A stretch of 64,000 nucleotides of DNA from Phoronis australis (Eukaryota > Animalia > Phoronida). Location of the stretch: positions 74,300 through 138,299 of the forward strand of contig NMRA01000288.1 of NCBI GenBank assembly GCA_002633005.1, written 5' to 3'. The translations under genes and the position numbers were made by a program. This document shows positions 1 to 64,000 of the stretch, in pieces (the stretch's first letter is position 1; each line of letters opens with the position of its first letter). The notes under the pieces are model-generated. The model was not told where the DNA came from. It did not search any database and worked only from the letters and a program-made list of their open reading frames with translations.

Positions 1-1098
1 ATGGAGAACAAAGAAAATGGAGGGGTCTCAGCTGGCTGGGGAACACAACATGTTAAATCTCAACGGCAAAATTAACCAAAACGTTGACTAGATTGAATTC
101 CCTGATTTGTGTTAGATGTTATGATCGAGAATGAAAATAAAAGAAGTTGCCTTCGCAGAGTGATTTGAAGTAGTTTGTAATCTAGCGGATACTGTAGGCC
201 TACTACGATGGTAACTGTCAGCCTGAGTAAGTTATTCGGTTCACGTGTCAGGCCTACTTTCACCGTCGTTCACGTAAAATGAGCTGTTGCTAAACCCATT
301 TTTCTTTCCGTAAGTAACGTGAATCGGCACGCGCAATTACAATATGCGTGATAGGTCACGTTCACGTCGATTTGCGAAACCTCTCTATATTGAGGCCTAG
401 TTGTGCTCACATGGATCAGCCTGAGTGCCCCCCAACAGTAGAGACTCAAGTTCCCCAAATCTTACTGCATATTTGTGAATTTGTGAAAACGCCGATTGTC
501 CTTCCTTATGCTGTTTTAGTTTCATTACTAAGACAACTTTTGGCTTTGAAACAAATTGCGAGTGAACAAATGAATAGGGATCTTTTTATGCCGCAAAACG
601 CCCCTGTGAATGTAGGGAGTAAGTCCTAAGTTTATTTTCATTGAAGCAGGGCTCAGTTTTTAGTTATACTGTAAGAAAATATCAATTAGTTATACAGGAG
701 CTCATAATCAAGCTGAATTTTCATAAAAAAGTTTACACGTCTGTCAGTAAAAAAGACACAAATAGGCAAAAGATATTAGGGAACTTAGTTGAGTCCTTAT
801 ATTTGAATTTGGGACTGCCAGTCAGTGTTTCGGCCGGCACTGGAACGCGAAAGCTCGTCAAAATATCTTGAAAGCGACGCCGAGAAAATGCCTAGCATAT
901 AGGCCTAGGTTCTCGCGTAGGCCTACTACCCAATGAGATAAATATATTGCTCATTGTTACTACCAGCTAGGAACTGGTTACTAGCCAGCTACCAGGAAGA
1001 GAGAAGAGTCCTTGTTATCTCTGGTTACTATCCGTGTTTTTGTTTTGTGGGCATGCGCAGCCGGATGTTTATATTCAACAAGCGCGGCAGTTTGATTT

Positions 1099-1179
1099 GG
1101 GAAAAACCAATGACAGAGATAAATATTGAAAGCTTATTGGGAAAAACCCACGAGTTCTTACGTAATGAAATTGCGAAAT
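1099..1179 (+). promoter_or_regulatory. Candidate Rel/NF-kB + C/EBP motif cluster upstream of the IL-1-like gene
   Basis: GGGAAAAACC at 1099-1108 and 1139-1148, TTACGTAAT at 1158-1166, TTGCGAAAT at 1171-1179; possible splice donors follow at ~1203 and ~1214. Confidence 0.3.
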
Positions 1180-3234
1180 CAAGAAAAGCAAGTGATTGAG
1201 GTGTAAGCTATAGGTATGTTACAACATTTTTTCATGGTTTTGAAATGTGTTTGAAAATGTGTCCTATGCGATAACGCGTAGCATATGATATGGCCAAGAC
1301 AGCCTAAACTTAAATACGTAACTGACGTCTAAGCGTGCTTCCGGTGAATCATCAAGCACGCTTGACAGTTTTATCGCGGTCGCAGGTTCGATTCTTGGGT
1401 AAGGTAGTCGGCAAACGGATGATTTACCGATGAAGCACTCAGACTCAGTGCCAACTATTACAGTCATAGACAGGACCCGATGACTTGGAGTGGCTGCGAT
1501 GGTAAAAGTTCCAGGAGTCCAGGACTTGTGTGGCTGCGTGACACAACCTTGTGTTAAGGGCACATAAGTTACGTGTCTATTACAGTTCAAGAATGGGTTC
1601 AGACCAATGAACAATGTATCAGAGGTACGAGGGATCATTTCTCCCACGAGACATTGCCTTTATTGATATATTGGATGGAACTGCAATGGTGGAGTTGCCC
1701 AATCTCCGAGTGGTGAGGGTGTCAACGCAAGATTCTTTGTGTGTGTTAAATTTGAATATAGACCGTGATTTATGTGTTCCATCCCAAAAGCCTAATTGTC
1801 AGGGTTGAGGCCCTTAAGCAGCTTCAATACCTGTAGAGTCTTAGCAGTGAGGAGGAGATAAGTATTTGACATGTTGGGAAATGGGCATGCAAAACCTCAC
1901 AGACTCACGGTGTTGCTGAATTAATCTTTGTTGATTTATCACAATAGCCCTGTGAAACCTAAGGGGAAGCAACCCTTCATGGAAAGTTTGGGAAGAAGGT
2001 GCTTACAACAATTGTTCAAAGTTGCTTTATTTCTTTTTCAGTTTATGAGAGATTAATGGTCACGCGACTAAAATGAGTTGTTTCGTATTCGTGAACGTTG
2101 TGTTTGGTAAACTTCTAAAGATCTGGAGAGGTAATTAAGTGCACACTGTGATTTTGTTATTGAACATTTCATCAAAGTACATGTGACTGCCCTGTATGAC
2201 AGCTAATTGAGAAGGAATGAATCAATGTTTCTAAAATAATCTTGGGGAGAGTTTTTTAAGAGAATGGTCTCACAGATTAACTGCTTGCATAATTATGTTG
2301 AGCTTAATCTGTTTACTTCTGACTTGGAAATCTTTTGTTGGAATAATACATCGAAACATCATTCATTCATAATGCAAGTCATTGTTGCTTTTGTTTGCAG
2401 CTTTTTACTGGTCAACTGGCGGAAGTATGATAAGAGTTGAGTTTTTACTCATGGCAATAGATTTGACATTTCGGACTGATATAATTTCAAAAATTCCAAG
2501 TGATAACCTAAATATTTGTATAGCGCTTTAACACTTTAAAAATCTGTTGTTACAACTTACATTCCATCATAGATTATAGACAACAGATTCGCAACTCCTA
2601 CATTTTCTTGCGTAATATCCTATAGGAGGCGCCACTCTCCTAAATTATCTGTTTCAGTTTCCGGTTAGTGTATTGTGACAACACAACAGCCAACCATGAT
2701 TAGCAGACAACGTACTTGTCAGAAGTTACACCAGATAATTTGGTCAAGTGTCGCTAGTGAATAACGACGTCATTGCTTCTGTAAGAGCACAGGTTTCGTC
2801 CATTGAAAGTATACAGAGTTGGCGGTCCATTGTCAAAAGTCTATGATTCCATTCTACCATTTACTAAAATAGATGAGACGTAGTTTGTAGGCTTGGAAAA
2901 AAATGACATTCTTTGTTAGCGAGCATGTTCAGCGCAGTCAATGTGCTACAAGCCAACTAGTTCAGTTTTACGCAATGGTAAAATGTTCACTCTCATATAT
3001 CTCTGATTTGAATAGGAACAAATTGAGAGCTGTTTCATCACTGTGAATGGTCTGAATAAAAAAAGTTTTGACAAAGTTTCTAGTAGCAGTAAAGAATGTG
3101 GCTGTTTATTTTAGAAACCTTTGATACAGTTTGAGTTCAGTCCCCTGTGTAATCAGATTGGATACATTTTGAAGTTGAGGCTTGAAATTCACTAACCACT
3201 TCTGATTCAGTGTTTATATTTTTCGCTTTTTTAG

Positions 3235-3487
3235 AATACCAAAGACGCTGGCTACCAGAGAAGAGCCGTGTCATGAGATTGTCTTGCCGTTGTCAAATGT
3301 TCAATTTAGCCGACAACAATGAAAGGGCAGAAACTGGGACAATCAGGACAAAACTTCTTCATAAGAACAGCGAGAAATTGTATGGTAGTCTGCGACTATC
3401 CTCACAGACACAGACCAATAGAATTACTCATACGTTGACTGGTATAACAAATGCTGGAAACCCGGAACAGGAGGATTTCGTTTTTCG
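3235..3487 (+). CDS. IL-1-like gene exon A (N-terminus, first half of PDZ-like domain)
   Basis: Acceptor tttttag|AA at 3235; in-frame ATGs at 3273 and 3297; donor CG|gtatgt (phase 2) joins exon B as CGT. Confidence 0.7.
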
Positions 3488-6400
3488 GTATGTTAATATG
3501 TAGAAAACGTAATATGACAAAGAAAAAACATAGGTGCGAACTAATTGCTGAATTGGGTGAGGGTGTTCAAACTTTCTATACACCCTCATATACATATCAT
3601 TATGTATTGTTCGGGAGCAGCCCATCATCAACACAAACTTGATTGGAGAACACAAATTAATGTACTTTTTGTTGGACAGCTTGGTGTACACTCTTTCATA
3701 CTCTCTGTACAATTTCCTGTCTTCCAGCACTGTGTAGATGAAAGCAAATTACAAATTAAGTCATTACAAACAAACAAGTTAATTAAAGTAATTGCCATAT
3801 TTCAAGAGTATATGTCTCGCACTTGGGCACTAAACTGAACGTGGTGAAAGCGAAAGAAACCAGTAAAATGCGGTAAAATCTCACCTTTGGACAAAAGTAA
3901 TTTAATGGCAAAATTGATCTTTTTTCATTATTATTTATAAAAGCTTCTAACATACAGTGACATAATAACTTTGGAGAGAGTGTGGTCTTTTAAACCAAAG
4001 AAGAAGAACATGCTTTCGAATGTCAACAATCAGAATCATTGTCTTAAGGTAGCTATATCAGACCTTTAAAATGTTATAGCATTTATGTGGTCCTGCTTAT
4101 CTTTTATTAAAAAATGAAATCATAATATTTCTCTTGTCGGCCATAGTGTGTCCTAAATTGGTGAGATTTTACCTGTTAACAGTGGCAGTAGTTTGGAGGG
4201 CATACTTTGTCTAGTAGAGAGTGTGGATGTTAGGAAGCCCACAAGCCTAATGAAATTGTGCCAGCTTATGGTATGAAATACAGGTTTTCACGACTGATCA
4301 ACAGAGGACTTCATAACGGAAATGGGTCATTTTCTATATATAGCTTTTTTGCACATCCTAGCTAGTGTCCATACTGTTTTTGATTCTGTTTTGTGGACTA
4401 CACCCCCCATTCAGTTTAACGTATTCTGCACTATATGGTGGCCATTTTATGACACCAATTAACATCTCTAGAAGCTTACCATTTGTGGTGCAGTCGTGGG
4501 TGCATTTCAGCACTAATTCGGTTTGCCCTTGATTGACTTCATGGTGGAGAAAACACACTAAACATCAAAATGGCCAATATTTAACCTTTAAATGTATTGG
4601 ATGTCACTTATGCACTCAGTATAAAATAGACAAGTAGATGGATCGTTGAATTTGGAGATGTTGTAATTAAATTTCGCAAGATCCTGTCCATGCAGCTATG
4701 AAATTAGGCGCCTCAACACTGCTCAGGTTTTCCACAGTTGCATGCAGCATTGTCCAGTGTGGAACCCATAGCTAGTTTCTTTCATTTTGAAGTTGTAAGA
4801 TTTTGGGCCCGAACATGCCGAGTACAACTTGAGCATGTCACGGTCATCTAAATGTTATTTTTGCCAACTGTTCTGCACGCCACCTGTTGGCCTCATAAAT
4901 ATGATTTTCCATTAAGGCCTCCATTCACCTTACAAAGGTTTTGCCAAAGATCTGTCTTTAAGGGTACGGTATTTCGGGCAAGTTGATTTCCAATGAGTAT
5001 CACTATAATCATCCTTTCATCTTGGTAATCAAATTGCCAGTGGGTTTCTGTATCCCTCCTCCATTTTAGTTAAACCCGTCACCAGAGTTGATTATTGACC
5101 ACTACTTGTGGCAGTTTATCTTGGGACACATGTTGGCTATATGAACATGCGTTTAATGGTTATTGAATAAAAATGGATCATCTTAAAACTGTCATTTTTG
5201 AATATTTTTAGTGATGATGATCTGCTAGAGTCCATTAATGATACCAACGTGTCTGTCTACTGCCATCAACTCGTTGCATCTATGCTTCAACATCAGAAGG
5301 AAGTATTTACATTAGTAAGTTGTGTGTTCATGTATTAAGAAATGGTCAGTTTATCGTAGCCGGGCCAATGACTGGAGGTGATGAAATATCGGAAATCGCC
5401 CTCTTTCCTGCTTGATGATGGGGACATTTTTGCTATTCAAGAAGGTGAATTCCCACAATCCACTGCGCAGACATTTTATTTCCTTCTTCCTGACTGGTTA
5501 GCCATATGAACAAATGTAGCACTTTAGCATCTAGATAGTTCTGACAATGTCAAGCTAATAATGTTAGCCAATCAGGTTGTGGGAGCAATGTGTAAACACA
5601 CCAAAATCTACCATTTTTCAATCAGTGGTTGTGAATTACGGAAAATGTTAAGAGGTTTTGCGGAGACTGAATGAAAAGTGCTGCTGATCAAAGCATATAG
5701 TAGACTCCATGATCAGAGGAATATAGTGTCGCCTAACTAGTATCAAGTGCAGCACTCGACGCTTAATTAGCTAAATGCCAAGTTGCATTCGGTGACAGGT
5801 CATTGGTGTAACATTAACCGAGATAGTGCCAGATATTTTTTCTGTCTTACGTGCATGCAAAGTTTCAATTTGCCGACAACATAACTATGTCAAGAAGGCA
5901 AATGTCTTCCTGGTTACATGTGTATGCACTTTCTAATAATTTAATTAATTTGTACTTTTGATGCATTTGATGAAATTTTCACTAAAAATGCCCTACAAGT
6001 GTCATTGTAAAGTTACTCACCAACTCAAGTTTACACCAAGAGCGTCGAGTGCAGGCGCAAAATAATTCACCCACAAAAAATGTTTCCCAGGAAAACACAC
6101 TTCTTTGTTCTGCGACTTCCACTGCATTGAAGAAGCTCACACATATTTTGTTTCAAGAATTTTTCTCTGTTCATGTCGAATACAATGAACTTTTTATCAT
6201 CAAAATGAAAATTTGAAAAAAAGAATTAAGAGTTCCATTTCAGGTGACCTGAGGTTGATGTCTGCACCCAAACAAAGCAAATGCTTGTCCAAGTACACAG
6301 AACCATCGAACAAAAGAAAGTAAAGAATCCTCCTTCAATTGCATTCATGCTATGTCTTGCGCGCTCATGCCGACTTGTTTCAATTTTGAACGTGCGCATT

Positions 6401-9400
6401 ATGAATATCAATGGATGCTATTAAAAATGATGCAAGTTTGATTTGATAGTATTCAGGTTACTGTACAGTAATTTATTAATATTTCAGACTGTCATACGAA
6501 ATGGAAGAAGACTGAAGCTGGAAGTTAAGCTCGGTAAGTAATGTTTTACACCCTTGTAGTACTAACAGTAATACACCAACTATAATGCAAAAATAAGTAA
6601 AATATATTTTCTGCATAGTCAGAATGTGCCAAATAAACCGAAACTGAATAATATACAGTTGACAGGTGTGCGAAATTAACTGAGAGACCAAGCATCGCCA
6701 ACTGCCTTTGTGTGTGAATGTAATGGAACCGACTTCGGGTTTTCAACATGATCCTGTTTAATAACAGTAATTAAGTTTACCATGCTGTTCTAACGTAAGA
6801 ATTCTTTATCCCATTAATAGTGAAACACTCTTTGGACTGTAATTTGATCATTTAAAGTGACACAAAATGCACCTGGTGACCTGTTTGACCTCATGTTTTA
6901 AAAAGTGTGAGACATCCCATATAAATTGACTCTCATGTTGACACGGAATGTAGCGCTACCACCACTGAGAATGTATACCATAAGAACTGCATGTCTTATG
7001 GATTATCCAAGTGAGGAATGTGTGGTGATTTTTTCGGGACAATTTTAAGGTCATCAAACCAGGTGATAGATAGTGGATGTCGTTACTTGTTATCAGAACA
7101 TAGTGTCATGTACAGGACTTGGAATTTTCCTCTTTTAAGAAGATTTTCTATTTTTTGGTTTCGATTTCCTCTTATTTGATTTCCACTTCCTCTTTTTTGT
7201 CATTATTTTGACTTTTTCATGCAAAAGCATTTATTTCAGTTAAATTTTACAACAAAAAATAATTCTATCACACTGCAAGCTTATTTATTTGTGGAACGAT
7301 ACATCACCTGGAAAATTTTCATCTTTTTTGTCATTGATCATTCCAAGCAATGCATGTAACCTCAGTATGGAAACAAACCCATGTCACATGGATGAATGTT
7401 TCCGTCGTATTGTGAACAGCTTTACACTGGAAACACAGTTTGCTAATTTCCCAACGATTACTCAAATCATGCATTTGCAAGGTGGGTACAATCCGAGACC
7501 ATTTATCAAATCAGCTTGGCTGGAAAACAATTGGGAAAGAAGCAGTAGATACATCACAATTCGCAATGTAGAAAGTTGTGTTTTTAGTCACGTTCATGGA
7601 CAGAAGTGTAAGTGAGATATGACTAAATGTGTTCTAGGAACTTACTAAATCCAACTGGATGGATGGTTAAGTGAGACGATGTGTGCTATCTGTTGCACAA
7701 AATGCCAAAATCTTCCGTTGCCATGGACCTCTGTAACCAGTCTCAACTGAGAAGGGTATAAGAATGTTCTCATGCTTTCTAAATCGCATTTTATTTTTTT
7801 GTGACATAGGTGCTACTTTATGGCTGTGTGGTTTTTGCTGCTTGTAGTAATTTCTGAAGAGATCGAATTTCATGCTTAGTTTAAGGACAGAGATGTTGTG
7901 TTTTATAGATAAAAGAAACGCATTGTACATCATAGTGCATGCCGGGGGTTGTGATGAAGTCGACGGGGGCTGTGGTGGAATAAACAGTATCAATGACATA
8001 GAAGATGTGCAATATGATAACCCAGAGTTCACCCATGTCATGAAGTGGTCTGAAGACAGAGTCCAAATGGCACCTAAGGCAGACACAATCGGGTCTAGTG
8101 GTGTGTGGTTTTGTATAGTTTCACTCAGCTTGTTTTCCAATTGAGTTTCATGTGTTCAGCTTGTATCAGGCAAACATTTTTATGCACCCAAATATTTACG
8201 TATTTGTGGGTGCATATTGCTGTCTGTGTCATGGCGTCCGGGCATCTGTTGTCCGGCGTTTGTAGTTGTATCTCCTAAACTCCTTGCACGATCTTGATGA
8301 AATTTGGTAGATGTGTTCCTATGAAAGTGAAGATGGATGACGACAAATGTCTGACCTCTCCGACTACCGGTGAACCCCCTTTAAGTGGCAATTTCAGTTT
8401 TGTATGATTACCTCTGTACCTTCAAAGGTCCTGAAAAAGATTTTTATAAAATTTTGAATATAGGCATCGATCTATTGGTGAAATGATGCTATCATCCTAA
8501 TTTTGGATGGAATCGAGGTATTTTGCACCACCTGGTGGGCATTTTTGGTGTTTTCAAATCTTGTGTTTAGCGTTCACCCTCGATCAACCAAATCATTTTA
8601 GGGATGGTTTTGAAAATTGGCGAATATGTTTTCAGTGTGAAGCGGACTTTTGATGATGGTGACTGAATACTTGTTTTGCACCCATAGCTGTATCTCCAAA
8701 ACCCACTGCAGGATCTTTATTAAAATTCAATAAGTGCATTTATATGAAGATCACAGACAACTTTCAGACGGATGGAACGGACGCTGTGCCCACAATTGTC
8801 AATTTCATTTTGTTCTGTTTTCCTTTTGTTTCTTGAAGTTCCTTGACAGATTTTTATGAAATATGGCATGTTCCCATTTTTAGATGGATTGTACGTTTTT
8901 GCGCCATCTAGTAGCCATTTTTATGATAAAAATAACCCTAAAAGCACACCATTTGCGATACATTCGTGGGCGCATTTCAACGCTTTGTGTTGTTCTTGTT
9001 ATATAATTAGGCAAGAGAATTTAATATGAAGTTGACAATTGACAACAACGGCATTTGGATGGAACCGACTATCGCTGTGCCACCCCTAGTGGCATTTTTT
9101 CCGTTGTCCTCTGTATCTTTTAAACTCAGTAGATATTAGTGGAATTTAATACATAAGTTTCCACTAAGGAGATGACAACGCCTTCTCATTATTGGGTGGA
9201 TTTGACGTACTCTGTGCCACTCTGTAGCCATTTTAACATTTCTTGAGTACGTTTGTGACATCACTCTCTTGATCCACTAAACTGCTTGATGGATCACTAC
9301 TAAAATTTGGAGATGTGTTCCTAATGAGAAGACCGAGGCTGACGTTGATTTTTTGACTTGTTTACCTACTCTGCCCCTGCAAGTGGCAATTTTATTTTTT

Positions 9401-12400
9401 GCGTCCACAGCTGTATCTTCTTCCTTTTTATGATCTTCCTAAAATTTAGCAGATGTCACTTGTGCTCCTATGGAGATGGCAACTGATAACCTCGAGTTTC
9501 AGACCAATCCAACTACAGCTATGCTCCCTAAATGAAATTTTATTTTTTACCTGATACTTGATGCTTTTTCATAAAATTCAGTAGGGCAAACAAATTTCTC
9601 TCATGAAGATGATAACATCTTTCCTTTTTGTTATATATCCAAGGTATTCTGCCCAGTTAGTGGTCATTTTAATTATTTTTTGGTCTGTTTTTTGTCATCT
9701 GCCTCTGTTTCTGCCAAACTAATCGGAGGATCATTATGAAAATTGGCAGAGATGTTCCTACTCACAAGAGCATGACTGACGTGAATATTCTAGCTGTTCC
9801 AAGTACTGTGGTGCCCCCTAGTGACATTTTACGCATCAAAGGCTGTATCTCCTAAGCCCAGTGCAAAGTGTTTTTGAGCAGTTGTATTCGTATTAACTTG
9901 ACATTTGATGAATGGATTCGACTAGTGCTGTGGTTCCTAATGGCAGATTTTTACGTTTGCCTTTGTATCTTTTGAGCTCTTTGTGGATTTTCATGAAATT
10001 TGGCAAATAATTTTTATGATACTATTAAATTCCTAGGAGCACACCATTTGCAGTGCATTCAATTTCATGGATGTATTTCAACACTCTGGGTTGCTCTTGT
10101 TTGCAGCTAGTATTTTATTGTGGCCATGATGATGTAGAATTTCATGGGGACTGAATACCCAGTTTCAACGTGCGCTTCTTGAATACATGAAGTATTTTTA
10201 CCGTGGTATCCATTTGTGAGGACTGAAATACTGAATAATATTTAATCTGCTTTTCCCTAACTAGGGCTAGTTGCATGGTTTGGCATATAAAGCGCTGTCG
10301 AGGTCATGTTAACCTTAAGACATCCCACTTGACACAAGTGCTAAATGCTTTAATATAATTTCCCCCATTGATAAAAAATCGAGTTGAAGACTTCTTGTTT
10401 TTTGTGGTTAATACTGGGGCCGGAATGAAGCACATAGGTGAATAGTTATGGCTTAATAAACCACTTCATTCCTATCTTACTTTGAAGTTGACCATTTTGA
10501 CTTGCCAAAGCAGCGTTTAGTAGCTTTAAAGATGATGATTGATTTAAATTGTTGTTCACTTTTGTTTCTTACAGAATTATTCGTTGTTGATCAGTATATG
10601 GGTCTGGATACTACAGATGGCTCAGATGTATTTATTTGTACTATTCGTGTGCATCACAAGTCTAAACGATCACGTAAGGATCGGTTTCTGATGTGTACCG
10701 ACAACAAAGAGGTGGTATTGACAGTGAGTAGTACTTGTAACATTTGACGTGAACTCAAAAACGTGTTAAAAATTATATCTAGACAATATCCAGAGAATGA
10801 TTGAGGGAGCTTGAGGCATCTTTAAACACAGCCATAAGACAGGGACGCACTGCCACCATTGAATTTTCATTATGTATTTGACTATGGTTACCATAGCGCT
10901 CCCTGTTGACCATTTCAGTTGTTGTCAAGATATTTCTTGTTGATCAACTTTTGGTAAAAAAACGGCAAATTTTGGTGAAAATTGACACAAGTTCATGATG
11001 GCGATGCACTGTCACTACAGTAAAATCTTTTGAACTTAGGGCACAATATGGTGGACGAGTGAAATTTTATTTTCTCATTTTTCATAAAAAAATATTGAGC
11101 ATAACACTGAAATCTTGGTTTATTTGACTCTGACTGTGTTATCCGGAACTCCTCGGGTATTTTGCAAACCTCAAATATCCCCTCGGAGGTGCAATTCTAT
11201 TTGCACATGTGCAAACTTTAGGAAATGTCTGAGGATGTTATTGCGTGAGATTTTAGTGCTCCCCAGAACTCGCAGCAGTAACAAGTTTGAATTCCACCTT
11301 CCCAAGTTTAACTTGTGTTGATTTTGGAAACTTACTACAAAGAGTCTGAAATGTTGGGAGGTCATTCACCAATATATCGGTTTACAAGCAAATTGAAACA
11401 TTTGACTTAAAAAGATGTTCATCGATTTTGTAATTCAAGTCTGAATTTATTGTGGAGAACGCTGGACTTTTAGACCTAATGGTGATGCCATGATTTTTGA
11501 CTTACCGTTTCTTGAACAAATGGTTTCACAGTTATCATTGAAGTGCACACACAAAGCATCTCTGATGGGAAAAAGAGTCCACAAAAATACCCGAGGTGTT
11601 CTGAATGCTGTTGTGGCTGACATCAATGGATGAGTGGCCGATTGGGTGACCTAAAAACCAACGTGCAACTTTAACGTCTGTCCAGTTACGTTATAGATAA
11701 GTGTTTCTCCATACTGTAGCAGCGGTTTATTATTGAGTCATGGTGCACTGACTGGTCACTTGGTTTACTATTATTTCAGAAAGCTAAATTCCACGAAGAT
11801 CATGTCAATCTGAAAAAGCAAAAATCCATGCTATTTCAACTGAGAAGTTGGAATTACGTAACCTTCTTTGAGTCGTTGTCTTATTTGGGTAAGTGATTGT
11901 GAAGGAAAACCTCGCAATTATTTTCTCAAATATGACTATCTTATTTAGTCTCAAAGTGTACGGAACGGTTCCGCAGTTTTTTAACATCCACTTAGAGCCA
12001 TAAAAAATGGTATGAAACAAATCTATACCTTACCCTAAACATGTTTACAATTTTATATTTTTATTTCCTGAATTAGCATTTTCTTAATTAGAAGTTCAAT
12101 TTTTGCCATGCAGAATATTCCGCAGATCATAGTTTTGCAGAATACTACGCAGATTTTGTGGAATATTACGCACTTGCAGAATACTGTGCAAGTTTTGTGG
12201 AATACTGTGACTTGCAAAATTTTATGCATATTTTGTGGAATAATAAACAAAATAATAATTTATTTTTAAAAATCAGTGTGACAGTTCCAGAAGGCTTCCA
12301 AAAAAATAAAAGTTTAGCACAGGTCTAAAATTTTTAATTTTCTCCCAGCCCAATAAACATGAATTCCATTCCATTCTCAATAGCACTTGAGAGTATAATG

Positions 12401-13209
12401 TGTCCACTCTCAATAATTAATCAATCTGACGGTTGCAGAATGGTTTCATACAAGGAACGGTTCCGCGAACAGAATAGTTTTTTGGAGCACTCAATTGAAC
12501 TTCTAATTAAGAAAATGCTAATTGAGGAAATAAAAATGTAACATTGTTAGGGTAAGGTATAGATTTGTTTCATACCATTTTTTATGGCCCTAAGTGGATA
12601 TTAAGAAAGTGCAGAACCGTTCCGCACACTTTGAGACTAAATGAGATAGTCTCATTTGAGAAAAAATGGCCTTAGTGAAATGTTATTCAGTGTTTGGTAT
12701 TTCCTGCCTCAAGTCATGAAAATCACATACAATCCTCAAAATATGTTATGTATTTCAAACACAACAGCTAAAGTAACTGGCAATGCATTTGATAGGTAGT
12801 GTTCTTGACATCATTACAGACATGACGAACTCTTCTGTAGGGCTGCAGACCAGTACTCTGAGAATTTCGGTATCTGTAATGAGTCATACGGCCCCTAGCT
12901 AGTATCATGTAACGTGCTTTTGCCACTTAAATCAACTCTTTAAAGTTGTAGCCAGGTAATTTTCACATGATGAAGTTGCTTATAATTAATCGGAAGTGTC
13001 AGTTTCCTTGAATTTGTGCATTGGCCCGCTCTAATATTGGTATTATATCAAATTAATGTTTTATGGCAGGTTACTTTCTTTCTCACGAGGATGATCAAGT
13101 GTGCTTGAAATATGTTGGCACTCACAGGTCATGTGAGGAACTAGAGGAGATTCCAGACATACAGTTTGGTGTGCAATGGATAGACACCTTGAGGACACAG
13201 CTGTCCTAA
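3273..13209 (+). CDS. Spliced gene: PDZ-like domain + IL-1/IL-18-like beta-trefoil cytokine precursor (~317 aa; 5' start uncertain)
   Basis: Exons 3273(acceptor 3235)-3487, 5212-5314, 6488-6533, 7909-8100, 10575-10723, 11780-11888, 13070-13209 sum to 954 nt, in frame, all GT-AG. Product: MRLSCRCQMFNLADNNERAETGTIRTKLLHKNSEKLYGSLRLSSQTQTNRITHTLTGITNAGNPEQEDFVFRDDDLLESINDTNVSVYCHQLVASMLQHQKEVFTLTVIRNGRRLKLEVKLDKRNALYIIVHAGGCDEVDGGCGGINSINDIEDVQYDNPEFTHVMKWSEDRVQMAPKADTIGSSELFVVDQYMGLDTTDGSDVFICTIRVHHKSKRSRKDRFLMCTDNKEVVLTKAKFHEDHVNLKKQKSMLFQLRSWNYVTFFESLSYLGYFLSHEDDQVCLKYVGTHRSCEELEEIPDIQFGVQWIDTLRTQLS*. FESLSYLGYFLS matches the IL-1 family signature (human IL-18 FESSSYEGYFLA). Confidence 0.8.
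5212..5314 (+). CDS. IL-1-like gene exon B (PDZ core: DDLLESINDTNV...HQLVASML)
   Basis: tttttag|T GAT...TTA|gtaagt; the peptide fits the PDZ GD-x-I-x-x-I-N-G...H-x-x-V-x-x-L pattern. Confidence 0.8.
6488..6533 (+). CDS. IL-1-like gene exon C (TVIRNGRRLKLEVKL, PDZ last strand)
   Basis: atttcag|ACT...CTC G|gtaagt; 46 nt, phase 0-1, fits both neighbours. Confidence 0.8.
7909..8100 (+). CDS. IL-1-like gene exon D (linker with DEVD/G, start of trefoil)
   Basis: ttttatag|AT...AGT G|gtgtgt; phase 1-1; overlaps ORF 7872-8144. Confidence 0.75.
8177..10101 (+). mobile_element. Helentron-associated (HINE/DINE-like) non-autonomous element with degenerate ~140-160 bp tandem array
   Basis: 5' tttttATGCACCCA...TGGGTGCATat hairpin, short GTCC-like tract, ~11 degenerate units (aaatttgg..atgtgttcctat..ga.gatga...ccctagtggc..ttt..tgtatct), and a 3' end motif (catttcaac.ct.tg.gttg.tcttgtt) present twice, at ~8975-9000 and ~10075-10101. 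Confidence 0.55.
10575..10723 (+). CDS. IL-1-like gene exon E (ELFVVDQY...ICTIRV...FLMCTDNKEVVLT)
   Basis: tttcttacag|AA...ACA|gtgagt; phase 1-0, like the central trefoil exon of IL1B/IL18. Confidence 0.85.
11780..11888 (+). CDS. IL-1-like gene exon F (KSMLFQLRSWNYVTFFESLSYL)
   Basis: ttatttcag|AAA...TTG G|gtaagt; carries the FES motif; absent from the ORF track. Confidence 0.85.
11920..12667. mobile_element. MITE/foldback element with ~180-bp terminal inverted repeats
   Basis: 11920-12101 is an imperfect reverse complement of 12493-12667 (e.g. aaatggtatgaaacaaatctataccttaccctaa / ttagggtaaggtatagatttgtttcataccattt); short internal tandem repeats at 12109-12243. Confidence 0.8.
13070..13209 (+). 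CDS. IL-1-like gene exon G, terminal (GYFLSHEDDQVCL...DIQFGVQWIDTLRTQLS*)
   Basis: ttttatggcag|GT TAC TTT CTT...TCC TAA; completes the YLG/YFLS signature across the intron. Confidence 0.85.
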
Positions 13210-16200
13210 GTACTGTTGTTGTTGTTCCGGTTAGACCTTGGAAATGTCCAGGAATTTGGTATCTCTCGGGACAAGGTGGTTGGAATTTTAACTTGATCTA
13301 AACAACTTTTAAAAACGAAATTTCTATACAGTGCTTGAAAATCACCAATTTCATATCAAAAAAAACAACCTCACCTGTGTCAGCTGTCAAATTAGAACAC
13401 CCACAAACACTATCTGACGATATGTTAATTAGATGATCTCCAATTACGAGCATTTATTGGTCGATACATGCCACTAACCGGGTCAACCAGTCACAGCACT
13501 GGTCGTCCTCTGTTGTTTTTAGTGTGAAAAGTCGTCAAATGTTGCTGCTCGTTTCCTGTTTTTTATGGTATAATGACAATTTTCCGGTGGTTGTGGCAAC
13601 TTAGTATTTGGCCACGCTGTGACTTCTTTCACTTTTCTGCGGCACATTAGAGAAGCATGGATATGGTACATGTTTGTGCAAGAAACTCGCGTGTTGGTGG
13701 ACATGACATAGTGACAGTGGGTACATGTACATTCATGCGTCCCTCTCATGTCCACGGACCTAAGAAACTTTCAGTCGATGTCACTTTTGTATTTTCTCTT
13801 TACTGGGATATTGAATTGGTGATTGTGAGGTGCAGTGCTAGAAAGGAAACATTAGTGATGCGGACAGCGAAGTCACTTGTCAAAACAAGGTAAATGGTGG
13901 TTTTAAGCGCATCATTATGAAGTCAAAAAAATAAAGATAGGTTCTGCACAATGGATTTTCACCGTGAAGACATGGAACATTATTGTATCAGATACAACAT
14001 GCATGAAGTTTAGATAATTGTCCTGTAGTACTCATATCATCCGCAATAACGTGCTTATGTTTTGTTGTGCAAATTTTATTGCTGTGTTGTAACTGCCTAC
14101 TGCTTTTTGTGAATTGCTGTTGCACTGATTTATTGTGCAACGTGTGTTAGTCCTGCCAGTTGTGAAATCATGGTTCAAAGAATCATGACATTTAGCAAAG
14201 GTGTTTCTGCAGATGGAAAGCGAGTTGACATTGTTTTATTTAGACAGTTTCAAGTGCTACATTAACTCTGCATGCCCCTAGTGGCAGTTTTAGTTTTTGC
14301 TTTTTCCTCAGTATCAACCAAGTTTACATATTAAATGTGACATGCTCAGTGGATTACATGGTCATTGTGCTATTTTGTTAGTTTTGAAGTTATAGTTCGT
14401 GTAAGGTGATTTTATGATGTTGTCAGTCTGGTCATTATTTTGTTACTGTAGCCATGTACTATTAAACGAGCAACATTGTTATAATATGGTTCTTCCTATT
14501 GTTTTGTTATAGACAAGCAACTGCTCACAAGTAGGAGCAAAGGATGCAGGTATTAAGAAATCTGTATTGATTGAATATTGAGCAGTTTGTTAGTGACCTT
14601 CGTTGCTCGTGGGAAATATCACTCATGTATAGCCTTTGACTGGCATATGTAGTTGTCTCCATGTGCAATGTGTAGTTCTGAGCCTGTAGAAATGTGCTCT
14701 GCTTTGTAGTATAATTTAAATTGTATTTTATGAACCTTGATAAGATATGATAATTGTCTGATATTTTATAGTCTGGACAAAAGCTAAATTTGCTTTTTCA
14801 AACTTTCTGTTTATACCTGCTTGTTAGATCTGCCTTTTAGATATGTTAAATACATGTACTTTTGTGCAACATATCTTTGTTTCGTTTGATTCCACACAAC
14901 CACTAACTAATTACTACACATTTTATGCCCCCCATATTATGTGCCCCCATTGGAAACCCCTTTTATCCTCTCGACGAGTCACAGTAGACTGGTCTATTGA
15001 CATTATCGTAGTGAGCAACATTAGCGCACTAACCACAACCTGAGCAGCTGATCGGCTGCTGGGACAGTAAAAAATGAGTAGTTTTCCCAAGGAACGTCAC
15101 CAATTAGAAAAACCGCCAACGTTAGGCATCATTGTCGATTGATAATGGAATTACTAAGCAAAACAATCGTGTTGCGTAAAGCACCCTTCGAACCGAACAG
15201 TGGCGTAGATCTCGGATAGAGCGCTACCGATTTAATCACGACCCACGACGAATCAATTTTCGTTGCACCCATGTAAAATGCCACACAACAGCTACGTTTC
15301 GTACTAAATCTGACAACGGCAAACTTACCGAGCTCTGTAGTCAAAAACTATTTTTCACGTAAGATATCTTGATTATCCACTAACAATATCCCCGACAATA
15401 CATCACCGCGGCACTAGTCGGGGTACCATTTTATAAGATCGTGACTCAGAAATGTCGTTAATTGACGGTGTGCGTGAATGTACGTCTCGTTTTTATCGCA
15501 AAAACATACGTGAAGATGACAACCCTTGAAATCAAATAGATGTTGCAATGCCGTGCAGTTACCGAAGAAATAAATATAAAAAAGTAAAACTAGTAAAACT
15601 AAAATGACTAGCGTCGGTACTAAAATATATTAAAATATCGTATCGAGCGATGCGCTCTTTCTCAAGGGTGTGTTACAGACTGCTGAATACATTTGGATAT
15701 TTCTAAAAACAAATGGCACAGGGGCAGGCCCGTAGGAAGGAAAAAATTATTGGGGGGAGGCACAAACCAATTTGACTTCGCCAACCTACCCCCTTGCTAT
15801 CGTTAGCCCCCCCCCCGGGATGTCACCGTATTTGTACTGAGCCACACCCCCCACGCCCGCTTGTGAAGGTGGAGTAATTCCGGGGGATGCAGCGATCAGG
15901 ATTTGAGTAACCGTGAACCAACAAACCTACAAATATTCACGAAGAGTAAGAATGCGTCTAGGTCCCGAGCGCACTGACGGGTGACCTGGTGGCCTCCTGA
16001 AGTAACTATAGCTGGGTCGAAGGTCAAGGTTCCTTTTATTTTCGGGAAAACTTCATTTTGTTATGGGGATTGTTTGAAGTATTTTTTGGAAAGCTGAGGT
16101 CCCGAGGTGCTTGGTATGAGTGCCTTTGTGGCCGTTTCAGAATCCCTTGATCACAGCCGGTAGTCCAGTTTCTGGTTGCTGGGTAAAATGATACTGAGCT

Positions 16201-19200
16201 TGTTCCGTTTCAATTTCAGTCCATTTCAGCACCGGAGGCGATGCCAGAAAGCCGAAACTCAACACTGGTATGTGAAACCTAGGACTATAATGAAATTACT
16301 CCCAGGTGAAACGCTCGTTTGTGTGATTATCAAAGTGTTCGTGGGTGCGAACCACACACGATTTTTGTCTGGAATGACGTGGTTAGTCTTGAAAGTTCGC
16401 TGCTGGCTTGAGCGCATGATTCAGTCGTTCTGGCCTACTTTATGTATGATTCGAAGTTCCTGTGTGTGATTGTCCTGTCACCCTTTGGCCTTCAAATCGT
16501 CATTCAACTTCACAAACCGCCGGAAGTTTACAAGTGAGATGGGCCCCCACGACTGAGGCGGCCGGCAAAAAGCGCGGACGGCTTGCCAATTTTGCTGCTT
16601 GCCGTGCGGTGCTCGGGAGTTTTCCTTCGACATCTTATACTAGACAGATCCGCCAGTAAACATCGTTAGCATACATGTACTGTAACTGGTACTGCCTCTT
16701 TTTGGGACGTTGGAATGATTTCATGGCTCCGTCGATCTAACCAAGTCAGCTAGCGATCCCCTAAACCCCGCACAAATCGGTCCAGCACCAGTAAGGATTA
16801 CCTTAAATCCCACGGTATAAATCCCCAGGCATGCTCCCGTAAACTCTATGCATGTACCATACTTCTCACCCTGCGGGGAACGAATACCATTCCCAAGGTC
16901 CTGTTTGTGTGATGAATCTGCTTGACCCGGGATTGCAACTGATCCACGGACCTTGAGTTTGGTCACAGGATGGCTGTAGGGCGTTTGCCACGTGTTGGGA
17001 CGTTGGTCGGGAAATTTGTACCGCGACGGTGTTTCATTTGCTTGCCGATCCGGGAATGAGATTTAGTGGGTCGTTGCGGGAATTGTGAAACCATGGAATA
17101 GTTTGCACTCCTATTATTGCTTTTGTAACTGACGCTAAAACCAGTGGTTTTAAAATAAATCGCATTACAAATTTTAACTTATCAAAAGAACGTGTTGCCA
17201 GTATGTCCCCAGACTTTGTCATCGGTATTGTTATGGTAGTTCCATTTAGTACATGCCCCCTTAAGTGCAAGACAACAGCGTGGTTAAGGGCCAGTTACCT
17301 CGTAACCCAAACTGTGACATTTTCCTGGGAGATGAGATATTGTAGTTATAGTAAAATACTACATTCATTTTTGTATGTAATTTGAGAAGCGATACATACC
17401 GTTCTTTGCTTATAAATCATTCTGTCATACTTTTATCGTTATCAGTGGTGTCAAATGCCGTTCAAAAAATCATTGTGCATATTTCTTTTGCAGTAAAAGA
17501 CAGCCATTGCCAGGATGTATCAGTTTTGTTCATTAAGTAAATTGATGCACGATCAGTCAAGTGATTGATCCTAAAGATACATGTACATGATAATAGCTTG
17601 TGTTGTGTATACTTTTGGCTTTCACCGAGGTCAGTGTTGGTTTTGACAGCCAAAAATGCGATAATAAACTCGATGGGGTTTGAGTCTGAAAACTGATATA
17701 TCTGTCGATTACATGTGAAAATGAATGTTGCTTTATTATTTTAGATGATCTTTGATCCGTTATCTTTGCAATTAACCTAGACACAATCTTGCCAGTGCAA
17801 TTTACTTGCCAATATGTTAAAAATCGTCCATCCACAGCCACGGTGACGCAAGGCCAACTGAAGGTCACGGCTTTTTTAGTCAAGTGACCCATAATTTGTA
17901 TATTTAAGATGAAAAATGAAAGGAAGGTGTACAATGTAATTACACTTGCAGCGGCACCCAATCTATTATTTACACGTAACTGTTTTCCCACTTATTGGTC
18001 AAGTATGCTGCGTCAATCACCACGATACTGTAAATCGGTTGAGCCTTGTCTTCGGCGTCCACAAGCGCTCTACTACGGTTGCCTAGCTGATACGCAGCGT
18101 GCCATCGTATTGATATAACCAAATGGCGTTTGTCGATTGTTCTGCATTGAAGTAACCGTTGTATGTGACCCCAAACATGATATCTTTCCCAAAATATAAT
18201 CGATTATTCCTTTGTTCATTCCGAGCACCTCCTGGAAGTTTTTTTTCTCCAAAACGTTTTGGGTAAAAACTGATGACTGACCAGAGCAGTGACGGACATA
18301 CGACCAAAAGCCCAAACATGACTTAGCAAATGTAATCATATAACAAAACAATTATTGACTTTTACACTCGGTCAATATGCTGGTTTTCAGACCCCAAAAT
18401 TGTGATAATAACAGGCAAAATCGTTTACTAATTTCGCGTTTCCAAGGAAGAGCTTAATATGAAGACACGTGTGGTCAACATGGAGAATTATATACTCCGA
18501 AAATTACCACTAAATCAGATAATACTTTTGTATATGCATAATATCCAAAACTTGTTCGCATGAGATTCTGTAAAAAAATTTTTAGTATGCTGCAAAAGAA
18601 ATGCTAAAACATGCGCAATCGTCTTATGTAACAAAACTTCAGAATTCAAATTTGGTTTACGTTTATTGACAAAGGTTTAGTAGACATGATCTGTGAATTT
18701 AGTTGATAGTCCATAAAACTTTTAGACTTAATGCCTCGAATGAGCATCGTGAAGCAAAGACATTACGATACCTGAACACACGACATGTTTATTTATTCTT
18801 CCACCTTTTTGGCAAACATTTGAACAGCACATGATTCAAAGTAATTTACGAAAATCGGCGTAAATGTAGGCAGTAACCCAAATTGCTGCTGAACGAGATT
18901 TCGCCTTTAGAAGCTCAGGCAAAATTGTCGAAAATATTGCTTAAAATGTGTTGAATGTGTTTTTTAAGAAAAAAACATGAATTTCATATTGAGCACTGTT
19001 TAATTAGTCTTTGTAGTTTAATCAGTTAATAGGGGTATTTAGTAAATTATTAGTTAATAGTATAAATTAAATTTCTTCATATTTGGTGGATGCTCAACTG
19101 TTTTGGAAACAGGGAAAAAATACAACCAAAAACTCTACTTGGTAGATTGTGTGTCAGTTGACTAGTTTTATTCTAATTTTATGTTGATTTGTTTTTAACT

Positions 19201-19823
19201 TTTCGGTATTACATTTGGAGTACTAAGCCGTCACGAACATAGTTTTTGTAATTTTACGTTGAAACGTCGTCAAAGTTTGAAACAATTTGTTTGTAGTGTA
19301 TTTTTATTTGGACGTTATTTTTGCCCTTTATATAAGTTACAATTATTCTAATCCAACAAAGATTTGTATATACATACGCACATGTGTGTACTTCGTCACG
19401 GTTTCAAACAAATACTGTTATTCTGCAAACTTGCTGATCTGTCTATGTCAAAGGCAGAATGACTGAACAGTTTACTGCGAACAAATTCACGATTACAATA
19501 ACTATTGTTACTTCGACTAACCAGACGTGAATAAATCTGATGTGTTTACCTGCTGAGCACCACTAGGCTTCCTGTCTACGCACAGAATCTGTGTAGCTTG
19601 TATTGTCAGCCTGTCACGCAGTTTTTCGTCGTTTTGAGTTAGGCAAACAACTTCGACCAAATTTGTTCTGTGCGTTTGAGACATAAACCTCGCACAGCTG
19701 AAGTTGGAATTTAGGTGACTACCCCGGGCAACGGTGACGACCATACTGCGCCTGGACTTCATCATGTGATTGCATGAATTTTCTAATTGACTTTGATGAC
19801 CAGGAAGGTTTTTAAAAGTGAAA

Positions 19824-22800
19824 ATGGCATTAGGAATTATCTGCCTATTCATTCTGATGAGAATTCACCAATCTCATGAACGTAAGTATCAGAATCAATA
19901 ATTTCTCGTAATTTATTTCTATTTTCCTGAAAACCGGCCGCACATTGCAGACATGAAAGAGCACGACTGTTTAATATATATTTGTGGCATTAAAGCAAAC
20001 GTTTATATACATGTAGGTGGGCAAAACATTGCACTTTTTGCCATTTTTTATTTTTCATTAGTGATAATCATTAACTATGCGTATTAGCGATGTAGGCAAC
20101 AGGTAGCAAGCAATGCTCGGAAATTTCTACATGTAGATGTCACTCCACATGTCAGGGCTGACGTATTACTTACAATACATGTATAATACTTGCATTTGCA
20201 TTCGTACTTACACAGTATAAATATGTACAATTATTACAAAAACGTAAATTAATCCCAATGGCCAATAACTTGTACTTAACAGTAAACGCTTAATATACTG
20301 TAGCGTCAAACACTAATCGTAGTCGGAACCACTCAATTTGAGAATTTGTTGCACCGGGGCTTGTGATAGACAGAGTAAATGAAAAAAGCAATATTCTGAT
20401 GCATATCTCCGAATTTCACGGCTAACTCAGAAAAGGTTTGAAGAGTGAGAACCCTTGGTTTTGTACTAGATATAGCCAAATATTCTTGTGAGTTATCATA
20501 AAATACCACTAAGTGTATTTTCTCATATTTCTTTGTAAAAATAATGCAAATAACACCGGAACTTAAAGAAAAACTTAAAACTTTGAATGCTATTTATAGC
20601 CGTGCATTATGAATTGAAAACAATGGGAGTTTGTGGAGTTTGAAAATTATTTTAAGCATAAACCGAAATTTTAAAGCGCTATTCGCCCGTTTGCACAGCC
20701 ATAAACTCTGAGGGGGGGGGGGNACAATGAATTTTTGGCCGTAAAACAGCCTCCCGTTCAGTAACGCTAGGACCTCGCTAAAAAGCAAGACTTCGCGAGA
20801 TTACGTGAGATATTGCCGTGCATTTTACTTGAGAGCACGTGAATTTGACTAGGTTTTAGCTAGGTCCTAGCGTAGGTCCTAGCGTCTACTGAACGCACGC
20901 CAGATAATGTCCCTTAACTTAAAACCTTTTTGAGGTGGAGATATAGTAACTTTGTTTTTGTAAAATCTCGTGTCTATTTACCCCCAGCGTCTAGCTTCTT
21001 TACATTGGCATGAGGCTTCAGCCATCTCCTGATGCTATTAAAGATTCTTGACTGTAAAATAATAGAGGCTAAAAATTATGTTATTTAGTTTTGTGCCTTT
21101 GAAAATGACATTAAAAGTTCCATATTTGCAGTTAATATTGCAACTAAGGCACATCACCTAGTATTCTCGTGGAAAACTTTCAGGATTTCGATATTTCATC
21201 CGCATTGCTCTTGCTCAGAAGTTTATTCTTTTGAAGTAGTTTTAAATTACAATTTTAATTTTCGTTATTTAATGACGTTGCCTACATGTAGGTCACAGTT
21301 AGCGCGGGAACAATACAAAAAGTGTCATTATCAAACTCGCTGCGAATGAGTGGACCGGGTACGCTGAACGGGCCTCAAAATCGTGGGATCCTCGTTACTG
21401 CCACGCAAGAGATCATTGTTTACGGTTCAAACAAAGAAAAGTACAGTTGTGATGCATTTCTGGCCCTTCCTACGGACGTGCTAGGCAAGGATTATTTCAT
21501 ACCGTCGTGGCCAAAGGAGGCTTCGTACCAGGAGCCTTCGCAGTTAGGTGAGAGATCAAGTGCTAAACTGAAATGGTAAAAAGAACCCATGCATTGTCGT
21601 CTGTAATAATGTGTTCTAGGTCATGCTTCGGGGTGGAACTTTTTAGATGGTTTTAATAGCTGGGTCTCTAATTTTACGCGATATACCGAGTGGATCCGTG
21701 GAGTTCATCGAATGTTTGATTAGTTACGCCAGAGTTGGTTTACTAGATTTATGTATTGATGGTGAGTGTGGGGCTGATAATGGTGACCCTAATGGTGTAC
21801 CCCAGAGGTCGATAACGGGCCATTGTTATTTTGTGTGTAGGTAAATGAGTAGAATTAGTTTGTATGCGGATAACACAGCCCTCTTCTTTGCTGCCAAGTC
21901 AATAGATGAAGTCAGTGTCAGTTAGCAGAAGAAATGAAGTGCGTTATGACATTTAATGTTAAAAAAGCAAAGTTATGGCTATTGGTAGCAGACAGAGACT
22001 GGCTGTGTTGTCTCCAAGCAACATTGCCATTACTGTCAACGTCACCCAGCTGGCAAACACTGAGAAATATAAATATCTGGGTGTTATGATTGATAAAAAT
22101 TTATCGTGGGACGAGCATGTTGATTATGTGTGTAAAAATGTTTCTCAGCAGATTTGGCTTTTGTGCCGAGTCAAGAGCTATGTTGATTAATCTTCCCCTA
22201 GACTCTGTACAAGAGTCTAATTGTACCACACTTTGATTACTGGGATTTTGTCTGGGGTAATTGTGCGTCATGATTCAATGAAAGACTTCAAAATTAGAAA
22301 ACAGAGCTGGGAGGCCTCAACTATAGTAGCCTTTATAGTGATTTTCCAATTACTGATCTTCTCGATACTGATCTTCTCGCTGGTGCAGCCTGGTTAACAG
22401 GCGTGCCTTTAATCCCAATCTTATGTGTACAAAGCAATTATCTCCGACTGGGCCCACTTGAAAATCAGTGTATTCACTGAAGTAGTCACCCAGTCATTTT
22501 GAAGACGTTTGAATAAATAAACAGTTGAATAAATAACTAAATAAATAGGTGAGTGCGGAGGTAGTGGTGGAAGTTGGGACGAAAATGAAGAAATGATGAT
22601 GTGCTCATTGTGATGATCGATGGTGAGGGCTTAAGACTGTGGTCATGGTAATTTTAATGGCGATGCCTATGGTAGTGATGGTGATCAACATTGTCACCAT
22701 GCAGCGTCATCGTCATCATCGTTTTCACTATTATGATGATCATGATGATGACGACGACGATGATGAAGATGATGATGATCGCCATCATCATCATCATCAT

Positions 22801-25800
22801 TAACATCATGGCCACTATGATCATTCCGCTGATTGTAAATTTAAGGTGTGGTTGGAGTGCAAAACGGAACAGCTGTGACTTTTACGTTTCCATCGCACCT
22901 CAGCGAGTTTAAAGTGGCTACCGGTTCAAATAACGGAGGTAGTTACTCTTACACTAAGTACAACGCTGGGTCAACTTTCAGTATAACGCTTAACAGAGGA
23001 CAAACGTACCAGGTGAGTCAACTGGGTTATTTACAGAAAGTTTTAGGAGGAAACGCAAAAAGATGAACACGTGATCAGAGGACAGACAAGTTTCTGAATT
23101 TTAAGTGACATTCATGGAAAATGACTTCTTTGTAATTCCTTTAAGTACAGTGGGTTACCCCGTTTAAAAGAAACTTTCGCTAATGTCAGGGCTTAAAACG
23201 ACTCACTAGCCTACTGGGTGCCATTTTTGAAATCTCAATTATAGTAGTTGAAATTTCAGCATGCTAAAATCTAGTGTCATTACAGGCCATTACAGTTTCC
23301 CTATGCGAATTAAGATGCATGCGCATTTATTCTAAACACTTAAGTAAAGCCAAAGAGCATGTGGAAATTGCGTGACTCGAGTAATATGCCTGAGTGTGCA
23401 TTTACCTACTTCACAATTAAAGCTCTCGAATGAACATGGGAACGCACAACCAGTCGGCAGTAAACTGCTGTAATTCGAGATTTAATGCAAGATTTCTGTT
23501 ATTTTTTGCAGCTCCAATCCGAGCAAGACCTGACTTCCACGCGTATCCAATCCGACAAACCAGTCGCCGTCATGTCAGGCAGTTTGCGAACTTCCATTGC
23601 CGTAACTGGAAGCTCAGATCACATCGAAGAAATGATTCCACCGACGTCTTCCTGGGGCAAATATTTTATAACATCACCTTTCGCTGAAAGAACTGCCGGT
23701 GACATATTTCGAATTTTAGGTATGACATTGTGGCAGTGCTTTAAGGTCATGCAGTACATTGCGTATTTAAACACATATCTAGATTTTAACTGAGTAAAAG
23801 CATTACTTTCTGAAAGTAGAAAGCCTGGCGAGTTTGATTTGTGACGGTTTACCAATCTGTCCTTAATTGAGTCACGAGATATTTAGCGACAAAAGCTACA
23901 GTGATTATAAAACAATGGTACCAGTAACATAAACAGTTTTCGGTGCAAATATTCAAGATGACACCTGAAAAATACTATTAGAATTTTCTAAAATATCATA
24001 TGCTTTTCCTTTATGCAACTTTAGATTTTTTTATGAAAATCATAAAATCATAGTTTTTAGTATCCCTTCATGCAAAGGTGGAATTCTTTAGAAACAAGTC
24101 CCAACTGCATAAAACATACCCTGCAAGTTTCATACGGCCCCGATACGTCATTTCTGAGAACTGATGTTCCTAGGTTAAACGAGCTTGGACATTTGTCTGG
24201 GGACCTACATAACCTTAAGTACGTTGATACGCTGGTGTTTCAGAGAGATTGTTTGCAAGGAGGCAGTACAGACGGTTTGTAAACCTAGGGGTGCCTTCAA
24301 ATCGATTAGAGGTTATTATTATCCTGTATGGTTTACGATATGGATTAAAATCAGTAAAACATTTTTACAGCAAAGATTTTCAAGTTTAATTAATTTCACA
24401 TGCTAAAAGAAAGCTGTCGGGGTGTAAGTGAGTTTCATTCTAAAAATGCTTTGATCTGTTTTGTGCAATAGTGCGTAATATAGAAAATGTTATTGGCGAA
24501 AATGAAGCAATCGAGAAAGTCGAGTGTCGTGACCACGTATCACCGTAACACTCAAATTTCACACAACAAAATGGCCGCCCAGCAATACCAATGCAAAGTC
24601 ACGTGGTAACCAATATGTCTATCTCCACGTGACAGATGATAGGCACTCCTGAAGGGGCGAGGGAAGTGCCACTTTACAGATGACCAGAATAGCTTTGTGA
24701 CAATGTAGACAACAGTCTCAAGAATTAAACTAAGCCAACCTGGACCTAAAGCGTCCATGTTCGACGATGGGGAAATGAGATCTCTAAAACATAAAACCAC
24801 GTGGTTTCAAAAAAAGAAACCATATGATCAAGTCACTGGCACCTGGATTGATGACCCAGTGGCGGATTTAGAGGGGGGGCATGCTCCCCCCCTAAAGCTC
24901 TTCAACATTCCATTTGGCAGATCGGGGTGCGAATGTCTGACGGGCAAAACCCTGGCCATGGCCCCCCATAAATAAAAATCTTGAATCTGCCCCTGTGACC
25001 GTACCCTGACAAGAATCCTTAGGCTTATAGTGACAAGGCACTTGCACCTAAAAGTAGTACTATGACGTGATGCTCCTTTCTCGTGATGAGAAACTTGCAC
25101 TGTGCAAGATGGTGCCGCGAAAACTTTACCACGCAGATGTATGCTTACTATAAAGAACCGTGTATATTTTCGGATCATATGTGAAAATAAATGCTTATCA
25201 TAGTATCGTGTTGAATATTTTAACAAAATGTTATCAAATGACAACCATACACAAAACGAGCAGTTATTGACAGCGACACCTGCTGACAATTTCGACGACA
25301 AAGAAGTTTTAGGTTGAAAGCTTAGAAAATTTCAAAGCGAATTTCGTTGTTCGCTCATTTCATTCTACAGTTGAAAACGTGGATTCGGGGCCGGGGTCGT
25401 GAAGTTATTTTGAGTATTTTCACTCTACTTTGTGCAAAGTCAGGATACATTTCCGGTGCTCGAGTAAGTTATGGTTCGTCTATCACTGCAGAATAGAGGT
25501 TACAAAATTATCAGTGGTTTCCAGCGCATACAAACTCATGGTGGTTGTACATGAGTGAAGCGTGTGTTCTGTCTGATTTGCAGTTTCCGTCGACAACACT
25601 GAGGTTCAACTAACGTCAACGTTGGACAATACCACTACGAAGGAGACGCTGAGCGTGGGAAGGTTTAAAGAACTAGATGTATCCTCCAATGAATTCTACT
25701 ACATATCAGCTTCAGAGCAAATAATGGTTGTACAATATTCCAAAACAAGTAAGAGTACAGGAGTTTTAAAACAGGATAAAAAACAATTTATTTCAATTAA

Positions 25801-26652
25801 TGCTGAACGAACCTATCTTACTGAGTTCTATTACCGACTTGTTGAGTTTAAAACTATATTTAGTTAGGACGGTAGTAAACAGTTAGTTAATTTTTTTATT
25901 ACAGGTGATGCAGACGGCAAAGAGAGTGATCCCTTCATGACTCTCAATGTACCCATAGAACAGTTCTCTAAAGACTACACTTTCGCAACACCGGAGGCCG
26001 TTCAAGAGCCGTATCAAAACTACGTCGCCATCACATGCAAAACTACCGAATGTAACCGTCTCTATTTAGACGGTAGTTCCATATCACAAGCAACGTTTTC
26101 GAAAACGTGGACGTCGATTCATGGGCCCCAAACACCCATGTCGGTTTGCATAGTTAAAATTAGTCACGGAACCCATACCTTAAGCCACCCCGACCCAACA
26201 GTAGCCTTTGGTATTCAAATTTATGGCCAGGTTAAGTTCGAATCATACGGCTTCCCAGGGGGTACGTTGATAGCTCCACTGTACGGTGCCTGCGTTCCGA
26301 CTAGCGTTGTGGTGAATGACGGATTTGACAACGACTGTGACGGTAGAATAGACGAGGAACTCGCAGACGGTCTGGACAACGATGGCGACGGAAATGTAGA
26401 TGAAGACACGGCGCAGCAGACAAATCCGCTATTTACGTCACCAACTACGACTTCAACAACTACAACAACAACAGTAGCACCAACAACATCAACTTCAACA
26501 ACAACAGAGTCTCCACTAACGACAACTACTACAGAAGCTCCAATGACAACAATAACAACAGGAGCTACAACAACAACATCCAAAACAACGGAGGCTCCAG
26601 TGACAACTACATCTACAAAGGGTGAAACAATGAGAACAACCACAGAGGCTCC

Positions 26653-26687
<35 letters not shown>

Positions 26688-28192
26688 CCGCAGAAGCTAA
26701 AATAACAACTGAAGCTCCAACAATAAGGATAATTTCAGAAGCTCCAACATTACCACTGCCAACAACAACAACAAACACTCTGAAAAGCGCAACTACAGAC
26801 CAGACCAATCCTGATGGGGTAAAGAATCAGAATAGCGGGGCAGATGGTGAACTGCCAGTGGACATTATTTTAGCAACTGTGATTCCAGGTGTTGTCGTGT
26901 TATTGACCACCACTATCTGCTGCTGCTGCTTGCTTGCAGCAATTAGAAGAAGAAGGAAAGAAAAGAAGAAGAAGAAACCACCTGAAGACGACGGGGAAGA
27001 AGAAGAACTTGATAAAAAGAACAATAAAACACAGAATGTGACTGTGAAGACAATCCCGAGCAAAGCCAAGAGCACCAAATCGCCTGTGGTCCCGATTAAT
27101 TTGGCTGCCAGTGGAGACGCTGACAAAGACGACTGGATATATTCTCGATCCGCTACGTCAAGTCCACGTACTGAAGTTTCGGAGTTAACTCCTCCCGGAT
27201 CGCCACTGTCATTGAATAACGTTGACACCTCCCTTCCGATCACAGAGTCAGACACCCATTCTACTCAACACCTGGAAATTGGTCGTTCTTCTGGAACAAA
27301 GGATTTCAGTAACCACAATAGGTTGATTTCTAACAGGATTTATGAAAGAAACTCACCAAGAAATGATCAAAACAGCCAATACAGAAACTATGGTTCGCCA
27401 CAACGACATGCCAATTATGATGATGAACGACGTGCGAGTCCCGCAATCAAAAATCACAGGCGTTCTAGTCCGCCACCACGTTCGCGATCTCCGGTGTATC
27501 CCTACCGTAAAGCACCTAGTATTTCCATGGATCCGCGCGGTAACAATCGTGATCTTGCGTACAAATCGAGGCAACCTGACGCTAGGCATCCCTCTCCACG
27601 TGGCATCAGATATGATACGCATAGAGAAAGGTCAACTCCCATCCCCCGGTCGCCACGCGGTGATGTTGACAGCCGTGGTTTTACGTACGACTCTAGGCAT
27701 ACGTCACTTCGAGAAAGGCAAACCTCTATCCGAAGATCGCCAAAAGCCTCAATGGATCCACGCGCTGATTTTGACCACCGTGACTTTGCCTTTACTACTA
27801 CACACCCGTCGCCAAGCTCTCATAACAGTGACACACGCAAAGAGAAAATGACGTATGCTGATGGTGGAAACTATTCTAACCACAGTGCGGCGCAATCCAC
27901 TGCCAGGTCAAAAGGTTACTCCACTTCGTCTCACGCTTCCTTCTACAATGTAAAACACTTAACGTATAAAACCACCGATCCACAAGCGAATAGCCAAAAG
28001 TTTAGCCTATCATATAAGACATCTGGTGGAACACTTAGTCATAAACCAGACTGGTCAGTGAATGGAATAAGTAATAACCAAAAGGACATGGACGAGTGGT
28101 GGAATGCCACAGGGGCTCGCGCGCAAGTTGCGACTGCACGCCGTGAACCGCTCAAAAAACCTGCACGGTCAGACTACTTGAATGGATTTTAA
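19824..28192 (+). CDS. FCGBP-N (IgGFc-binding-like) domain membrane mucin, paralog 1 (exon 2 not present in assembly)
   Basis: Exons 19824-19881 (signal peptide MALGIICLFILMRIHQSHE), 21292-21547, 22846-23012, 23512-23719, 25584-25748, 25905-28192. Motifs SCDAFLALPTDVLGKDY, LNRGQTYQ, SDKPVAVMSG, DHIEEMIPPTSSWGK, DPFMTLNVPIEQF and ESYGFPGG are typical of the FCGBP N-terminal domain; then a Thr-rich stalk, TM at ~26864-26944 and a 415-aa tail. Confidence 0.85.
21610..22547 (+). mobile_element. Decayed non-LTR retrotransposon (CR1/L2-like) RT 3' fragment
   Basis: GVPQRSITG, LYADNTALF, KYKYLGVMIDKNLSWDEHVDYVCK with stops/frameshifts; ends in an (AATA)n-like tail at 22511-22547; lies in the intron after exon 3 of paralog 1. 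Confidence 0.8.
22590..22825. repeat. (GAT)n/(CAT)n-rich low-complexity tract before exon 4 of paralog 1
   Basis: Direct observation; ORF 22691-22912 (poly-M/I) is a by-product. Confidence 0.8.
23810..24090 (+). repeat. Dispersed repeat also at ~28340-28580 and ~40945-41245
   Basis: Shared blocks such as agaaagcctg..a.tttgatttgtgac, aaacaatggta.ca.taacataa and tatgcaacttta. Confidence 0.6.
24857..24995. mobile_element. Small non-autonomous DNA transposon (MITE), 5-bp TSD
   Basis: Imperfect TIRs CAGTGGCGGATTTA / TGAATCTGCCCCTG flanked by direct repeat TGACC. Confidence 0.7.
25905..28192 (+). CDS. Paralog 1 terminal exon (end of FCGBP-N, DxDxDG repeats, mucin stalk, TM, Arg/Ser-rich tail)
   Basis: ORF 25937-28192 extended to the acceptor ttattacag|GT at 25905. 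Confidence 0.9.
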
Positions 28193-28900
28193 GGTCACTT
28201 GGGACCTTATCGACATGTTATTGTATTTACCCAAATATTTACGACATTTTTAGATTTTAACTAAGTAAAATTATATTTTTTGAAAGTCATTTAGGAAATC
28301 CTGTGAAATTTCATTATTGATATTTTAGTAATTTGTCATTAATTGAGTGATGTAACCATTTTTGGTGAACTTTACGAGAAAAGGAAGGTACATTGATAGC
28401 AAAACAACGGCATCAGTAACGTAATCAATTTTCACTTGATACAAATAATCAAGATGAAACCACAAAACCGCAGTTACACTTTTTAAAATTATTATTTCTT
28501 TTGCCTTATATGCAACTTTACATTGTTAATAAAAACATAATCTTCTACGTTTTAGCATAGCTCTCATCCGAAAGCTTCTTGTGAACCCCATCAGCCATTT
28601 TGGAGGTATACTGTATGATGTTCCAAAGAAATTTGGCCATTATTTTAAGGTGCTACATCACGTCAATAGGTTGATTGTAACACTGTTCATTTAAGATAAG
28701 CCTACAGATGTTTAAGTGTCCCTGAACATCTAGTGCCTAATATTTTCGTTAGTTAGTGCTTGTCGATTATGTCGAGTTTGTAAGAAATTGACAAGTGTGT
28801 TTAAAACTTTGAAAGTTGACGTGGGGCAGAACATTGCTTTGTTTCGAAAGTTTAATATTTATTCTTGTAGTGGATGTATTGGCGATATTTATACATCTAC

Positions 28901-28901
<1 letters not shown>

Positions 28902-28947
<46 letters not shown>

Positions 28948-28995
28948 TGCGTGCGTACGTGCCTGCGTGCGTGCCTGCGTGCGTGCCTGCGTGCA
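28902..28995. repeat. (TA)n-(TG)n-(GCGT)n compound microsatellite
   Basis: Direct observation. Confidence 0.95.
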
Positions 28996-31900
28996 TATGT
29001 TTTATCTACACCTTCCGAATTGGTCTACAGTGTCCAATTTTTTCAATGGTGGGTAATTGTTGTGTACGAAAAGTAGAATCAAGAAAAAACATATTTGAAT
29101 AAGTTGTCGCACATTAGTCTTTTAAATTCAAACTATGTTGGCATTCTCCAATAATTCATTTGTAAAAGCTTTTGCCTTCTTTCTGTGTACATTAGGCAGA
29201 TACAAATAAAATCATCTTCTTTGGCTCAAAACGAACAGACAACGCAATCGAAACCTTCTTGCATAATCAACATGGCAATCTTTCTCAATCAACTAGACAG
29301 AACACTTGAGTCTTGCCTTACTGTGAATCAGTTGCTCCGGTCACGACCTGACCCCATGTTGATAGTTTTTAATACGCGGATAAAAAGCGAACATGGTTAA
29401 CGTTACCGCTTATAAAAATGTTTTCAACAATCTGGGCATAGTCAGATTTTATCCGCTTAAGGCTTTTCAATTGAAATTTTCATTTGAAAAGAAAAAAATA
29501 TTTGAGACTCTTTGTTGAATTCTTTTCCTGCAAAGCATACCAGAAGTAGCGAGTGTTAGTGTTTTCTTGGATGTCATTTAAAAATCCGCTGCTTTAATAC
29601 ATTTTTTGCAATTCTTTCCCGATCTCAATTTCTTGCAACGATTACCAGAACTCCACGGTAAATGAAACGCAGACGTATAGTCAGCCACACCTGACGCACT
29701 CAATCCTTCAGCATGCCTACGCATGATTTACTAATGAGTGTGGTGGGGTCCAGTCCTGAGCCAATAGTGTAATATCTATGGATGGTTTGTAAAATACGAT
29801 AACACGATCTGAAATAAAGACGTCGTTCTAGTCACTACGTAAAAAGTCATTAAATCGAAAGTTGTTTTTTGACAGATCGATGTTTTACTGCACCTTTTTG
29901 ATAGTAATGTTAAACGTTATCGACAAGTCTATGTATTTAGTTACTTACGTAAATTGTTCATTTTAACACGGTAAAAGTATGTATTTTCTGAACGTAGTAA
30001 GTCCGTAAAAGTTGATTTGTGATTTTATACAAATCTGTCATTAATTGTGCCATGTCATACCAAAACAAAGGCATATACAACATGGCCAAATTTTGATCGT
30101 CAAAGATGAGATCTCAAAAACACTGAATTATAATTTTGTTTTCATAAAAATTATACACCCATGCAAAAGTGGAACTTTCAAAGAGAAATTCCAAACACCG
30201 TTTTGTACAACGGTGTATAAACCACAGTATCCGAAAGCTCCATTGCTGAGGATATGATGGTCTGAAGTTGGCAAAAATAAATTCGCAAATGTTTTCAGGA
30301 TCCTACGCAACCTTAACGAAATTCCGTTCCTCAAACTAACTTTTTGTCACTTTTAGGTACACACGTACGCTTTAGTAATGTTTGTCGTCTATAGCCTGTC
30401 ACATTTGAATTGATTCTTTAACCCATTTGTTGACATCTGGACAGTCAATATTTGAACTGTGCCTCACATAGAACAAGAAGGAAACGATAACATTGCTGTA
30501 TACCGTGCACACAATCACGACAATTCATCCAAAGATGTTACGGACATCCACTAATATTTCCACTATTGGTCACAAAACTAACCCTTTAACCAAACCGCTA
30601 TTTGACAACACTATGTACACGATTAAGCACGCATGTTTCTCCATCATGGGTTTGCAAATTCGATTCTGCCGAAACGTAATGTAAACATCCTCGCCTAACG
30701 CACTCCTTTTGAATTATGAATATAACCTCTCACGTAGAAGCACGATTCGAACTCAGCCTGAGGCATGCTTTTTTACAAATTAAACCAAGGAGTACGCAAG
30801 ATAACTTTTTTGGTTTCCATCAGTTAGGAACACAGAATCAGTCGAAAAAAGTCTCCAAAAGTACAAAAAGGACTACATACAGCATCGCAATTTCTACCCA
30901 TTACGTACATGTATGTGCATTTTTAAAAGACGAAGTAGGGTGTCAACCAAGACCTACGTTTTTTGAGGCACACCACTAAAAATTAATATATCACAGCTAA
31001 ATTTTATATCAAATCTTGATATTTAAAAAATGTTGAAAGAGAGTGAGGTTTGGCTAAATCAATTTTACTTCTTTTTTATTTTTTTAAACTGAAATGAGGG
31101 ACAAAGAGTATTTTTGTTCAAGTCTTATTTTCATTTTTTAAAATTATGTGCTTATTTTCATTGCACAACTTTTTATTAAGGATATGAAAATTTTCATTTT
31201 GTACACTTGTCTTAAAATTTTCCGAACTCGAGCACACGTATTGAAAGCATATTTACGAATGATATGCCTTATGCGTAAGCTAAATTCTGTTAAAACATGT
31301 TAACTCTTAGACGTATATAAACAAGAGGTGAACCTCAAACAACAATTGCAGTTAATGAGGGCAACAGACCGACCCGATTCCTACAACAAAATTCATTCTA
31401 CAAGCTCGTAAACGTCTATCTGTGAAAATCGTTTGTCGGAGACCGTCCAGCGTTTCACAGCACGCATCACATGATAGTTAGATACATCCCTCACAGACGC
31501 AGATTACATGACGCAGACATTCTTAAATTCATCTTTCTAATCTTACATTCAGACAGATAAATGATAAATTATGTTACATGTTTAAGAGAGTTTTGAAGCC
31601 CTCTGGGCTTGAATACGAATCATATAAGCTGGGATTCGCCATATGTTTGAACAGTTTCGATAATGAAAACCGATACTCGTCCTCGTAGCTAAGTTATTTG
31701 AAAGGACAAAAGGGAAATGAGTGTTGCCGAAAAGGTCAGTAATGTAAAATAAATAATTAAGCAATACATACAATAAATTAGAAGAGCTCACTTGTTCAGA
31801 TGAATATATGTAACAACTGAATACCAAATCTACACAAATGCTCGGAGACCTGCATAAAAACTCCAAATCTTTGTCATTTTAGCTCCGGGACTTAATTTTT

Positions 31901-32145
31901 TCCCATTGTGACATATGAGTGATACTTGAATAAACATTTGATCTAATCGTTGTCTTTGTCAACCTTAAAAGGATATACATCGACAGCTATGTCCTAGTCT
32001 AAGATTACTGTTATTCTGCCAACGTTTTGGAACAAACCAGTGAATGGCTGACGAGGAATAAATGTCATGATTATGATGTTATGATTACCTGGTGTCAATA
32101 TTTCGCGTTTTTATATACATTTTTCATATGATACCCCAAGACCGT

Positions 32146-32215
32146 CAATGACGTCGCTTCTTTTAGCTTGAACAAACAATGCTGTCGATTCACACACGCG
32201 CGCGAAAGAGTTGCT
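32146..32215 (+). promoter_or_regulatory. Conserved upstream block of paralog 2 (CRE-like TGACGTC + Fox-like CAAACAA)
   Basis: Aligns with 49381-49450 upstream of paralog 3 and partly with 19612-19651 upstream of paralog 1, each about 180-230 nt before the ATG. Confidence 0.55.
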
Positions 32216-32375
32216 AAGTTGCCTTTTTACTTTGCTGAGAAGACATCAAATAAACGGTGTTTAAAAGTTTGTGATAACTGCAATCAAATTAAAGAGTGGA
32301 TATGTTACCAGGACCAGCTACTGTACATGCATTTTTGCCTAGAATCTGGTGTTGCGTAAATTGCCTAAAGTGAAA

Positions 32376-35300
32376 ATGTGCCTGCGCTTTTTACTTCTGT
32401 GCGTATTCATTCTGAGGGAAATTCCATACTCACATGAGCGTAAGTACACGTTTGGGGGTCTTTTTCTATTCGAACTTCAAGACACTAGCCCATTAGAAAT
32501 CTCTAACATCAAACTCGTGACTGGGCCCATAAGAGTTCAAAAGCTTAAGAAAATAGTCTCCAAAACCCGGTAACTGACAAACTCGTTAAACTGGCAAAGC
32601 CGGTGGTGTTTTTTTGCCGGGAAGTGTTTCCACAACAAATCTCAAATATATAATTTAACAATGCAGATTAATGAACGTAATCTGAAATTCAAATGTTTTT
32701 ACTATCGTGTTATAAATTGTTTTTATTGTTTATTATAAATTGTTATTTATTTAAAGGAAATATAGTATACCAAAAACGTTTTTCTTTTACTATACATTAA
32801 TGAAGCACAAAAATAGTTCCAGGTGGCCAGTGAAATGGGCCCAAATGCGCAGCCTGCGCGTCCGCCTACGACTGTTTATTAACGCTTGTATTCAGCACTA
32901 AAAAGAAAATTATGTAATATTTTGTGATTACTCACCACGACTTCAAGAATTCACAACAGTTTAATTAGTTACTACCCATGTAAATAACGCATTGTTGGCA
33001 GAATTGCCTCAGTTTAGGCGACTATAACGGGAAGACTAATTCGATGACCGCCACAGTGTCTGTGTTTTGCAGATTTGTAGCAGACAAAAACCATAATAAC
33101 ACAAAATATCAAAATTCAAGTATAATGCAACGATAACTCAAAACTGCATTTTAAAAAGTTTACTGTCAACTTTTTCAAACGTAGAAGCTGCTATGTAATA
33201 CATGTGCGAAACACCCGGCATCAATGGACAGTTATTCTTTCAACGTTAGACTTGTAATTTGCAAAATGACCTTTACAGTTCCAGATAACAAAGGGACAGA
33301 GTTCATGATAGGTTTTGGAGAAAATTCGGCAATGAGTAAAGACCTCGAGCTGTTCGTAACTACATCGTACACAGGCGAGTCTGTCAATGTAACCGTCAGT
33401 GTACCGCTTAACGGCGCTATTCCCGTGCAAAAGGTAAGAATGATTTTTGTCCATTAAATCCACATAATGACAATTTTTAATACCGGGGATTTCAGAAAAT
33501 GATCCCTGGCAATTTGAGTCCAAAAAACACCCCCAGGCCATGCGCGCACCCGGGGGAGGGCTCGGAGGGCTCGAACGAGTGGGTAAAAATATCCGCCTCA
33601 GAGAAACAAAGTGGACGAGAAAACGAGACAAAAGTTCACTAAAAAGGCGCAGACGCACACTTCACAGACTTCAAGGTGGTACCCCTTATTTTGTCATTTT
33701 TTTTATTTAGTGCTCACGCTTTTTTGTTAGCAAAAGGTCCACTTTGTTCGAGATTCGAGCCCCCCCCATATTAAAGGCTGGATGCGCGCACGCAGGGTGC
33801 TCTTACGGAAAAAAGTCGTGGTCTCCTTCGTGATTTTGAATTGCTTACCACATGCGTAGCGAGCAGCTGACAAAGCGTTCTTTGGAAATTTGAAAGTAAA
33901 AGAAAATGCTTTGATATGAACAGACATAAAATCTTTACGAGAGAGCAAACCCTAAAAACCTGCTGAGTAGGTTGAATTCTGTTTCAGTGACAGAGAACAA
34001 CTTTCAATATTGCAATTTAGTTTGCTTATCGCGTTCCAAGCCTCTTTAAATTAGGTGTAAATGGCAGTACTGTACATTCAACTCACAGAGGATGGCGTCG
34101 TGGTGATTTGTTTCTACACTGATTTTTACTTCGGTCGCCTTCATTGTATCATGGGCTTTTTGGATCTTGTTTCCAAAAAAGATATCACGGCGACATTATG
34201 TTGATGGAGTCTCTTTCGGATATTCTCTGTACTCACAAACTCTGGCATACTAAAGGAATGTTTCATTTTAAGATCAAGTCAACAGGTCCCTCTTTCAAAG
34301 TGCCTGGGTTGCCCTGTATGTAATGACTCACCGTCCCAAGATTACTCTCTATTTATTATTTCCAAGGGTTCATTGGTTCCTGACATTCAGATTAAAGTGT
34401 TTCTACGAAAATTGACAAAAGTATGTGATTAATAGCCAATTAATTATAATTATAATTATAAGCCTTCACCAGTATAATTATAAACTAATCTTATAATAAC
34501 TGCAGAAATAACAAAGGTCATTAGGTAACTTTGATAACCCGAAATAACCCTTTAAGAAGTCTGACAAAAACTATATCATTTGTCATACAAGAAAAATAAA
34601 GTAAAATCAACAACTATATGACAATTGACATTGGTGTAATGAATATGATACAAAAAATCAATGATATATTTTAAGAAGTTTTTATGTTCAATCGATGAGG
34701 TTCTATTGTGTTGAGCTTGTCTACCCAATTTTGTTCTCTTTTGAGTCTTTGAGGGGTACTGGGGTGTTGGAGATTTTCTATTATTTGTACAGAAAGATCT
34801 TGAATATTATGGTTTTTGGAATTGCAATGATTACCTACAGCATCAGAAATGTTTTTATGTACTATGTTAAATCTCGGTTTCGTAATCTTAGGTTTTCCAA
34901 TCATTAATTCTTATAAGTTACTCAGATTTGGAAAACTAATTAAACAAAGAATTAAGTCAATAAAATTGGCTGAAAACTAATTAAACAATACAGCTTACTG
35001 AAAAAAAATGCAGCAATAGTACATAGATTGACACACCCCGTCAAATCACTACGCGGAAATTACATTTTAAAGGCTATCAACAATGCGTTAAATTTCTCGT
35101 AGTAACATTTTCTGCAGCAGTTGGTAAATCGAGGACATCCAGTCGACAAATATCAGTTGAAATGTAAGCAGTATTAGTTTTTTGCTGATTTTCTGCAACC
35201 ATTATTGAGTTACCATTTTAGAATCCCTGAACATGTTCTACAAATCCGCTACAAGATGCTGCACGAACTACAATTGAAGTTGTGATGTGTTTGTTTTTAA

Positions 35301-38300
35301 CCGCAAGCGTAAACATTTCATTGTGACCCTCTAACCCGAATGTCGCTTAACCACACGATGCGTCGCATGCCCAACGGTGATATTGAGAGGCGTTTTTGTA
35401 ATCACTGAAAAGAGTTGTTTACGTTTCACAAGTTCTTTAATAACCCGATTTTTTCGGGTTTTGATATTTGGGTGTATGGATCGATCCGTGACAAATAAAA
35501 TGAGGTAGAAAACGTAAAATAGGCACAAAATGAGTAAATTGGACGCATTGATGACCTTCAGAATATTATTAATTAAATATGATGTACGATGTTCCTAGGT
35601 GACAGTTACGACGGGAGTGATACAAAAAATATCCTTGCCGAACTCTCTACGAATGACTGGGCCGGGAACATACAACGGGGTTCAGAATGTTGGCATCCTA
35701 ATCAACTCCACGCGGGAGATAATAGTTTACGGCTCGAACAAGGAGATGTACAGCTGCGATGCGTTCTTGGCTCTTCCTACGGGCGTGCTGGGCAATGATT
35801 ATTACGTGCCTTCCTGGCCTATGACACAAACTGCGTACCCGGAAGCTTCACAACTGGGTGAGAAATTAATGGATGAGTTTATATAATCGCATATACATTC
35901 AGAGATATCACTAAATTAATCATGTGATAGTTTGGTAGTTAGCATTTATGCCCATAAGAGAACACTAGCGTGAAAGCGTATGGCATAATCACTTTACCAA
36001 AACTCGCCGAGAGAGGGTGATTACGCGAGATCTGGCGATAATTCTTTCGCCGTCTTTGACACAGCTTAATTCCTATAATTAGCCACGATTTCACAACCAG
36101 AATGTCATTATATTGATCATTGTTCATCAATTTGTGTAAACAAAAATTGTTTTGTCCTAATTAACCACTTTATTTTTGAACTCGTTCGAACTACCGAAGT
36201 TATTCCCATTGGCGTCCACCTTTGTCGCAATAGGTACATGTGCAACTCTAGAAGCACGCAAGGTCGGTCCAGGCAATATTCCCGGTTCAGGGATTGACCT
36301 GAGTCAGCATTTACAACATTTGTTTGCAACACTTACATTGATTCAGGCCTATTGCCTAAGGCAAGAATCGCAAGCCACGATGTTTACAAAAGCGCCATCC
36401 ACTGACAAAAATGACACGCTAGTGTTGGCTTACGTAGTAAATGGGTAGTTAGACTATATACTTGCTTTTAAAGAGGTATTTAACCTTAGTCCAGTCTAAT
36501 ATACATTTCACTTAATTAACTCTAAATTGTGAGCTGCTGAGTACAATATGATCAACGAACGCCGCGTTCAACGAAGGTTCCACACCATCGCTGTTATTTT
36601 TAGATTCTTGACATTACTGTGTTCAAAGATTGATCTCGGTATTTCTCATTTTAGTGATCCTTGACGTCGAATAGACAAGCACCGATGCGTGAGCACTCTA
36701 GAATAGAGATTTTTGGAGTATCCAACATGGCCGCTACGAGCAAGGTGGCTGCTTGACATTCCAATGCTTTACCTGCTTCAATGGCTCGATTTCCACCACT
36801 GCACTTGAGGCGTTTTCTTTTGTCTGTAAAAAGGCCGATGTCAGTGATTTTGCACTTTTCATCTGATGTAGTTTAGTAGAGGTGATGCACAGTGTAGCGA
36901 CACATGCCTGAAAGCCGGTTTCAGAAATCAGCAGTCGTCAGCCTGTGAGAAGGTTCATCTTTGCAATAGTGGGGCATTGGCGCTGCCGCCTGTTCTTCTT
37001 CATAAACCCAAATGCTGCAGCACGGCCATCAGCAGACTCAGTTACAATACCTGACGCGAGACTGCTTCCTCATTCTTTCGTCAAGTGCGTGAAACAATAT
37101 TTCTTAACTTGGGGTGCGTTTCTTTGACCTGGGTATCTAGCGAAACAGCAAGATCACGCAAGACCAGTCACGCACGTGAAAAACTGCATTCTTTCACAGT
37201 GCTACGAAAGGTAGCGCGGTTGAACGTTGTTTAAAGTGGCTTCTCATTCGTTAAAGTAATGAAACTGGCGTCATAACGTTCAGTCATTCCCATTGGTTGA
37301 AGTAAAGGAAACCCCTTCAGTTTAAAGTTACCGAGTATAGCGACCACTTTGACTTGAACAGAGAGTGGCATTTCATTAAAACGAGCAGTGATCGAAGTAA
37401 AAAAATCAAGGAAACCCCGATCCAGGGGCTTAAGCCCAAACAAGTACAGTGCATAAAGACGTGTGCAAGTGGTGGCGATGTGACAGTATACTTCCGACCA
37501 ACGCATGCGCATTCATTGATGCCCACACACGGAATTTCGTGTGTCGTTCGTCATGTTTCCACAAGGCAACTTTTCAATATAGGTAGAGCTGTGTCAGAGG
37601 GTAGTGAAAAACTATTGTTTCACGAGTATGCTTGGTAGCTTTAAGCTAATTCACTTTTCTCCGTTCCATGAACTAAGATTTCTACCCGCACGATCTGCTG
37701 AAGTGTCTTGGGTCTACGAATTGTCGCTTTGTTATGGCACGAACCAACTTCATAATCAAAATTTTTCAGTTACACTTTTTGCACACATTTCTGTAGGAAT
37801 CGGTGTAATTCACGTCTGCATTGACCAGGCACTCGACGTATAATAAGGCCGTCACACCAAATTCGTTCTCAGAAGACCGGGAGGCCGTTCTTAGATTTTG
37901 ACGCAATGACATGAGACTGGTGGAAACGGGCAACTTCAGACAAAAACCGTGCTTAAAACCCAGCAATATTCAAGAGGCTGCTACGCTACAGGGTCTACAA
38001 TGCGAATCACTTGCAATCTTGTGCTTTGCTTTTTACATGGTGATATCACGCAAGGAACTGGCTTACAAGTCCAGTTACACCAAACACGTTCAAGGGCGTC
38101 CAAGCCTGTCTTACCATTTTAACGAAACGGGTGGAGCTGAACAGTGGAAACGGGCAATTTCACTTGATCACAACAATGCCTCAAATACGATGCAGTCCAC
38201 GGTGTTCTTGCTCCGGTTATGCAAAATTTAGACGGCTCTCACTCGTTTGTTTCCGTTTTCGCAATCGTACTGATAACTACTTTGGTGTGACAAGGCCTTA

Positions 38301-39143
38301 TATTATACCTCCTAACTAGTGTGACTTAGTACCCCGTTCACAAACTGACTAAAACACTTTCCGACTTTTCGCTAGCACTTTCGTTAAGAACAAAAACGTC
38401 AGTCATTTCAATGATTACAAATGTCACTCTTGCTGGCGCTTTGCTACTGGTTTAATTTACCCCAAAATTGTTGGAGTTTTCGCTAGCACTTTTGTAGCCA
38501 CCCGCTTACTTCAAAGTACACACATGCGCTGAGTTCAAAAGCCCTTGTTTATCGTCGCATCAATAAATCTATGGCGGAGAGTGAACCATTTTTGAACTCA
38601 ATTTTCGTTTAAACACGATTCAGGTGGCAATGAAACAATAACTGTTGGCAAAAGTGACCCCCCTCGCGGACAGTTCGTCTGTCTGGCTGAAACGCTTGCA
38701 TTTTCTCTTGCGATATATTCAGTGAAAACGCTAGCGTTTTCTCCACTCATGTGAACCTAGCATAGGATTAAGCTATTTCTTGTCGCTACGTTGTGTGGGT
38801 AATTATATTTTGCACGACTGGCCTCTGTCATAAAGAACAGGAAGCAATTCTTACACTGTAATGTTAAATTTTCGCAAGTGGAGACTTTTACTCTCCTTTA
38901 AAATAATCGTTGTTACAAAGTTATGACGATTATCTACTTTGACTCGTGACATTAATGGTGATGTAGTTTATTCAACTGGTGGTAAGAGCATGTTACAAAA
39001 AGAAGCCTGTCACGAGGTGATGATGAGGACGACGACCACGATAATGATGAGGATGTTTATGACGATGATGATGGATGACGACGACAATGTTGACGACGAT
39101 GGTGATGATTATAATGATGATGATTATGATGATGATGATGATT

Positions 39144-39190
<47 letters not shown>

Positions 39191-42100
39191 TATGATGATG
39201 ATGATGATGATGACGATACGTGTGTTCATTTAAGGTGTCATCGGAGTAGAAGACAAAACAACAATTAACATTACATTTCCGTCACACAAAGACAACTTTT
39301 ACTTGGCAACTGGAAAAGACAGGTGGAACAGATATACTTACACCAAGTACAGCTCTAGTTCAACCTTAAGAGTTGAGCTGAATAGAGGACAAACTTACCA
39401 GGTAAGGTAAAGTAAGCGTACATGTACATGACCATTTGATGTTCAAGTCGTGGAACTTTTACGTACGTTTAGAAAGGAAAAGATAAATTGGAAACGATCG
39501 GAGTAATTAAGGTCAAATTTAAACAAGTGTGGGTTGAAGTGGGACGCAGCACTAATTCATGACGAATCACGAACTTTGAAGACGAATAAATCAGGTTGGC
39601 GACAGCAAATCTCTCCGATCAAAAGATTAATGGACTCTAATCGGCCCATGGTCTTGAAGTGCAATTAGGAAAGTTAAATCATTTGTATAAAGAACCACAA
39701 CAATATACAGTATATCATTCCAAAACATAAACCATAGTAATGGCGTTCAATGATGGCGTTGCATACTGTAAGTCTGTAAGTTATGAGTAATCGAAAATAC
39801 TGCACTTAACCAAATGTTTATATTATTCAGTAAAGTATATACATGTATTTTGTAAAAGTAGAATTTATTTTCTGGGCATGATGCATATACCACGTTTTGG
39901 TTGCTCGAGTTTGTTGCTTCTCAGTAAAATGACGCAAAAAAGAATGAAAGCAAACAACTGCATCTATAAAATGAACAATTTGCTTTTGGTATAAATGTAT
40001 AAATCAAAATTACATTTTTCCAACCCACCAACTCCATTTTATTTTATTTTCACGAAAATCATAAAAGTACCAATTTTCGATCGCACCTTGTTCAAAACTG
40101 AAACATTTTATACAAGTCCAGACAACTTTTTGAGAGCTGTGCACAACATTTCGCAATCAAACATTTCTGAAATATGACGTTCCGAGGCTTGACATTTTTC
40201 AGGGCTATTCCTTAACGGGAAGCAATTGCTTTCGCACAAACAACGGCAACAGCAACAAATTATGGTACGACAGGAGAAATGAAAGTGTAGACCAGAAATA
40301 CTAGACTCGGCTGTTAAGAATGAATTGGAAATATCTGGAATGGAATGCAGACAATGCATTTTAATCGTGTATGTACGTACTTGTTTAACTCCTTCTTTCA
40401 GCTCCAGTCCAACGATGATTTAACCTCCACTCGTGTTCAGTCCAACAAACCTGTGGCAGTAATGTCAGGCAGCAAACGTACAAGTATTGCTACGGCAGGA
40501 AGTTCTGATCACATCGAGGAAATGGTTCCGCCGACGTTGTCCTGGGGAAAAAGGTTCTTAACAGCACCTTTTGCCGGAAGAACTGGTGGCGATATCTTTC
40601 GAATTTTGGGTAAGACCACATTACGAAACTATCGGCAAAGTTTTCCAGTCTGATACTCGGTAGCTGATATCCAATTCTACACTTCGGTGTTTCTGGAGCT
40701 TGATCAATTTCAGCATCCTCGCAATCTGAAACAGTTGGATAATGTAGACGCGCAAACTATCGCCCTCTTACTGAGGCTATTCCTGCACCCTCCTCGATCA
40801 TCACCCATTCGCACCCGGCACCTCCCAGTCGCCGTTTTGGTACCTTGGTCAAAATCGCTCTCAGTTTGTACTCACAAGTTATACAAAAGAGACGCTGGGA
40901 TGCTGTTGGCTTTCCTGCTGCAAACTCCTTGAAAGCATATCTTTTCTGAACTTAGAAAGCCTGTGAAATTTGATTTGTGACTTTATACAAATCTTCTAAT
41001 CAATTTGGTCATATGACTGATTCTTTTTATGAAACGTTGGCAAAAAAGAAATATTTATCCATCAGCAAAACAATGGTATCAATAACATAACCAACTGCTG
41101 TTTGATAAAAATATAAAAGATGACCTCTCAAAAACGCTATTATAGTTTTCTAAATTATCATTTCGTTTTCCCTCTATAGCACTTTTATTTTTTCACATAA
41201 ATCATAAAAGTCCTATTTGTGAGTGCCCCTTATGCAAAAGTGAAAACAATTCTTTACTGTGCTTTAGAGAACGGTGCATAAAGTATGGTGTTTTAAAGTG
41301 TCGTATAAATCTGAACAGCCACTTCTGAGTTATGATGTGACAAACTTGCCAATTTTTCGAGGGTCTTACATTACCTTAATAATTGTTCCAAAACTGCATG
41401 TTGTATTGTCCTGTTTTTGTTATGTATTTGCAGTCTCCGTTGACAATACTGAGATTCAACTGACGTCAACAACTGACAACGCCACCACGAAGGAAACGCT
41501 GAAATTGGGAAAATTTAAAGAATTAGACATCCCGTCTACTGAATTCTATTACATATCAGCCACGGAACCGATACTGGTTGTACAATATTCAAAAACAAGT
41601 AGGTTTTGTTTATAACTTCGTTTTAAGTTTAAAATGATTTGTAAATTGATATGCAAATCAAATACACGTCCCATTGAATGATTTGTGTTGCCATCCATCT
41701 TGCAAATTTTGAGTTGGAATAACATTCATTTGGAAAATCAACCGAAGTCGGGATGAATAGCAATCTTTGCATGCTATCAATATAACAGGTAATATAAGAG
41801 AGAGAGCTACTACCCGCAGTTTTTGAATTATATAGTACATTTAAATAATCGCTCGTTTGTCTGTATAATATTTTGACACAGGGAATCACCCGTCTTATTG
41901 GAATTCAGGTATTATAGTCCCTGTGTTCAGATCAGGAAATTAGAATGACTCAGATAACTACAGAGGAATCATGCTGACAAGACTTTCGCCGTGCTGTTAT
42001 GTAACCGACTCCATTCATAGGCAGATGAAAACAATACTCTGTGTGAGGCTCAAGCTGGCTTCAGGAAGGGGTAGTCCACAGTTGACAACGTTTTTTCTAG

Positions 42101-44228
42101 ATACTCGTATTAATAAATATCTATTGAAACGCAGAGGTCGATTCTGTTGCCCTTTTGTCGACTTTAAAAAGTGTTCGACTGCATGGGTCTGGCATGAGGG
42201 CCTTCGGCTTACGTACAAAACGTCACGTTTTGAAATATATGAAAAAATGTATGAAACTCTTAACAGCATGCATAAAAATGTGAAGTCTCGCATCTTGCCG
42301 AATGGGGACGGTTACATAACCGATTTCTTCCAGTGCACGATGGGCGTAAGACAAGGGTGTCATTTGTCTCCTTTTCTATTCTTCTTGTTTTTAAATGATA
42401 GGGAAAGAGATTTACAAAATGAACAAGACTCGTGCGTTATTGGTTTACTAAATTTATTTTCACTATTGTTTTTCGATGGCATAGTGCTCGTCGCACCAAC
42501 CGCTATTGCTATGCAAAGATCACCAAAGTAGAAAGACATTGTAATAAATGGAAGCTTCATGAGAATATGTCAAAAAAATATTGTCTTCCGTAAAGAGGGA
42601 TAACTAAGAAATTGTGAAAAGTAGAAATCATTCGGGGAAACTGTACCAACGACTTCAGAGTATAGCCAGTTAGGAATCAAATTTGCCCCTAAGGGTGTGT
42701 TAACAAAGGCGCAGAAAACATGTAGTTGGTGAAGCGACAAAAGCTATTTTTGTACTGAAGAGACACATGACTGAATACACTGACATTCCTGCGCAAATGT
42801 GGTTAAGACTGTTTGATGCAAAAAGTACATTACCAATTACGTTGTATGTTTTTGAGATCTGGGGATTTCATCCTGCACAAGACATTGAAGTAGTGCACAA
42901 TAAGTTTTTTAATTTCTTATTGTGACTTGGACAGCATGTTTCAAACGTTGTAGTGAGAGGAGAACTTGGCAGAGCGACAATATAGGTACATTTATTATTG
43001 AGAATTGCTAAATACTGGTTAAAGATTGTCAAAATGCCAAGCCATCGTTATGTTAGTGTGTGCTAAAATGTGCAGTATGAAATAGCTGAACAAAATAAGT
43101 GTTGCTGGGCTCTAAACGTAAAAGAATTGTAATTTACATATGGTTTTGGAATTGTTTGAGCACAACAAGATGTAGATGATGCTGCCTCAATTATATGTGA
43201 ATTTCAGCAACGATGCTGTGACCTTGATATCCTGGATTGGAGAGACAGTATAGTATCTTCCGAATCGTTAGATGTTTATAAAATTGTCAAATGTGGTTTT
43301 GTTATTGAAAAATATATAACACGTCTAGAAAACAGTTGACATAGAGCAGCCCTCGCAAGATTTAAATGTTTGGCTAATTCTTTAAGGGAAGATTAATTGG
43401 TTTGGGTAGAGAGGAGAGAACATGGCCCTGCTGCAATAGTAGAAAGATGGAATCAAAAATGCACCTTTTCTCGAAGACAAATTATATTCTGATTTGCGCA
43501 TGCAGTTTTTACCTGAATTCGATAGGGTGGACAAAGCAGTATTGAGAGATCTCCTACAGATCCATGATTTAAATAACGCCAAACAATGTTCTTAAAATTA
43601 CAGGTAATGTTGACAACAAACCCAGCGATCCCTTCATGACTCTGATTGTGCCAGTGGAACAGTATTCCAAAGACTACACTTTCGCAACACCGGAAGCCGT
43701 GCTGGAACCATATCAAAACTACGTCTCCATCACATGCAAAACTGGTGAATGTAAACAGCTGTATTTAGATGGCTCTCCCATATCTGGTGCCACCTTCATG
43801 ACAACATGGACGTCGATTCAAGGGCCGCAAAAGCCTATGTCAGTTGGCATACTGAAAATCAGCCACGGGACTCACACTTTAAGCCACCCCGATCCAACAG
43901 TTACCTTCGGTATTCAACTTTATGGCCAGGTACTGTACGAGTCATACGGCTTCCCGGGGGGTACGTTAATAGCCCCGCTGTACAGTGCTTGCACTCCGAC
44001 AAGCGTTGTGGTGAACGACGGGTTTGACAACGACTGTGATGGTAAAATAGATGAAGAAGTCGAAGACGGTCTCGACAACGATGGCGACGGAAGCATAGAC
44101 GAAGACACGGCGCAGCAGACAAATCCGCTATTTACGTCACCAACTACGACTACCACACTGGATGCTTCCACATCGACAACATCATCAACAACAACAGAGA
44201 CAGCAACAACAAGAACAACAGAGACAGC

Positions 44229-44280
<52 letters not shown>

Positions 44281-45837
44281 ATAGAAGATTCAAAAACCAC
44301 CGCAATATTGCTACCACCACCAGTCTCAAACACTCCGAATACAGAAATTCCAACAGTGACAACTGCATTGTTACCGACAACAATAACAGAACCAACAACA
44401 TCAAATTCTCCAACACTAACTACTGCGACATTACTACCGACAATAACAACGACCACTGAGTCACTACCATCAACAAAGACTAGGTCATCTCCACTTACAG
44501 CTGCGACCACGACTTCACTATCAACAACAGTGATCATGGCCTCGCTATCAACAACATTGGCCAAGACGTCGCCACCCATAACTACAACAACACGGACACC
44601 GATGACAACAATCACGAAAACGTTAAGAACTATACCAACAACAACACTGGAAGAGTCACAATCAACAGTGACACCTAAACTTACAATCACAACACCACTA
44701 ACAACAGCATCAATGCTAACAACGACAACAGAGACTCTAACAAGCAGAAAAATTACAGAAGGCCAAACATTAACCACAACACCACAATCAATAGTGACGC
44801 CTAGACGGCTAATGATTACAACACATCCACTAACCACAGCAACACCAGCAAAAGCTACAACGTCGGTCACAATACCAACACGAACATTGAAAGTACCACC
44901 TGCTACGCCAGAGGTTCCACCTACAACATCAATAACAACGACTACAAGAACACCGCCACCACCAACAACACCACTGGTATCTGCAATAACAGAGGTTGTA
45001 ACAACAATAGGAATTCCATCGCCAAAACCATCATCAATAATGACATTGACAGCGAATACAATGTCATCGTTGGCAACACCAAAAACGAAAACAAAAACAA
45101 CGGTGGCGCTGGCGACAACAGAAGTTCGGGCAATGGCAACATCGTTGACACAGGGATCGTTGTCAGCGGTTGGCAAAACAACTGGTACAGCTGAAAGTTT
45201 TACAGAAGAATACTCATTGCCAACGGAGAAGACAATGCCTGTACTTACACAAACAGTAACAACGATGACGTCAACACTAATTTCCGGATCGAACATTGGA
45301 GTCACCAGTGACGACGCAAAGAACGTTACTTACTTAGCAACTCTTCAAAGTACAGACAGCACAAATAGGGACACCGGGTCTAATAAACAACATAGCGGTG
45401 CTGACGGTGACTTACCTACAGATATTATTATAGGAACTGTGATCCCAGGTGTCATAATATTACTGGCTACTCCGTTTGCCTGCTGCTGCTTACTTGCAGC
45501 CATAAAAAGAAGACTAAGGAAAAAGAAGAAGAAACCGCCCAAAATCGACGGCAACGACGATGTTGGAAACGCGAATGATCCACAGATTAAAATAGAATCG
45601 AATGAGCCTAGATCCGGGCACATGGAGTCAACAGTCGTACCGATTTCTTTATCTGACAGTGGACAAATCGATCAAGACGAGTGGGTTTACTCCCGGTTCC
45701 TGTCGTCTAGTCCTCGGTCTGGTGCTACCGAGTTAACACCTCCTGGAACACCCATGAACAGTGATTTTTCACCTCACCCCACAACCCCACACCCATCTAA
45801 CCCAGACATATCGACACAAATTCTGTGCGTTAACTAG
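32376..45837 (+). CDS. FCGBP-N domain membrane mucin, paralog 2 (complete, ~1083 aa)
   Basis: Exons 32376-32439 (MCLRFLLLCVFILREIPYSHE), 33279-33433 (PDNKGTEFMIGFGEN), 35599-35857, 39235-39401, 40402-40609, 41434-41598, 43604-45837; 3252 nt in frame, all GT-AG; TM at ~45424-45504; 110-aa tail. Confidence 0.9.
34671..34904 (-). mobile_element. Penelope-like element remnant (GIY-YIG endonuclease C-terminus)
   Basis: DAVGNHCNSKNHNIQDLSVQIIE...RLKREQNWVDKLNTIEPHRLNIK resembles the typical Penelope C-terminal V-x-x-H-F-N...H...R-E-x-x-W-I-x-x-L-x-T-x-x-P-x-G-L-N pattern. Confidence 0.75.
39015..39218. repeat. (GAT)n microsatellite before exon 4 of paralog 2
   Basis: Direct observation; generates the spurious poly-D and poly-I ORFs. 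Confidence 0.95.
41880..43390 (+). mobile_element. Decayed non-LTR retrotransposon RT domain
   Basis: NYRGIML, QAGFRKG (shifted frame), FVDFKK, GVRQGCHLSPFLF, LLFFDGIVL (degenerate FADD); multiple stops; lies in intron 6 of paralog 2. Confidence 0.85.
43604..45837 (+). CDS. Paralog 2 terminal exon (DxDxDG repeats, ~410-aa Thr-rich stalk, TM, short tail)
   Basis: ORF 43636-45837 extended to the acceptor attacag|GT at 43604. Confidence 0.9.
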
Positions 45838-48800
45838 TTCTCCGTTTTATGTGGCTAAAGAGGACTGACCAACCACGGGCACTCTAGCCGCTCGATTTGA
45901 CTCTATGAAAAGGCATTCAGAAACGTTGCCTACGGTTTGAATGGTACAATAGTTTCATTTTTGATAATGATGCTAATAAACATCACTTCCTCAAAAATTT
46001 TCTGATTCTTTCTTGACCAAGCTTAACAAAGGCACCTAACCCGCGGTCGGCCCTGTGTCCACCAACGTCTGCGCATGCTGATAAAGCCAGTCACATCGGA
46101 AAAACATCATGCAAGCACACACAAAAACTACGAGAAAGCAACCGAAGTCGCAAAACACAAGCCGAGAAAACCGTGAAGGCCTGCTAGACGTGCTCTTTCG
46201 AAGTTTTCCACGTTGATAACACGTGTTTGCTTTTCGTTGACAGACGGCTGTTTCTACGGGTCGGTGATCGACATATTGTACAATAAGCGTCCGTCGCCAC
46301 ACGTTGCGCTCTTGATCACACTGTATATTTACTCTCCAGTGTCTTGACCAGTTCTTCGCACATAGTCATCTAATTTCAAGCGAAGAACACAGAAACCGTT
46401 CGCAATATTCTACAACTTCGCGGCACGGTTACTGTGGCTGTGGCTCTGTTAACGTTTTAGTTACACGAAGTTAGCCTCAATCAATGTAGATGTCGTTGTA
46501 GTGTACAACTATTAGAACTTGCAACCCAAACACTAAACTATATAGGACAATGGGCTCATCTCAGTTAAATGTTATCAGGAGTTTCCATAACCAAATCCTC
46601 ACTGATACGAAATCAGGGGCTCCTTCTTGAGATTTTTGGAATCATGCAGACATTGTCCGCCTTGTGAAAAGCTTCGCGAGAAGCCGTAAACCCCCCATCA
46701 CTGAAAAAGGCGTGTGCCTATTGGTATTTGTACATGTTCGAAAACAATTTAAGCTAAGTTCATCAAATGTTGCCTCAATGAAAAACGACATGCGCCGTCT
46801 AAGGGAATAACTGTTGTTGAAAAGGCCATTTTTGTAATGAAAATGTAAAATGCAGGTTACGGTCACATGGCTTAGACAGGCTGAGCCATACATGGACATC
46901 GTAAAAGGAAAATATGAAATCTACAGATTTTGGTTTGAACAAAAATCTAAAGTATCTACTTGTCACATTGGTTTGTGGAACTTAATGAATTGTAGAATTG
47001 TCGTGAGAACTTGACAGGGACCTCAGGGGTCTCACACTCTGTTGATATATCCACATTATTTTGAAAACACTTTGCCCAATCACACATTGTGTGTCATAAA
47101 AGAGATAAGCATACCTGCAGCTGACGTAGCAAGTAGAACTACTCTCGTTTGTCACATTGGTGTAGACTCACAATTGAACTGTGGTTTTCTGTTGAACCCA
47201 GACCGTCCCGAGTTGCACCATGTACCAACGGTCTCTCACGACGATTTAGTGTTATGTTGAAATAAACTGCTCCCAGTACATTCATCTATTTGCTTTTGAT
47301 TTATTCTATAAGTTATAACTTTCCAAATCACATTAAAGATAACTCCGAGAGATCACTCGACTAATAGCCATTTCGCTTCACTTGAGAAAACTTCCTGGAA
47401 ACTGATGTTACCACATGACCCCTAGCGTCCATTGTAAAAAAAATCTCGGTTGAGACTACTTCAATTTTTTGTTTGTCGCCCCTCCCCCATTTTCGCAGTA
47501 AATGCCCCCAAGTTGCCACTTCTTCCAACTTCACCCCACCCGGTCGCCAATAATTTTGCGTTTGGCTCACCCTGTTGAATACCTTTGACTACCCCAGTAC
47601 TCCTGTGCGTGTTTACATGGACCAATATTATTGGTTTTACCATTTTGTTCTCAAACTAACAACACCCATTGGACTTCATTCGTTTTCACTCCCATGGTAC
47701 GCCACTGAGCGAAGCTGACGAGTGACAACATTTTAACATACATTCCATCATTCCATCGAATACCCGCGACTCGGAAAAATAGACCAATTTCCCCATGATC
47801 GTTCACTTCTTTATTACACTCACCTTCCGTACGTCCCTCCTTCCAAAGTTGAAACTTAAACTTCGAGTCACGAAAAGATTTGACTAGTGAACCAAGGAAA
47901 TAATGTTCACGTGAGTATTTTTGTAAAATCGCGGCAAAATTCGGAGGGCAGTGATGCCTGTATTTTTGAGAGGAGAATATTTTGGGTGAGAGGGAAATCC
48001 CCCTCTCTTCTTCACCGATTTCACTTTCTCCCGTTACAGCCTCTAGTAGCAAATAACTTACCTATTGTCCCAATTTCGAAGTGCTAAGAGCAAATCACTG
48101 TCTCAGCCCATGTGACTTTTTCTTGGAATTAGACTGGCCTAAGTATTGTAGGCTGTCACATTGTGAACTTGGGCCTCCCAAGATGATCTTTTGTTGCTCA
48201 TTTCTATGAGTGGTAAACTAATCCGAGGGTTCTTTTCGAAGCTTCAAACCCTGGAAAGTCGTGTCAGACTGTGGTGTGAAGTTTTTCGCATTTAATAAAA
48301 GCTTTTGAATCCGAGGGTCTGTGTGAGTTAACTGATTTTGACCTTCAGGGCTACTGAGAGGAACTTTGAGTGAAAAACAAGTTTTTAGAGGACCCGATAT
48401 TAGGCTTCAAAGTCGAAGAATCAAGGGTCGTGGGGAGACGATATGCTGCAATCGGCACATATTGTCATATGGTAACAATAAATGTTATTTCACTGTACTG
48501 GGCACTTTTGGAATTTTCAATTATCTGTTAAAGAATCCCTTTGGGTCGTTTTTCCGCGCTTTTTAGATCGTGTTAAAACGACTGAGGTATTTTTAATCAT
48601 TAAACAAATGATCTGGATTCATTTGCTAAATGTTTAAAAAGGATCTGTCGCGTCTTCTTCACTCAGTCAGACCTGAACGGTTGGCGTGGGTTCATTGCTT
48701 GGAAAAATTGGTGTCAGGAAGCGAGTTTCTCGTGAAAGACGTTTGTTACCATTTGGAGTTTTTAGAGAATGTGAGTTTTTTCTTTTCTCGGTATGAGTGT

Positions 48801-49380
48801 TTGTCACCGAGGGACAATTATCTGAATTACTTGAAGTAAGAACATAATTTGGTCTCTAAATGATGACATTATCTACACACGAGATTGGAAGTCAAGTGCA
48901 CGCGCTCAAATAAATTCACCAAACAACTAAAAAGTATAATCATTCACTCAAAATGCAGCGACCAGAGTAAAAATTTCAATTGTTTTCCAGTTTTGTACGA
49001 TGACACGCAATGTGGAATAAAAAAGTTTCGGTAGACAAATGTATATTTTAAATAGAATCAAGGTGCGCCAATAATCGGAGAACCACATGTCCCTAATTGC
49101 GGAACTTAAGCGCATACGTGTACGCTTATTATACGGGTCATTTTAGTGGAAATTTTGCTGAAAAACAGCATTGTTTAGCATGTAGGCGCATAAGCTTATT
49201 TATGAAGTTATACGGTAGACTTATTATGCCCATCTATAACTATGTCCCAGTAAAGCATTACTGTTCTGCTGCATACATTTTGTAAAGGCTGACGATAGTA
49301 ATTAGTAGTGATACTTTAAGTAAAGCTGGTGTCTGTAAGTCGCGTGTGTACACGTTTTTCATCAGAAAGCGCCGAAACAG

Positions 49381-49450
49381 CATTGACGTCAGTCCCTTTT
49401 GCTTAGACAAACAACGAGAGCGATTCACACACAAACGAAAAAGAGTTACT
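49381..49450 (+). promoter_or_regulatory. Conserved upstream block of paralog 3 (perfect CRE TGACGTCA + CAAACAA)
   Basis: TGACGTCA at 49384-49391, CAAACAA at 49408-49414, and CGATTCACACAC shared with paralog 2. Confidence 0.55.
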
Positions 49451-49600
49451 TAAATGAGGTTTTGTGTTTCTGAGGTGACATTGGACATCAAGTTAGCTGG
49501 AGTGGGATGACCACTGCGATTTTTATGAGTGGACACACTACGGAGGTCATCTATTATTTTGCATTGCGTCTGGTAAATTGAAAAGCCTTTTTAAGTGAAA

Positions 49601-51049
49601 ATGAATTTGCTGTTAGCAAGCATATTCATTCTTATGGAAATTCCGTCTTCCCACGAGCGTGAGTATGCGTCGTTTCCTATTTGAATTTCAAGTGAATTGT
49701 AAGACCTGGTGAATTTTAGACGACACTTAACAGTGTTCATTAACATAAACATATATATTTAAAAAGCTGCTAAATACTTGCTATTCGTCAAAAGATAACT
49801 TAAAGTACACCGCTTTCTGGTACAAAACCGGCAAGAAAAGTGATTTCGGAATTTGCAAGGAAATGGCAGTTCGTAAGTCTTGGAAACTATATGCTGGGTG
49901 TACAAAATGACACGCCGCCACGAGCCACTTTTCTTGGCCTGGGCGTAGTTGGTAGTCTCACTTGCGGCGAAAACGTCTTCACTTACGGAGTGAATTAAAT
50001 CCCACATTTCAGATCCATCCAACCTCAACGAGTAATGTCTTCAAAAGTCAACTTTTTACTAGGATAGGGTTGATAAGACCCATCCCTACCGTACTCGTAA
50101 AACACTCGTTTTCACTAAAGTAATTTTGTGACGGCTTGCGACATATTGCTTTTCTCGCAAGAACTTGATACACGGAACGCTGAGCTCCAGGTCCCAAGCA
50201 ACAAGTTCTTTATTCAAACGCACACATCACTTTAAATTTTAAGAAATAAACAATCATTTACTAATGCCAAAAATACATTTCTTTCCACAGGGAAGGAATT
50301 TGCGACTTCAACCTTTTTTGAATTGAAATTAGTTACAATAAACAACCAGGAATTTAACCGACAGATGTAATGCTTTAACATATAAAACTAAACCTCTAAC
50401 GGAAACTTAAAATGACACTAAACCCGGTTCTGACCTATTATCAGATATTAACACTGACTTTCACGTGCAGCTCTGATACGCCGTAAAATATAACAACTTC
50501 GTAAAATGTAACAGCTGTTACTTTTTACGTCATTGTTACGTTTTACGTTGCTAAGCCTCTTCTAAATGTAACAAGTAGTTACATTTCACGTTATTGCTAC
50601 ATTTTACGTAGAATGCTCATGCGAGAAATGTACCATTGTTACATTTTACGAAACCAATGCCATATCACAACGTTAATGACCAAAATCACGAGCAAGTGGT
50701 GCCTGGCATGATCGGGTTGCTCAAGTATTTTTGGACGAGGGCCAAAAATTTGGATACCTACCCATTTAAAAAGTTCGCTTGGACAAAAAGTTATCCATTT
50801 AGAGAGTAACTTTGTGAAAAAAAATCACATTTTTGCACAGTTCTGAAAAGGCGCCTTTTAGGTAGTATTTTGTTGAAAATGGCACCATTTCGGAGAGTAT
50901 TTTGCCGTGAAAAAAGACCCTTTGGAGCGGCACTTTTTGTGCACCTCTTCTATAGGAGTACCCTCCGGGCTGACGCGGCATGAATCTGGCTAACCATTAT
51001 CCTTATTACTGTTACTATTATTGTTATTATTATTATTAATATTATATAC

Positions 51050-51085
<36 letters not shown>

Positions 51086-54000
51086 TATTGTTATTGAATT
51101 TATTTAACGATCACAGAGTGCAATATACAAAATATATGGTTAGCAAAGTGCTATTACATTATGGTCCTCAACGATTTTGAAATCATCTCATTTATAGTTC
51201 CGTAATGGACAGCGAGTGATGTTTTAAAAGAATTTTATGGGGGTTCCTAGGTTCATCCTTAACGACATGAGAAACATCTTGACAGTAGTGAATGCCCAGT
51301 AGGCCTAATTTTTGGAGGTTGAGTTTGAAAATCCTGTTTAGATTTGATATTTTTTCTCTTTAAACATTTATTGGCTTACATCAAGAATTACAAAGCATGT
51401 ACAGTACAAGTCATGAAGTTCACACACACCTACACACACGCCACACTCACACCAGGGATAAATCAATGATTATGATAGAAATAAAGGAGCCATAGGGCTC
51501 CATCTGACGTTGAATTTATTTTATTCATAGTTTTTTAATAATTAATTTCTGCTGCCATGACAGCTTCAAAAATTCAATAAGAAAATGAACATGATTCATG
51601 TTGCATCCTCCTTGTGAAAATTCTTGTGTCATCGTGTCGCTTTTAATTCTGTCGTATTTTCCTTTCCAAATAGAAGTTAAAGATTAATTTTTGTAAAAGA
51701 GTTACTGTTTCCTTTTGGGGAGAAGGTAGCGAAGCAAACAGTTAAACAAGTTTTGGAAGACTAAAGGACGGTATCGTTTGTTATATAACTAATAAGACTA
51801 AAACGGTTAATTTTTCTAGTTAATTGACTTTCGAATCGAATTTTCCGTGAAAAGTTCTGTTGTGGTCATTTTTTCCGAAAAAGTACGATAAATATTAGCC
51901 AAAATACGTAGTCATTGTTTCTGCTATACTTACCAAGGGCAGCGTGTTTACTATAATGCCGCGGGAACACAAGTGAGCTGTGAGCGTCAATTGCAAGAAC
52001 ATTTTGACAATAACAAACTTGTTCCCTGGAAACTCCTTTCGTCTGGAATTGAAACTGTAGTTTTTGACAACTCTAAGTTGTAAGAGTTGTTAAGAAAGTC
52101 CTAGAGAGCCGCCTTTTTCAGACACGATAAGGCGCCTTTGTGGAGGCTGTACTAAGAGCAACTTGACCGATAACGTATTTGTGCTCAAATTTCCTAAAGA
52201 CGTGAAAGCTGCACAGAAATTGTACACCGTACGAGTGTGGAATGACAGTGTGGAGCATGCGATTCGGTCGGGAGCCGCCCTTTGTTTGGTACATTTCAAA
52301 AATAGTATTTCGAATAAACACAGAAGCGGCGTTACTATGAAAGGACTCGCCACCGTGTACGTGTATTTGCAAATTTTATGAATAACGTAAAAACTGTTTC
52401 CATTCTAGGGCGATCGAGTGATGCCAGGCCCTCATCCTCGGCCCAGATCGAGGGCCGCGCGACGACACGTAGGCTTAACGATTGCGTTTAGACCGTGGTC
52501 ATTTCATCATGGCAATAGTATATACAGCGGGTTTGACAAATAGTCGTTTAGCTAGCCACAGTCTTACGTGTACAATAAATAAATATGGCGGTTACTCGAA
52601 ACCCTTGTCGGGCTCGGGCGAGGACAAAAGAATCGCTTGTACTAACTATGTGTGGATTACGTGTATGTTTTTCACATTTGGGCAGATATCAACACAAAAG
52701 CATTGATCAAATGAAGAGAGATATTTAACATTCAGAAATATCTGCTCTCAACTCTCCAGAAGGAAGGGACTCCGCTCGACTTGGCTGCCGCACTTCTCGT
52801 GCAAGTGGGTCGAGTTCATACGGCCTCAAATCCGACGAAAGCTGGTTAAGTAATTAATTGTCTGATTCTTCTAATACTTGAGTGTGATGCCACTCTCCTC
52901 TATGTCCACATAACAGTTGTCCAGTTCTCGCTCAAAATCGCCCTCGTCTTCTAATCTGCTGTGTTCCTGCCGTTGCAATTGATTGTCAAGTGACCAAACG
53001 TCTTCCATCTATTACATCATTTGGCGGGAAACTATTTTTCTTCAAAACTAAAAAACCTAAACTTTTTTGGCATAAAAGTGCTTATTCAGTTTGATTTTAT
53101 GGCATTCGAGTTCATTTCATATTAACCCGCTGAAACCTCACAACTACGAAAATGCGTGGTGAGAACTCTTTAAGGTGACGGTGGTCAGTGAAGAAAATGA
53201 TGTGACGGCGGCGAGCGAGAACTGTGACCATCAGGAGAGATGAAGATATATATGATGACTGGGGACGAGGGAAATTTGTGGAAACGGGAATATGATAGCT
53301 CAGATCATCAGGACTTATAAGTTTTCTCCAGCAAGCAGTTTGGGAGAAACCTTAACCTGCGATGCGGCCGTTTCGGGGAGATATTGAACGAATGTTTTAT
53401 GCCCCCAGAAAAACAGAAGGTATTGAATAAATTTCAATCACATTGCGCGACCCCTTGACGCGTGTGTACTGTAAAGTTTGCGCCTAGCTGTCACCTGAAA
53501 ATAAATTTGCGCGTTGATATTTCAATTCTGTCTAAACAAAAGTTTCCATTAGCCTGCCAATTTTATTAAGCAACACTGTGACCTCGTTTACTTTGCAAAC
53601 TCGTTATACCAACAAACGCTGGAGTGTTTTGTAATGGTTTGAATTCACAATGGTTTTCAAAATAGAACATTCTACAGTACTGGAACCTGGTTTACTTTCT
53701 TACAATGAATATTAAATGATACCTACAATTTAATTTTGAGTCGGTACATTTCGGAATATCATATCACTTGCTTTAAAAGAATAATTAACCGTGACCAAAG
53801 TTGACCAAGCCACTGGATACCACAAACTGGGTTTTACTACAGCTTCTGCAGGAAATGTTCGTGGAATCCTCTTTAAGACTTTTGGTTGTATCCGGAGGGA
53901 GGATACCCCTTGCCCCTCGAAATGGTGGCAGCGGTGGTGGCGGTGCAGTGGCAGAAGTGATATTTGTGGTAGCAGAACGTTATCAGTATCGCTTGCAGTA

Positions 54001-57000
54001 TCAGTAAGAGTAGCATTATCAAGTGGCAGTAGCAGTGTATGGCAGAAGTGATATTTGTAGTAGCAGAACGTTATCAGTATCGCTTGCAGTATCAGTAAGA
54101 GTAGCATTATCAAGTGGCAGTAGCTGCAGTGTATGGCAGAAGCAGTATCAGCCATTAACATGTAGTACTAATAGGAGTGGTCATCACCATCATTATTATT
54201 ATTACTATTGTCATTGTTTATGGTATTAGAATTTCTACCTATTTTAAGGAATAGGACGGTCCAATGTTACACAGCCACATGTATTGCAGTATTTACTCAC
54301 AATGTTGCAACATTCATCAAGCAATTCTCTAGCCTCGTTTTCGCCGCACTGGAGTTTCTAGTGTTATTTGTTGGTGCCTAGCTTTTTAAATTTTTTCTCA
54401 AGTCCGTCAGAACAAAGAAGATATCAATCTGGGGCAGTCCTAGTCACACAGGATAAAAGTAATTCTTTGAAAGCCAAAAATGTAGACGTGTATAATTTCT
54501 ACAGTTCCAGATAACAAAGGGACAGAATTCATGATAGGTTTTGGGGAAAATACGCCAACAAACAAAGACCTAGAGCTGTTCATAACTACGCCGTACACAG
54601 ACGGGCCTGTCAGCGTGACCGTGAGCGTACCGCTAAATGCAGCAATATCTGTTCACCAGGTAAGAAACATTTTATGGGATATTTTTTTTGTTATTCATGT
54701 GTAGGTTTTTGTTTAAATCCGCTATATACCATGTAGTGCTTTTGTGTCAAAAAACCACCGTGTTTTCGCTTCCTAGCAAAGGATTGTGTTACATGGTTAT
54801 TGATTATCAGAAGAAAGAAACACGCACTCATTCCGATTTGCCAATGTTAAGACATGCATTACAAAAATCTCCCGTTTGCTTTCAACTAAGTACGACAGCG
54901 GTTTTCAAATTCAGGCTAGATACAGACATCAATCTACCCTATAATTAAACGTCCCAGTGGTCGTTTACCCAGCATTATGACTCGCAAGGAATCCAATTTT
55001 AGAAGTCAGCCAGCTCCAAAAATCACCAATTTTATTCTACGATGAATCAGTTCATTTTCGCCAGGTTTTTGCCGTGAATTATTCGATAATGGGGCAATTA
55101 ATGCGTTCCATGTTCCAACAAAAAGACCTCTGATACATAAAAGTACTGGGCTGGCGTACTGGGGGGAGGGGGGGGGGGTTACTATGCGTGAACTTGAAAT
55201 CCTGCTAAATCTCAAGATCGTGTATGCGTGGACTTGGAATACAGAGAAAACTTGACAAGTTCACTGAAATAATCACATTCACGTTGATAAAAAATTGAAC
55301 TGCGCTAAATCAAATTACGTTTTCTGTTAATAAAATAACCTAAATTTCAACCAATCTATTTCAACTATTGGCGATCTTATTCACTAAACAATAATTGATT
55401 CAACCATTCACATATTTCTCCGATTCTTTGACACAAGTTACGCTAAAGGTGAAAACGATTGATCATAATTACAAAAATTCTTTCTACTAAACAAAAAATT
55501 TCACTCGACTGCCCAAATGAATATTCAATTCCAAGTTCACGCATACGCCATCTTGAGACTAAGCAGGATTCAAAGCTCACGCACAGCACTTCTGCTCAAA
55601 TTCAGATAAAAATTCTGGCAGCGGAAAAACATTGGAAAGATATACAACAGTGGCGTGAAATTGCGGGAGTAGGGGAGATTCAGGGTGACCGAGGGGATTG
55701 GTGGCGACCGGACGGTGTGAAACTGGTTGCCGGCAAAGGTGTATCATGCGGCCCCCAAACAGCCAAGTCCAGTTACGTCTATGTTTATATTATCACTCCC
55801 AATCAACAGGACTGCTGGTGACAGCTTTTCTAGTAAAAGTCTGTTGACGAAGTACACGGTGTCGTGAAATGGGGCGAGATTCTAATGCATCATTGGAAAC
55901 ACTTTGAGTATTTTCGCAGCATAAAATTTCCCGTCAAAGGTGAAGGTTATCCAGTTTGATAGCCACTCGACTTGCAGTCTGGCTGAAGTCCGCCCATGTG
56001 CAGATTATGTTCACCTTGGGCAATTTAAGGTTACAGAAGTAGCCAAAGTATTTTAAGTGGATTTGCTTACGTGTACAACGCCATCTATTGAGAAATGTCT
56101 TCTTTGTGGCATACAGTATACCTTTCAGCCACAGAAATAGATCGACTTAGCTGTTGTATTCCAAGCAAATTTGGAGTTTTGACACACACATACAAGATAA
56201 CAAGGCATCAAAGAAAACACGAAAACGATTCATTTCAAATTTCCAGCTCACTCTTGAACAAGTGTTTACGACAAATGTCCAAACTAAGACATGCGCACTG
56301 ATGCCCACGGATGGATTTCTGTGTCGTTTATCACCTTTTCACAGGGCTAATATCTTGTAGAAGTGGTGCTGTGACGGAGGGTTCCAGTCCAAGTAAACTA
56401 CTTCCTTTCATTCTCACTTTTCTGATCTAATAATTCTGCCGAACAGCCGTGGGTATGCTACCTGAATTTAAACGAACACCGAAGGCACAGTGGTCGTACA
56501 GGGGAAAGCCGTTTCCAAATCTGCCAGCCTTAAAGGCTTCGTCATCTGTTGCCACATTGATAGAAAAACACTTACTAGCCAAACACAATAAATATCCAGC
56601 GAGAGGATAAGGACATACAGTTGCAGACCCAACGAAAAACCAAACTGCGGCAAGGGGCACCACCGTCAATAGTCAGAGCAGTAATCTAAAAATTTATCTG
56701 ATTGGGTCAGACCCTCCTAAAAAGCAACGTTAGTCGTGGTTTTCTCAGCAGTTTAACATTTGCCAATTTCGTAATGATCCAAGGAGCAATTTGGTAGGTA
56801 GAGAGGTGCATGCCAAATCAGGCTTGTAAATAACAAGAATACCACTAAATACGACGAATCCGTTCTTAACTTCCGTGAACAGTTGTCAACTCTTGAGACA
56901 CATCGATAAACATTACAAGCTTAAACATTGTGACGTCAAGGACAGAAAAGGGTAATTATTTAAAGGGTTTGGTTTCTGAAAATGAATTCCTCGGGAAAAG

Positions 57001-60000
57001 TTAGCGCTGAATTTTTCTTTCGCAGACGAAACAAACATAAAAACTAACAAAAAAGCTGCAATGGGTTTTTTATTTCTTGACAACAGTTTTGAGGTACTTT
57101 TGAGGTACTGGAAGGTGTCGTCGTCTGCTTAATAGACACAGTTTTACTAAGTTTAGAAAACCAACCAAGGAAATCCAAAGACACATATACAAATGCGTAA
57201 AAAACTGTAACTGCCATTACATGGGCGGCGCACCATAGGGGGCTGGGGGGGGGGGCTATAGCCTCACTTTTTTCAGTGCTACGCCGCCCATGCATTAGGG
57301 GTCACAGAGGTAGTCCGATCGGTCCGACATCTGTCGACAACTTCATGAAAACACGTTTATTAAATCTCATTAGTGGATTAGAATACACAGCAGCGTACGG
57401 ACAGACGGACGAACGCCCGGAAACAGATGACGGCATAGTGCACTTAGTGATCTTATTGCAAACCCTAAATCGGGAATTCATAAAAGTAGGTCTGAAATGC
57501 AGAAAGGGAGTTTTTGAAATATTCTCTAAGTCTATCGTTTAACGGTGTTACTTAGGTGGCTGTTTCCAAAGGGACAATACGAAAAGTATCTTTGCCGAAC
57601 TCTCTACGGATGACTGGTTCAGGAACTTACACTGGAGTTCAAAACGTTGGCATTCTCATCACCTCCACGCAGGAGATAGTAGTTTACGGCTCGAACAAAG
57701 AGATACGCAGCTGCGATGCGTTTATGGCCATTCCTACTGACGTATTGGGGAAAGATTACTACGTGCCGTCTTGGCCAAGAACGGAAGACAAGTACCCACA
57801 AGCTTCGCAACTGGGTAAGCGATTAGCTGATGGGTTAAATTGGCGATAGCTCGCTTTCTGTCACAAAAATCAGGTTTTGGATTATCTCCCTTACTGTCAA
57901 GAAATTGGTGAAATTAGAGGTGAATTTGCGGCTTCAAAAGAACTGTCAGTTATTTATTGACTGAGAACAGTCTCTACAATTTGGCTTTCCACGGTGTGTT
58001 CACAGGCACAACAACATTAGGTCAAACTAAATACTGAGACACTTAAACAACTGCTGTCCAGTGTGGTTCCTCACCAGGCACTTTAGGAACAACTCAAAGC
58101 ATGTCAATTCCAGAGTATTTTGCGTCTCACATTTTATCTCCGACTGCAACACGTTCACTAGTTACATTTGTTGACATTGACACCAATGAATCAATGCCAT
58201 TAGTGACTCCATACATGTATTTTCCTAGTGCAATCACCAAAATTCACTTCAACAAATTCCCATGCTCGTCAGGCCACCCACAACATTTCCAAAACGCTTA
58301 CATCAACAAAAAACATCTGCAGTAGAGACAGAGCACTCTGATTAGATACAAGCAAAATAGGTCAACATTTCCAGGGTCCTTCGAAATTCCTTCCGTTTCT
58401 CCTAATCATCAATTACAACCACACATGCACAGTTATGTGATTTAAGTAATTAAATGTTGGTTTCAAAATGAGTTTAATTACAGACCGGAGTCAACCATGT
58501 CTAGGATTTCATCATGTCAGGTCGAATTGGAGCCAGCTCGTCACGATCGCGAATTACGGTCACGAGCCTCTCTGTGACGGCGTGTTCTCTGCTTTTAATG
58601 CTGTAGATTTTAGTTGCGGTAAGCGTTCACTGACCTAACGAGCAAGCGCAATGGTTGACGTGAATGGGGAGAGTCGGCCGAGACGCTCTACCGTGAATGT
58701 TAAAACATTCAGTTAAAAAACAGGAGGTCGAACTAATTGTATTTATTTGTGTTGATATTTACAAATGTGACCAATAACCTGTTGCAGTCGGAGATAAAAT
58801 TACTCCCAAACTGATATGCCTTGAGATCTTCAAGAAGTGCCTGCTGGGTGGACATACTGAATAGTAGTTGTATAGCTTTCTCTATTGTAGTATCATCTTA
58901 GGCGGCTGATAAGAGGGCCTGTTGTGTGTAATTACTGTGCACCGAGCACGTACTTACAGAATAACGAACCGTCGTTCTTTGCAAGTTCAGAAACCTTCTC
59001 TCTTATGATCGAGGAACAAGTTGAGTCAAATTTTATTGCGGTCAAATTTCCCAGAAGGCGGGTTTATAGCCGATTTAGAAGAACACTAAACCCTGTTTTG
59101 TCGTTTAGAAGGATCACTTGTAACGTGATGAGATTGAGGAAGAGACGGAGGAATGGAAGGAGGATGACGATGATGACGAGGTGGAGGAATGGTGCAGAAG
59201 AATGACGGCGTTGATGATGAGGAGGAAGAGGAGACGGTACAGGATGACGATGAGGATTATGGTGATGACGAAGAATGAGATGAGGAGGTGACGCAGCATA
59301 CGGACGAAGAGGAAGCTGGAGAGGAAGATGGCGACGTTAATGATGATGACAATGACGGAAATGGCATAACACAAATAAGCTTTGTCTTCGTTTAAGGTGT
59401 GATTGGAGTAGAAGACAAGACGACAGTAACTCTCACTCTCCCATTACACGTTAACAGTATTACCCTGGCTACGGGAAAAAGCGGCGATGGTTATACTTAC
59501 ACTACGTTCAGTGCCGGTTCAAGTTTGAGCGTAGAACTTAACAGAGGACAAACTTACCAGGTATATTCACGTTTTTGTACTTAAAAGAGCATTTTGTGTC
59601 AGACATTGCAACAGTTGCTCAGTATTTTTTTCATCAAAAGCAGTTCAATTTTTACTTGAATAGTTTTTATTGTGCTAAGCATTTATGACAAGTGATACAC
59701 GATCTAATTACGTAAGATCAGGTTCTCCATTAGAAATTACATCAATGTGTTTTCTCCAGGGATGTAAAAAAGCTTTGAGTTCACGTATTATTTAAAACGT
59801 CAATAAAAATTCCCATTTGCACGTCATTCCTTGTTCTTTTAGCTCCAGTCCAACGATGATTTAACCTCCACTCGTGTCCAGTCAGACAAACCAGTTGCCG
59901 TCATGTCAGGCAGCAAGCGTACATCTATTGCTAAGACAGGACGTTCTTCTGATCACATAGAGGAAATGATTCCGCCGACGTTGTCTTGGGGAAAATACTT

Positions 60001-61833
60001 CATAACAGCACCCTTTGCCGAAAGAACTGGCGGTGACATCTTTCGAATATTAGGTAAGACCACGCTACAAGATAAGTGGAACAGATCCGGCCTTCTACCA
60101 GTAGATTACAAGGTGTTTTTAAATGACATATTAACAATGACATCCGTTTGTATCTTTAAATACATCGCCCTAGCATATATTTTTTCTGCAAGCGACGCCT
60201 TAGTTGTCCGTTAAATGAACATCTTGTAAAACGTTACAAAGGAATCCATAAAACAATAATCAATCCTAAAACAATTCATTTAGTTTCAAAATTTGTTCGA
60301 CTGAAGCTTGTGTTCATAGACGATCTGTCTACGAACCAGTAACCGTTCGAGTCAGTTTATACTAAATGTTTGTTCTTTCACTGACAAAGAATAGAATGAA
60401 GTATTTACAAATGATATTGTAGCTCGTTTTTGTAACCAAAATGCATTTACAGCTTCCGTCGATAACACTGAGGTTCAACTAACGTCAACACTTTACAAAA
60501 CCACCACAAAGGAGACGCTGAGATTAGGAAGGTTTAAAGAGCTAGATGTGCCGTCCACTGAATTTTACTACATATCAGCTTCAGATCCAGTACTGGTTGT
60601 TCAATATTCCAAAACAAGTACGTATGCAAGATTTCATAAATGGATATTCTGATTTTGTTACGCCGCAAAAAACACTGTCCTACTTTAAGCTGGGAACCAA
60701 TTTGGTTATGCTGTAAAAGTAACATGGTAAGCATTCGCAGCACGTCAGCAAAATAAATATGGAGATTATGATCGTCACCAATAAGCATCGTGAAGTAATC
60801 CAATTCTAAGTATTCAATTTCAGGTAGAGTTGACAGAAAACCCAGCGACCCTTTTATGACTCTCATTGTACCCGTGGAGCAATTTTCCAAAGACTACACT
60901 TTCGCAACACCAGAAGCCGTGCAGGCGCCATATCAAAACTACGTCGCCATCACTTGCAAAACTGTTGAATGCAGCGAACTTTATTTAGATGGCAGTCCTA
61001 TAACGGGTGCAAATTTCTCGACAAAATGGACCTTAATTCACGGGCCGCAAGCTTTATTGTCTGTTGGCATCGTTTTGATAAGCCATGGGACTCACACTTT
61101 AAGTCACCCCGACCCAACAGTCGTTTACGGTATTCAAGTTTACGGACAGGTGAAGTTTGAATCTTACGGATTCCCTGGAGGTATGTTGATATCTCCACTG
61201 TACAGTGCGTGTGTCCCGACTAGTGTTGTGGTCAATGATGGATTCGACAACGACTGTGACGGTAAAATAGACGAAGAACTAGCTGATGGTTTGGACAACG
61301 ACGGCGACGGGAATATAGATGAGGATACGGCTCAGCAGGTAAATCCGTTATTCATGGCATTCACTACGACTCCTACACCGTTACCCTCAACAATATCGAC
61401 TACGACATTCCAACCTATAACAATGTCGACAACCATGTCACTGTCTACGACAACAACGACCACGACATGGCTACCGACAACAACTTCGACTATGACATCG
61501 CTGCCTACAACAACATCAACCGCGACATCGTTGTTGACAACAAGACCAACGACTACGACATCACTACTCGCAACTACGACACCGATATTAACCAAAACCG
61601 CGTCAACCACCAGAGATTCTTCGCCATCGACAACAATAACGACCAAACTGCTACCACCAATTTCGACAACGCTACACACAAAAACAACTGTGAATCCAAC
61701 GTCAACTGCCACGAAAACAACAATGAGCACCACGCGGCTATCATCAACAAACAGAACAAAGTCATTTTTCGTGACAACATCTGAGAAACAGACATCTTCA
61801 AAGTTTCAAACAATGCTCACGTCTTCGCTGTTG

Positions 61834-61867
<34 letters not shown>

Positions 61868-64000
61868 AGAACACAACATCGCCTCCGATAACATCACTAA
61901 TCATAAAAACAATTGCTACACCGACAACAACTAAAGTTCCGACAATGACCCCGACGTTTCAATCTACAGCAACATCGATCACGCCATCACTATCTACGAC
62001 AACGACGACCAAGACATGGCCACCAACAAAAACATCGACCACGCCATCGATCCCGACAACAATACCAATGACCACGACATCATTAATTTTAACTACTACA
62101 CCTATAGTAACAAAAGTTGGGAAAACCACCATGAATTCGCTGTCGGAAACAACAATGACGAGTACGTCGCTATCAACAATATATACCCCGACGGCGCTAC
62201 CCATAACAAGAAGTGCGAATCCGACGTCAACAGAGGTTCCGACAATGTTCACGACTTCCATTCTGACGACAACAATGACCAAAACATCGCTACCAACCAC
62301 AACAACTGAAACATCAAGTCCCAGAACAACAACTGCCAAACCGATATCAACCAAAACCGTGTCGACTATCAGAGATTCTTTGCCATCGACAACAATAACG
62401 ACCACATTGCTACCAGCAATATCGACGACAACGCTACACACAAGAACAACTGTGAATCCAACGTCAACAGCATCCACGAAAACAACAATGAGCACCATGC
62501 GGCTATCATCAACAGCGAGAACGAAGTCATTTTCTGTGACAACAACTGAGAAACCGACAACTTCAACGTTTCCAACAATGCTCTCGACTTCGCTGTTGAC
62601 AACAACAACAACACCGACAACAAAGAACACAACATCGCCTCCGATAACATCATTAACTATTAAAACAACTGCGACATCAACAACAACTAAAGTTCCGTCA
62701 ACGACCCCGACGTTTCAACCTAAAACAACAGCGACCAAGACATGGCCACCGACAACAACATCGACCACGCCATCGATCCCGACAACAATGCCAATGACTA
62801 CGACATCATTAATCCCAACTACGACACCGATAGTAACAAAAGTTGAGAAAACTAATATGAATTCGCCGTCGGATATGACAATCACGACTACATCACTACC
62901 AACAATATATACCCCGACGGCGCTAACCATAACAACAAGTGCGAATCCGACGTCAACAGAGGTTCCGACAATGTTCACGACTTCCTTTCTGACAACAACA
63001 ATGACCAAAACATCGCTACCAACCACAGCAACTGCAACATCACGTTCCATAACAACAACTGCCAAACCGGTATCTACAACGATTACGCCAATGCCCACGA
63101 CTTCGCAACTCACAACAACATTGACCGAAGCATTGCTTCCCCTTACAAAAGCTCAGATATCACCCACGCCTTCGATGTTTTCAACAACAACGACCAAGAC
63201 CACACTACCGACATCATGGACCACAGCATCGTTAATCATCAAAACTAACGCCGCACAGAAATCAACAAAACTTGCGAAACCAACCAAGACTTCGGTGCCG
63301 ACAACAACAATGAGCATGGCATCGCTAAAAACAACCTCGGCCATGACGTCTCTACCTATAATGTCCACGACTTGGTCATCAACTATAACAACGACTCCTA
63401 CATCGATACCACCAGAAACATCAACAACGTTTCCGCCAACACAAACAGCTGGGGTACTTACAACCAAAAAATCCGTTTCAAAGACAACAGCAATGCCCAT
63501 AGAACGAACAATAACAGAAGTTCCAACAGCGACCACGGTATCGATTCCAACAACATCCCCGACAAGGAATGAGATATCAGCACAACCAGCGTCAACACCA
63601 ACAGAGTCTGCAACAACCAAGGCTTCGACAACAATGGGAATTGCAGTGCACGGAACACTTCCACCGCAACCACCAACAAAACTATCATCGACATCGACCA
63701 CAAGACCACTATCAACTACAACGAAAACAATACTGTCAACTGTGCCATCGACAATATTAAAAGGTCTAACAACAACGAATCAAGCAAAAATAACATCTTC
63801 GTTGTTTGTCAAAATCCCTAGCGCACCAAAAAGTCAAACAGAAGAAACCGCGTATGATAAGGATCAAACGATATCTGCAGTTACTCAAAAACCGACAACA
63901 ACGGACACGCCAAATAATGGATCGAATAACGAAGTCAAAAACGACGTCATAAATAACGTTGCCTCCTCCACTAGTGTTGGAAGTATAGAAAAATCGAATA
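49601..64000 (+). CDS. FCGBP-N domain mucin, paralog 3 (3'-partial, >1390 aa)
   Basis: Exons 49601-49658 (MNLLLASIFILMEIPSSHE), 54505-54659, 57556-57814, 59397-59560, 59843-60053, 60453-60617, 60824->64000; the last exon appears open to the window edge, which is why it is absent from the ORF track. Confidence 0.88.
50480..50655. repeat. Array of direct and inverted TGTTACATTTTACG-like motifs (probable MITE subterminal repeats)
   Basis: cgtaaaatgtaaca and tgttac.ttttacg repeated several times in both orientations. Confidence 0.6.
51003..51095. repeat. (ATT)n microsatellite
   Basis: Direct observation. Confidence 0.9.
52130..52305 (+). mobile_element. Decayed THAP zinc-finger fragment (DNA-transposon derived)
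   Basis: RRLCGGCTKSNLTDNVFVLKFPKD...VRVW...ALCLVHF follows the THAP C..C...FP...W...C..HF order, but is degenerate; lies in intron 1 of paralog 3. Confidence 0.5.
53949..54141. repeat. Tandem duplication, ~91-bp unit x2
   Basis: tggcagaagtgatatttgt.gtagcagaacgttatcagtatcgcttgcagtatcagtaagagtagcattatcaagtggcagtagc at 53949 and 54040. Confidence 0.9.
57220..57292. mobile_element. 73-bp mini-MITE, 5-bp TSD
   Basis: TIR CATGGGCGGCG / CGCCGCCCATG flanked by direct repeat CATTA. Confidence 0.75.
59130..59360. repeat. (GAN)n purine-rich tract before exon 4 of paralog 3
   Basis: Direct observation; degenerate GAG/GAT/GAC triplets. Confidence 0.8.
60824..64000 (+). CDS. Paralog 3 exon 7, partial (FCGBP-N end, DxDxDG repeats, >850-aa Thr/Ser/Pro-rich stalk)
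   Basis: tttcag|GT AGA GTT GAC AGA AAA CCC AGC GAC CCT TTT ATG...; NDGFDNDCDGKIDEELADGLDNDGDGNIDED followed by ACN-rich codons. Confidence 0.88.
61581..63070 (+). repeat. Internal ~750-bp tandem duplication in the paralog 3 mucin stalk
   Basis: accgatattaaccaaaaccgcgtc at 61581 vs accgatatcaaccaaaaccgtgtc at 62340; gaccaagacatggccacc at ~62007 vs ~62732. Confidence 0.85.

What the first reader, a model, noticed from the sequence alone, without database searches (positions are those of the whole stretch)
3235..13209. Candidate invertebrate IL-1/IL-18-family pro-cytokine hidden across seven small exons
Seen: seven GT-AG exons splice in frame to a ~317-aa leaderless protein. Its C-terminal half follows human IL-18 strand by strand: ELFVVDQY (IL-18 TIFIISMY), FICTIRV (MAVTISVK), FLMCTDNKEVVL (TLSCENKIISF), KSMLFQLRS (DIIFFQRS), FFESLSYLGYFLS (QFESSSYEGYFLA), DIQFGVQ (SIMFTVQ). 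Established: IL-1 family members are leaderless, protease-processed beta-trefoils, classically described from jawed vertebrates. Inference: the repeat landscape and neighbouring genes look invertebrate, so this may be an ancient IL-1-family member that simple annotation would miss. As I recall, structure-based searches have recently proposed such invertebrate homologs, so novelty must be checked.
Basis: partly seen in the sequence, partly recalled or inferred. Interest (0 to 1): 0.95.

Follow-up and report, generated by a model that had tools for sequence, protein, structure and literature searches.

The report
Invertebrate PDZ-IL-1 gene with caspase site
RNA reads show a real spliced gene in this animal, and it likely encodes a new member of the recently published 'ancestral IL-1' family (a PDZ-like domain joined to a predicted interleukin-1-like domain), with a caspase-type motif between the two parts that would offer a direct test of how such proteins are switched on.

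Summary
The gene is real. The sixth appears in one contig of a run only guessed to be RNA. RNA adds an upstream coding exon (2042-2130) and two alternative first exons, so the longest frame is 349 aa, not 317. PDZ plus a C-terminal domain with an FES motif is the layout of IL-1anc, published in 2025/2026 (PMC13736523) with members in brachiopods and bivalves. This is likely an unlisted member of that family, not an IL-18 orthologue and not a new family. The assignment rests on short motifs, intron phases (IL-1beta's II,0,I,I,0 series is present) and size. The joined protein could not be folded or profile-searched, and single-exon searches were blank, so the beta-trefoil is predicted, not shown. 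Of most interest is a DEVD|G motif in the linker: a cut there would leave 177 aa (20.6 kDa), whereas the paper saw no PDZ-bearing member cleaved. The host is probably a lophotrochozoan (weak evidence). This scan noted similar genes before, in sea urchin and annelid DNA.

The parts
1168..1213 (+). 3' part of alternative non-coding first exon A (5' end not determined)
   Evidence: GT..AG joint 1213>2042 in 8 reads over 3 runs, up to 46 letters on the short side; donor checked
1555..1624 (+). 3' part of alternative non-coding first exon B (5' end not determined)
   Evidence: GT..AG joint 1624>2042 in 7 reads over 2 runs, up to 70 letters on the short side
2042..2130 (+).
   Evidence: joint 2130>3235 in 10 reads; frames; hydropathy and moment
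3235..3487 (+).
   Evidence: single-sequence AlphaFold2 gives three strands at low confidence, mean pLDDT 56.5
5212..5314 (+). Coding exon, aa 104-138: PDZ second-half motif (aa 107-122, ending in the helix His); ends in phase 0
   Evidence: joints; motif abstracted from IL-1anc rows matched, 0 of 50000 shuffles
6488..6533 (+). Coding micro-exon, aa 139-153: end of the PDZ-like domain and start of the linker; ends in phase 1
   Evidence: joints 5314>6488 and 6533>7909
7909..8100 (+). Coding exon, aa 154-217: linker and the likely first three trefoil strands; ends in phase 1
   Evidence: joint 6533>7909; joint to 10575 in one X8 contig
7953..7967 (+). DEVD|G motif (aa 169-173) between two Cys (168, 175): candidate caspase site; a cut would leave 177 aa, 20.6 kDa
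   Evidence: sequence and masses; DExD[GSA] anywhere in 328 of 20000 shuffles; cleavage untested
10575..10723 (+). Coding exon, aa 218-267: likely trefoil strands 4-7 with the FLxC motif (aa 255) and a second DxxDG (aa 229); ends in phase 0, 30 residues before FES
   Evidence: AlphaFold2 of this exon alone: three long strands and a short fourth, mean pLDDT 77; joint 10723>11780
11780..11888 (+). Coding exon, aa 268-303: likely strands 8-9 with the FES motif (aa 297, window 11867-11875); ends in phase 1
13070..13209 (+). Last coding exon, aa 304-349 and stop: likely strands 10-12
   Evidence: joint 11888>13070 in 16 reads; an RNA allele at 13208 keeps the stop
13210..14500 (+). Likely 3' untranslated region (end not determined), with four scattered ATTTA and one AATAAA at 13930
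   Evidence: RNA depth on the same strand through 14500 and a 725-letter X8 piece at 13498-14219; motif positions

Best explanation
This is a transcribed, spliced gene for a 349-aa protein that is likely an IL-1anc pro-cytokine, a PDZ-like domain followed by a predicted IL-1-type beta-trefoil, which a caspase would cut at the linker DEVD|G to free a 177-aa cytokine-like half. Steps: (1) shown: transcription from two first exons and splicing of eight coding exons into one open frame; (2) inferred from motifs and gene structure, about 0.88: PDZ + IL-1 trefoil, family IL-1anc; (3) inferred from the family, about 0.75: made in the cytosol without a cleaved signal peptide; (4) predicted, about 0.55: a DxxD-cutting caspase (caspase-3/7 type, or a CARD caspase as for sea urchin SpurIL-1.3) removes the PDZ half; (5) inferred from the family only, about 0.5: the trefoil leaves through gasdermin pores or cell lysis and acts on an Ig-TIR receptor in immune responses. 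The stated confidence covers steps 1 to 4 together.
For: RNA joints. Published definition of IL-1anc: N-terminal PDZ, C-terminal trefoil, (F/L)ES in strand 9, under 500 aa, trefoil on three to five exons (PMC13736523). PDZ motif abstracted from the paper's lophotrochozoan rows matches at aa 107-122: 0 of 50000 shuffles, 1 place in the six frames of the window, 0 of 31 unrelated stored proteins. Strand 9-10 motif matches at aa 297: 16 of 50000 shuffles. [FY]LxC followed by FES, as in the vertebrate IL-1anc rows, matches: 48 of 50000. PDZ His to FES is 175 residues here; my hand counts on two rows of Table S2 give about 186 (LanaIL-1.2) and 179 (BfloIL-1). Intron phases 1,2,0,1,1,0,1 contain IL-1beta's II,0,I,I,0 (PMC4880838); chance about 1.2-1.4%. 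AlphaFold2 of single exons gives strands where expected. SpurIL-1.3 is cut at DEPD by human caspase-1 and a sea urchin caspase. DxxD is the caspase-3/7 consensus (PMC9355259) and Gly is favoured after the cut (PMC11253702).
Against: No tool gave a statistically significant family hit. Pfam on 6 single exons: no PDZ or IL-1 family at E up to 10. PDB sequences: none. Large protein sets: none. The motifs were written by me after seeing this protein, so the shuffle counts are optimistic. The strict strand 9-10 motif without the Phe allowed by the amphioxus row does not match, and a 'strand-Gly-Cys' regex did not match. The PROSITE IL-1 signature matches at only 6 of 9 positions, reached by 370 of 5000 shuffles. 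No three-fold internal repeat was detectable. In the paper no PDZ-bearing IL-1anc was cleaved by the caspases tried. A second DxxDG (aa 229) lies inside the predicted trefoil, and caspase-3 cuts of human IL-18 and IL-1beta are reported as inactivating. Any DxxD[GSA] in aa 131-200 occurs in 933 of 20000 shuffles. The extra N-terminus is hydrophobic (aa 3-11, mean hydropathy 2.69). No receptor gene was seen among 30 flanking ORFs scanned.
Confidence: 0.55

Rival explanations
1. It is an IL-1anc, but it works uncut, as a full-length alarmin or an intracellular PDZ-anchored protein, possibly held at a membrane by the hydrophobic and amphipathic N-terminus. The DEVD motif is incidental, or caspase cutting inactivates it during apoptosis.
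For: [quoted passage not shown] The paper itself allows for uncut active forms. Second DxxDG inside the trefoil. Aa 13-23 have the highest helical hydrophobic moment in the protein, 0.80. Caspase-3 inactivates human IL-18 and IL-1beta.
Against: The DEVD|G sits in a Gly-rich stretch between the two domains and would leave a piece of 20.6 kDa, the size range of mature IL-1beta (the paper gives 20.6 kD for tagged mature IL-1beta). It resembles the DEPD site that was cut in SpurIL-1.3.
Confidence: 0.3
2. The C-terminal half is another kind of beta-trefoil (FGF-like growth factor, ricin-B lectin or fascin-like), and the likeness to IL-1 reflects the shared fold.
For: The fold was not tested on the whole domain. 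FGF genes also have phase-1 and phase-0 introns in the core (recalled; one search found no paper stating it), so the two central phases alone do not separate IL-1 from FGF.
Against: FES and its following motif match the IL-1anc rows. No QxW and no CxFxE motif (both motifs recalled). The PDZ + trefoil layout is the published hallmark of IL-1anc.
Confidence: 0.07
3. It is a PDZ protein or an unrelated beta-rich protein whose C-terminal half is no trefoil; the motif matches are chance or pattern fitting.
Against: Three motifs drawn from published rows occur in the right order and spacing, together with a five-intron phase match. The paper reports that sequence searches fail for this family in general, and single exons of 34-83 aa have little power.
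Confidence: 0.06
4. It is a true IL-18 orthologue, or the host is a jawed vertebrate with a known orthologue.
Against: The pro-region is 172 aa with a PDZ motif. Named eukaryote hits of the neighbouring gene are Lingula, Pecten and Solemya, with no vertebrate among 31 hits. The ESL form of the strand-9 motif is in 8 of 9 lophotrochozoan rows, while the vertebrate rows with the motif visible read FESA.
Confidence: 0.02

Closest known systems
IL-1anc family (Fontenla-Iglesias et al., Nat Ecol Evol 2026, PMC13736523; preprint PMC12338702), in particular the lophotrochozoan rows LanaIL-1.1/1.2 (Lingula), PmaxIL-1.1-1.3, MtroIL-1.1/1.2, CvirIL-1.1/1.2
   Same: PDZ motif then FES-bearing C-terminal domain at similar spacing; under 500 aa; trefoil region on four exons; ESL form of the strand-9 motif; aromatic residue two before the PDZ helix His.
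   Different: Not listed in Table S2 (four of five diagnostic words absent from all 7 supplement files, the fifth only in an oyster row; cells are cut at 400 characters). DEVD|G lies between PDZ and trefoil; the only DEVDG in Table S2 is upstream of the PDZ in SkowIL-1.2. Hydrophobic and basic N-terminus. Neighbours are IgGFc-binding genes, not GCC2, ESD or a receptor (the paper reports no microsynteny within lophotrochozoans).
SpurIL-1.3 (sea urchin IL-1anc cut by caspases at DEPD, Asp184)
   Same: Acidic DExD|G motif preceded by Cys, upstream of an intact predicted trefoil.
   Different: SpurIL-1.3 has no PDZ. In SpurIL-1.1 and 1.2 the DEPDG motif lies before the PDZ, so a cut there would not remove it. 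Here the motif lies after the PDZ.
Fish nIL-1F (lumpfish, PMC7144542) and vertebrate IL-1anc
   Same: PDZ + IL-1 domain; predicted caspase site; [FY]LxC ahead of FES; seven coding exons there, eight here.
   Different: Vertebrate rows read FESA and carry a longer Cys-rich insert before the trefoil; host here is likely an invertebrate.
Vertebrate IL-1beta and IL-18
   Same: Intron phase series II,0,I,I,0 of IL-1beta (PMC4880838); pro-domain + trefoil layout; a predicted mature piece of about 20 kDa.
   Different: No PDZ in their pro-domains; PROSITE signature only 6 of 9 here; one extra phase-1 intron just after FES and one at the 5' end; caspase-3 inactivates rather than activates them (PMC11253702).

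Membership tests
IL-1anc | N-terminal PDZ domain | tested here: met
   Met at motif level only: aa 107-122 match a pattern abstracted from Table S2 rows, 0 of 50000 shuffles (post hoc); three strands predicted upstream. Pfam on single exons gave no PDZ hit; the joined domain could not be scanned.
IL-1anc | C-terminal 12-strand IL-1 beta-trefoil | tested here: inconclusive
IL-1anc | (F/L)ES motif in strand 9 with following aromatic strand | tested here: met
   FES at aa 297, 53 residues from the end; extended motif 16 of 50000 shuffles; strict version without Phe not matched; FES alone is common, 10424 of 50000.
IL-1anc | [quoted passage not shown] | tested here: met
   Four exons, 349 aa; criteria.
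IL-1anc / IL-1 superfamily | Conserved intron phases around the trefoil (1,1,0 in IL-1beta) | tested here: met
   Phases 1,1,0 at aa 153, 217 and 267 against PMC4880838. The IL-1anc paper's own phase figure could not be seen. FGF may share the last two phases (recalled).
IL-1anc | No signal peptide (PDZ-bearing members) | tested here: inconclusive
   No predictor available. Aa 3-11 are hydrophobic (2.69); best 19-residue window is 1.25; no basic residue precedes the stretch and it is followed by a basic amphipathic segment.
IL-1anc | Linkage to GCC2, ESD, EIF2A, TRAF3 or an IL-1 receptor gene | tested here: inconclusive
   None among 30 of the 173 listed ORFs scanned; only 1 kb lies upstream in the window; no genome is held; the paper finds no microsynteny within lophotrochozoans.
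IL-1anc | Induction by immune challenge; caspase processing; receptor binding | not testable with these tools
   Run conditions are unknown; no assay possible.
IL-1 family (Pfam PF00340) | Significant profile match | tested here: inconclusive
   No match for 6 single exons at E up to 10; whole domain not scanned.
Classical IL-1 (PROSITE signature) | Full signature as printed in PMC4880838 | tested here: not met
   6 of 9 fixed positions; 370 of 5000 shuffles reach 6.
IL-18 subfamily | Short pro-piece without PDZ, jawed-vertebrate host (recalled) | tested here: not met
   172-aa pro-region with PDZ motif; neighbour hits invertebrate.
FGF family | CxFxE core motif (recalled) | tested here: not met
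   Absent.
Ricin-B lectins | QxW repeats, three-fold sequence repeat (recalled) | tested here: not met
   No QxW in aa 173-349; no internal repeat.

The most novel reading that the evidence does not exclude
This IL-1anc is matured by the executioner caspase-3/7: one protease would cut the PDZ off at DEVD|G and open gasdermin E pores, so that in this lineage the apoptotic caspase switches the cytokine on, the reverse of mammals where caspase-3 inactivates IL-1beta and IL-18. It would be the first PDZ-bearing IL-1anc with a defined PDZ-removing cut. The match of all five IL-1beta intron phases, including the two inside the PDZ, would further suggest that the IL-1beta pro-domain is a decayed PDZ.
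Probability: 0.25. Interest if true: 0.65.

Novelty: new member of a known kind. Interest (0 to 1): 0.38.

Why it matters
That invertebrates have IL-1-family genes was shown in print in 2025/2026, so the headline is no longer new. The paper leaves open how PDZ-bearing members are processed, since none was cut in its assays. This gene carries a DEVD|G motif exactly where a cut would remove the PDZ and leave a cytokine-sized piece, which makes that open question testable with one substrate and one point mutant. It also adds an RNA-supported gene model, absent from the protein collections searched, from a species that does not appear to be in the published catalogue.

Tried and rejected
Single-exon searches, all blank or chance-level: Pfam, 6 exons; PDB sequences, 6 exons (the hits are to linker or tag stretches of expression constructs and are not homology); 5.8-billion-protein search with exon 10575-10723 and with exon 11780-11888 plus four intronic codons (2 candidates each, none at E up to 10); 1.84-billion representatives with exon 5212-5314 (0 at E up to 0.001); ESM Atlas (best score 0.76 and none). 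These have little power at 34-83 aa and show neither absence nor novelty. Folding single exons: pLDDT 56.5; Foldseek, no match at E up to 0.001; pLDDT 77, generic sheets, no trefoil among the 50 rows shown. A Foldseek run of the second model was not obtained. The spliced protein was not folded or searched against any library, and was not aligned by program to the paper's sequences; comparisons with Table S2 are by eye and by short motifs. No whole genome is held, so receptors, caspases, gasdermin and paralogues in the host were not looked for; no second copy lies in the window. The run search listed no indexed RNA holder; the RNA runs came in by species label. PROSITE signature, internal three-fold repeat and the strand-Gly-Cys regex failed. 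The canonical kappaB consensus does not occur near the gene; a literature search for the repeated 10-mer was uninformative (listing only). Nine RNA allele differences in coding exons (2 synonymous, 6 missense, 1 stop to stop) are too few to show selection. Host placement from the neighbour gene is weak: about 42% identity to Lingula, 38% to Pecten, 45% over a short stretch to Solemya, and prokaryote-like proteins score as high. No complex prediction was run.
Full report
Observation. Raw reads of three RNA runs (X5-X7, one study, about a fifth of each run read) were laid on 1000-13300 at 96% likeness. Of 19 joints found, 15 were printed. Eight are GT..AG joints of this gene, all with the first mate on the minus strand, which in most stranded libraries means a plus-strand transcript: 1213>2042 (8 reads), 1624>2042 (7), 2130>3235 (10), 3487>5212 (8), 5314>6488 (7), 6533>7909 (7, X7 only), 10723>11780 (10), 11888>13070 (16). 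The other seven printed joints lie in intronic repeats and are not GT..AG. It is present in a 315-letter contig of X8, a run only guessed to be RNA, which leaves exon 7909-8100 at 8097 and resumes at 10574 with two letters between, consistent with the junction plus one allele difference. The gene is therefore real and expressed at a low level.

Corrected gene model. RNA adds a coding exon at 2042-2130 and two alternative first exons. Within the new exon an in-frame stop precedes the ATG at 2073, so both first exons are non-coding and the longest product is 349 aa, 40.5 kDa. Intron phases in the coding region are 1,2,0,1,1,0,1. The new aa 3-11 are hydrophobic (mean 2.69) and aa 13-23 form the most amphipathic helix-like stretch. 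This does not look like a typical signal peptide to me, but no predictor was available, so 'leaderless' is open.

What the protein is. A literature search led to PMC13736523, which defines IL-1anc: an N-terminal PDZ joined to an IL-1 beta-trefoil, an (F/L)ES motif in strand 9, no signal peptide in PDZ-bearing members, three to five trefoil exons with conserved central phases. I read the abstract, introduction, results, most of the discussion, the bioinformatics methods, most extended-data legends, supplementary file 4 parts 1-5 of 7 and file 1 part 1 of 2; figures could not be seen, and table cells are cut at 400 characters. A pattern abstracted from the lophotrochozoan rows matches there and in 0 of 50000 shuffles, at 1 place in the window's six frames and in 0 of 31 unrelated stored proteins. 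AlphaFold2 on the preceding exon alone gives three strands at aa 52-92, as a PDZ first half would, at low confidence. In the C-terminal half, the strand 9-10 pattern matches at aa 297 (16 of 50000), and [FY]LxC followed by FES, as in vertebrate IL-1anc rows, matches at aa 255-299 (48 of 50000). The distance from the PDZ His to FES is 175 residues, against about 186 and 179 in two rows counted by hand. Exon 10575-10723 alone folds to three long strands and a short fourth (pLDDT 77). IL-1beta genes have coding intron phases II,0,I,I,0 (PMC4880838, passages); the same run of five is present here, with a chance of 1.2-1.4% under two assumed phase frequencies. The phase-1 and phase-0 introns lie 80 and 30 residues before FES, close to the positions I recall for IL-1beta and IL-18.

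Limits of that evidence. The patterns were written after I had seen this protein, so the shuffle counts overstate the case. The strict strand 9-10 pattern fails by one residue, a further regex failed, the PROSITE signature reaches only 6 of 9 (370 of 5000 shuffles), and no internal three-fold repeat was found. No library search gave a significant hit: Pfam, PDB sequences, the large protein sets and the ESM Atlas were all queried with single exons of 34-83 aa. Fold searches of single-exon models returned generic sheets. The spliced protein was not folded or profile-scanned, so the trefoil is predicted, not shown. The paper reports that sequence searches fail for this family. FGF genes, as I recall, share the two central intron phases, so these do not exclude FGF; the PDZ, the FES context and the absence of FGF and ricin-B motifs (motifs recalled) argue for IL-1anc. 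I put membership at about 0.88.

Host. No genome is held. The rest of the window is a tandem array of IgGFc-binding genes. Among 31 hits of one such exon, the named eukaryote hits are Lingula (2), Pecten and Solemya, none vertebrate, but prokaryote-like proteins score as high, and identity to Lingula is only about 42%, so the host is not Lingula anatina. The ESL form of the strand-9 motif is in 8 of 9 lophotrochozoan rows. A lophotrochozoan host is the best guess, on weak evidence. The protein is not in the paper's catalogue: four of five diagnostic words are absent from all 7 supplementary files and the fifth is only in an oyster row. Searches found no other paper on it; subscription journals are largely not covered.

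How it likely works. A DEVD|G motif (aa 169-173, window 7953) lies in a Gly-rich linker between the domains, flanked by Cys168 and Cys175. A cut would leave 177 aa, 20.6 kDa. DxxD is the caspase-3/7 consensus (PMC9355259, passages), Gly is favoured after the cut (PMC11253702, passages), and DEVD is the textbook caspase-3/7 optimum (recalled). DExD[GSA] occurs anywhere in 328 of 20000 shuffles, and any DxxD[GSA] in the linker region in 933 of 20000. The paper showed cleavage only for the PDZ-less SpurIL-1.3, at DEPD, by human caspase-1 and a sea urchin CARD caspase; no PDZ-bearing member was cut. In SpurIL-1.1 and 1.2 that motif lies before the PDZ, and the only DEVDG in Table S2 also lies before the PDZ. 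I therefore commit to: cytosolic pro-form, caspase removal of the PDZ at Asp172 (about 0.55 overall), then release by pores or lysis and action on an Ig-TIR receptor (inferred from the family only; the paper states that ligand-receptor binding and pro-inflammatory function are not shown). Against it: a second DxxDG at aa 229 inside the predicted trefoil, and caspase-3 cuts inactivate human IL-18 and IL-1beta. The release route depends on the host: gasdermin E is reported in brachiopods, molluscs and annelids but not in phoronids or nemerteans (PMC11508797, passages); coral gasdermin E is activated by caspase-3.

Novelty and score. This is a new member of a family published in 2025/2026. This scan has noted similar genes in sea urchin and annelid DNA, one with a candidate Asp-Gly site (AI notes, not checked here; I had noted the PDZ and DEVD before reading them). 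Nothing was noted before for this genome or this sequence. What remains of interest is an RNA-supported, uncatalogued member with a well-placed caspase motif that makes the paper's open processing question testable. Interest 0.38.

Noticed in passing
window about 19000-64000, + strand: Tandem array of at least three multi-exon genes with an IgGFc-binding domain (PF17517), a short acidic Cys-containing repeat (weak PF11617 match in the first copy), a Thr-rich mucin-like stalk and, in the first two copies, a likely transmembrane segment with a cytoplasmic tail. Best hits include Lingula proteins and equally strong prokaryote-like proteins.
   Followed up: partly
window 1099-1108 and 1139-1148: GGGAAAAACC twice, 40 bases apart, at first exon A; 2 matches in the window against 0.13 expected (pattern chosen post hoc). 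It resembles Rel/Dorsal-type sites (recalled) but does not fit the canonical kappaB consensus.
   Followed up: partly
window 2045-2076: Two short upstream ORFs in front of the main ATG; the stop of the second overlaps the ATG at 2073. They may damp translation or favour the ATG at 3273.
   Followed up: no
window 7950-7973: The DEVDG motif is enclosed by Cys168 and Cys175; a disulfide there would keep the two halves tied after a cut in oxidising surroundings (speculation). The stretch also matches linker or tag sequence in PDB constructs 8odz and 8cr6, which I recall as engineered caspase-3 sites.
   Followed up: no
window 7100-7400 and 8230-10100 (introns): Dispersed repeats that draw many RNA reads at 90-95% likeness from other loci.
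   Followed up: no
window 41944-42531: Decayed reverse-transcriptase fragment (RVT_1, E 3e-08) inside the second IgGFc-binding gene.
   Followed up: no
coding exons 7909-13209: Of nine allele differences read from RNA, six are missense, two synonymous and one changes one stop codon to another; none touches DEVDG or FES.
   Followed up: partly

Follow-up and report, generated by a model that had tools for sequence, protein, structure and literature searches.

The gene analyzed here lies on the forward strand of the 64-kb window (the whole stretch of DNA that was examined). When exons A to G are spliced, they give a single open reading frame of 317 amino acids with intron phases of 2, 0, 1, 1, 0, and 1. 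Exons A, B, and C each have GT-AG ends and span 3273-6533, and they are supported by RNA joints. Exon A (3235..3487) contains the ATG at 3273 that opens the 317-residue form and encodes the predicted strands betaA to betaC of a PDZ domain (residues 20-60, from a fold prediction). Exon B (5212..5314) encodes the predicted strand betaD, helix alphaB with His90 (5264-5266), and the start of the last PDZ strand according to a profile alignment, and exon C (6488..6533) the remainder of this strand and the next strand. Exon D (7909..8100), placed by reads across the C-D joint and by a D-E contig, encodes a linker and the predicted strands 1-3 of a beta-trefoil. Strands 4-7 are predicted in exon E (10575..10723) from frame and single-sequence fold, strands 8-9 in exon F (11780..11888) from frame and sequence, and strands 10-12, followed by the stop codon, in the coding part of exon G (13070..13209) from frame and sense reads. 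The 3′ UTR probably extends to about 14400; sense reads and contigs reach about 14650. The stop is preserved in a TAA-to-TGA allele.

The RNA evidence consists of stranded reads from three runs (X2, X3, and X4) of one study, covering about 18-19% of each run. The A-B joint was found in 8 reads (3, 1, and 4 in X2, X3, and X4, respectively), the B-C joint in 7 reads (1, 0, and 6), and the C-D joint in 7 reads (0, 0, and 7), all in the plus-strand transcript orientation, and the D-E joint was carried by one contig of run X1. The C-D reads rule out that exons A-C form a separate transcript, and together with the D-E contig they uphold the earlier claim that exons A-C share a transcript with exon D onward. 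The joints E-F and F-G were not among the 15 joints listed from RNA contigs, with a further 107 masked by repeat joints; their joining is inferred from splice signals, the open frame, and sense reads that cover exons E and G. Upstream of exon A, reads identified the joints 1213 to 2042 (3, 2, and 3 reads in X2, X3, and X4), 1624 to 2042 (0, 2, and 5), and 2130 to 3235 (1, 3, and 6). They mark the 3′ ends of a first exon (1168..1213) and of an alternative first exon (1555..1624) as well as exon 2 (2042..2130), all on the plus strand. Besides two short upstream ORFs, exon 2 has an ATG at 2073 that lies in frame and would extend the protein by 32 residues to a 349-residue form. The transcription seen was basal only. 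Among nine listed codon differences between the RNA and the window, seven were non-synonymous and two synonymous, so that this small, non-random subset gives no sign of purifying selection. Two candidate sites on the plus strand, one near the first exon (1099..1108, GGGAAAAACC) and one at 1139..1148, matched a motif that we take to resemble kappaB sites. This motif was picked post hoc; it matched twice in 64 kb with 0.13 matches expected, and two matches occurred in 1 of 100 shuffles.

The preliminary description had placed a PDZ domain before an IL-1-like region. The peptide motifs that it cited from exons A-C were all recovered on the plus strand, with IRTKLLHK at 3342, KLYGSLRLSS at 3375, and HTLTGI at 3429; GNPEQEDF follows at 3456. 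A PDZ HMM derived from 71 bacterial PDZ domains aligned with residues 73-124 at 10.4 bits, a score reached by none of 2000 whole-protein shuffles and none of 2000 shuffles of the N-terminal part. This score is modest, as among 3379 open stretches in the raw window one unrelated stretch, located at +2739 within a repeat, scored 10.6 bits as well. It was the one PDZ-HMM match in the protein, the C-terminal part being free of any. Exon C ranked first among 56 open AG-started partners of exon B (PDZ score 11.9 bits; next best 3.2), and the top ESM Atlas matches of exon B were PDZ clusters with a score of 0.83, to be read at lead level. Pfam searches with single exons found no PDZ and no IL1 match. 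For the half of the domain encoded by exon A no profile aligned; its single-sequence fold has strands at 20-29, 36-47, and 50-60 with a low-confidence mean pLDDT of 60, and helix alphaA was not predicted in it. Based on the profile, the exon B match, and the spliced frame, the region of residues 73-124 is likely the C-terminal half of a PDZ domain, which supports the earlier domain reading. His90 opens helix alphaB in the HMM alignment, in agreement with the described alphaB histidine. Canonical class I PDZ domains have a GLGF-type carboxylate loop. Such a loop is absent here, since neither YGSL nor LYGS follows the pattern hydrophobic-Gly-hydrophobic; its divergence was therefore correctly recognized, whereas the register LYGS was not the best one, YGSL (residues 37-40; 3381..3392, plus strand) fitting better in a by-eye comparison with bivalve members of the IL-1anc family (see below). 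By inspection, the C-terminus of neither the protein nor its first neighbour fits a canonical PDZ-binding tail, and this possibility was rejected.

The C-terminal part is predicted to form an IL-1-type beta-trefoil. It contains FES at residues 265-267 (11867-11875) followed by a G-Y-F-L pattern, with strand 9 assigned by eye, and the relaxed FES signature, a pattern chosen post hoc, was met in 5 of 200000 shuffles. The single-sequence fold of exon E alone, not of the whole domain, has strands at 188-197, 204-213, and 221-227 with a mean pLDDT of 78. By eye, the order of motifs from strand 4 to strand 12 is that of fish IL-1anc sequences. The predicted trefoil occupies four exons, which is inside the stated range of 3-5, and the introns C-D, D-E, and E-F have phases 1, 1, and 0, the phases stated for the last three introns of IL-1beta genes. 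No exon gave an IL-1 profile or structure match, fragment fold searches being uninformative; sequence searches of the PDB yielded no useful match, and single-exon queries of large protein sets no relative. The 317-residue form has no hydrophobic start. In the 349-residue form, residues 1-15 are hydrophobic (mean hydropathy 2.1 over a 12-residue window; best 19-residue window 1.25) and are followed by basic residues, a sequence that might serve as leader or anchor.

The IL-1anc/nIL-1F family (Fontenla-Iglesias et al., Nat Ecol Evol 2026, PMC13736523; preprint PMC12338702; lumpfish, PMC7144542) is defined by a PDZ domain combined with an IL-1 trefoil. With this family published in 2025-2026 the combination is no surprise now, and the novelty implied in the preliminary description falls away. 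The description of the PDZ domain as standing in place of the IL-1 propeptide also reverses the likely order of events, as the IL-1anc authors propose an ancestral PDZ domain that amniotes have lost (PMC13736523). The gene studied here is very probably a member of IL-1anc. It encodes both predicted domains on one transcript of fewer than 500 residues (317 or 349), of which the joints A-B to D-E are supported by RNA and E-F and F-G inferred. It shares with the family the N-terminal PDZ domain, the alphaB histidine, the degenerate alphaA and loop, the strand extension, the FES-bearing C-terminal region, a length of 300-350 residues, and two introns within the PDZ domain. The nearest members by eye are the bivalve proteins MtroIL-1.1/1.2 and PmaxIL-1.2/1.3 and the brachiopod LanaIL-1.2, and the alphaB segment with its preceding strand resembles bivalve and brachiopod sequences, again by eye. 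Unlike IL-1anc, the protein has a DEVD↓G motif directly between extension and trefoil and a second DxxD↓G motif inside the trefoil, and the gene an extra phase-1 intron after FES. A search of the IL-1anc Table S2 with three motifs gave 0 matches to this gene.

The motif DEVD140↓G141 (7953..7967, plus strand) is a predicted executioner-caspase site between PDZ domain and trefoil. It lies in exon D, just outside the region covered by the preliminary description, and would fit the hunch of caspase-3 processing voiced there. DEVDG, which was noticed before the test, occurred in 46 of 100000 shuffles. A second predicted caspase site, DTTD200↓G201 (10607..10621, plus strand), falls, in the exon E fold, into a loop that joins two predicted strands (beta4 and beta5 by eye); at least two DxxDG motifs were present in 407 of 100000 shuffles. 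DEVD↓G is a better caspase-3 consensus than DTTD↓G. The predicted cut at D140 would yield a 177-residue product of 20.6 kDa, and FLAG-tagged mature human IL-1beta has 20.6 kDa (PMC13736523). GCDEVD↓G differs in one residue from GCDEPD↓G of sea urchin SpurIL-1.3, which is the only mapped IL-1anc cut and occurs in a protein without PDZ domain (PMC13736523). Thus, SpurIL-1.3 is similar in the context of the cut site and in having the trefoil whole in the C-terminal product, and differs by lacking the PDZ domain. In its paralogues SpurIL-1.1 and 1.2, for which no cut was reported, the GCDEPDG motif recurs upstream of the PDZ domain, so that cleavage there would not remove this domain; of the IL-1anc proteins tested, most remained unprocessed (PMC13736523). 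The motif is therefore insufficient, and no PDZ-bearing IL-1anc protein has been shown to be processed. We consider the chance of an activating cut at D140 slightly better than even. In the main text of PMC13736523 neither DEVD nor caspase-3 appears, and the review file has one unrelated mention (open-access literature, text only); within the open-access literature on IL-1anc, the pair of predicted DxxD↓G sites appears not to be in print.

On balance we favor, with some reservation, the view that this spliced and transcribed gene encodes an IL-1anc pro-cytokine from which a caspase cut at DEVD140↓G would free the 177-residue cytokine domain. The gene would be induced by NF-kappaB and give a cytosolic precursor without signal peptide; an enzyme of the caspase-3/7 type would then cut at D140, dropping the PDZ half and freeing the trefoil, which might leave the cell via gasdermin pores or lysis and bind an IL-1R-like receptor. 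GSDME of coral and amphioxus is a caspase-3 substrate, and such cleavage would couple maturation to release. In the most likely role of the PDZ domain, it would be a pro-domain acting as a protein-interaction module, with the precursor inactive or held in a cytosolic complex until cut, rather than a membrane address. The role of the PDZ domain and the processing of PDZ-bearing IL-1anc proteins were left open in PMC13736523, and with a textbook caspase-3 site predicted exactly between both domains, the protein would be a good substrate for testing the PDZ domain as a removable pro-domain. What our analysis adds is the prediction of two caspase-3-type sites, of which one would free and the other destroy the cytokine part. 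The analogy with pro-IL-16 drawn earlier holds insofar as pro-IL-16 of vertebrates and crab (EsIL-16, PMC8326423) is a PDZ-containing precursor from which caspase-3 frees a C-terminal mature peptide. It is loose, as pro-IL-16 has no beta-trefoil, the families are unrelated save for the PDZ fold, and the PDZ domain would here be the discarded half. In IL-16 the mature cytokine is the C-terminal PDZ domain of a multi-PDZ precursor.

The suggestion in the preliminary description that the PDZ domain tethers the precursor to C-terminal tails of membrane proteins or to a scaffold until cleavage appears unlikely. The conserved alphaB His (residue 90), also kept in many IL-1anc sequences, the Gly2/Cys motifs resembling lipid anchors at the start of several of these, and the hydrophobic, Cys-bearing start of the 349-residue form would suit it, and a cut site after the PDZ domain would free the trefoil from any tether. 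However, the degenerate loop, the lack of a predicted alphaA, and the lack of a known PDZ ligand argue against it, and it finds no support in heterologous 293T assays, in which the PDZ domains of five IL-1anc proteins, taken in isolation, were found in the cytoplasm and truncations indicated that localization is not governed directly by the PDZ domain (PMC13736523). Instead of being an agonist, the freed trefoil might block the receptor as an antagonist, a role that has been suggested for fish nIL-1F toward IL-1beta. This fish protein (il1fma; lumpfish, PMC7144542), a vertebrate member of the same family, likewise combines PDZ and IL-1 domains in about 350 residues, and differs by its longer, Cys-rich linker and, by eye, by having no DEVD↓G directly before the trefoil. 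We regard antagonism as quite improbable, as IL-1anc genes are induced in phagocytes upon infection like IL-1beta (PMC13736523); that no agonist paralogue was seen also speaks against it, a point weakened by its scope of one 64-kb window. A second IL-1 copy within this window was rejected, as none was seen. FGF-, fascin-, and AbfB-like trefoils share FES-type motifs. That the C-terminal part is one of these or no trefoil at all, fused independently to a PDZ domain, would agree with the lack of an IL-1 profile or structure match for any exon, but is very improbable given that the order of PDZ domain and FES trefoil, the size, the phases 1, 1, and 0, and GCDExD↓G all fit IL-1anc.

The second predicted site allows two further readings. 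Mammalian IL-33, which has a nuclear N-terminal domain instead of a PDZ domain, is inactivated at D178 in a caspase-3/7 DxxD↓G site of the beta4-beta5 loop, the predicted place of DTTD200↓G, and reviews call this loop site IL-33-specific. The protein might accordingly be an alarmin like IL-33 or IL-1alpha, active at full length upon lysis and silenced by apoptotic caspases at D200, with D140 incidental. The position of D200↓G201 between two predicted strands, the shuffle frequency given above, and the lack of processing of most tested IL-1anc proteins (PMC13736523) point in this direction. We nevertheless consider this unlikely, because the strands were numbered by eye, the loop motif is missing from 7 of the 12 IL-1anc sequences of ray-finned fish and from all 5 of cartilaginous fish, and DEVD↓G, the better caspase-3 consensus, sits where the mature end is expected. 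By eye, the other five ray-finned-fish sequences (sturgeon, gar, bowfin, arowana, and tarpon) have D-x-V-D-G in the strand 4-5 loop. It is conceivable, though distinctly unlikely, that executioner caspases work here as a two-step switch, in which DEVD140↓G would free the cytokine, likely beside GSDME pores opened by caspase-3, and DTTD200↓G would later destroy it, the loop site being ancestral to IL-1anc and the host perhaps of a spiralian lineage without listed IL-1anc. If so, the supposedly unique apoptotic off-switch of IL-33 would predate vertebrates. Should the second site prove real and also belong to fish IL-1anc, the claim that the inactivation loop is specific to IL-33 would have to be revised.

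With respect to the neighbourhood, none of the IL-1anc syntenic markers (ESD, GCC2, TRAF3, EIF2A, IL-1R), which apply to some clades only, was seen in the 50 kb downstream of the gene, the window having 1 kb upstream. Some IL-1 genes sit outside syntenic loci (PMC13736523). Unlike in IL-1anc loci with ESD, GCC2, TRAF3, or EIF2A, the 50 kb contain IgGFc-binding mucin-like paralogues only. The neighbour found its best matches in proteins of amphioxus, bivalves, annelids, and bryozoans, at 45-47% identity. In a tree of 25 sequences (22 of 40 matches and three copies from the window), the window copies fell into an open fork that also holds sequences from bryozoans, annelids, and Mytilus (84/94, long branches).

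Exons A to G of the gene, all on the + strand, together encode 317 aa in a single open frame; the introns are GT-AG, in phases 2, 0, 1, 1, 0, 1. Exon A runs from the ATG at 3273 to the GT at 3488 and is followed by exons B (5212-5314), C (6488-6533), D (7909-8100), E (10575-10723), F (11780-11888) and G (13070-13209). The peptide string ascribed to exons A-C in a preliminary description of this DNA is present in the window. Transcript evidence came from three stranded RNA runs (X2, X3 and X4, about 18-19% of each being covered) that belong to a single study and whose species label is identical to that of the contig set covering part of the 3′ region of the gene. Reads in the orientation of + strand RNA spanned joint A-B (3, 1 and 4 in X2, X3 and X4), joint B-C (1, 0 and 6) and joint C-D (0, 0 and 7), and one contig of a further run, X1, tentatively taken to be RNA, spanned joint D-E. 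These four joints place exons A-C in one transcript with at least exons D and E; a separate transcript of exons A-C is ruled out to that point by the C-D reads and the D-E contig. The 15 joints listed, of 122 in all, included neither E-F nor F-G; from the splice signals, the frame and sense reads covering exons E and G, we infer that exons E, F and G are joined.

The RNA reads also revealed upstream exons (joints 1213>2042, 1624>2042 and 2130>3235) and a minor upstream joint 2780>3235. The exon at 2042-2130 contains an in-frame ATG at 2073, which gives an alternative 349-aa form whose N terminus is hydrophobic and Cys-bearing, with basic residues next (2073-3299); the stop codon of a short upstream ORF (2042-2130) overlaps this ATG. 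Within introns B-C and C-D, sense-strand reads occur at low depth (5064-6757), which suggests that some precursor RNA is unspliced or partly spliced.

The gene very probably adds a member to IL-1anc, a published family described as having a PDZ domain at the N terminus, an IL-1 trefoil at the C terminus and no signal peptide, and as occurring in cnidarians, crustaceans, one brachiopod, bivalves, ambulacrarians, amphioxus, cyclostomes and fish, with loss in amniotes (PMC13736523). Three motifs of the gene were absent from Table S2 of that study, each cell of which was covered up to 400 characters, though two of the three motifs are N-terminal; Capitella was screened there and has no row in this table. 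A PDZ domain had been noted in lumpfish nIL-1F in 2020 (PMC7144542), and the authors of PMC13736523 proposed that it is ancestral. The PDZ observation of the preliminary description was confirmed, and its interpretation is partly supported: the idea that the domain tethers the precursor to membranes is unsupported, isolated PDZ domains being cytoplasmic in 293T cells and, according to the authors, not directly responsible for localization (PMC13736523). Several starfish and all three amphioxus rows of Table S2 start with Gly2 and a nearby Cys, resembling a myristoyl/palmitoyl anchor; these two terms gave no match in the main text of PMC13736523.

A small PDZ HMM built from seven E. coli PDZ domains matched residues 74-124, a result equalled by 1 of 2000 whole shuffles. 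With a deeper HMM of 71 domains (64 non-redundant ones, from 172 cut from 120 proteins, plus the seven of E. coli), residues 73-124 scored 10.4 bits, which was reached by none of 2000 whole and none of 2000 N-terminal shuffles. The PDZ score depended on the B-C join, since exons B and C together scored 11.9 bits versus 0.3 for B and 4.2 for C alone; among 56 possible partners for exon B, exon C ranked first. In the ESM Atlas, exon B matched PDZ clusters at 0.83; its ten best family matches all fell in one clan, as they did for one third of shuffles. Single exons gave no PDZ match in Pfam or PDB searches. In a raw-window control, 1 of 3379 open stretches scored 10.6 bits (2739-2830, + strand), probably by chance; it lies within a high-copy repeat, three reads are spliced from position 2780 onto exon A, and the exon is probably minor and repeat-derived.

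By eye, exon B closely resembles the bivalve and brachiopod IL-1anc rows, the alphaB His included. The exon-A half was aligned by none of the profiles tried. A single-sequence model of exon A (pLDDT 60) showed strands at 20-29, 36-47 and 50-60 in betaA-betaC order and no alphaA. For the divergent carboxylate loop, the bivalve and brachiopod rows favour, by eye, the register YGSL over LYGS. We regard the domain as a real but degenerate PDZ domain. Two more predicted strands follow its last strand (6488-6533 and 7909-7940), as in other IL-1anc rows. They are reminiscent of the PDZ domain of nNOS, which carries a beta-finger extension that binds other PDZ domains.

Just past the region covered by the preliminary description, exon D encodes GCDEVD140↓G141, a predicted caspase site. 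DEVDG, noticed before it was tested, occurred in 46 of 100000 shuffles. The fragment left by a cut at D140 would be 177 aa long (20.6 kDa) and would begin a few residues ahead of the trefoil's first predicted strand. In PMC13736523, the only IL-1anc cut by caspases is the sea urchin protein SpurIL-1.3, at DEPD184; its mapped site, GCDEPD↓G, resembles GCDEVD↓G, but it has no PDZ domain, unlike the gene described here. SpurIL-1.1 and 1.2 carry GCDEPD↓G upstream of the PDZ domain and no cut is reported there for them, so the motif alone is no proof of processing. We favour a leaderless, caspase-3/7-processed precursor because of the likeness to the urchin site, the rarity in shuffles and the position of the product. 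Such a precursor would be cytosolic, a caspase-3/7-type enzyme would remove the PDZ half at the predicted D140 site, and the cytokine may leave the cell by lysis or via gasdermin pores. GSDME of coral and of amphioxus is described as a caspase-3 substrate. The kappaB-like 10-mers by the first exon would form part of this scheme. They are two identical copies, and no other occurs in the 64 kb. Many invertebrate rows of Table S2 have DxxD-G motifs close to the PDZ domain, just past it in those of acorn worm, crinoid and sea cucumber and upstream of it in those of sea urchins. The caspase-site layout makes the gene a good test case for the role of the PDZ domain.

A second predicted site, DTTD200↓G201, lies in the loop between two predicted exon E strands, strands 4 and 5 by eye; at least two DxxDG motifs occurred in 407 of 100000 shuffles. 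This loop corresponds, with strands numbered by eye, to the beta4-beta5 loop in which caspase-3/7 inactivates IL-33 at D178, a feature that other IL-1 members are described as lacking. Among the fish rows of Table S2, to which the count was confined, D-x-V-D-G was seen by eye at the same loop in 5 of 12 ray-finned fishes (sturgeon, gar, bowfin, arowana, tarpon) and in 0 of 5 cartilaginous fishes. An IL-33-like inactivating cut at DTTD200↓G201, with the motif shared by some fish IL-1anc, appears unlikely as a reading of these sequences, and no mention of it was found in the literature searched; the papers drawn on also include PMC12338702, PMC4880838, PMC8473687, PMC8750818, PMC10155998 and PMC8326423.

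The C-terminal 177 residues, the predicted trefoil, contain FES followed by G-Y-F-L, and a relaxed pattern, set post hoc, was matched by 5 of 200000 shuffles; the motif order is that of the fish IL-1anc rows by eye, and exon E was modelled with three strands. Introns C-D, D-E and E-F have phases 1, 1, 0, the pattern given for the final three introns in IL-1beta genes; one additional phase-1 intron follows FES here. Single-exon searches found no relative, in line with the statement in PMC13736523 that sequence searches fail for IL-1anc. The listed coding-exon differences between RNA and window, a small subset of those found (seven non-synonymous, two synonymous, one stop-preserving), gave no evidence of purifying selection, and none lay at H90, DEVDG, DTTDG or FES.

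No ESD, GCC2, TRAF3, EIF2A or IL-1R gene was recognized in the window. The rest of it holds tandem IgGFc-binding mucin-like paralogues on the + strand (21292-28189, 33185-46000 and 54486-64000) with a PF17517 domain and a Thr-rich mucin stalk, whose homologues are only 45-47% identical. In a 25-row tree the window copies fall in an open fork with bryozoan, annelid and Mytilus rows (84/94, long branches); the source is an invertebrate, possibly a spiralian. The copies share 82-84% identity in their conserved part, and they carry a short motif, Asp-rich and metal-binding-like (PF11617, below cut-off). In the first two, a transmembrane helix comes with a Cys cluster; the first has a long Arg/Ser/Pro-rich tail as well. 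Fragments at 41944-42922, 21963-22187, 15180-15359 and 34674-34910 resemble decayed retrotransposon frames for reverse transcriptase or endonuclease.

Follow-up and report, generated by a model that had tools for sequence, protein, structure and literature searches.

A DEVD-G motif ahead of the predicted trefoil in a likely IL-1anc cytokine gene of Phoronis australis: a candidate site for executioner caspases

The locus, its transcript and its neighbours

The window analysed here, a 64-kb stretch of Phoronis australis DNA, is animal DNA with long introns, and it carries on its forward strand a gene that we model in seven exons, all of whose introns begin with GT and end with AG. Read from the ATG at 3273, the seven-exon model encodes a protein of 317 amino acids. 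The exons are as follows:

3273..3487, + strand: coding portion of exon 1, whose acceptor is at 3235; encodes the N-terminus together with the first half of a PDZ-like region; RNA depth and a junction to 5212
5212..5314, + strand: exon 2; encodes the remaining half of that region, the PDZ being recognised by eye; junction reads on both sides
6488..6533, + strand: exon 3; encodes the final strands predicted for the PDZ; spliced reads join it to both neighbours
7909..8100, + strand: exon 4; encodes a linker strand, the Cys/Gly loop that holds DEVD-G, and predicted trefoil strands 1-3, assigned through comparison by eye with Table S2 of PMC13736523
10575..10723, + strand: exon 5; predicted trefoil strands 4-7; joined to exon 4 in an X8 contig
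11780..11888, + strand: exon 6; encodes predicted strands 8-9, FES (aa 265) included; from the model, its junctions not being among the RNA joints listed
13070..13209, + strand: exon 7; encodes predicted strands 10-12 and holds the stop codon; X8 contig over 13088-13261

In stranded RNA reads from the same species, four of the six junctions of the model are among the joints listed, those on both flanks of exon 4 included, and the expression of the gene is low in the RNA sets concerned (X5 to X8). In particular, the junction between exons 1 and 2 (3487>5212) is crossed by 3, 1 and 4 reads in X5, X6 and X7, respectively, that between exons 2 and 3 (5314>6488) by 1, 0 and 6 reads in the same sets, and that between exons 3 and 4 (6533>7909) by 7 reads in X7 and by none in X5 or X6; the junction between exons 4 and 5 (8100>10575) is carried by one X8 contig. 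The latter two joints, 6533>7909 and 8100>10575, fix the reading frame of the DEVD-G motif that is the subject of this study, and splicing at 7909 and 8100 rules out a single 90-aa open reading frame at 7872-8144 as the gene. The junctions between exons 5 and 6 and between exons 6 and 7, which set the length of the 177-aa C-terminal piece discussed below, are not among the RNA joints listed. At 13208, the X8 contig carries a variant that retains the stop codon. Since the frame of exon 1 stays open above the ATG at 3273, back to the acceptor at 3235, the protein may start further upstream, and such a longer N-terminus would leave the 177-aa piece unaltered. A candidate for a coding exon further upstream is a short basic open reading frame at about 1053-1191, which has a weak donor and to which none of the listed RNA joints leads. 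Finally, a tblastn search of the model against the window returned its own seven exons and nothing else.

The recognisable neighbours are IgGFc-binding-like genes downstream, and only 3 kb of the window lie upstream of the gene. Namely, three spliced genes lie in tandem at about 21290-28190, 33185-46100 and 57550-64000, and each encodes an N-terminal domain of IgGFc-binding type (PF17517 in relatives) along with a DxDxDG repeat, which is acidic, and a long mucin-like stalk rich in Thr; in the first two, a predicted membrane segment and then a basic run are present as well. The best named animal matches of such a neighbour come from Lingula (47%), Owenia (45%), Watersipora (45%) and bivalves, with bacterial and unnamed matches intermixed, which points to the animal being a likely spiralian. 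As for repeats, intronic interspersed elements at 2740-2830, 7110-7350 and 8300-10010 draw numerous RNA reads that originate at other genomic places; within intron 6, a long inverted repeat can be made out by eye, with its arms at 11920-12030 and 12540-12670, which may be the termini of a non-autonomous DNA transposon; and a six-frame translation, read by eye, contains a degraded reverse-transcriptase-like (LINE) fragment at 41944-42528.

The family of the encoded protein

The recently described IL-1anc family joins a PDZ domain to an IL-1 trefoil, its members being recognised by the PDZ (PF13180), a 12-strand beta-trefoil, [F/L]ES in strand 9 and no signal peptide, and it is induced on immune challenge and linked, in some clades, to GCC2, ESD, EIF2A, TRAF3 or IL-1R genes (Fontenla-Iglesias et al. 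2026, PMC13736523). Judging from its motifs and intron phases, the Phoronis gene likely encodes an IL-1anc cytokine. Namely, its predicted trefoil is spread over four exons, with intron phases 1, 0 and 1, where the phase 1 intron comes before predicted strand 4 and the phase 0 intron after strand 7. The first two of these phases (1, 0) we take to match the positions in IL1B. In IL-1anc, the trefoil is encoded by 3-5 exons, and two central intron phases are conserved (PMC13736523). What is more, FES is found at aa 265, in keeping with [F/L]ES in strand 9, and the extended pattern running from FES to strand 10 occurred in 0 of 200,000 shuffles, a figure to be read with the understanding that this pattern was taken from the rows of PMC13736523 and fitted after the fact. 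Near the N-terminus of the model, the highest hydropathy over 12 residues is 0.27, in other words, a hydrophobic leader is absent, provided that the true start is not upstream. The protein resembles IL-1anc in having, by eye, an N-terminal PDZ-like region and a C-terminal trefoil-like region with FES, in its number of trefoil exons and, as far as the present model goes, in its lack of a leader. It differs in being short, unless an upstream exon exists, and in the place of its DxxD-G, after the PDZ-linker hairpin and ahead of strand 1, where by eye none of the listed members has one. A text search did not find it in the sequence table of PMC13736523 and, as a likely IL-1anc gene, it adds a member to the family.

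The labels PDZ and trefoil derive from motifs and from comparison by eye, since our searches used single exons and the fold predicted for exon 4 was unusable. In particular, Pfam and NCBIfam scans with six of the seven exons taken singly (exon 3 being too short) gave no relevant family, and no PDZ match was obtained in Pfam, NCBIfam or the PDB with single-exon queries, the PDZ-like region itself spanning three exons. A strict PDZ pattern has no match in the protein; exons 1-3 fit, by eye, the looser PDZ pattern of the IL-1anc rows. PDB searches with exons 2, 5, 6 and 7 yielded two matches, both judged to be chance, and Atlas searches returned nothing or unrelated small phage-like clusters. A HMMER search with exon 4 against 1.84 billion representatives gave two matches to long tandem-repeat proteins, which were likewise rejected as chance, and word-based protein searches for relatives accepted none of four candidates for exon 4 and not the one candidate for exon 7, so that these searches yielded no orthologue. 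An AlphaFold model of exon 4 alone had a pLDDT of 42.8 and was uninformative. Twelve trefoil strands could be assigned through comparison, by eye, with two published members, LanaIL-1.1 and PmaxIL-1.1.

The DEVD-G motif and its position

The sites that matter for possible processing of the protein are the following:

7950..7973, + strand: Cys136 and Cys143, flanking the candidate scissile bond; from the sequence, and like the Cys pair around D-G in LanaIL-1.1, by eye
7953..7967, + strand: DEVD-G, candidate caspase site, with DEVD at aa 137-140 and G at aa 141; from translation, model and shuffles
7998..8015, + strand: predicted trefoil strand 1 (IEDVQY), aa 152-157; from by-eye alignment to LanaIL-1.1 and PmaxIL-1.1
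10607..10621, + strand: second DxxD-G (DTTD-G, aa 197-201), in the predicted trefoil strand 4-5 loop

Bases 7953-7967 of the forward strand, within the exon at 7909-8100, translate to D-E-V-D-G, and the caspase-3/7 site DEVD|G that had originally been predicted here is borne out by the translation, the spliced model and the frame fixed by RNA. Given the seven-exon model, the same is true of the predicted C-terminal fragment, as a cut after DEVD leaves a piece of 177 aa and 20.6 kDa. As far as the motif goes, DEVD-G has both the DxxD and the small P1' residue of a caspase-3/7 substrate. A small residue at P1' is preferred by these caspases. DxxD is documented as their motif (PMC12052993).

How surprising is such a motif? 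Among 200,000 shuffles of the protein, DEVD occurred in 1,902, DEVD[GSA] in 280, DEVDG in 104, and DEVD[GSA] inside the 19-aa linker in 18, figures that overstate the surprise, since the motif was chosen after being seen. Looser motifs are common by chance: DxxD-G occurred in 19,257 of the same shuffles (about 10%) and DxxD[GSA] in 50,560. In other words, only in its exact form is the motif unusual. What is more, DEVD is unique among the 127,996 six-frame codons of the window. Four variants are listed in exon 4, from X7 reads and one X8 contig, of which those at 7943 and 8030 are silent and those at 7987 and 8044 missense, and none falls within 7953-7967. In X5 and X6, there are no exon-4 reads at 96% likeness, and the few that appear at 90% each have at least five further differences, amounting to six or more from the window per read, which suggests that divergent exon-4 alleles are present in these two sets; the invariance of the motif covers X7 and X8.

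The loop that holds DEVD-G is Gly-rich, has a low strand propensity and lies by eye outside the predicted strands, about 12 residues ahead of predicted trefoil strand 1 as placed against the sequences of PMC13736523. The original prediction had put the site between the PDZ and trefoil regions and had asked whether LYIIVH or IEDVQY forms strand 1. Comparison by eye supports a PDZ-like region on one side and an IL-1-like region on the other, and it points to IEDVQY as strand 1, so that DEVD would fall outside the trefoil. LYIIVH, for its part, was rejected as strand 1, as by eye it corresponds to the second strand of the post-PDZ linker hairpin in the IL-1anc rows. The alignment to LanaIL-1.1 (Lingula anatina, XP_013400692.1), by eye the most similar of the listed sequences across strands 1-4 and the FES region, holds residue class by residue class over predicted strands 1, 2 and 4 and the FES region, and the trefoil boundary given for PmaxIL-1.1, aa 126, leads to the same register (PMC13736523). 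In an alternative register, with the trefoil starting near aa 162, DEVD is still outside. Consequently, a cut at Asp140 would strip the whole PDZ-hairpin part.

LanaIL-1.1 also has, at the equivalent spot before strand 1, a D-G bracketed by cysteines, but with Cys instead of Asp at P4; what is more, it is 507 aa long, and the DEVD of its own lies N-terminally, with Phe as the next residue. Jawed-vertebrate IL-1anc rows show a Cys-rich loop in a roughly equivalent region. Given these two observations, the cysteines may predate DEVD. A bond between Cys136 and Cys143 would be expected to tether both pieces to each other after a cut. Conceivably, the pair might also lend the site redox control, as originally suggested.

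Candidate proteases and possible effects of a cut

Caspase processing of IL-1anc is already in print. Namely, SpurIL-1.3, a sea urchin member without a PDZ, was cut at DEPD184-G in 293T cells co-expressing human caspase-1 or the CARD caspase SpCaspX, and the cut was lost with catalytic caspase mutants or with D184A; its efficiency was low, and the authors left a role of endogenous caspases possible (PMC13736523). This site, the sole mapped IL-1anc cut in that paper, is a DxxD-G. It shares the G-C-D-E-x-D-G context with the Phoronis site, and the cut leaves a whole trefoil. It differs in lying much further upstream (product aa 185-424), in having Pro at P2 and in having been tested with caspase-1 and CaspX only. 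The lamprey proteins, SpurIL-1.4 and SpurIL-1.5 were uncut, and SpurIL-1.1 and 1.2 share DEPD-G with SpurIL-1.3, a cut being reported for the last only (PMC13736523); the motif is therefore insufficient. Likewise, since DEPD-G was cut with caspase-1 or a CARD caspase co-expressed, DxxD is no proof of caspase-3 specificity. The original suggestion that maturation is coupled to apoptotic caspases gains from the cleavage of a family member at DEPD-G, but its choice of caspase-3/7 over a CARD caspase is not established, the published cut having used caspase-1 and CaspX. As to that choice, we did not find the executioner-caspase reading in print: the main text of PMC13736523 has no mention of caspase-3 (in both versions), CASP3 or executioner, its supplementary PDF has none of DxxD, and caspase-3 maturation of an invertebrate IL-1 was not found in titles and abstract openings, a scope in which subscription journals mostly do not figure.

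Is DxxD-G a feature of the family at large? In Table S2 of PMC13736523, read by eye over the first 400 residues of each row, it is present in 25 of 71 invertebrate IL-1anc rows, 14 of the 25 being confirmed by text search. These comprise 3 of 5 cnidarian, 2 of 7 mollusc, 3 of 3 hemichordate and 17 of 41 echinoderm rows, and none of the 10 arthropod, 2 brachiopod or 3 cephalochordate rows. The proportion may be set against the roughly 10% of shuffles of the Phoronis protein that contain DxxD-G, bearing in mind that the rows are related paralogues, often acidic, and not independent. The position of the motif varies, mostly upstream of the PDZ and in some rows within it, which suggests a recurring processing signal and not one conserved site. 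This recurrence across the family is a new observation, one that the main text of the paper does not discuss.

Our tentative choice among the possible explanations, held with somewhat less than even confidence, is that a caspase-3/7-like protease cuts the linker DEVD-G of this likely IL-1anc, removing the PDZ region and freeing the 177-aa predicted IL-1 trefoil. Namely, going by the established specificity of caspases, an executioner caspase would cut after Asp140, the PDZ-hairpin part would be removed and the predicted trefoil released; more speculatively, the cut might activate the cytokine, and the freed piece might leave the cell via gasdermin pores or through cell lysis. An executioner-type caspase is favoured at Asp140 because DxxD is the caspase-3/7 motif, because caspase-1 itself activates caspase-3/7, in 293T cells as well (PMC13143181), and because of the precedent of a coral gasdermin, which is opened by caspase-3 at DxxD, molluscan gasdermins being without an evident caspase site (PMC9355259). 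Against this reading, none of the rows of Table S2 has, by eye, DxxD-G at the exactly equivalent position. The arrangement would recall that of human IL-1beta, where a cut just upstream of the trefoil strips the pro-region. There, however, the site (YVHD116) has a caspase-1 motif, a PDZ is absent and release is through GSDMD.

One alternative, to which we give a distinctly lower probability, is that the site is neutral or inaccessible: DEVD-G would be an optimal motif by chance in an acidic Gly-rich loop, or the Cys pair would have a structural function, and the protein would act uncut, like IL-1alpha, or via other proteases. The frequency of DxxD[GSA] in shuffles fits this, as does the fact that most IL-1anc proteins tested were uncut, two with DEPD-G among them, and that the authors allow for unprocessed active forms (PMC13736523); LanaIL-1.1, too, retains the cysteines and D-G and not the P4 Asp. 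On the other hand, it is improbable that chance would put the exact optimal motif at a place from which cleavage releases the complete trefoil (the 18 of 200,000 shuffles above), and no variants within it are listed in X7 or X8. It is unlikely, in our view, that the site is real and is cut physiologically by an inflammatory-type caspase with a CARD, as PMC13736523 proposes for SpurIL-1.3, whose cleavage with human caspase-1 or SpCaspX, abolished in the mutants, is the argument for it. However, caspase-1 cleavage was inefficient and may have been indirect, caspase-1 activates caspase-3/7, and DxxD is the executioner motif.

The remaining alternative concerns the second site, DTTD-G, which the original prediction had missed and which could be cut by the same enzyme as DEVD-G. 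By analogy, it could serve as an inactivating site like that of human IL-33, another IL-1 family cytokine, in which caspase-3/7 cuts a DxxD (DGVD178) and the cut inactivates (PMC9658128, PMC8707059); the counterpart of DGVD178 would be DTTD-G and not the linker DEVD-G. The strand 4-5 loop of IL-33 has an insert. Presumably, D178 of IL-33 lies in this loop. DTTD is a weaker caspase-3/7 motif than DEVD. That executioner caspases cut at both motifs, so that pieces of 60 and 117 aa result and the cytokine is silenced in apoptosis, as with IL-33, is the least probable of the readings considered here, as an extra DxxD-G is expected in about 10% of shuffles and LanaIL-1.1 has, by eye, no DxxD-G in its strand 4-5 loop.

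One may speculate further, although we regard the following as doubtful. Namely, ancestral IL-1 may have been matured by executioner caspases at DxxD-G, that is, by the class of enzyme and the motif that open cnidarian gasdermin, caspase-1 being a later vertebrate rewiring; the cut in SpurIL-1.3 may then have been made by endogenous caspase-3/7, and in Phoronis the linker DEVD-G would be an on-switch and the DxxD-G inside the trefoil an off-switch.

If the site is neutral, the finding amounts to one more IL-1anc, from an unlisted spiralian. The protease that matures IL-1anc, and the removal of the PDZ, were left open in PMC13736523, where only one member, without a PDZ, was cut. The Phoronis gene offers a likely PDZ-bearing member with an optimal executioner motif at the very place where cleavage would take off the PDZ region, and it makes this question directly testable.
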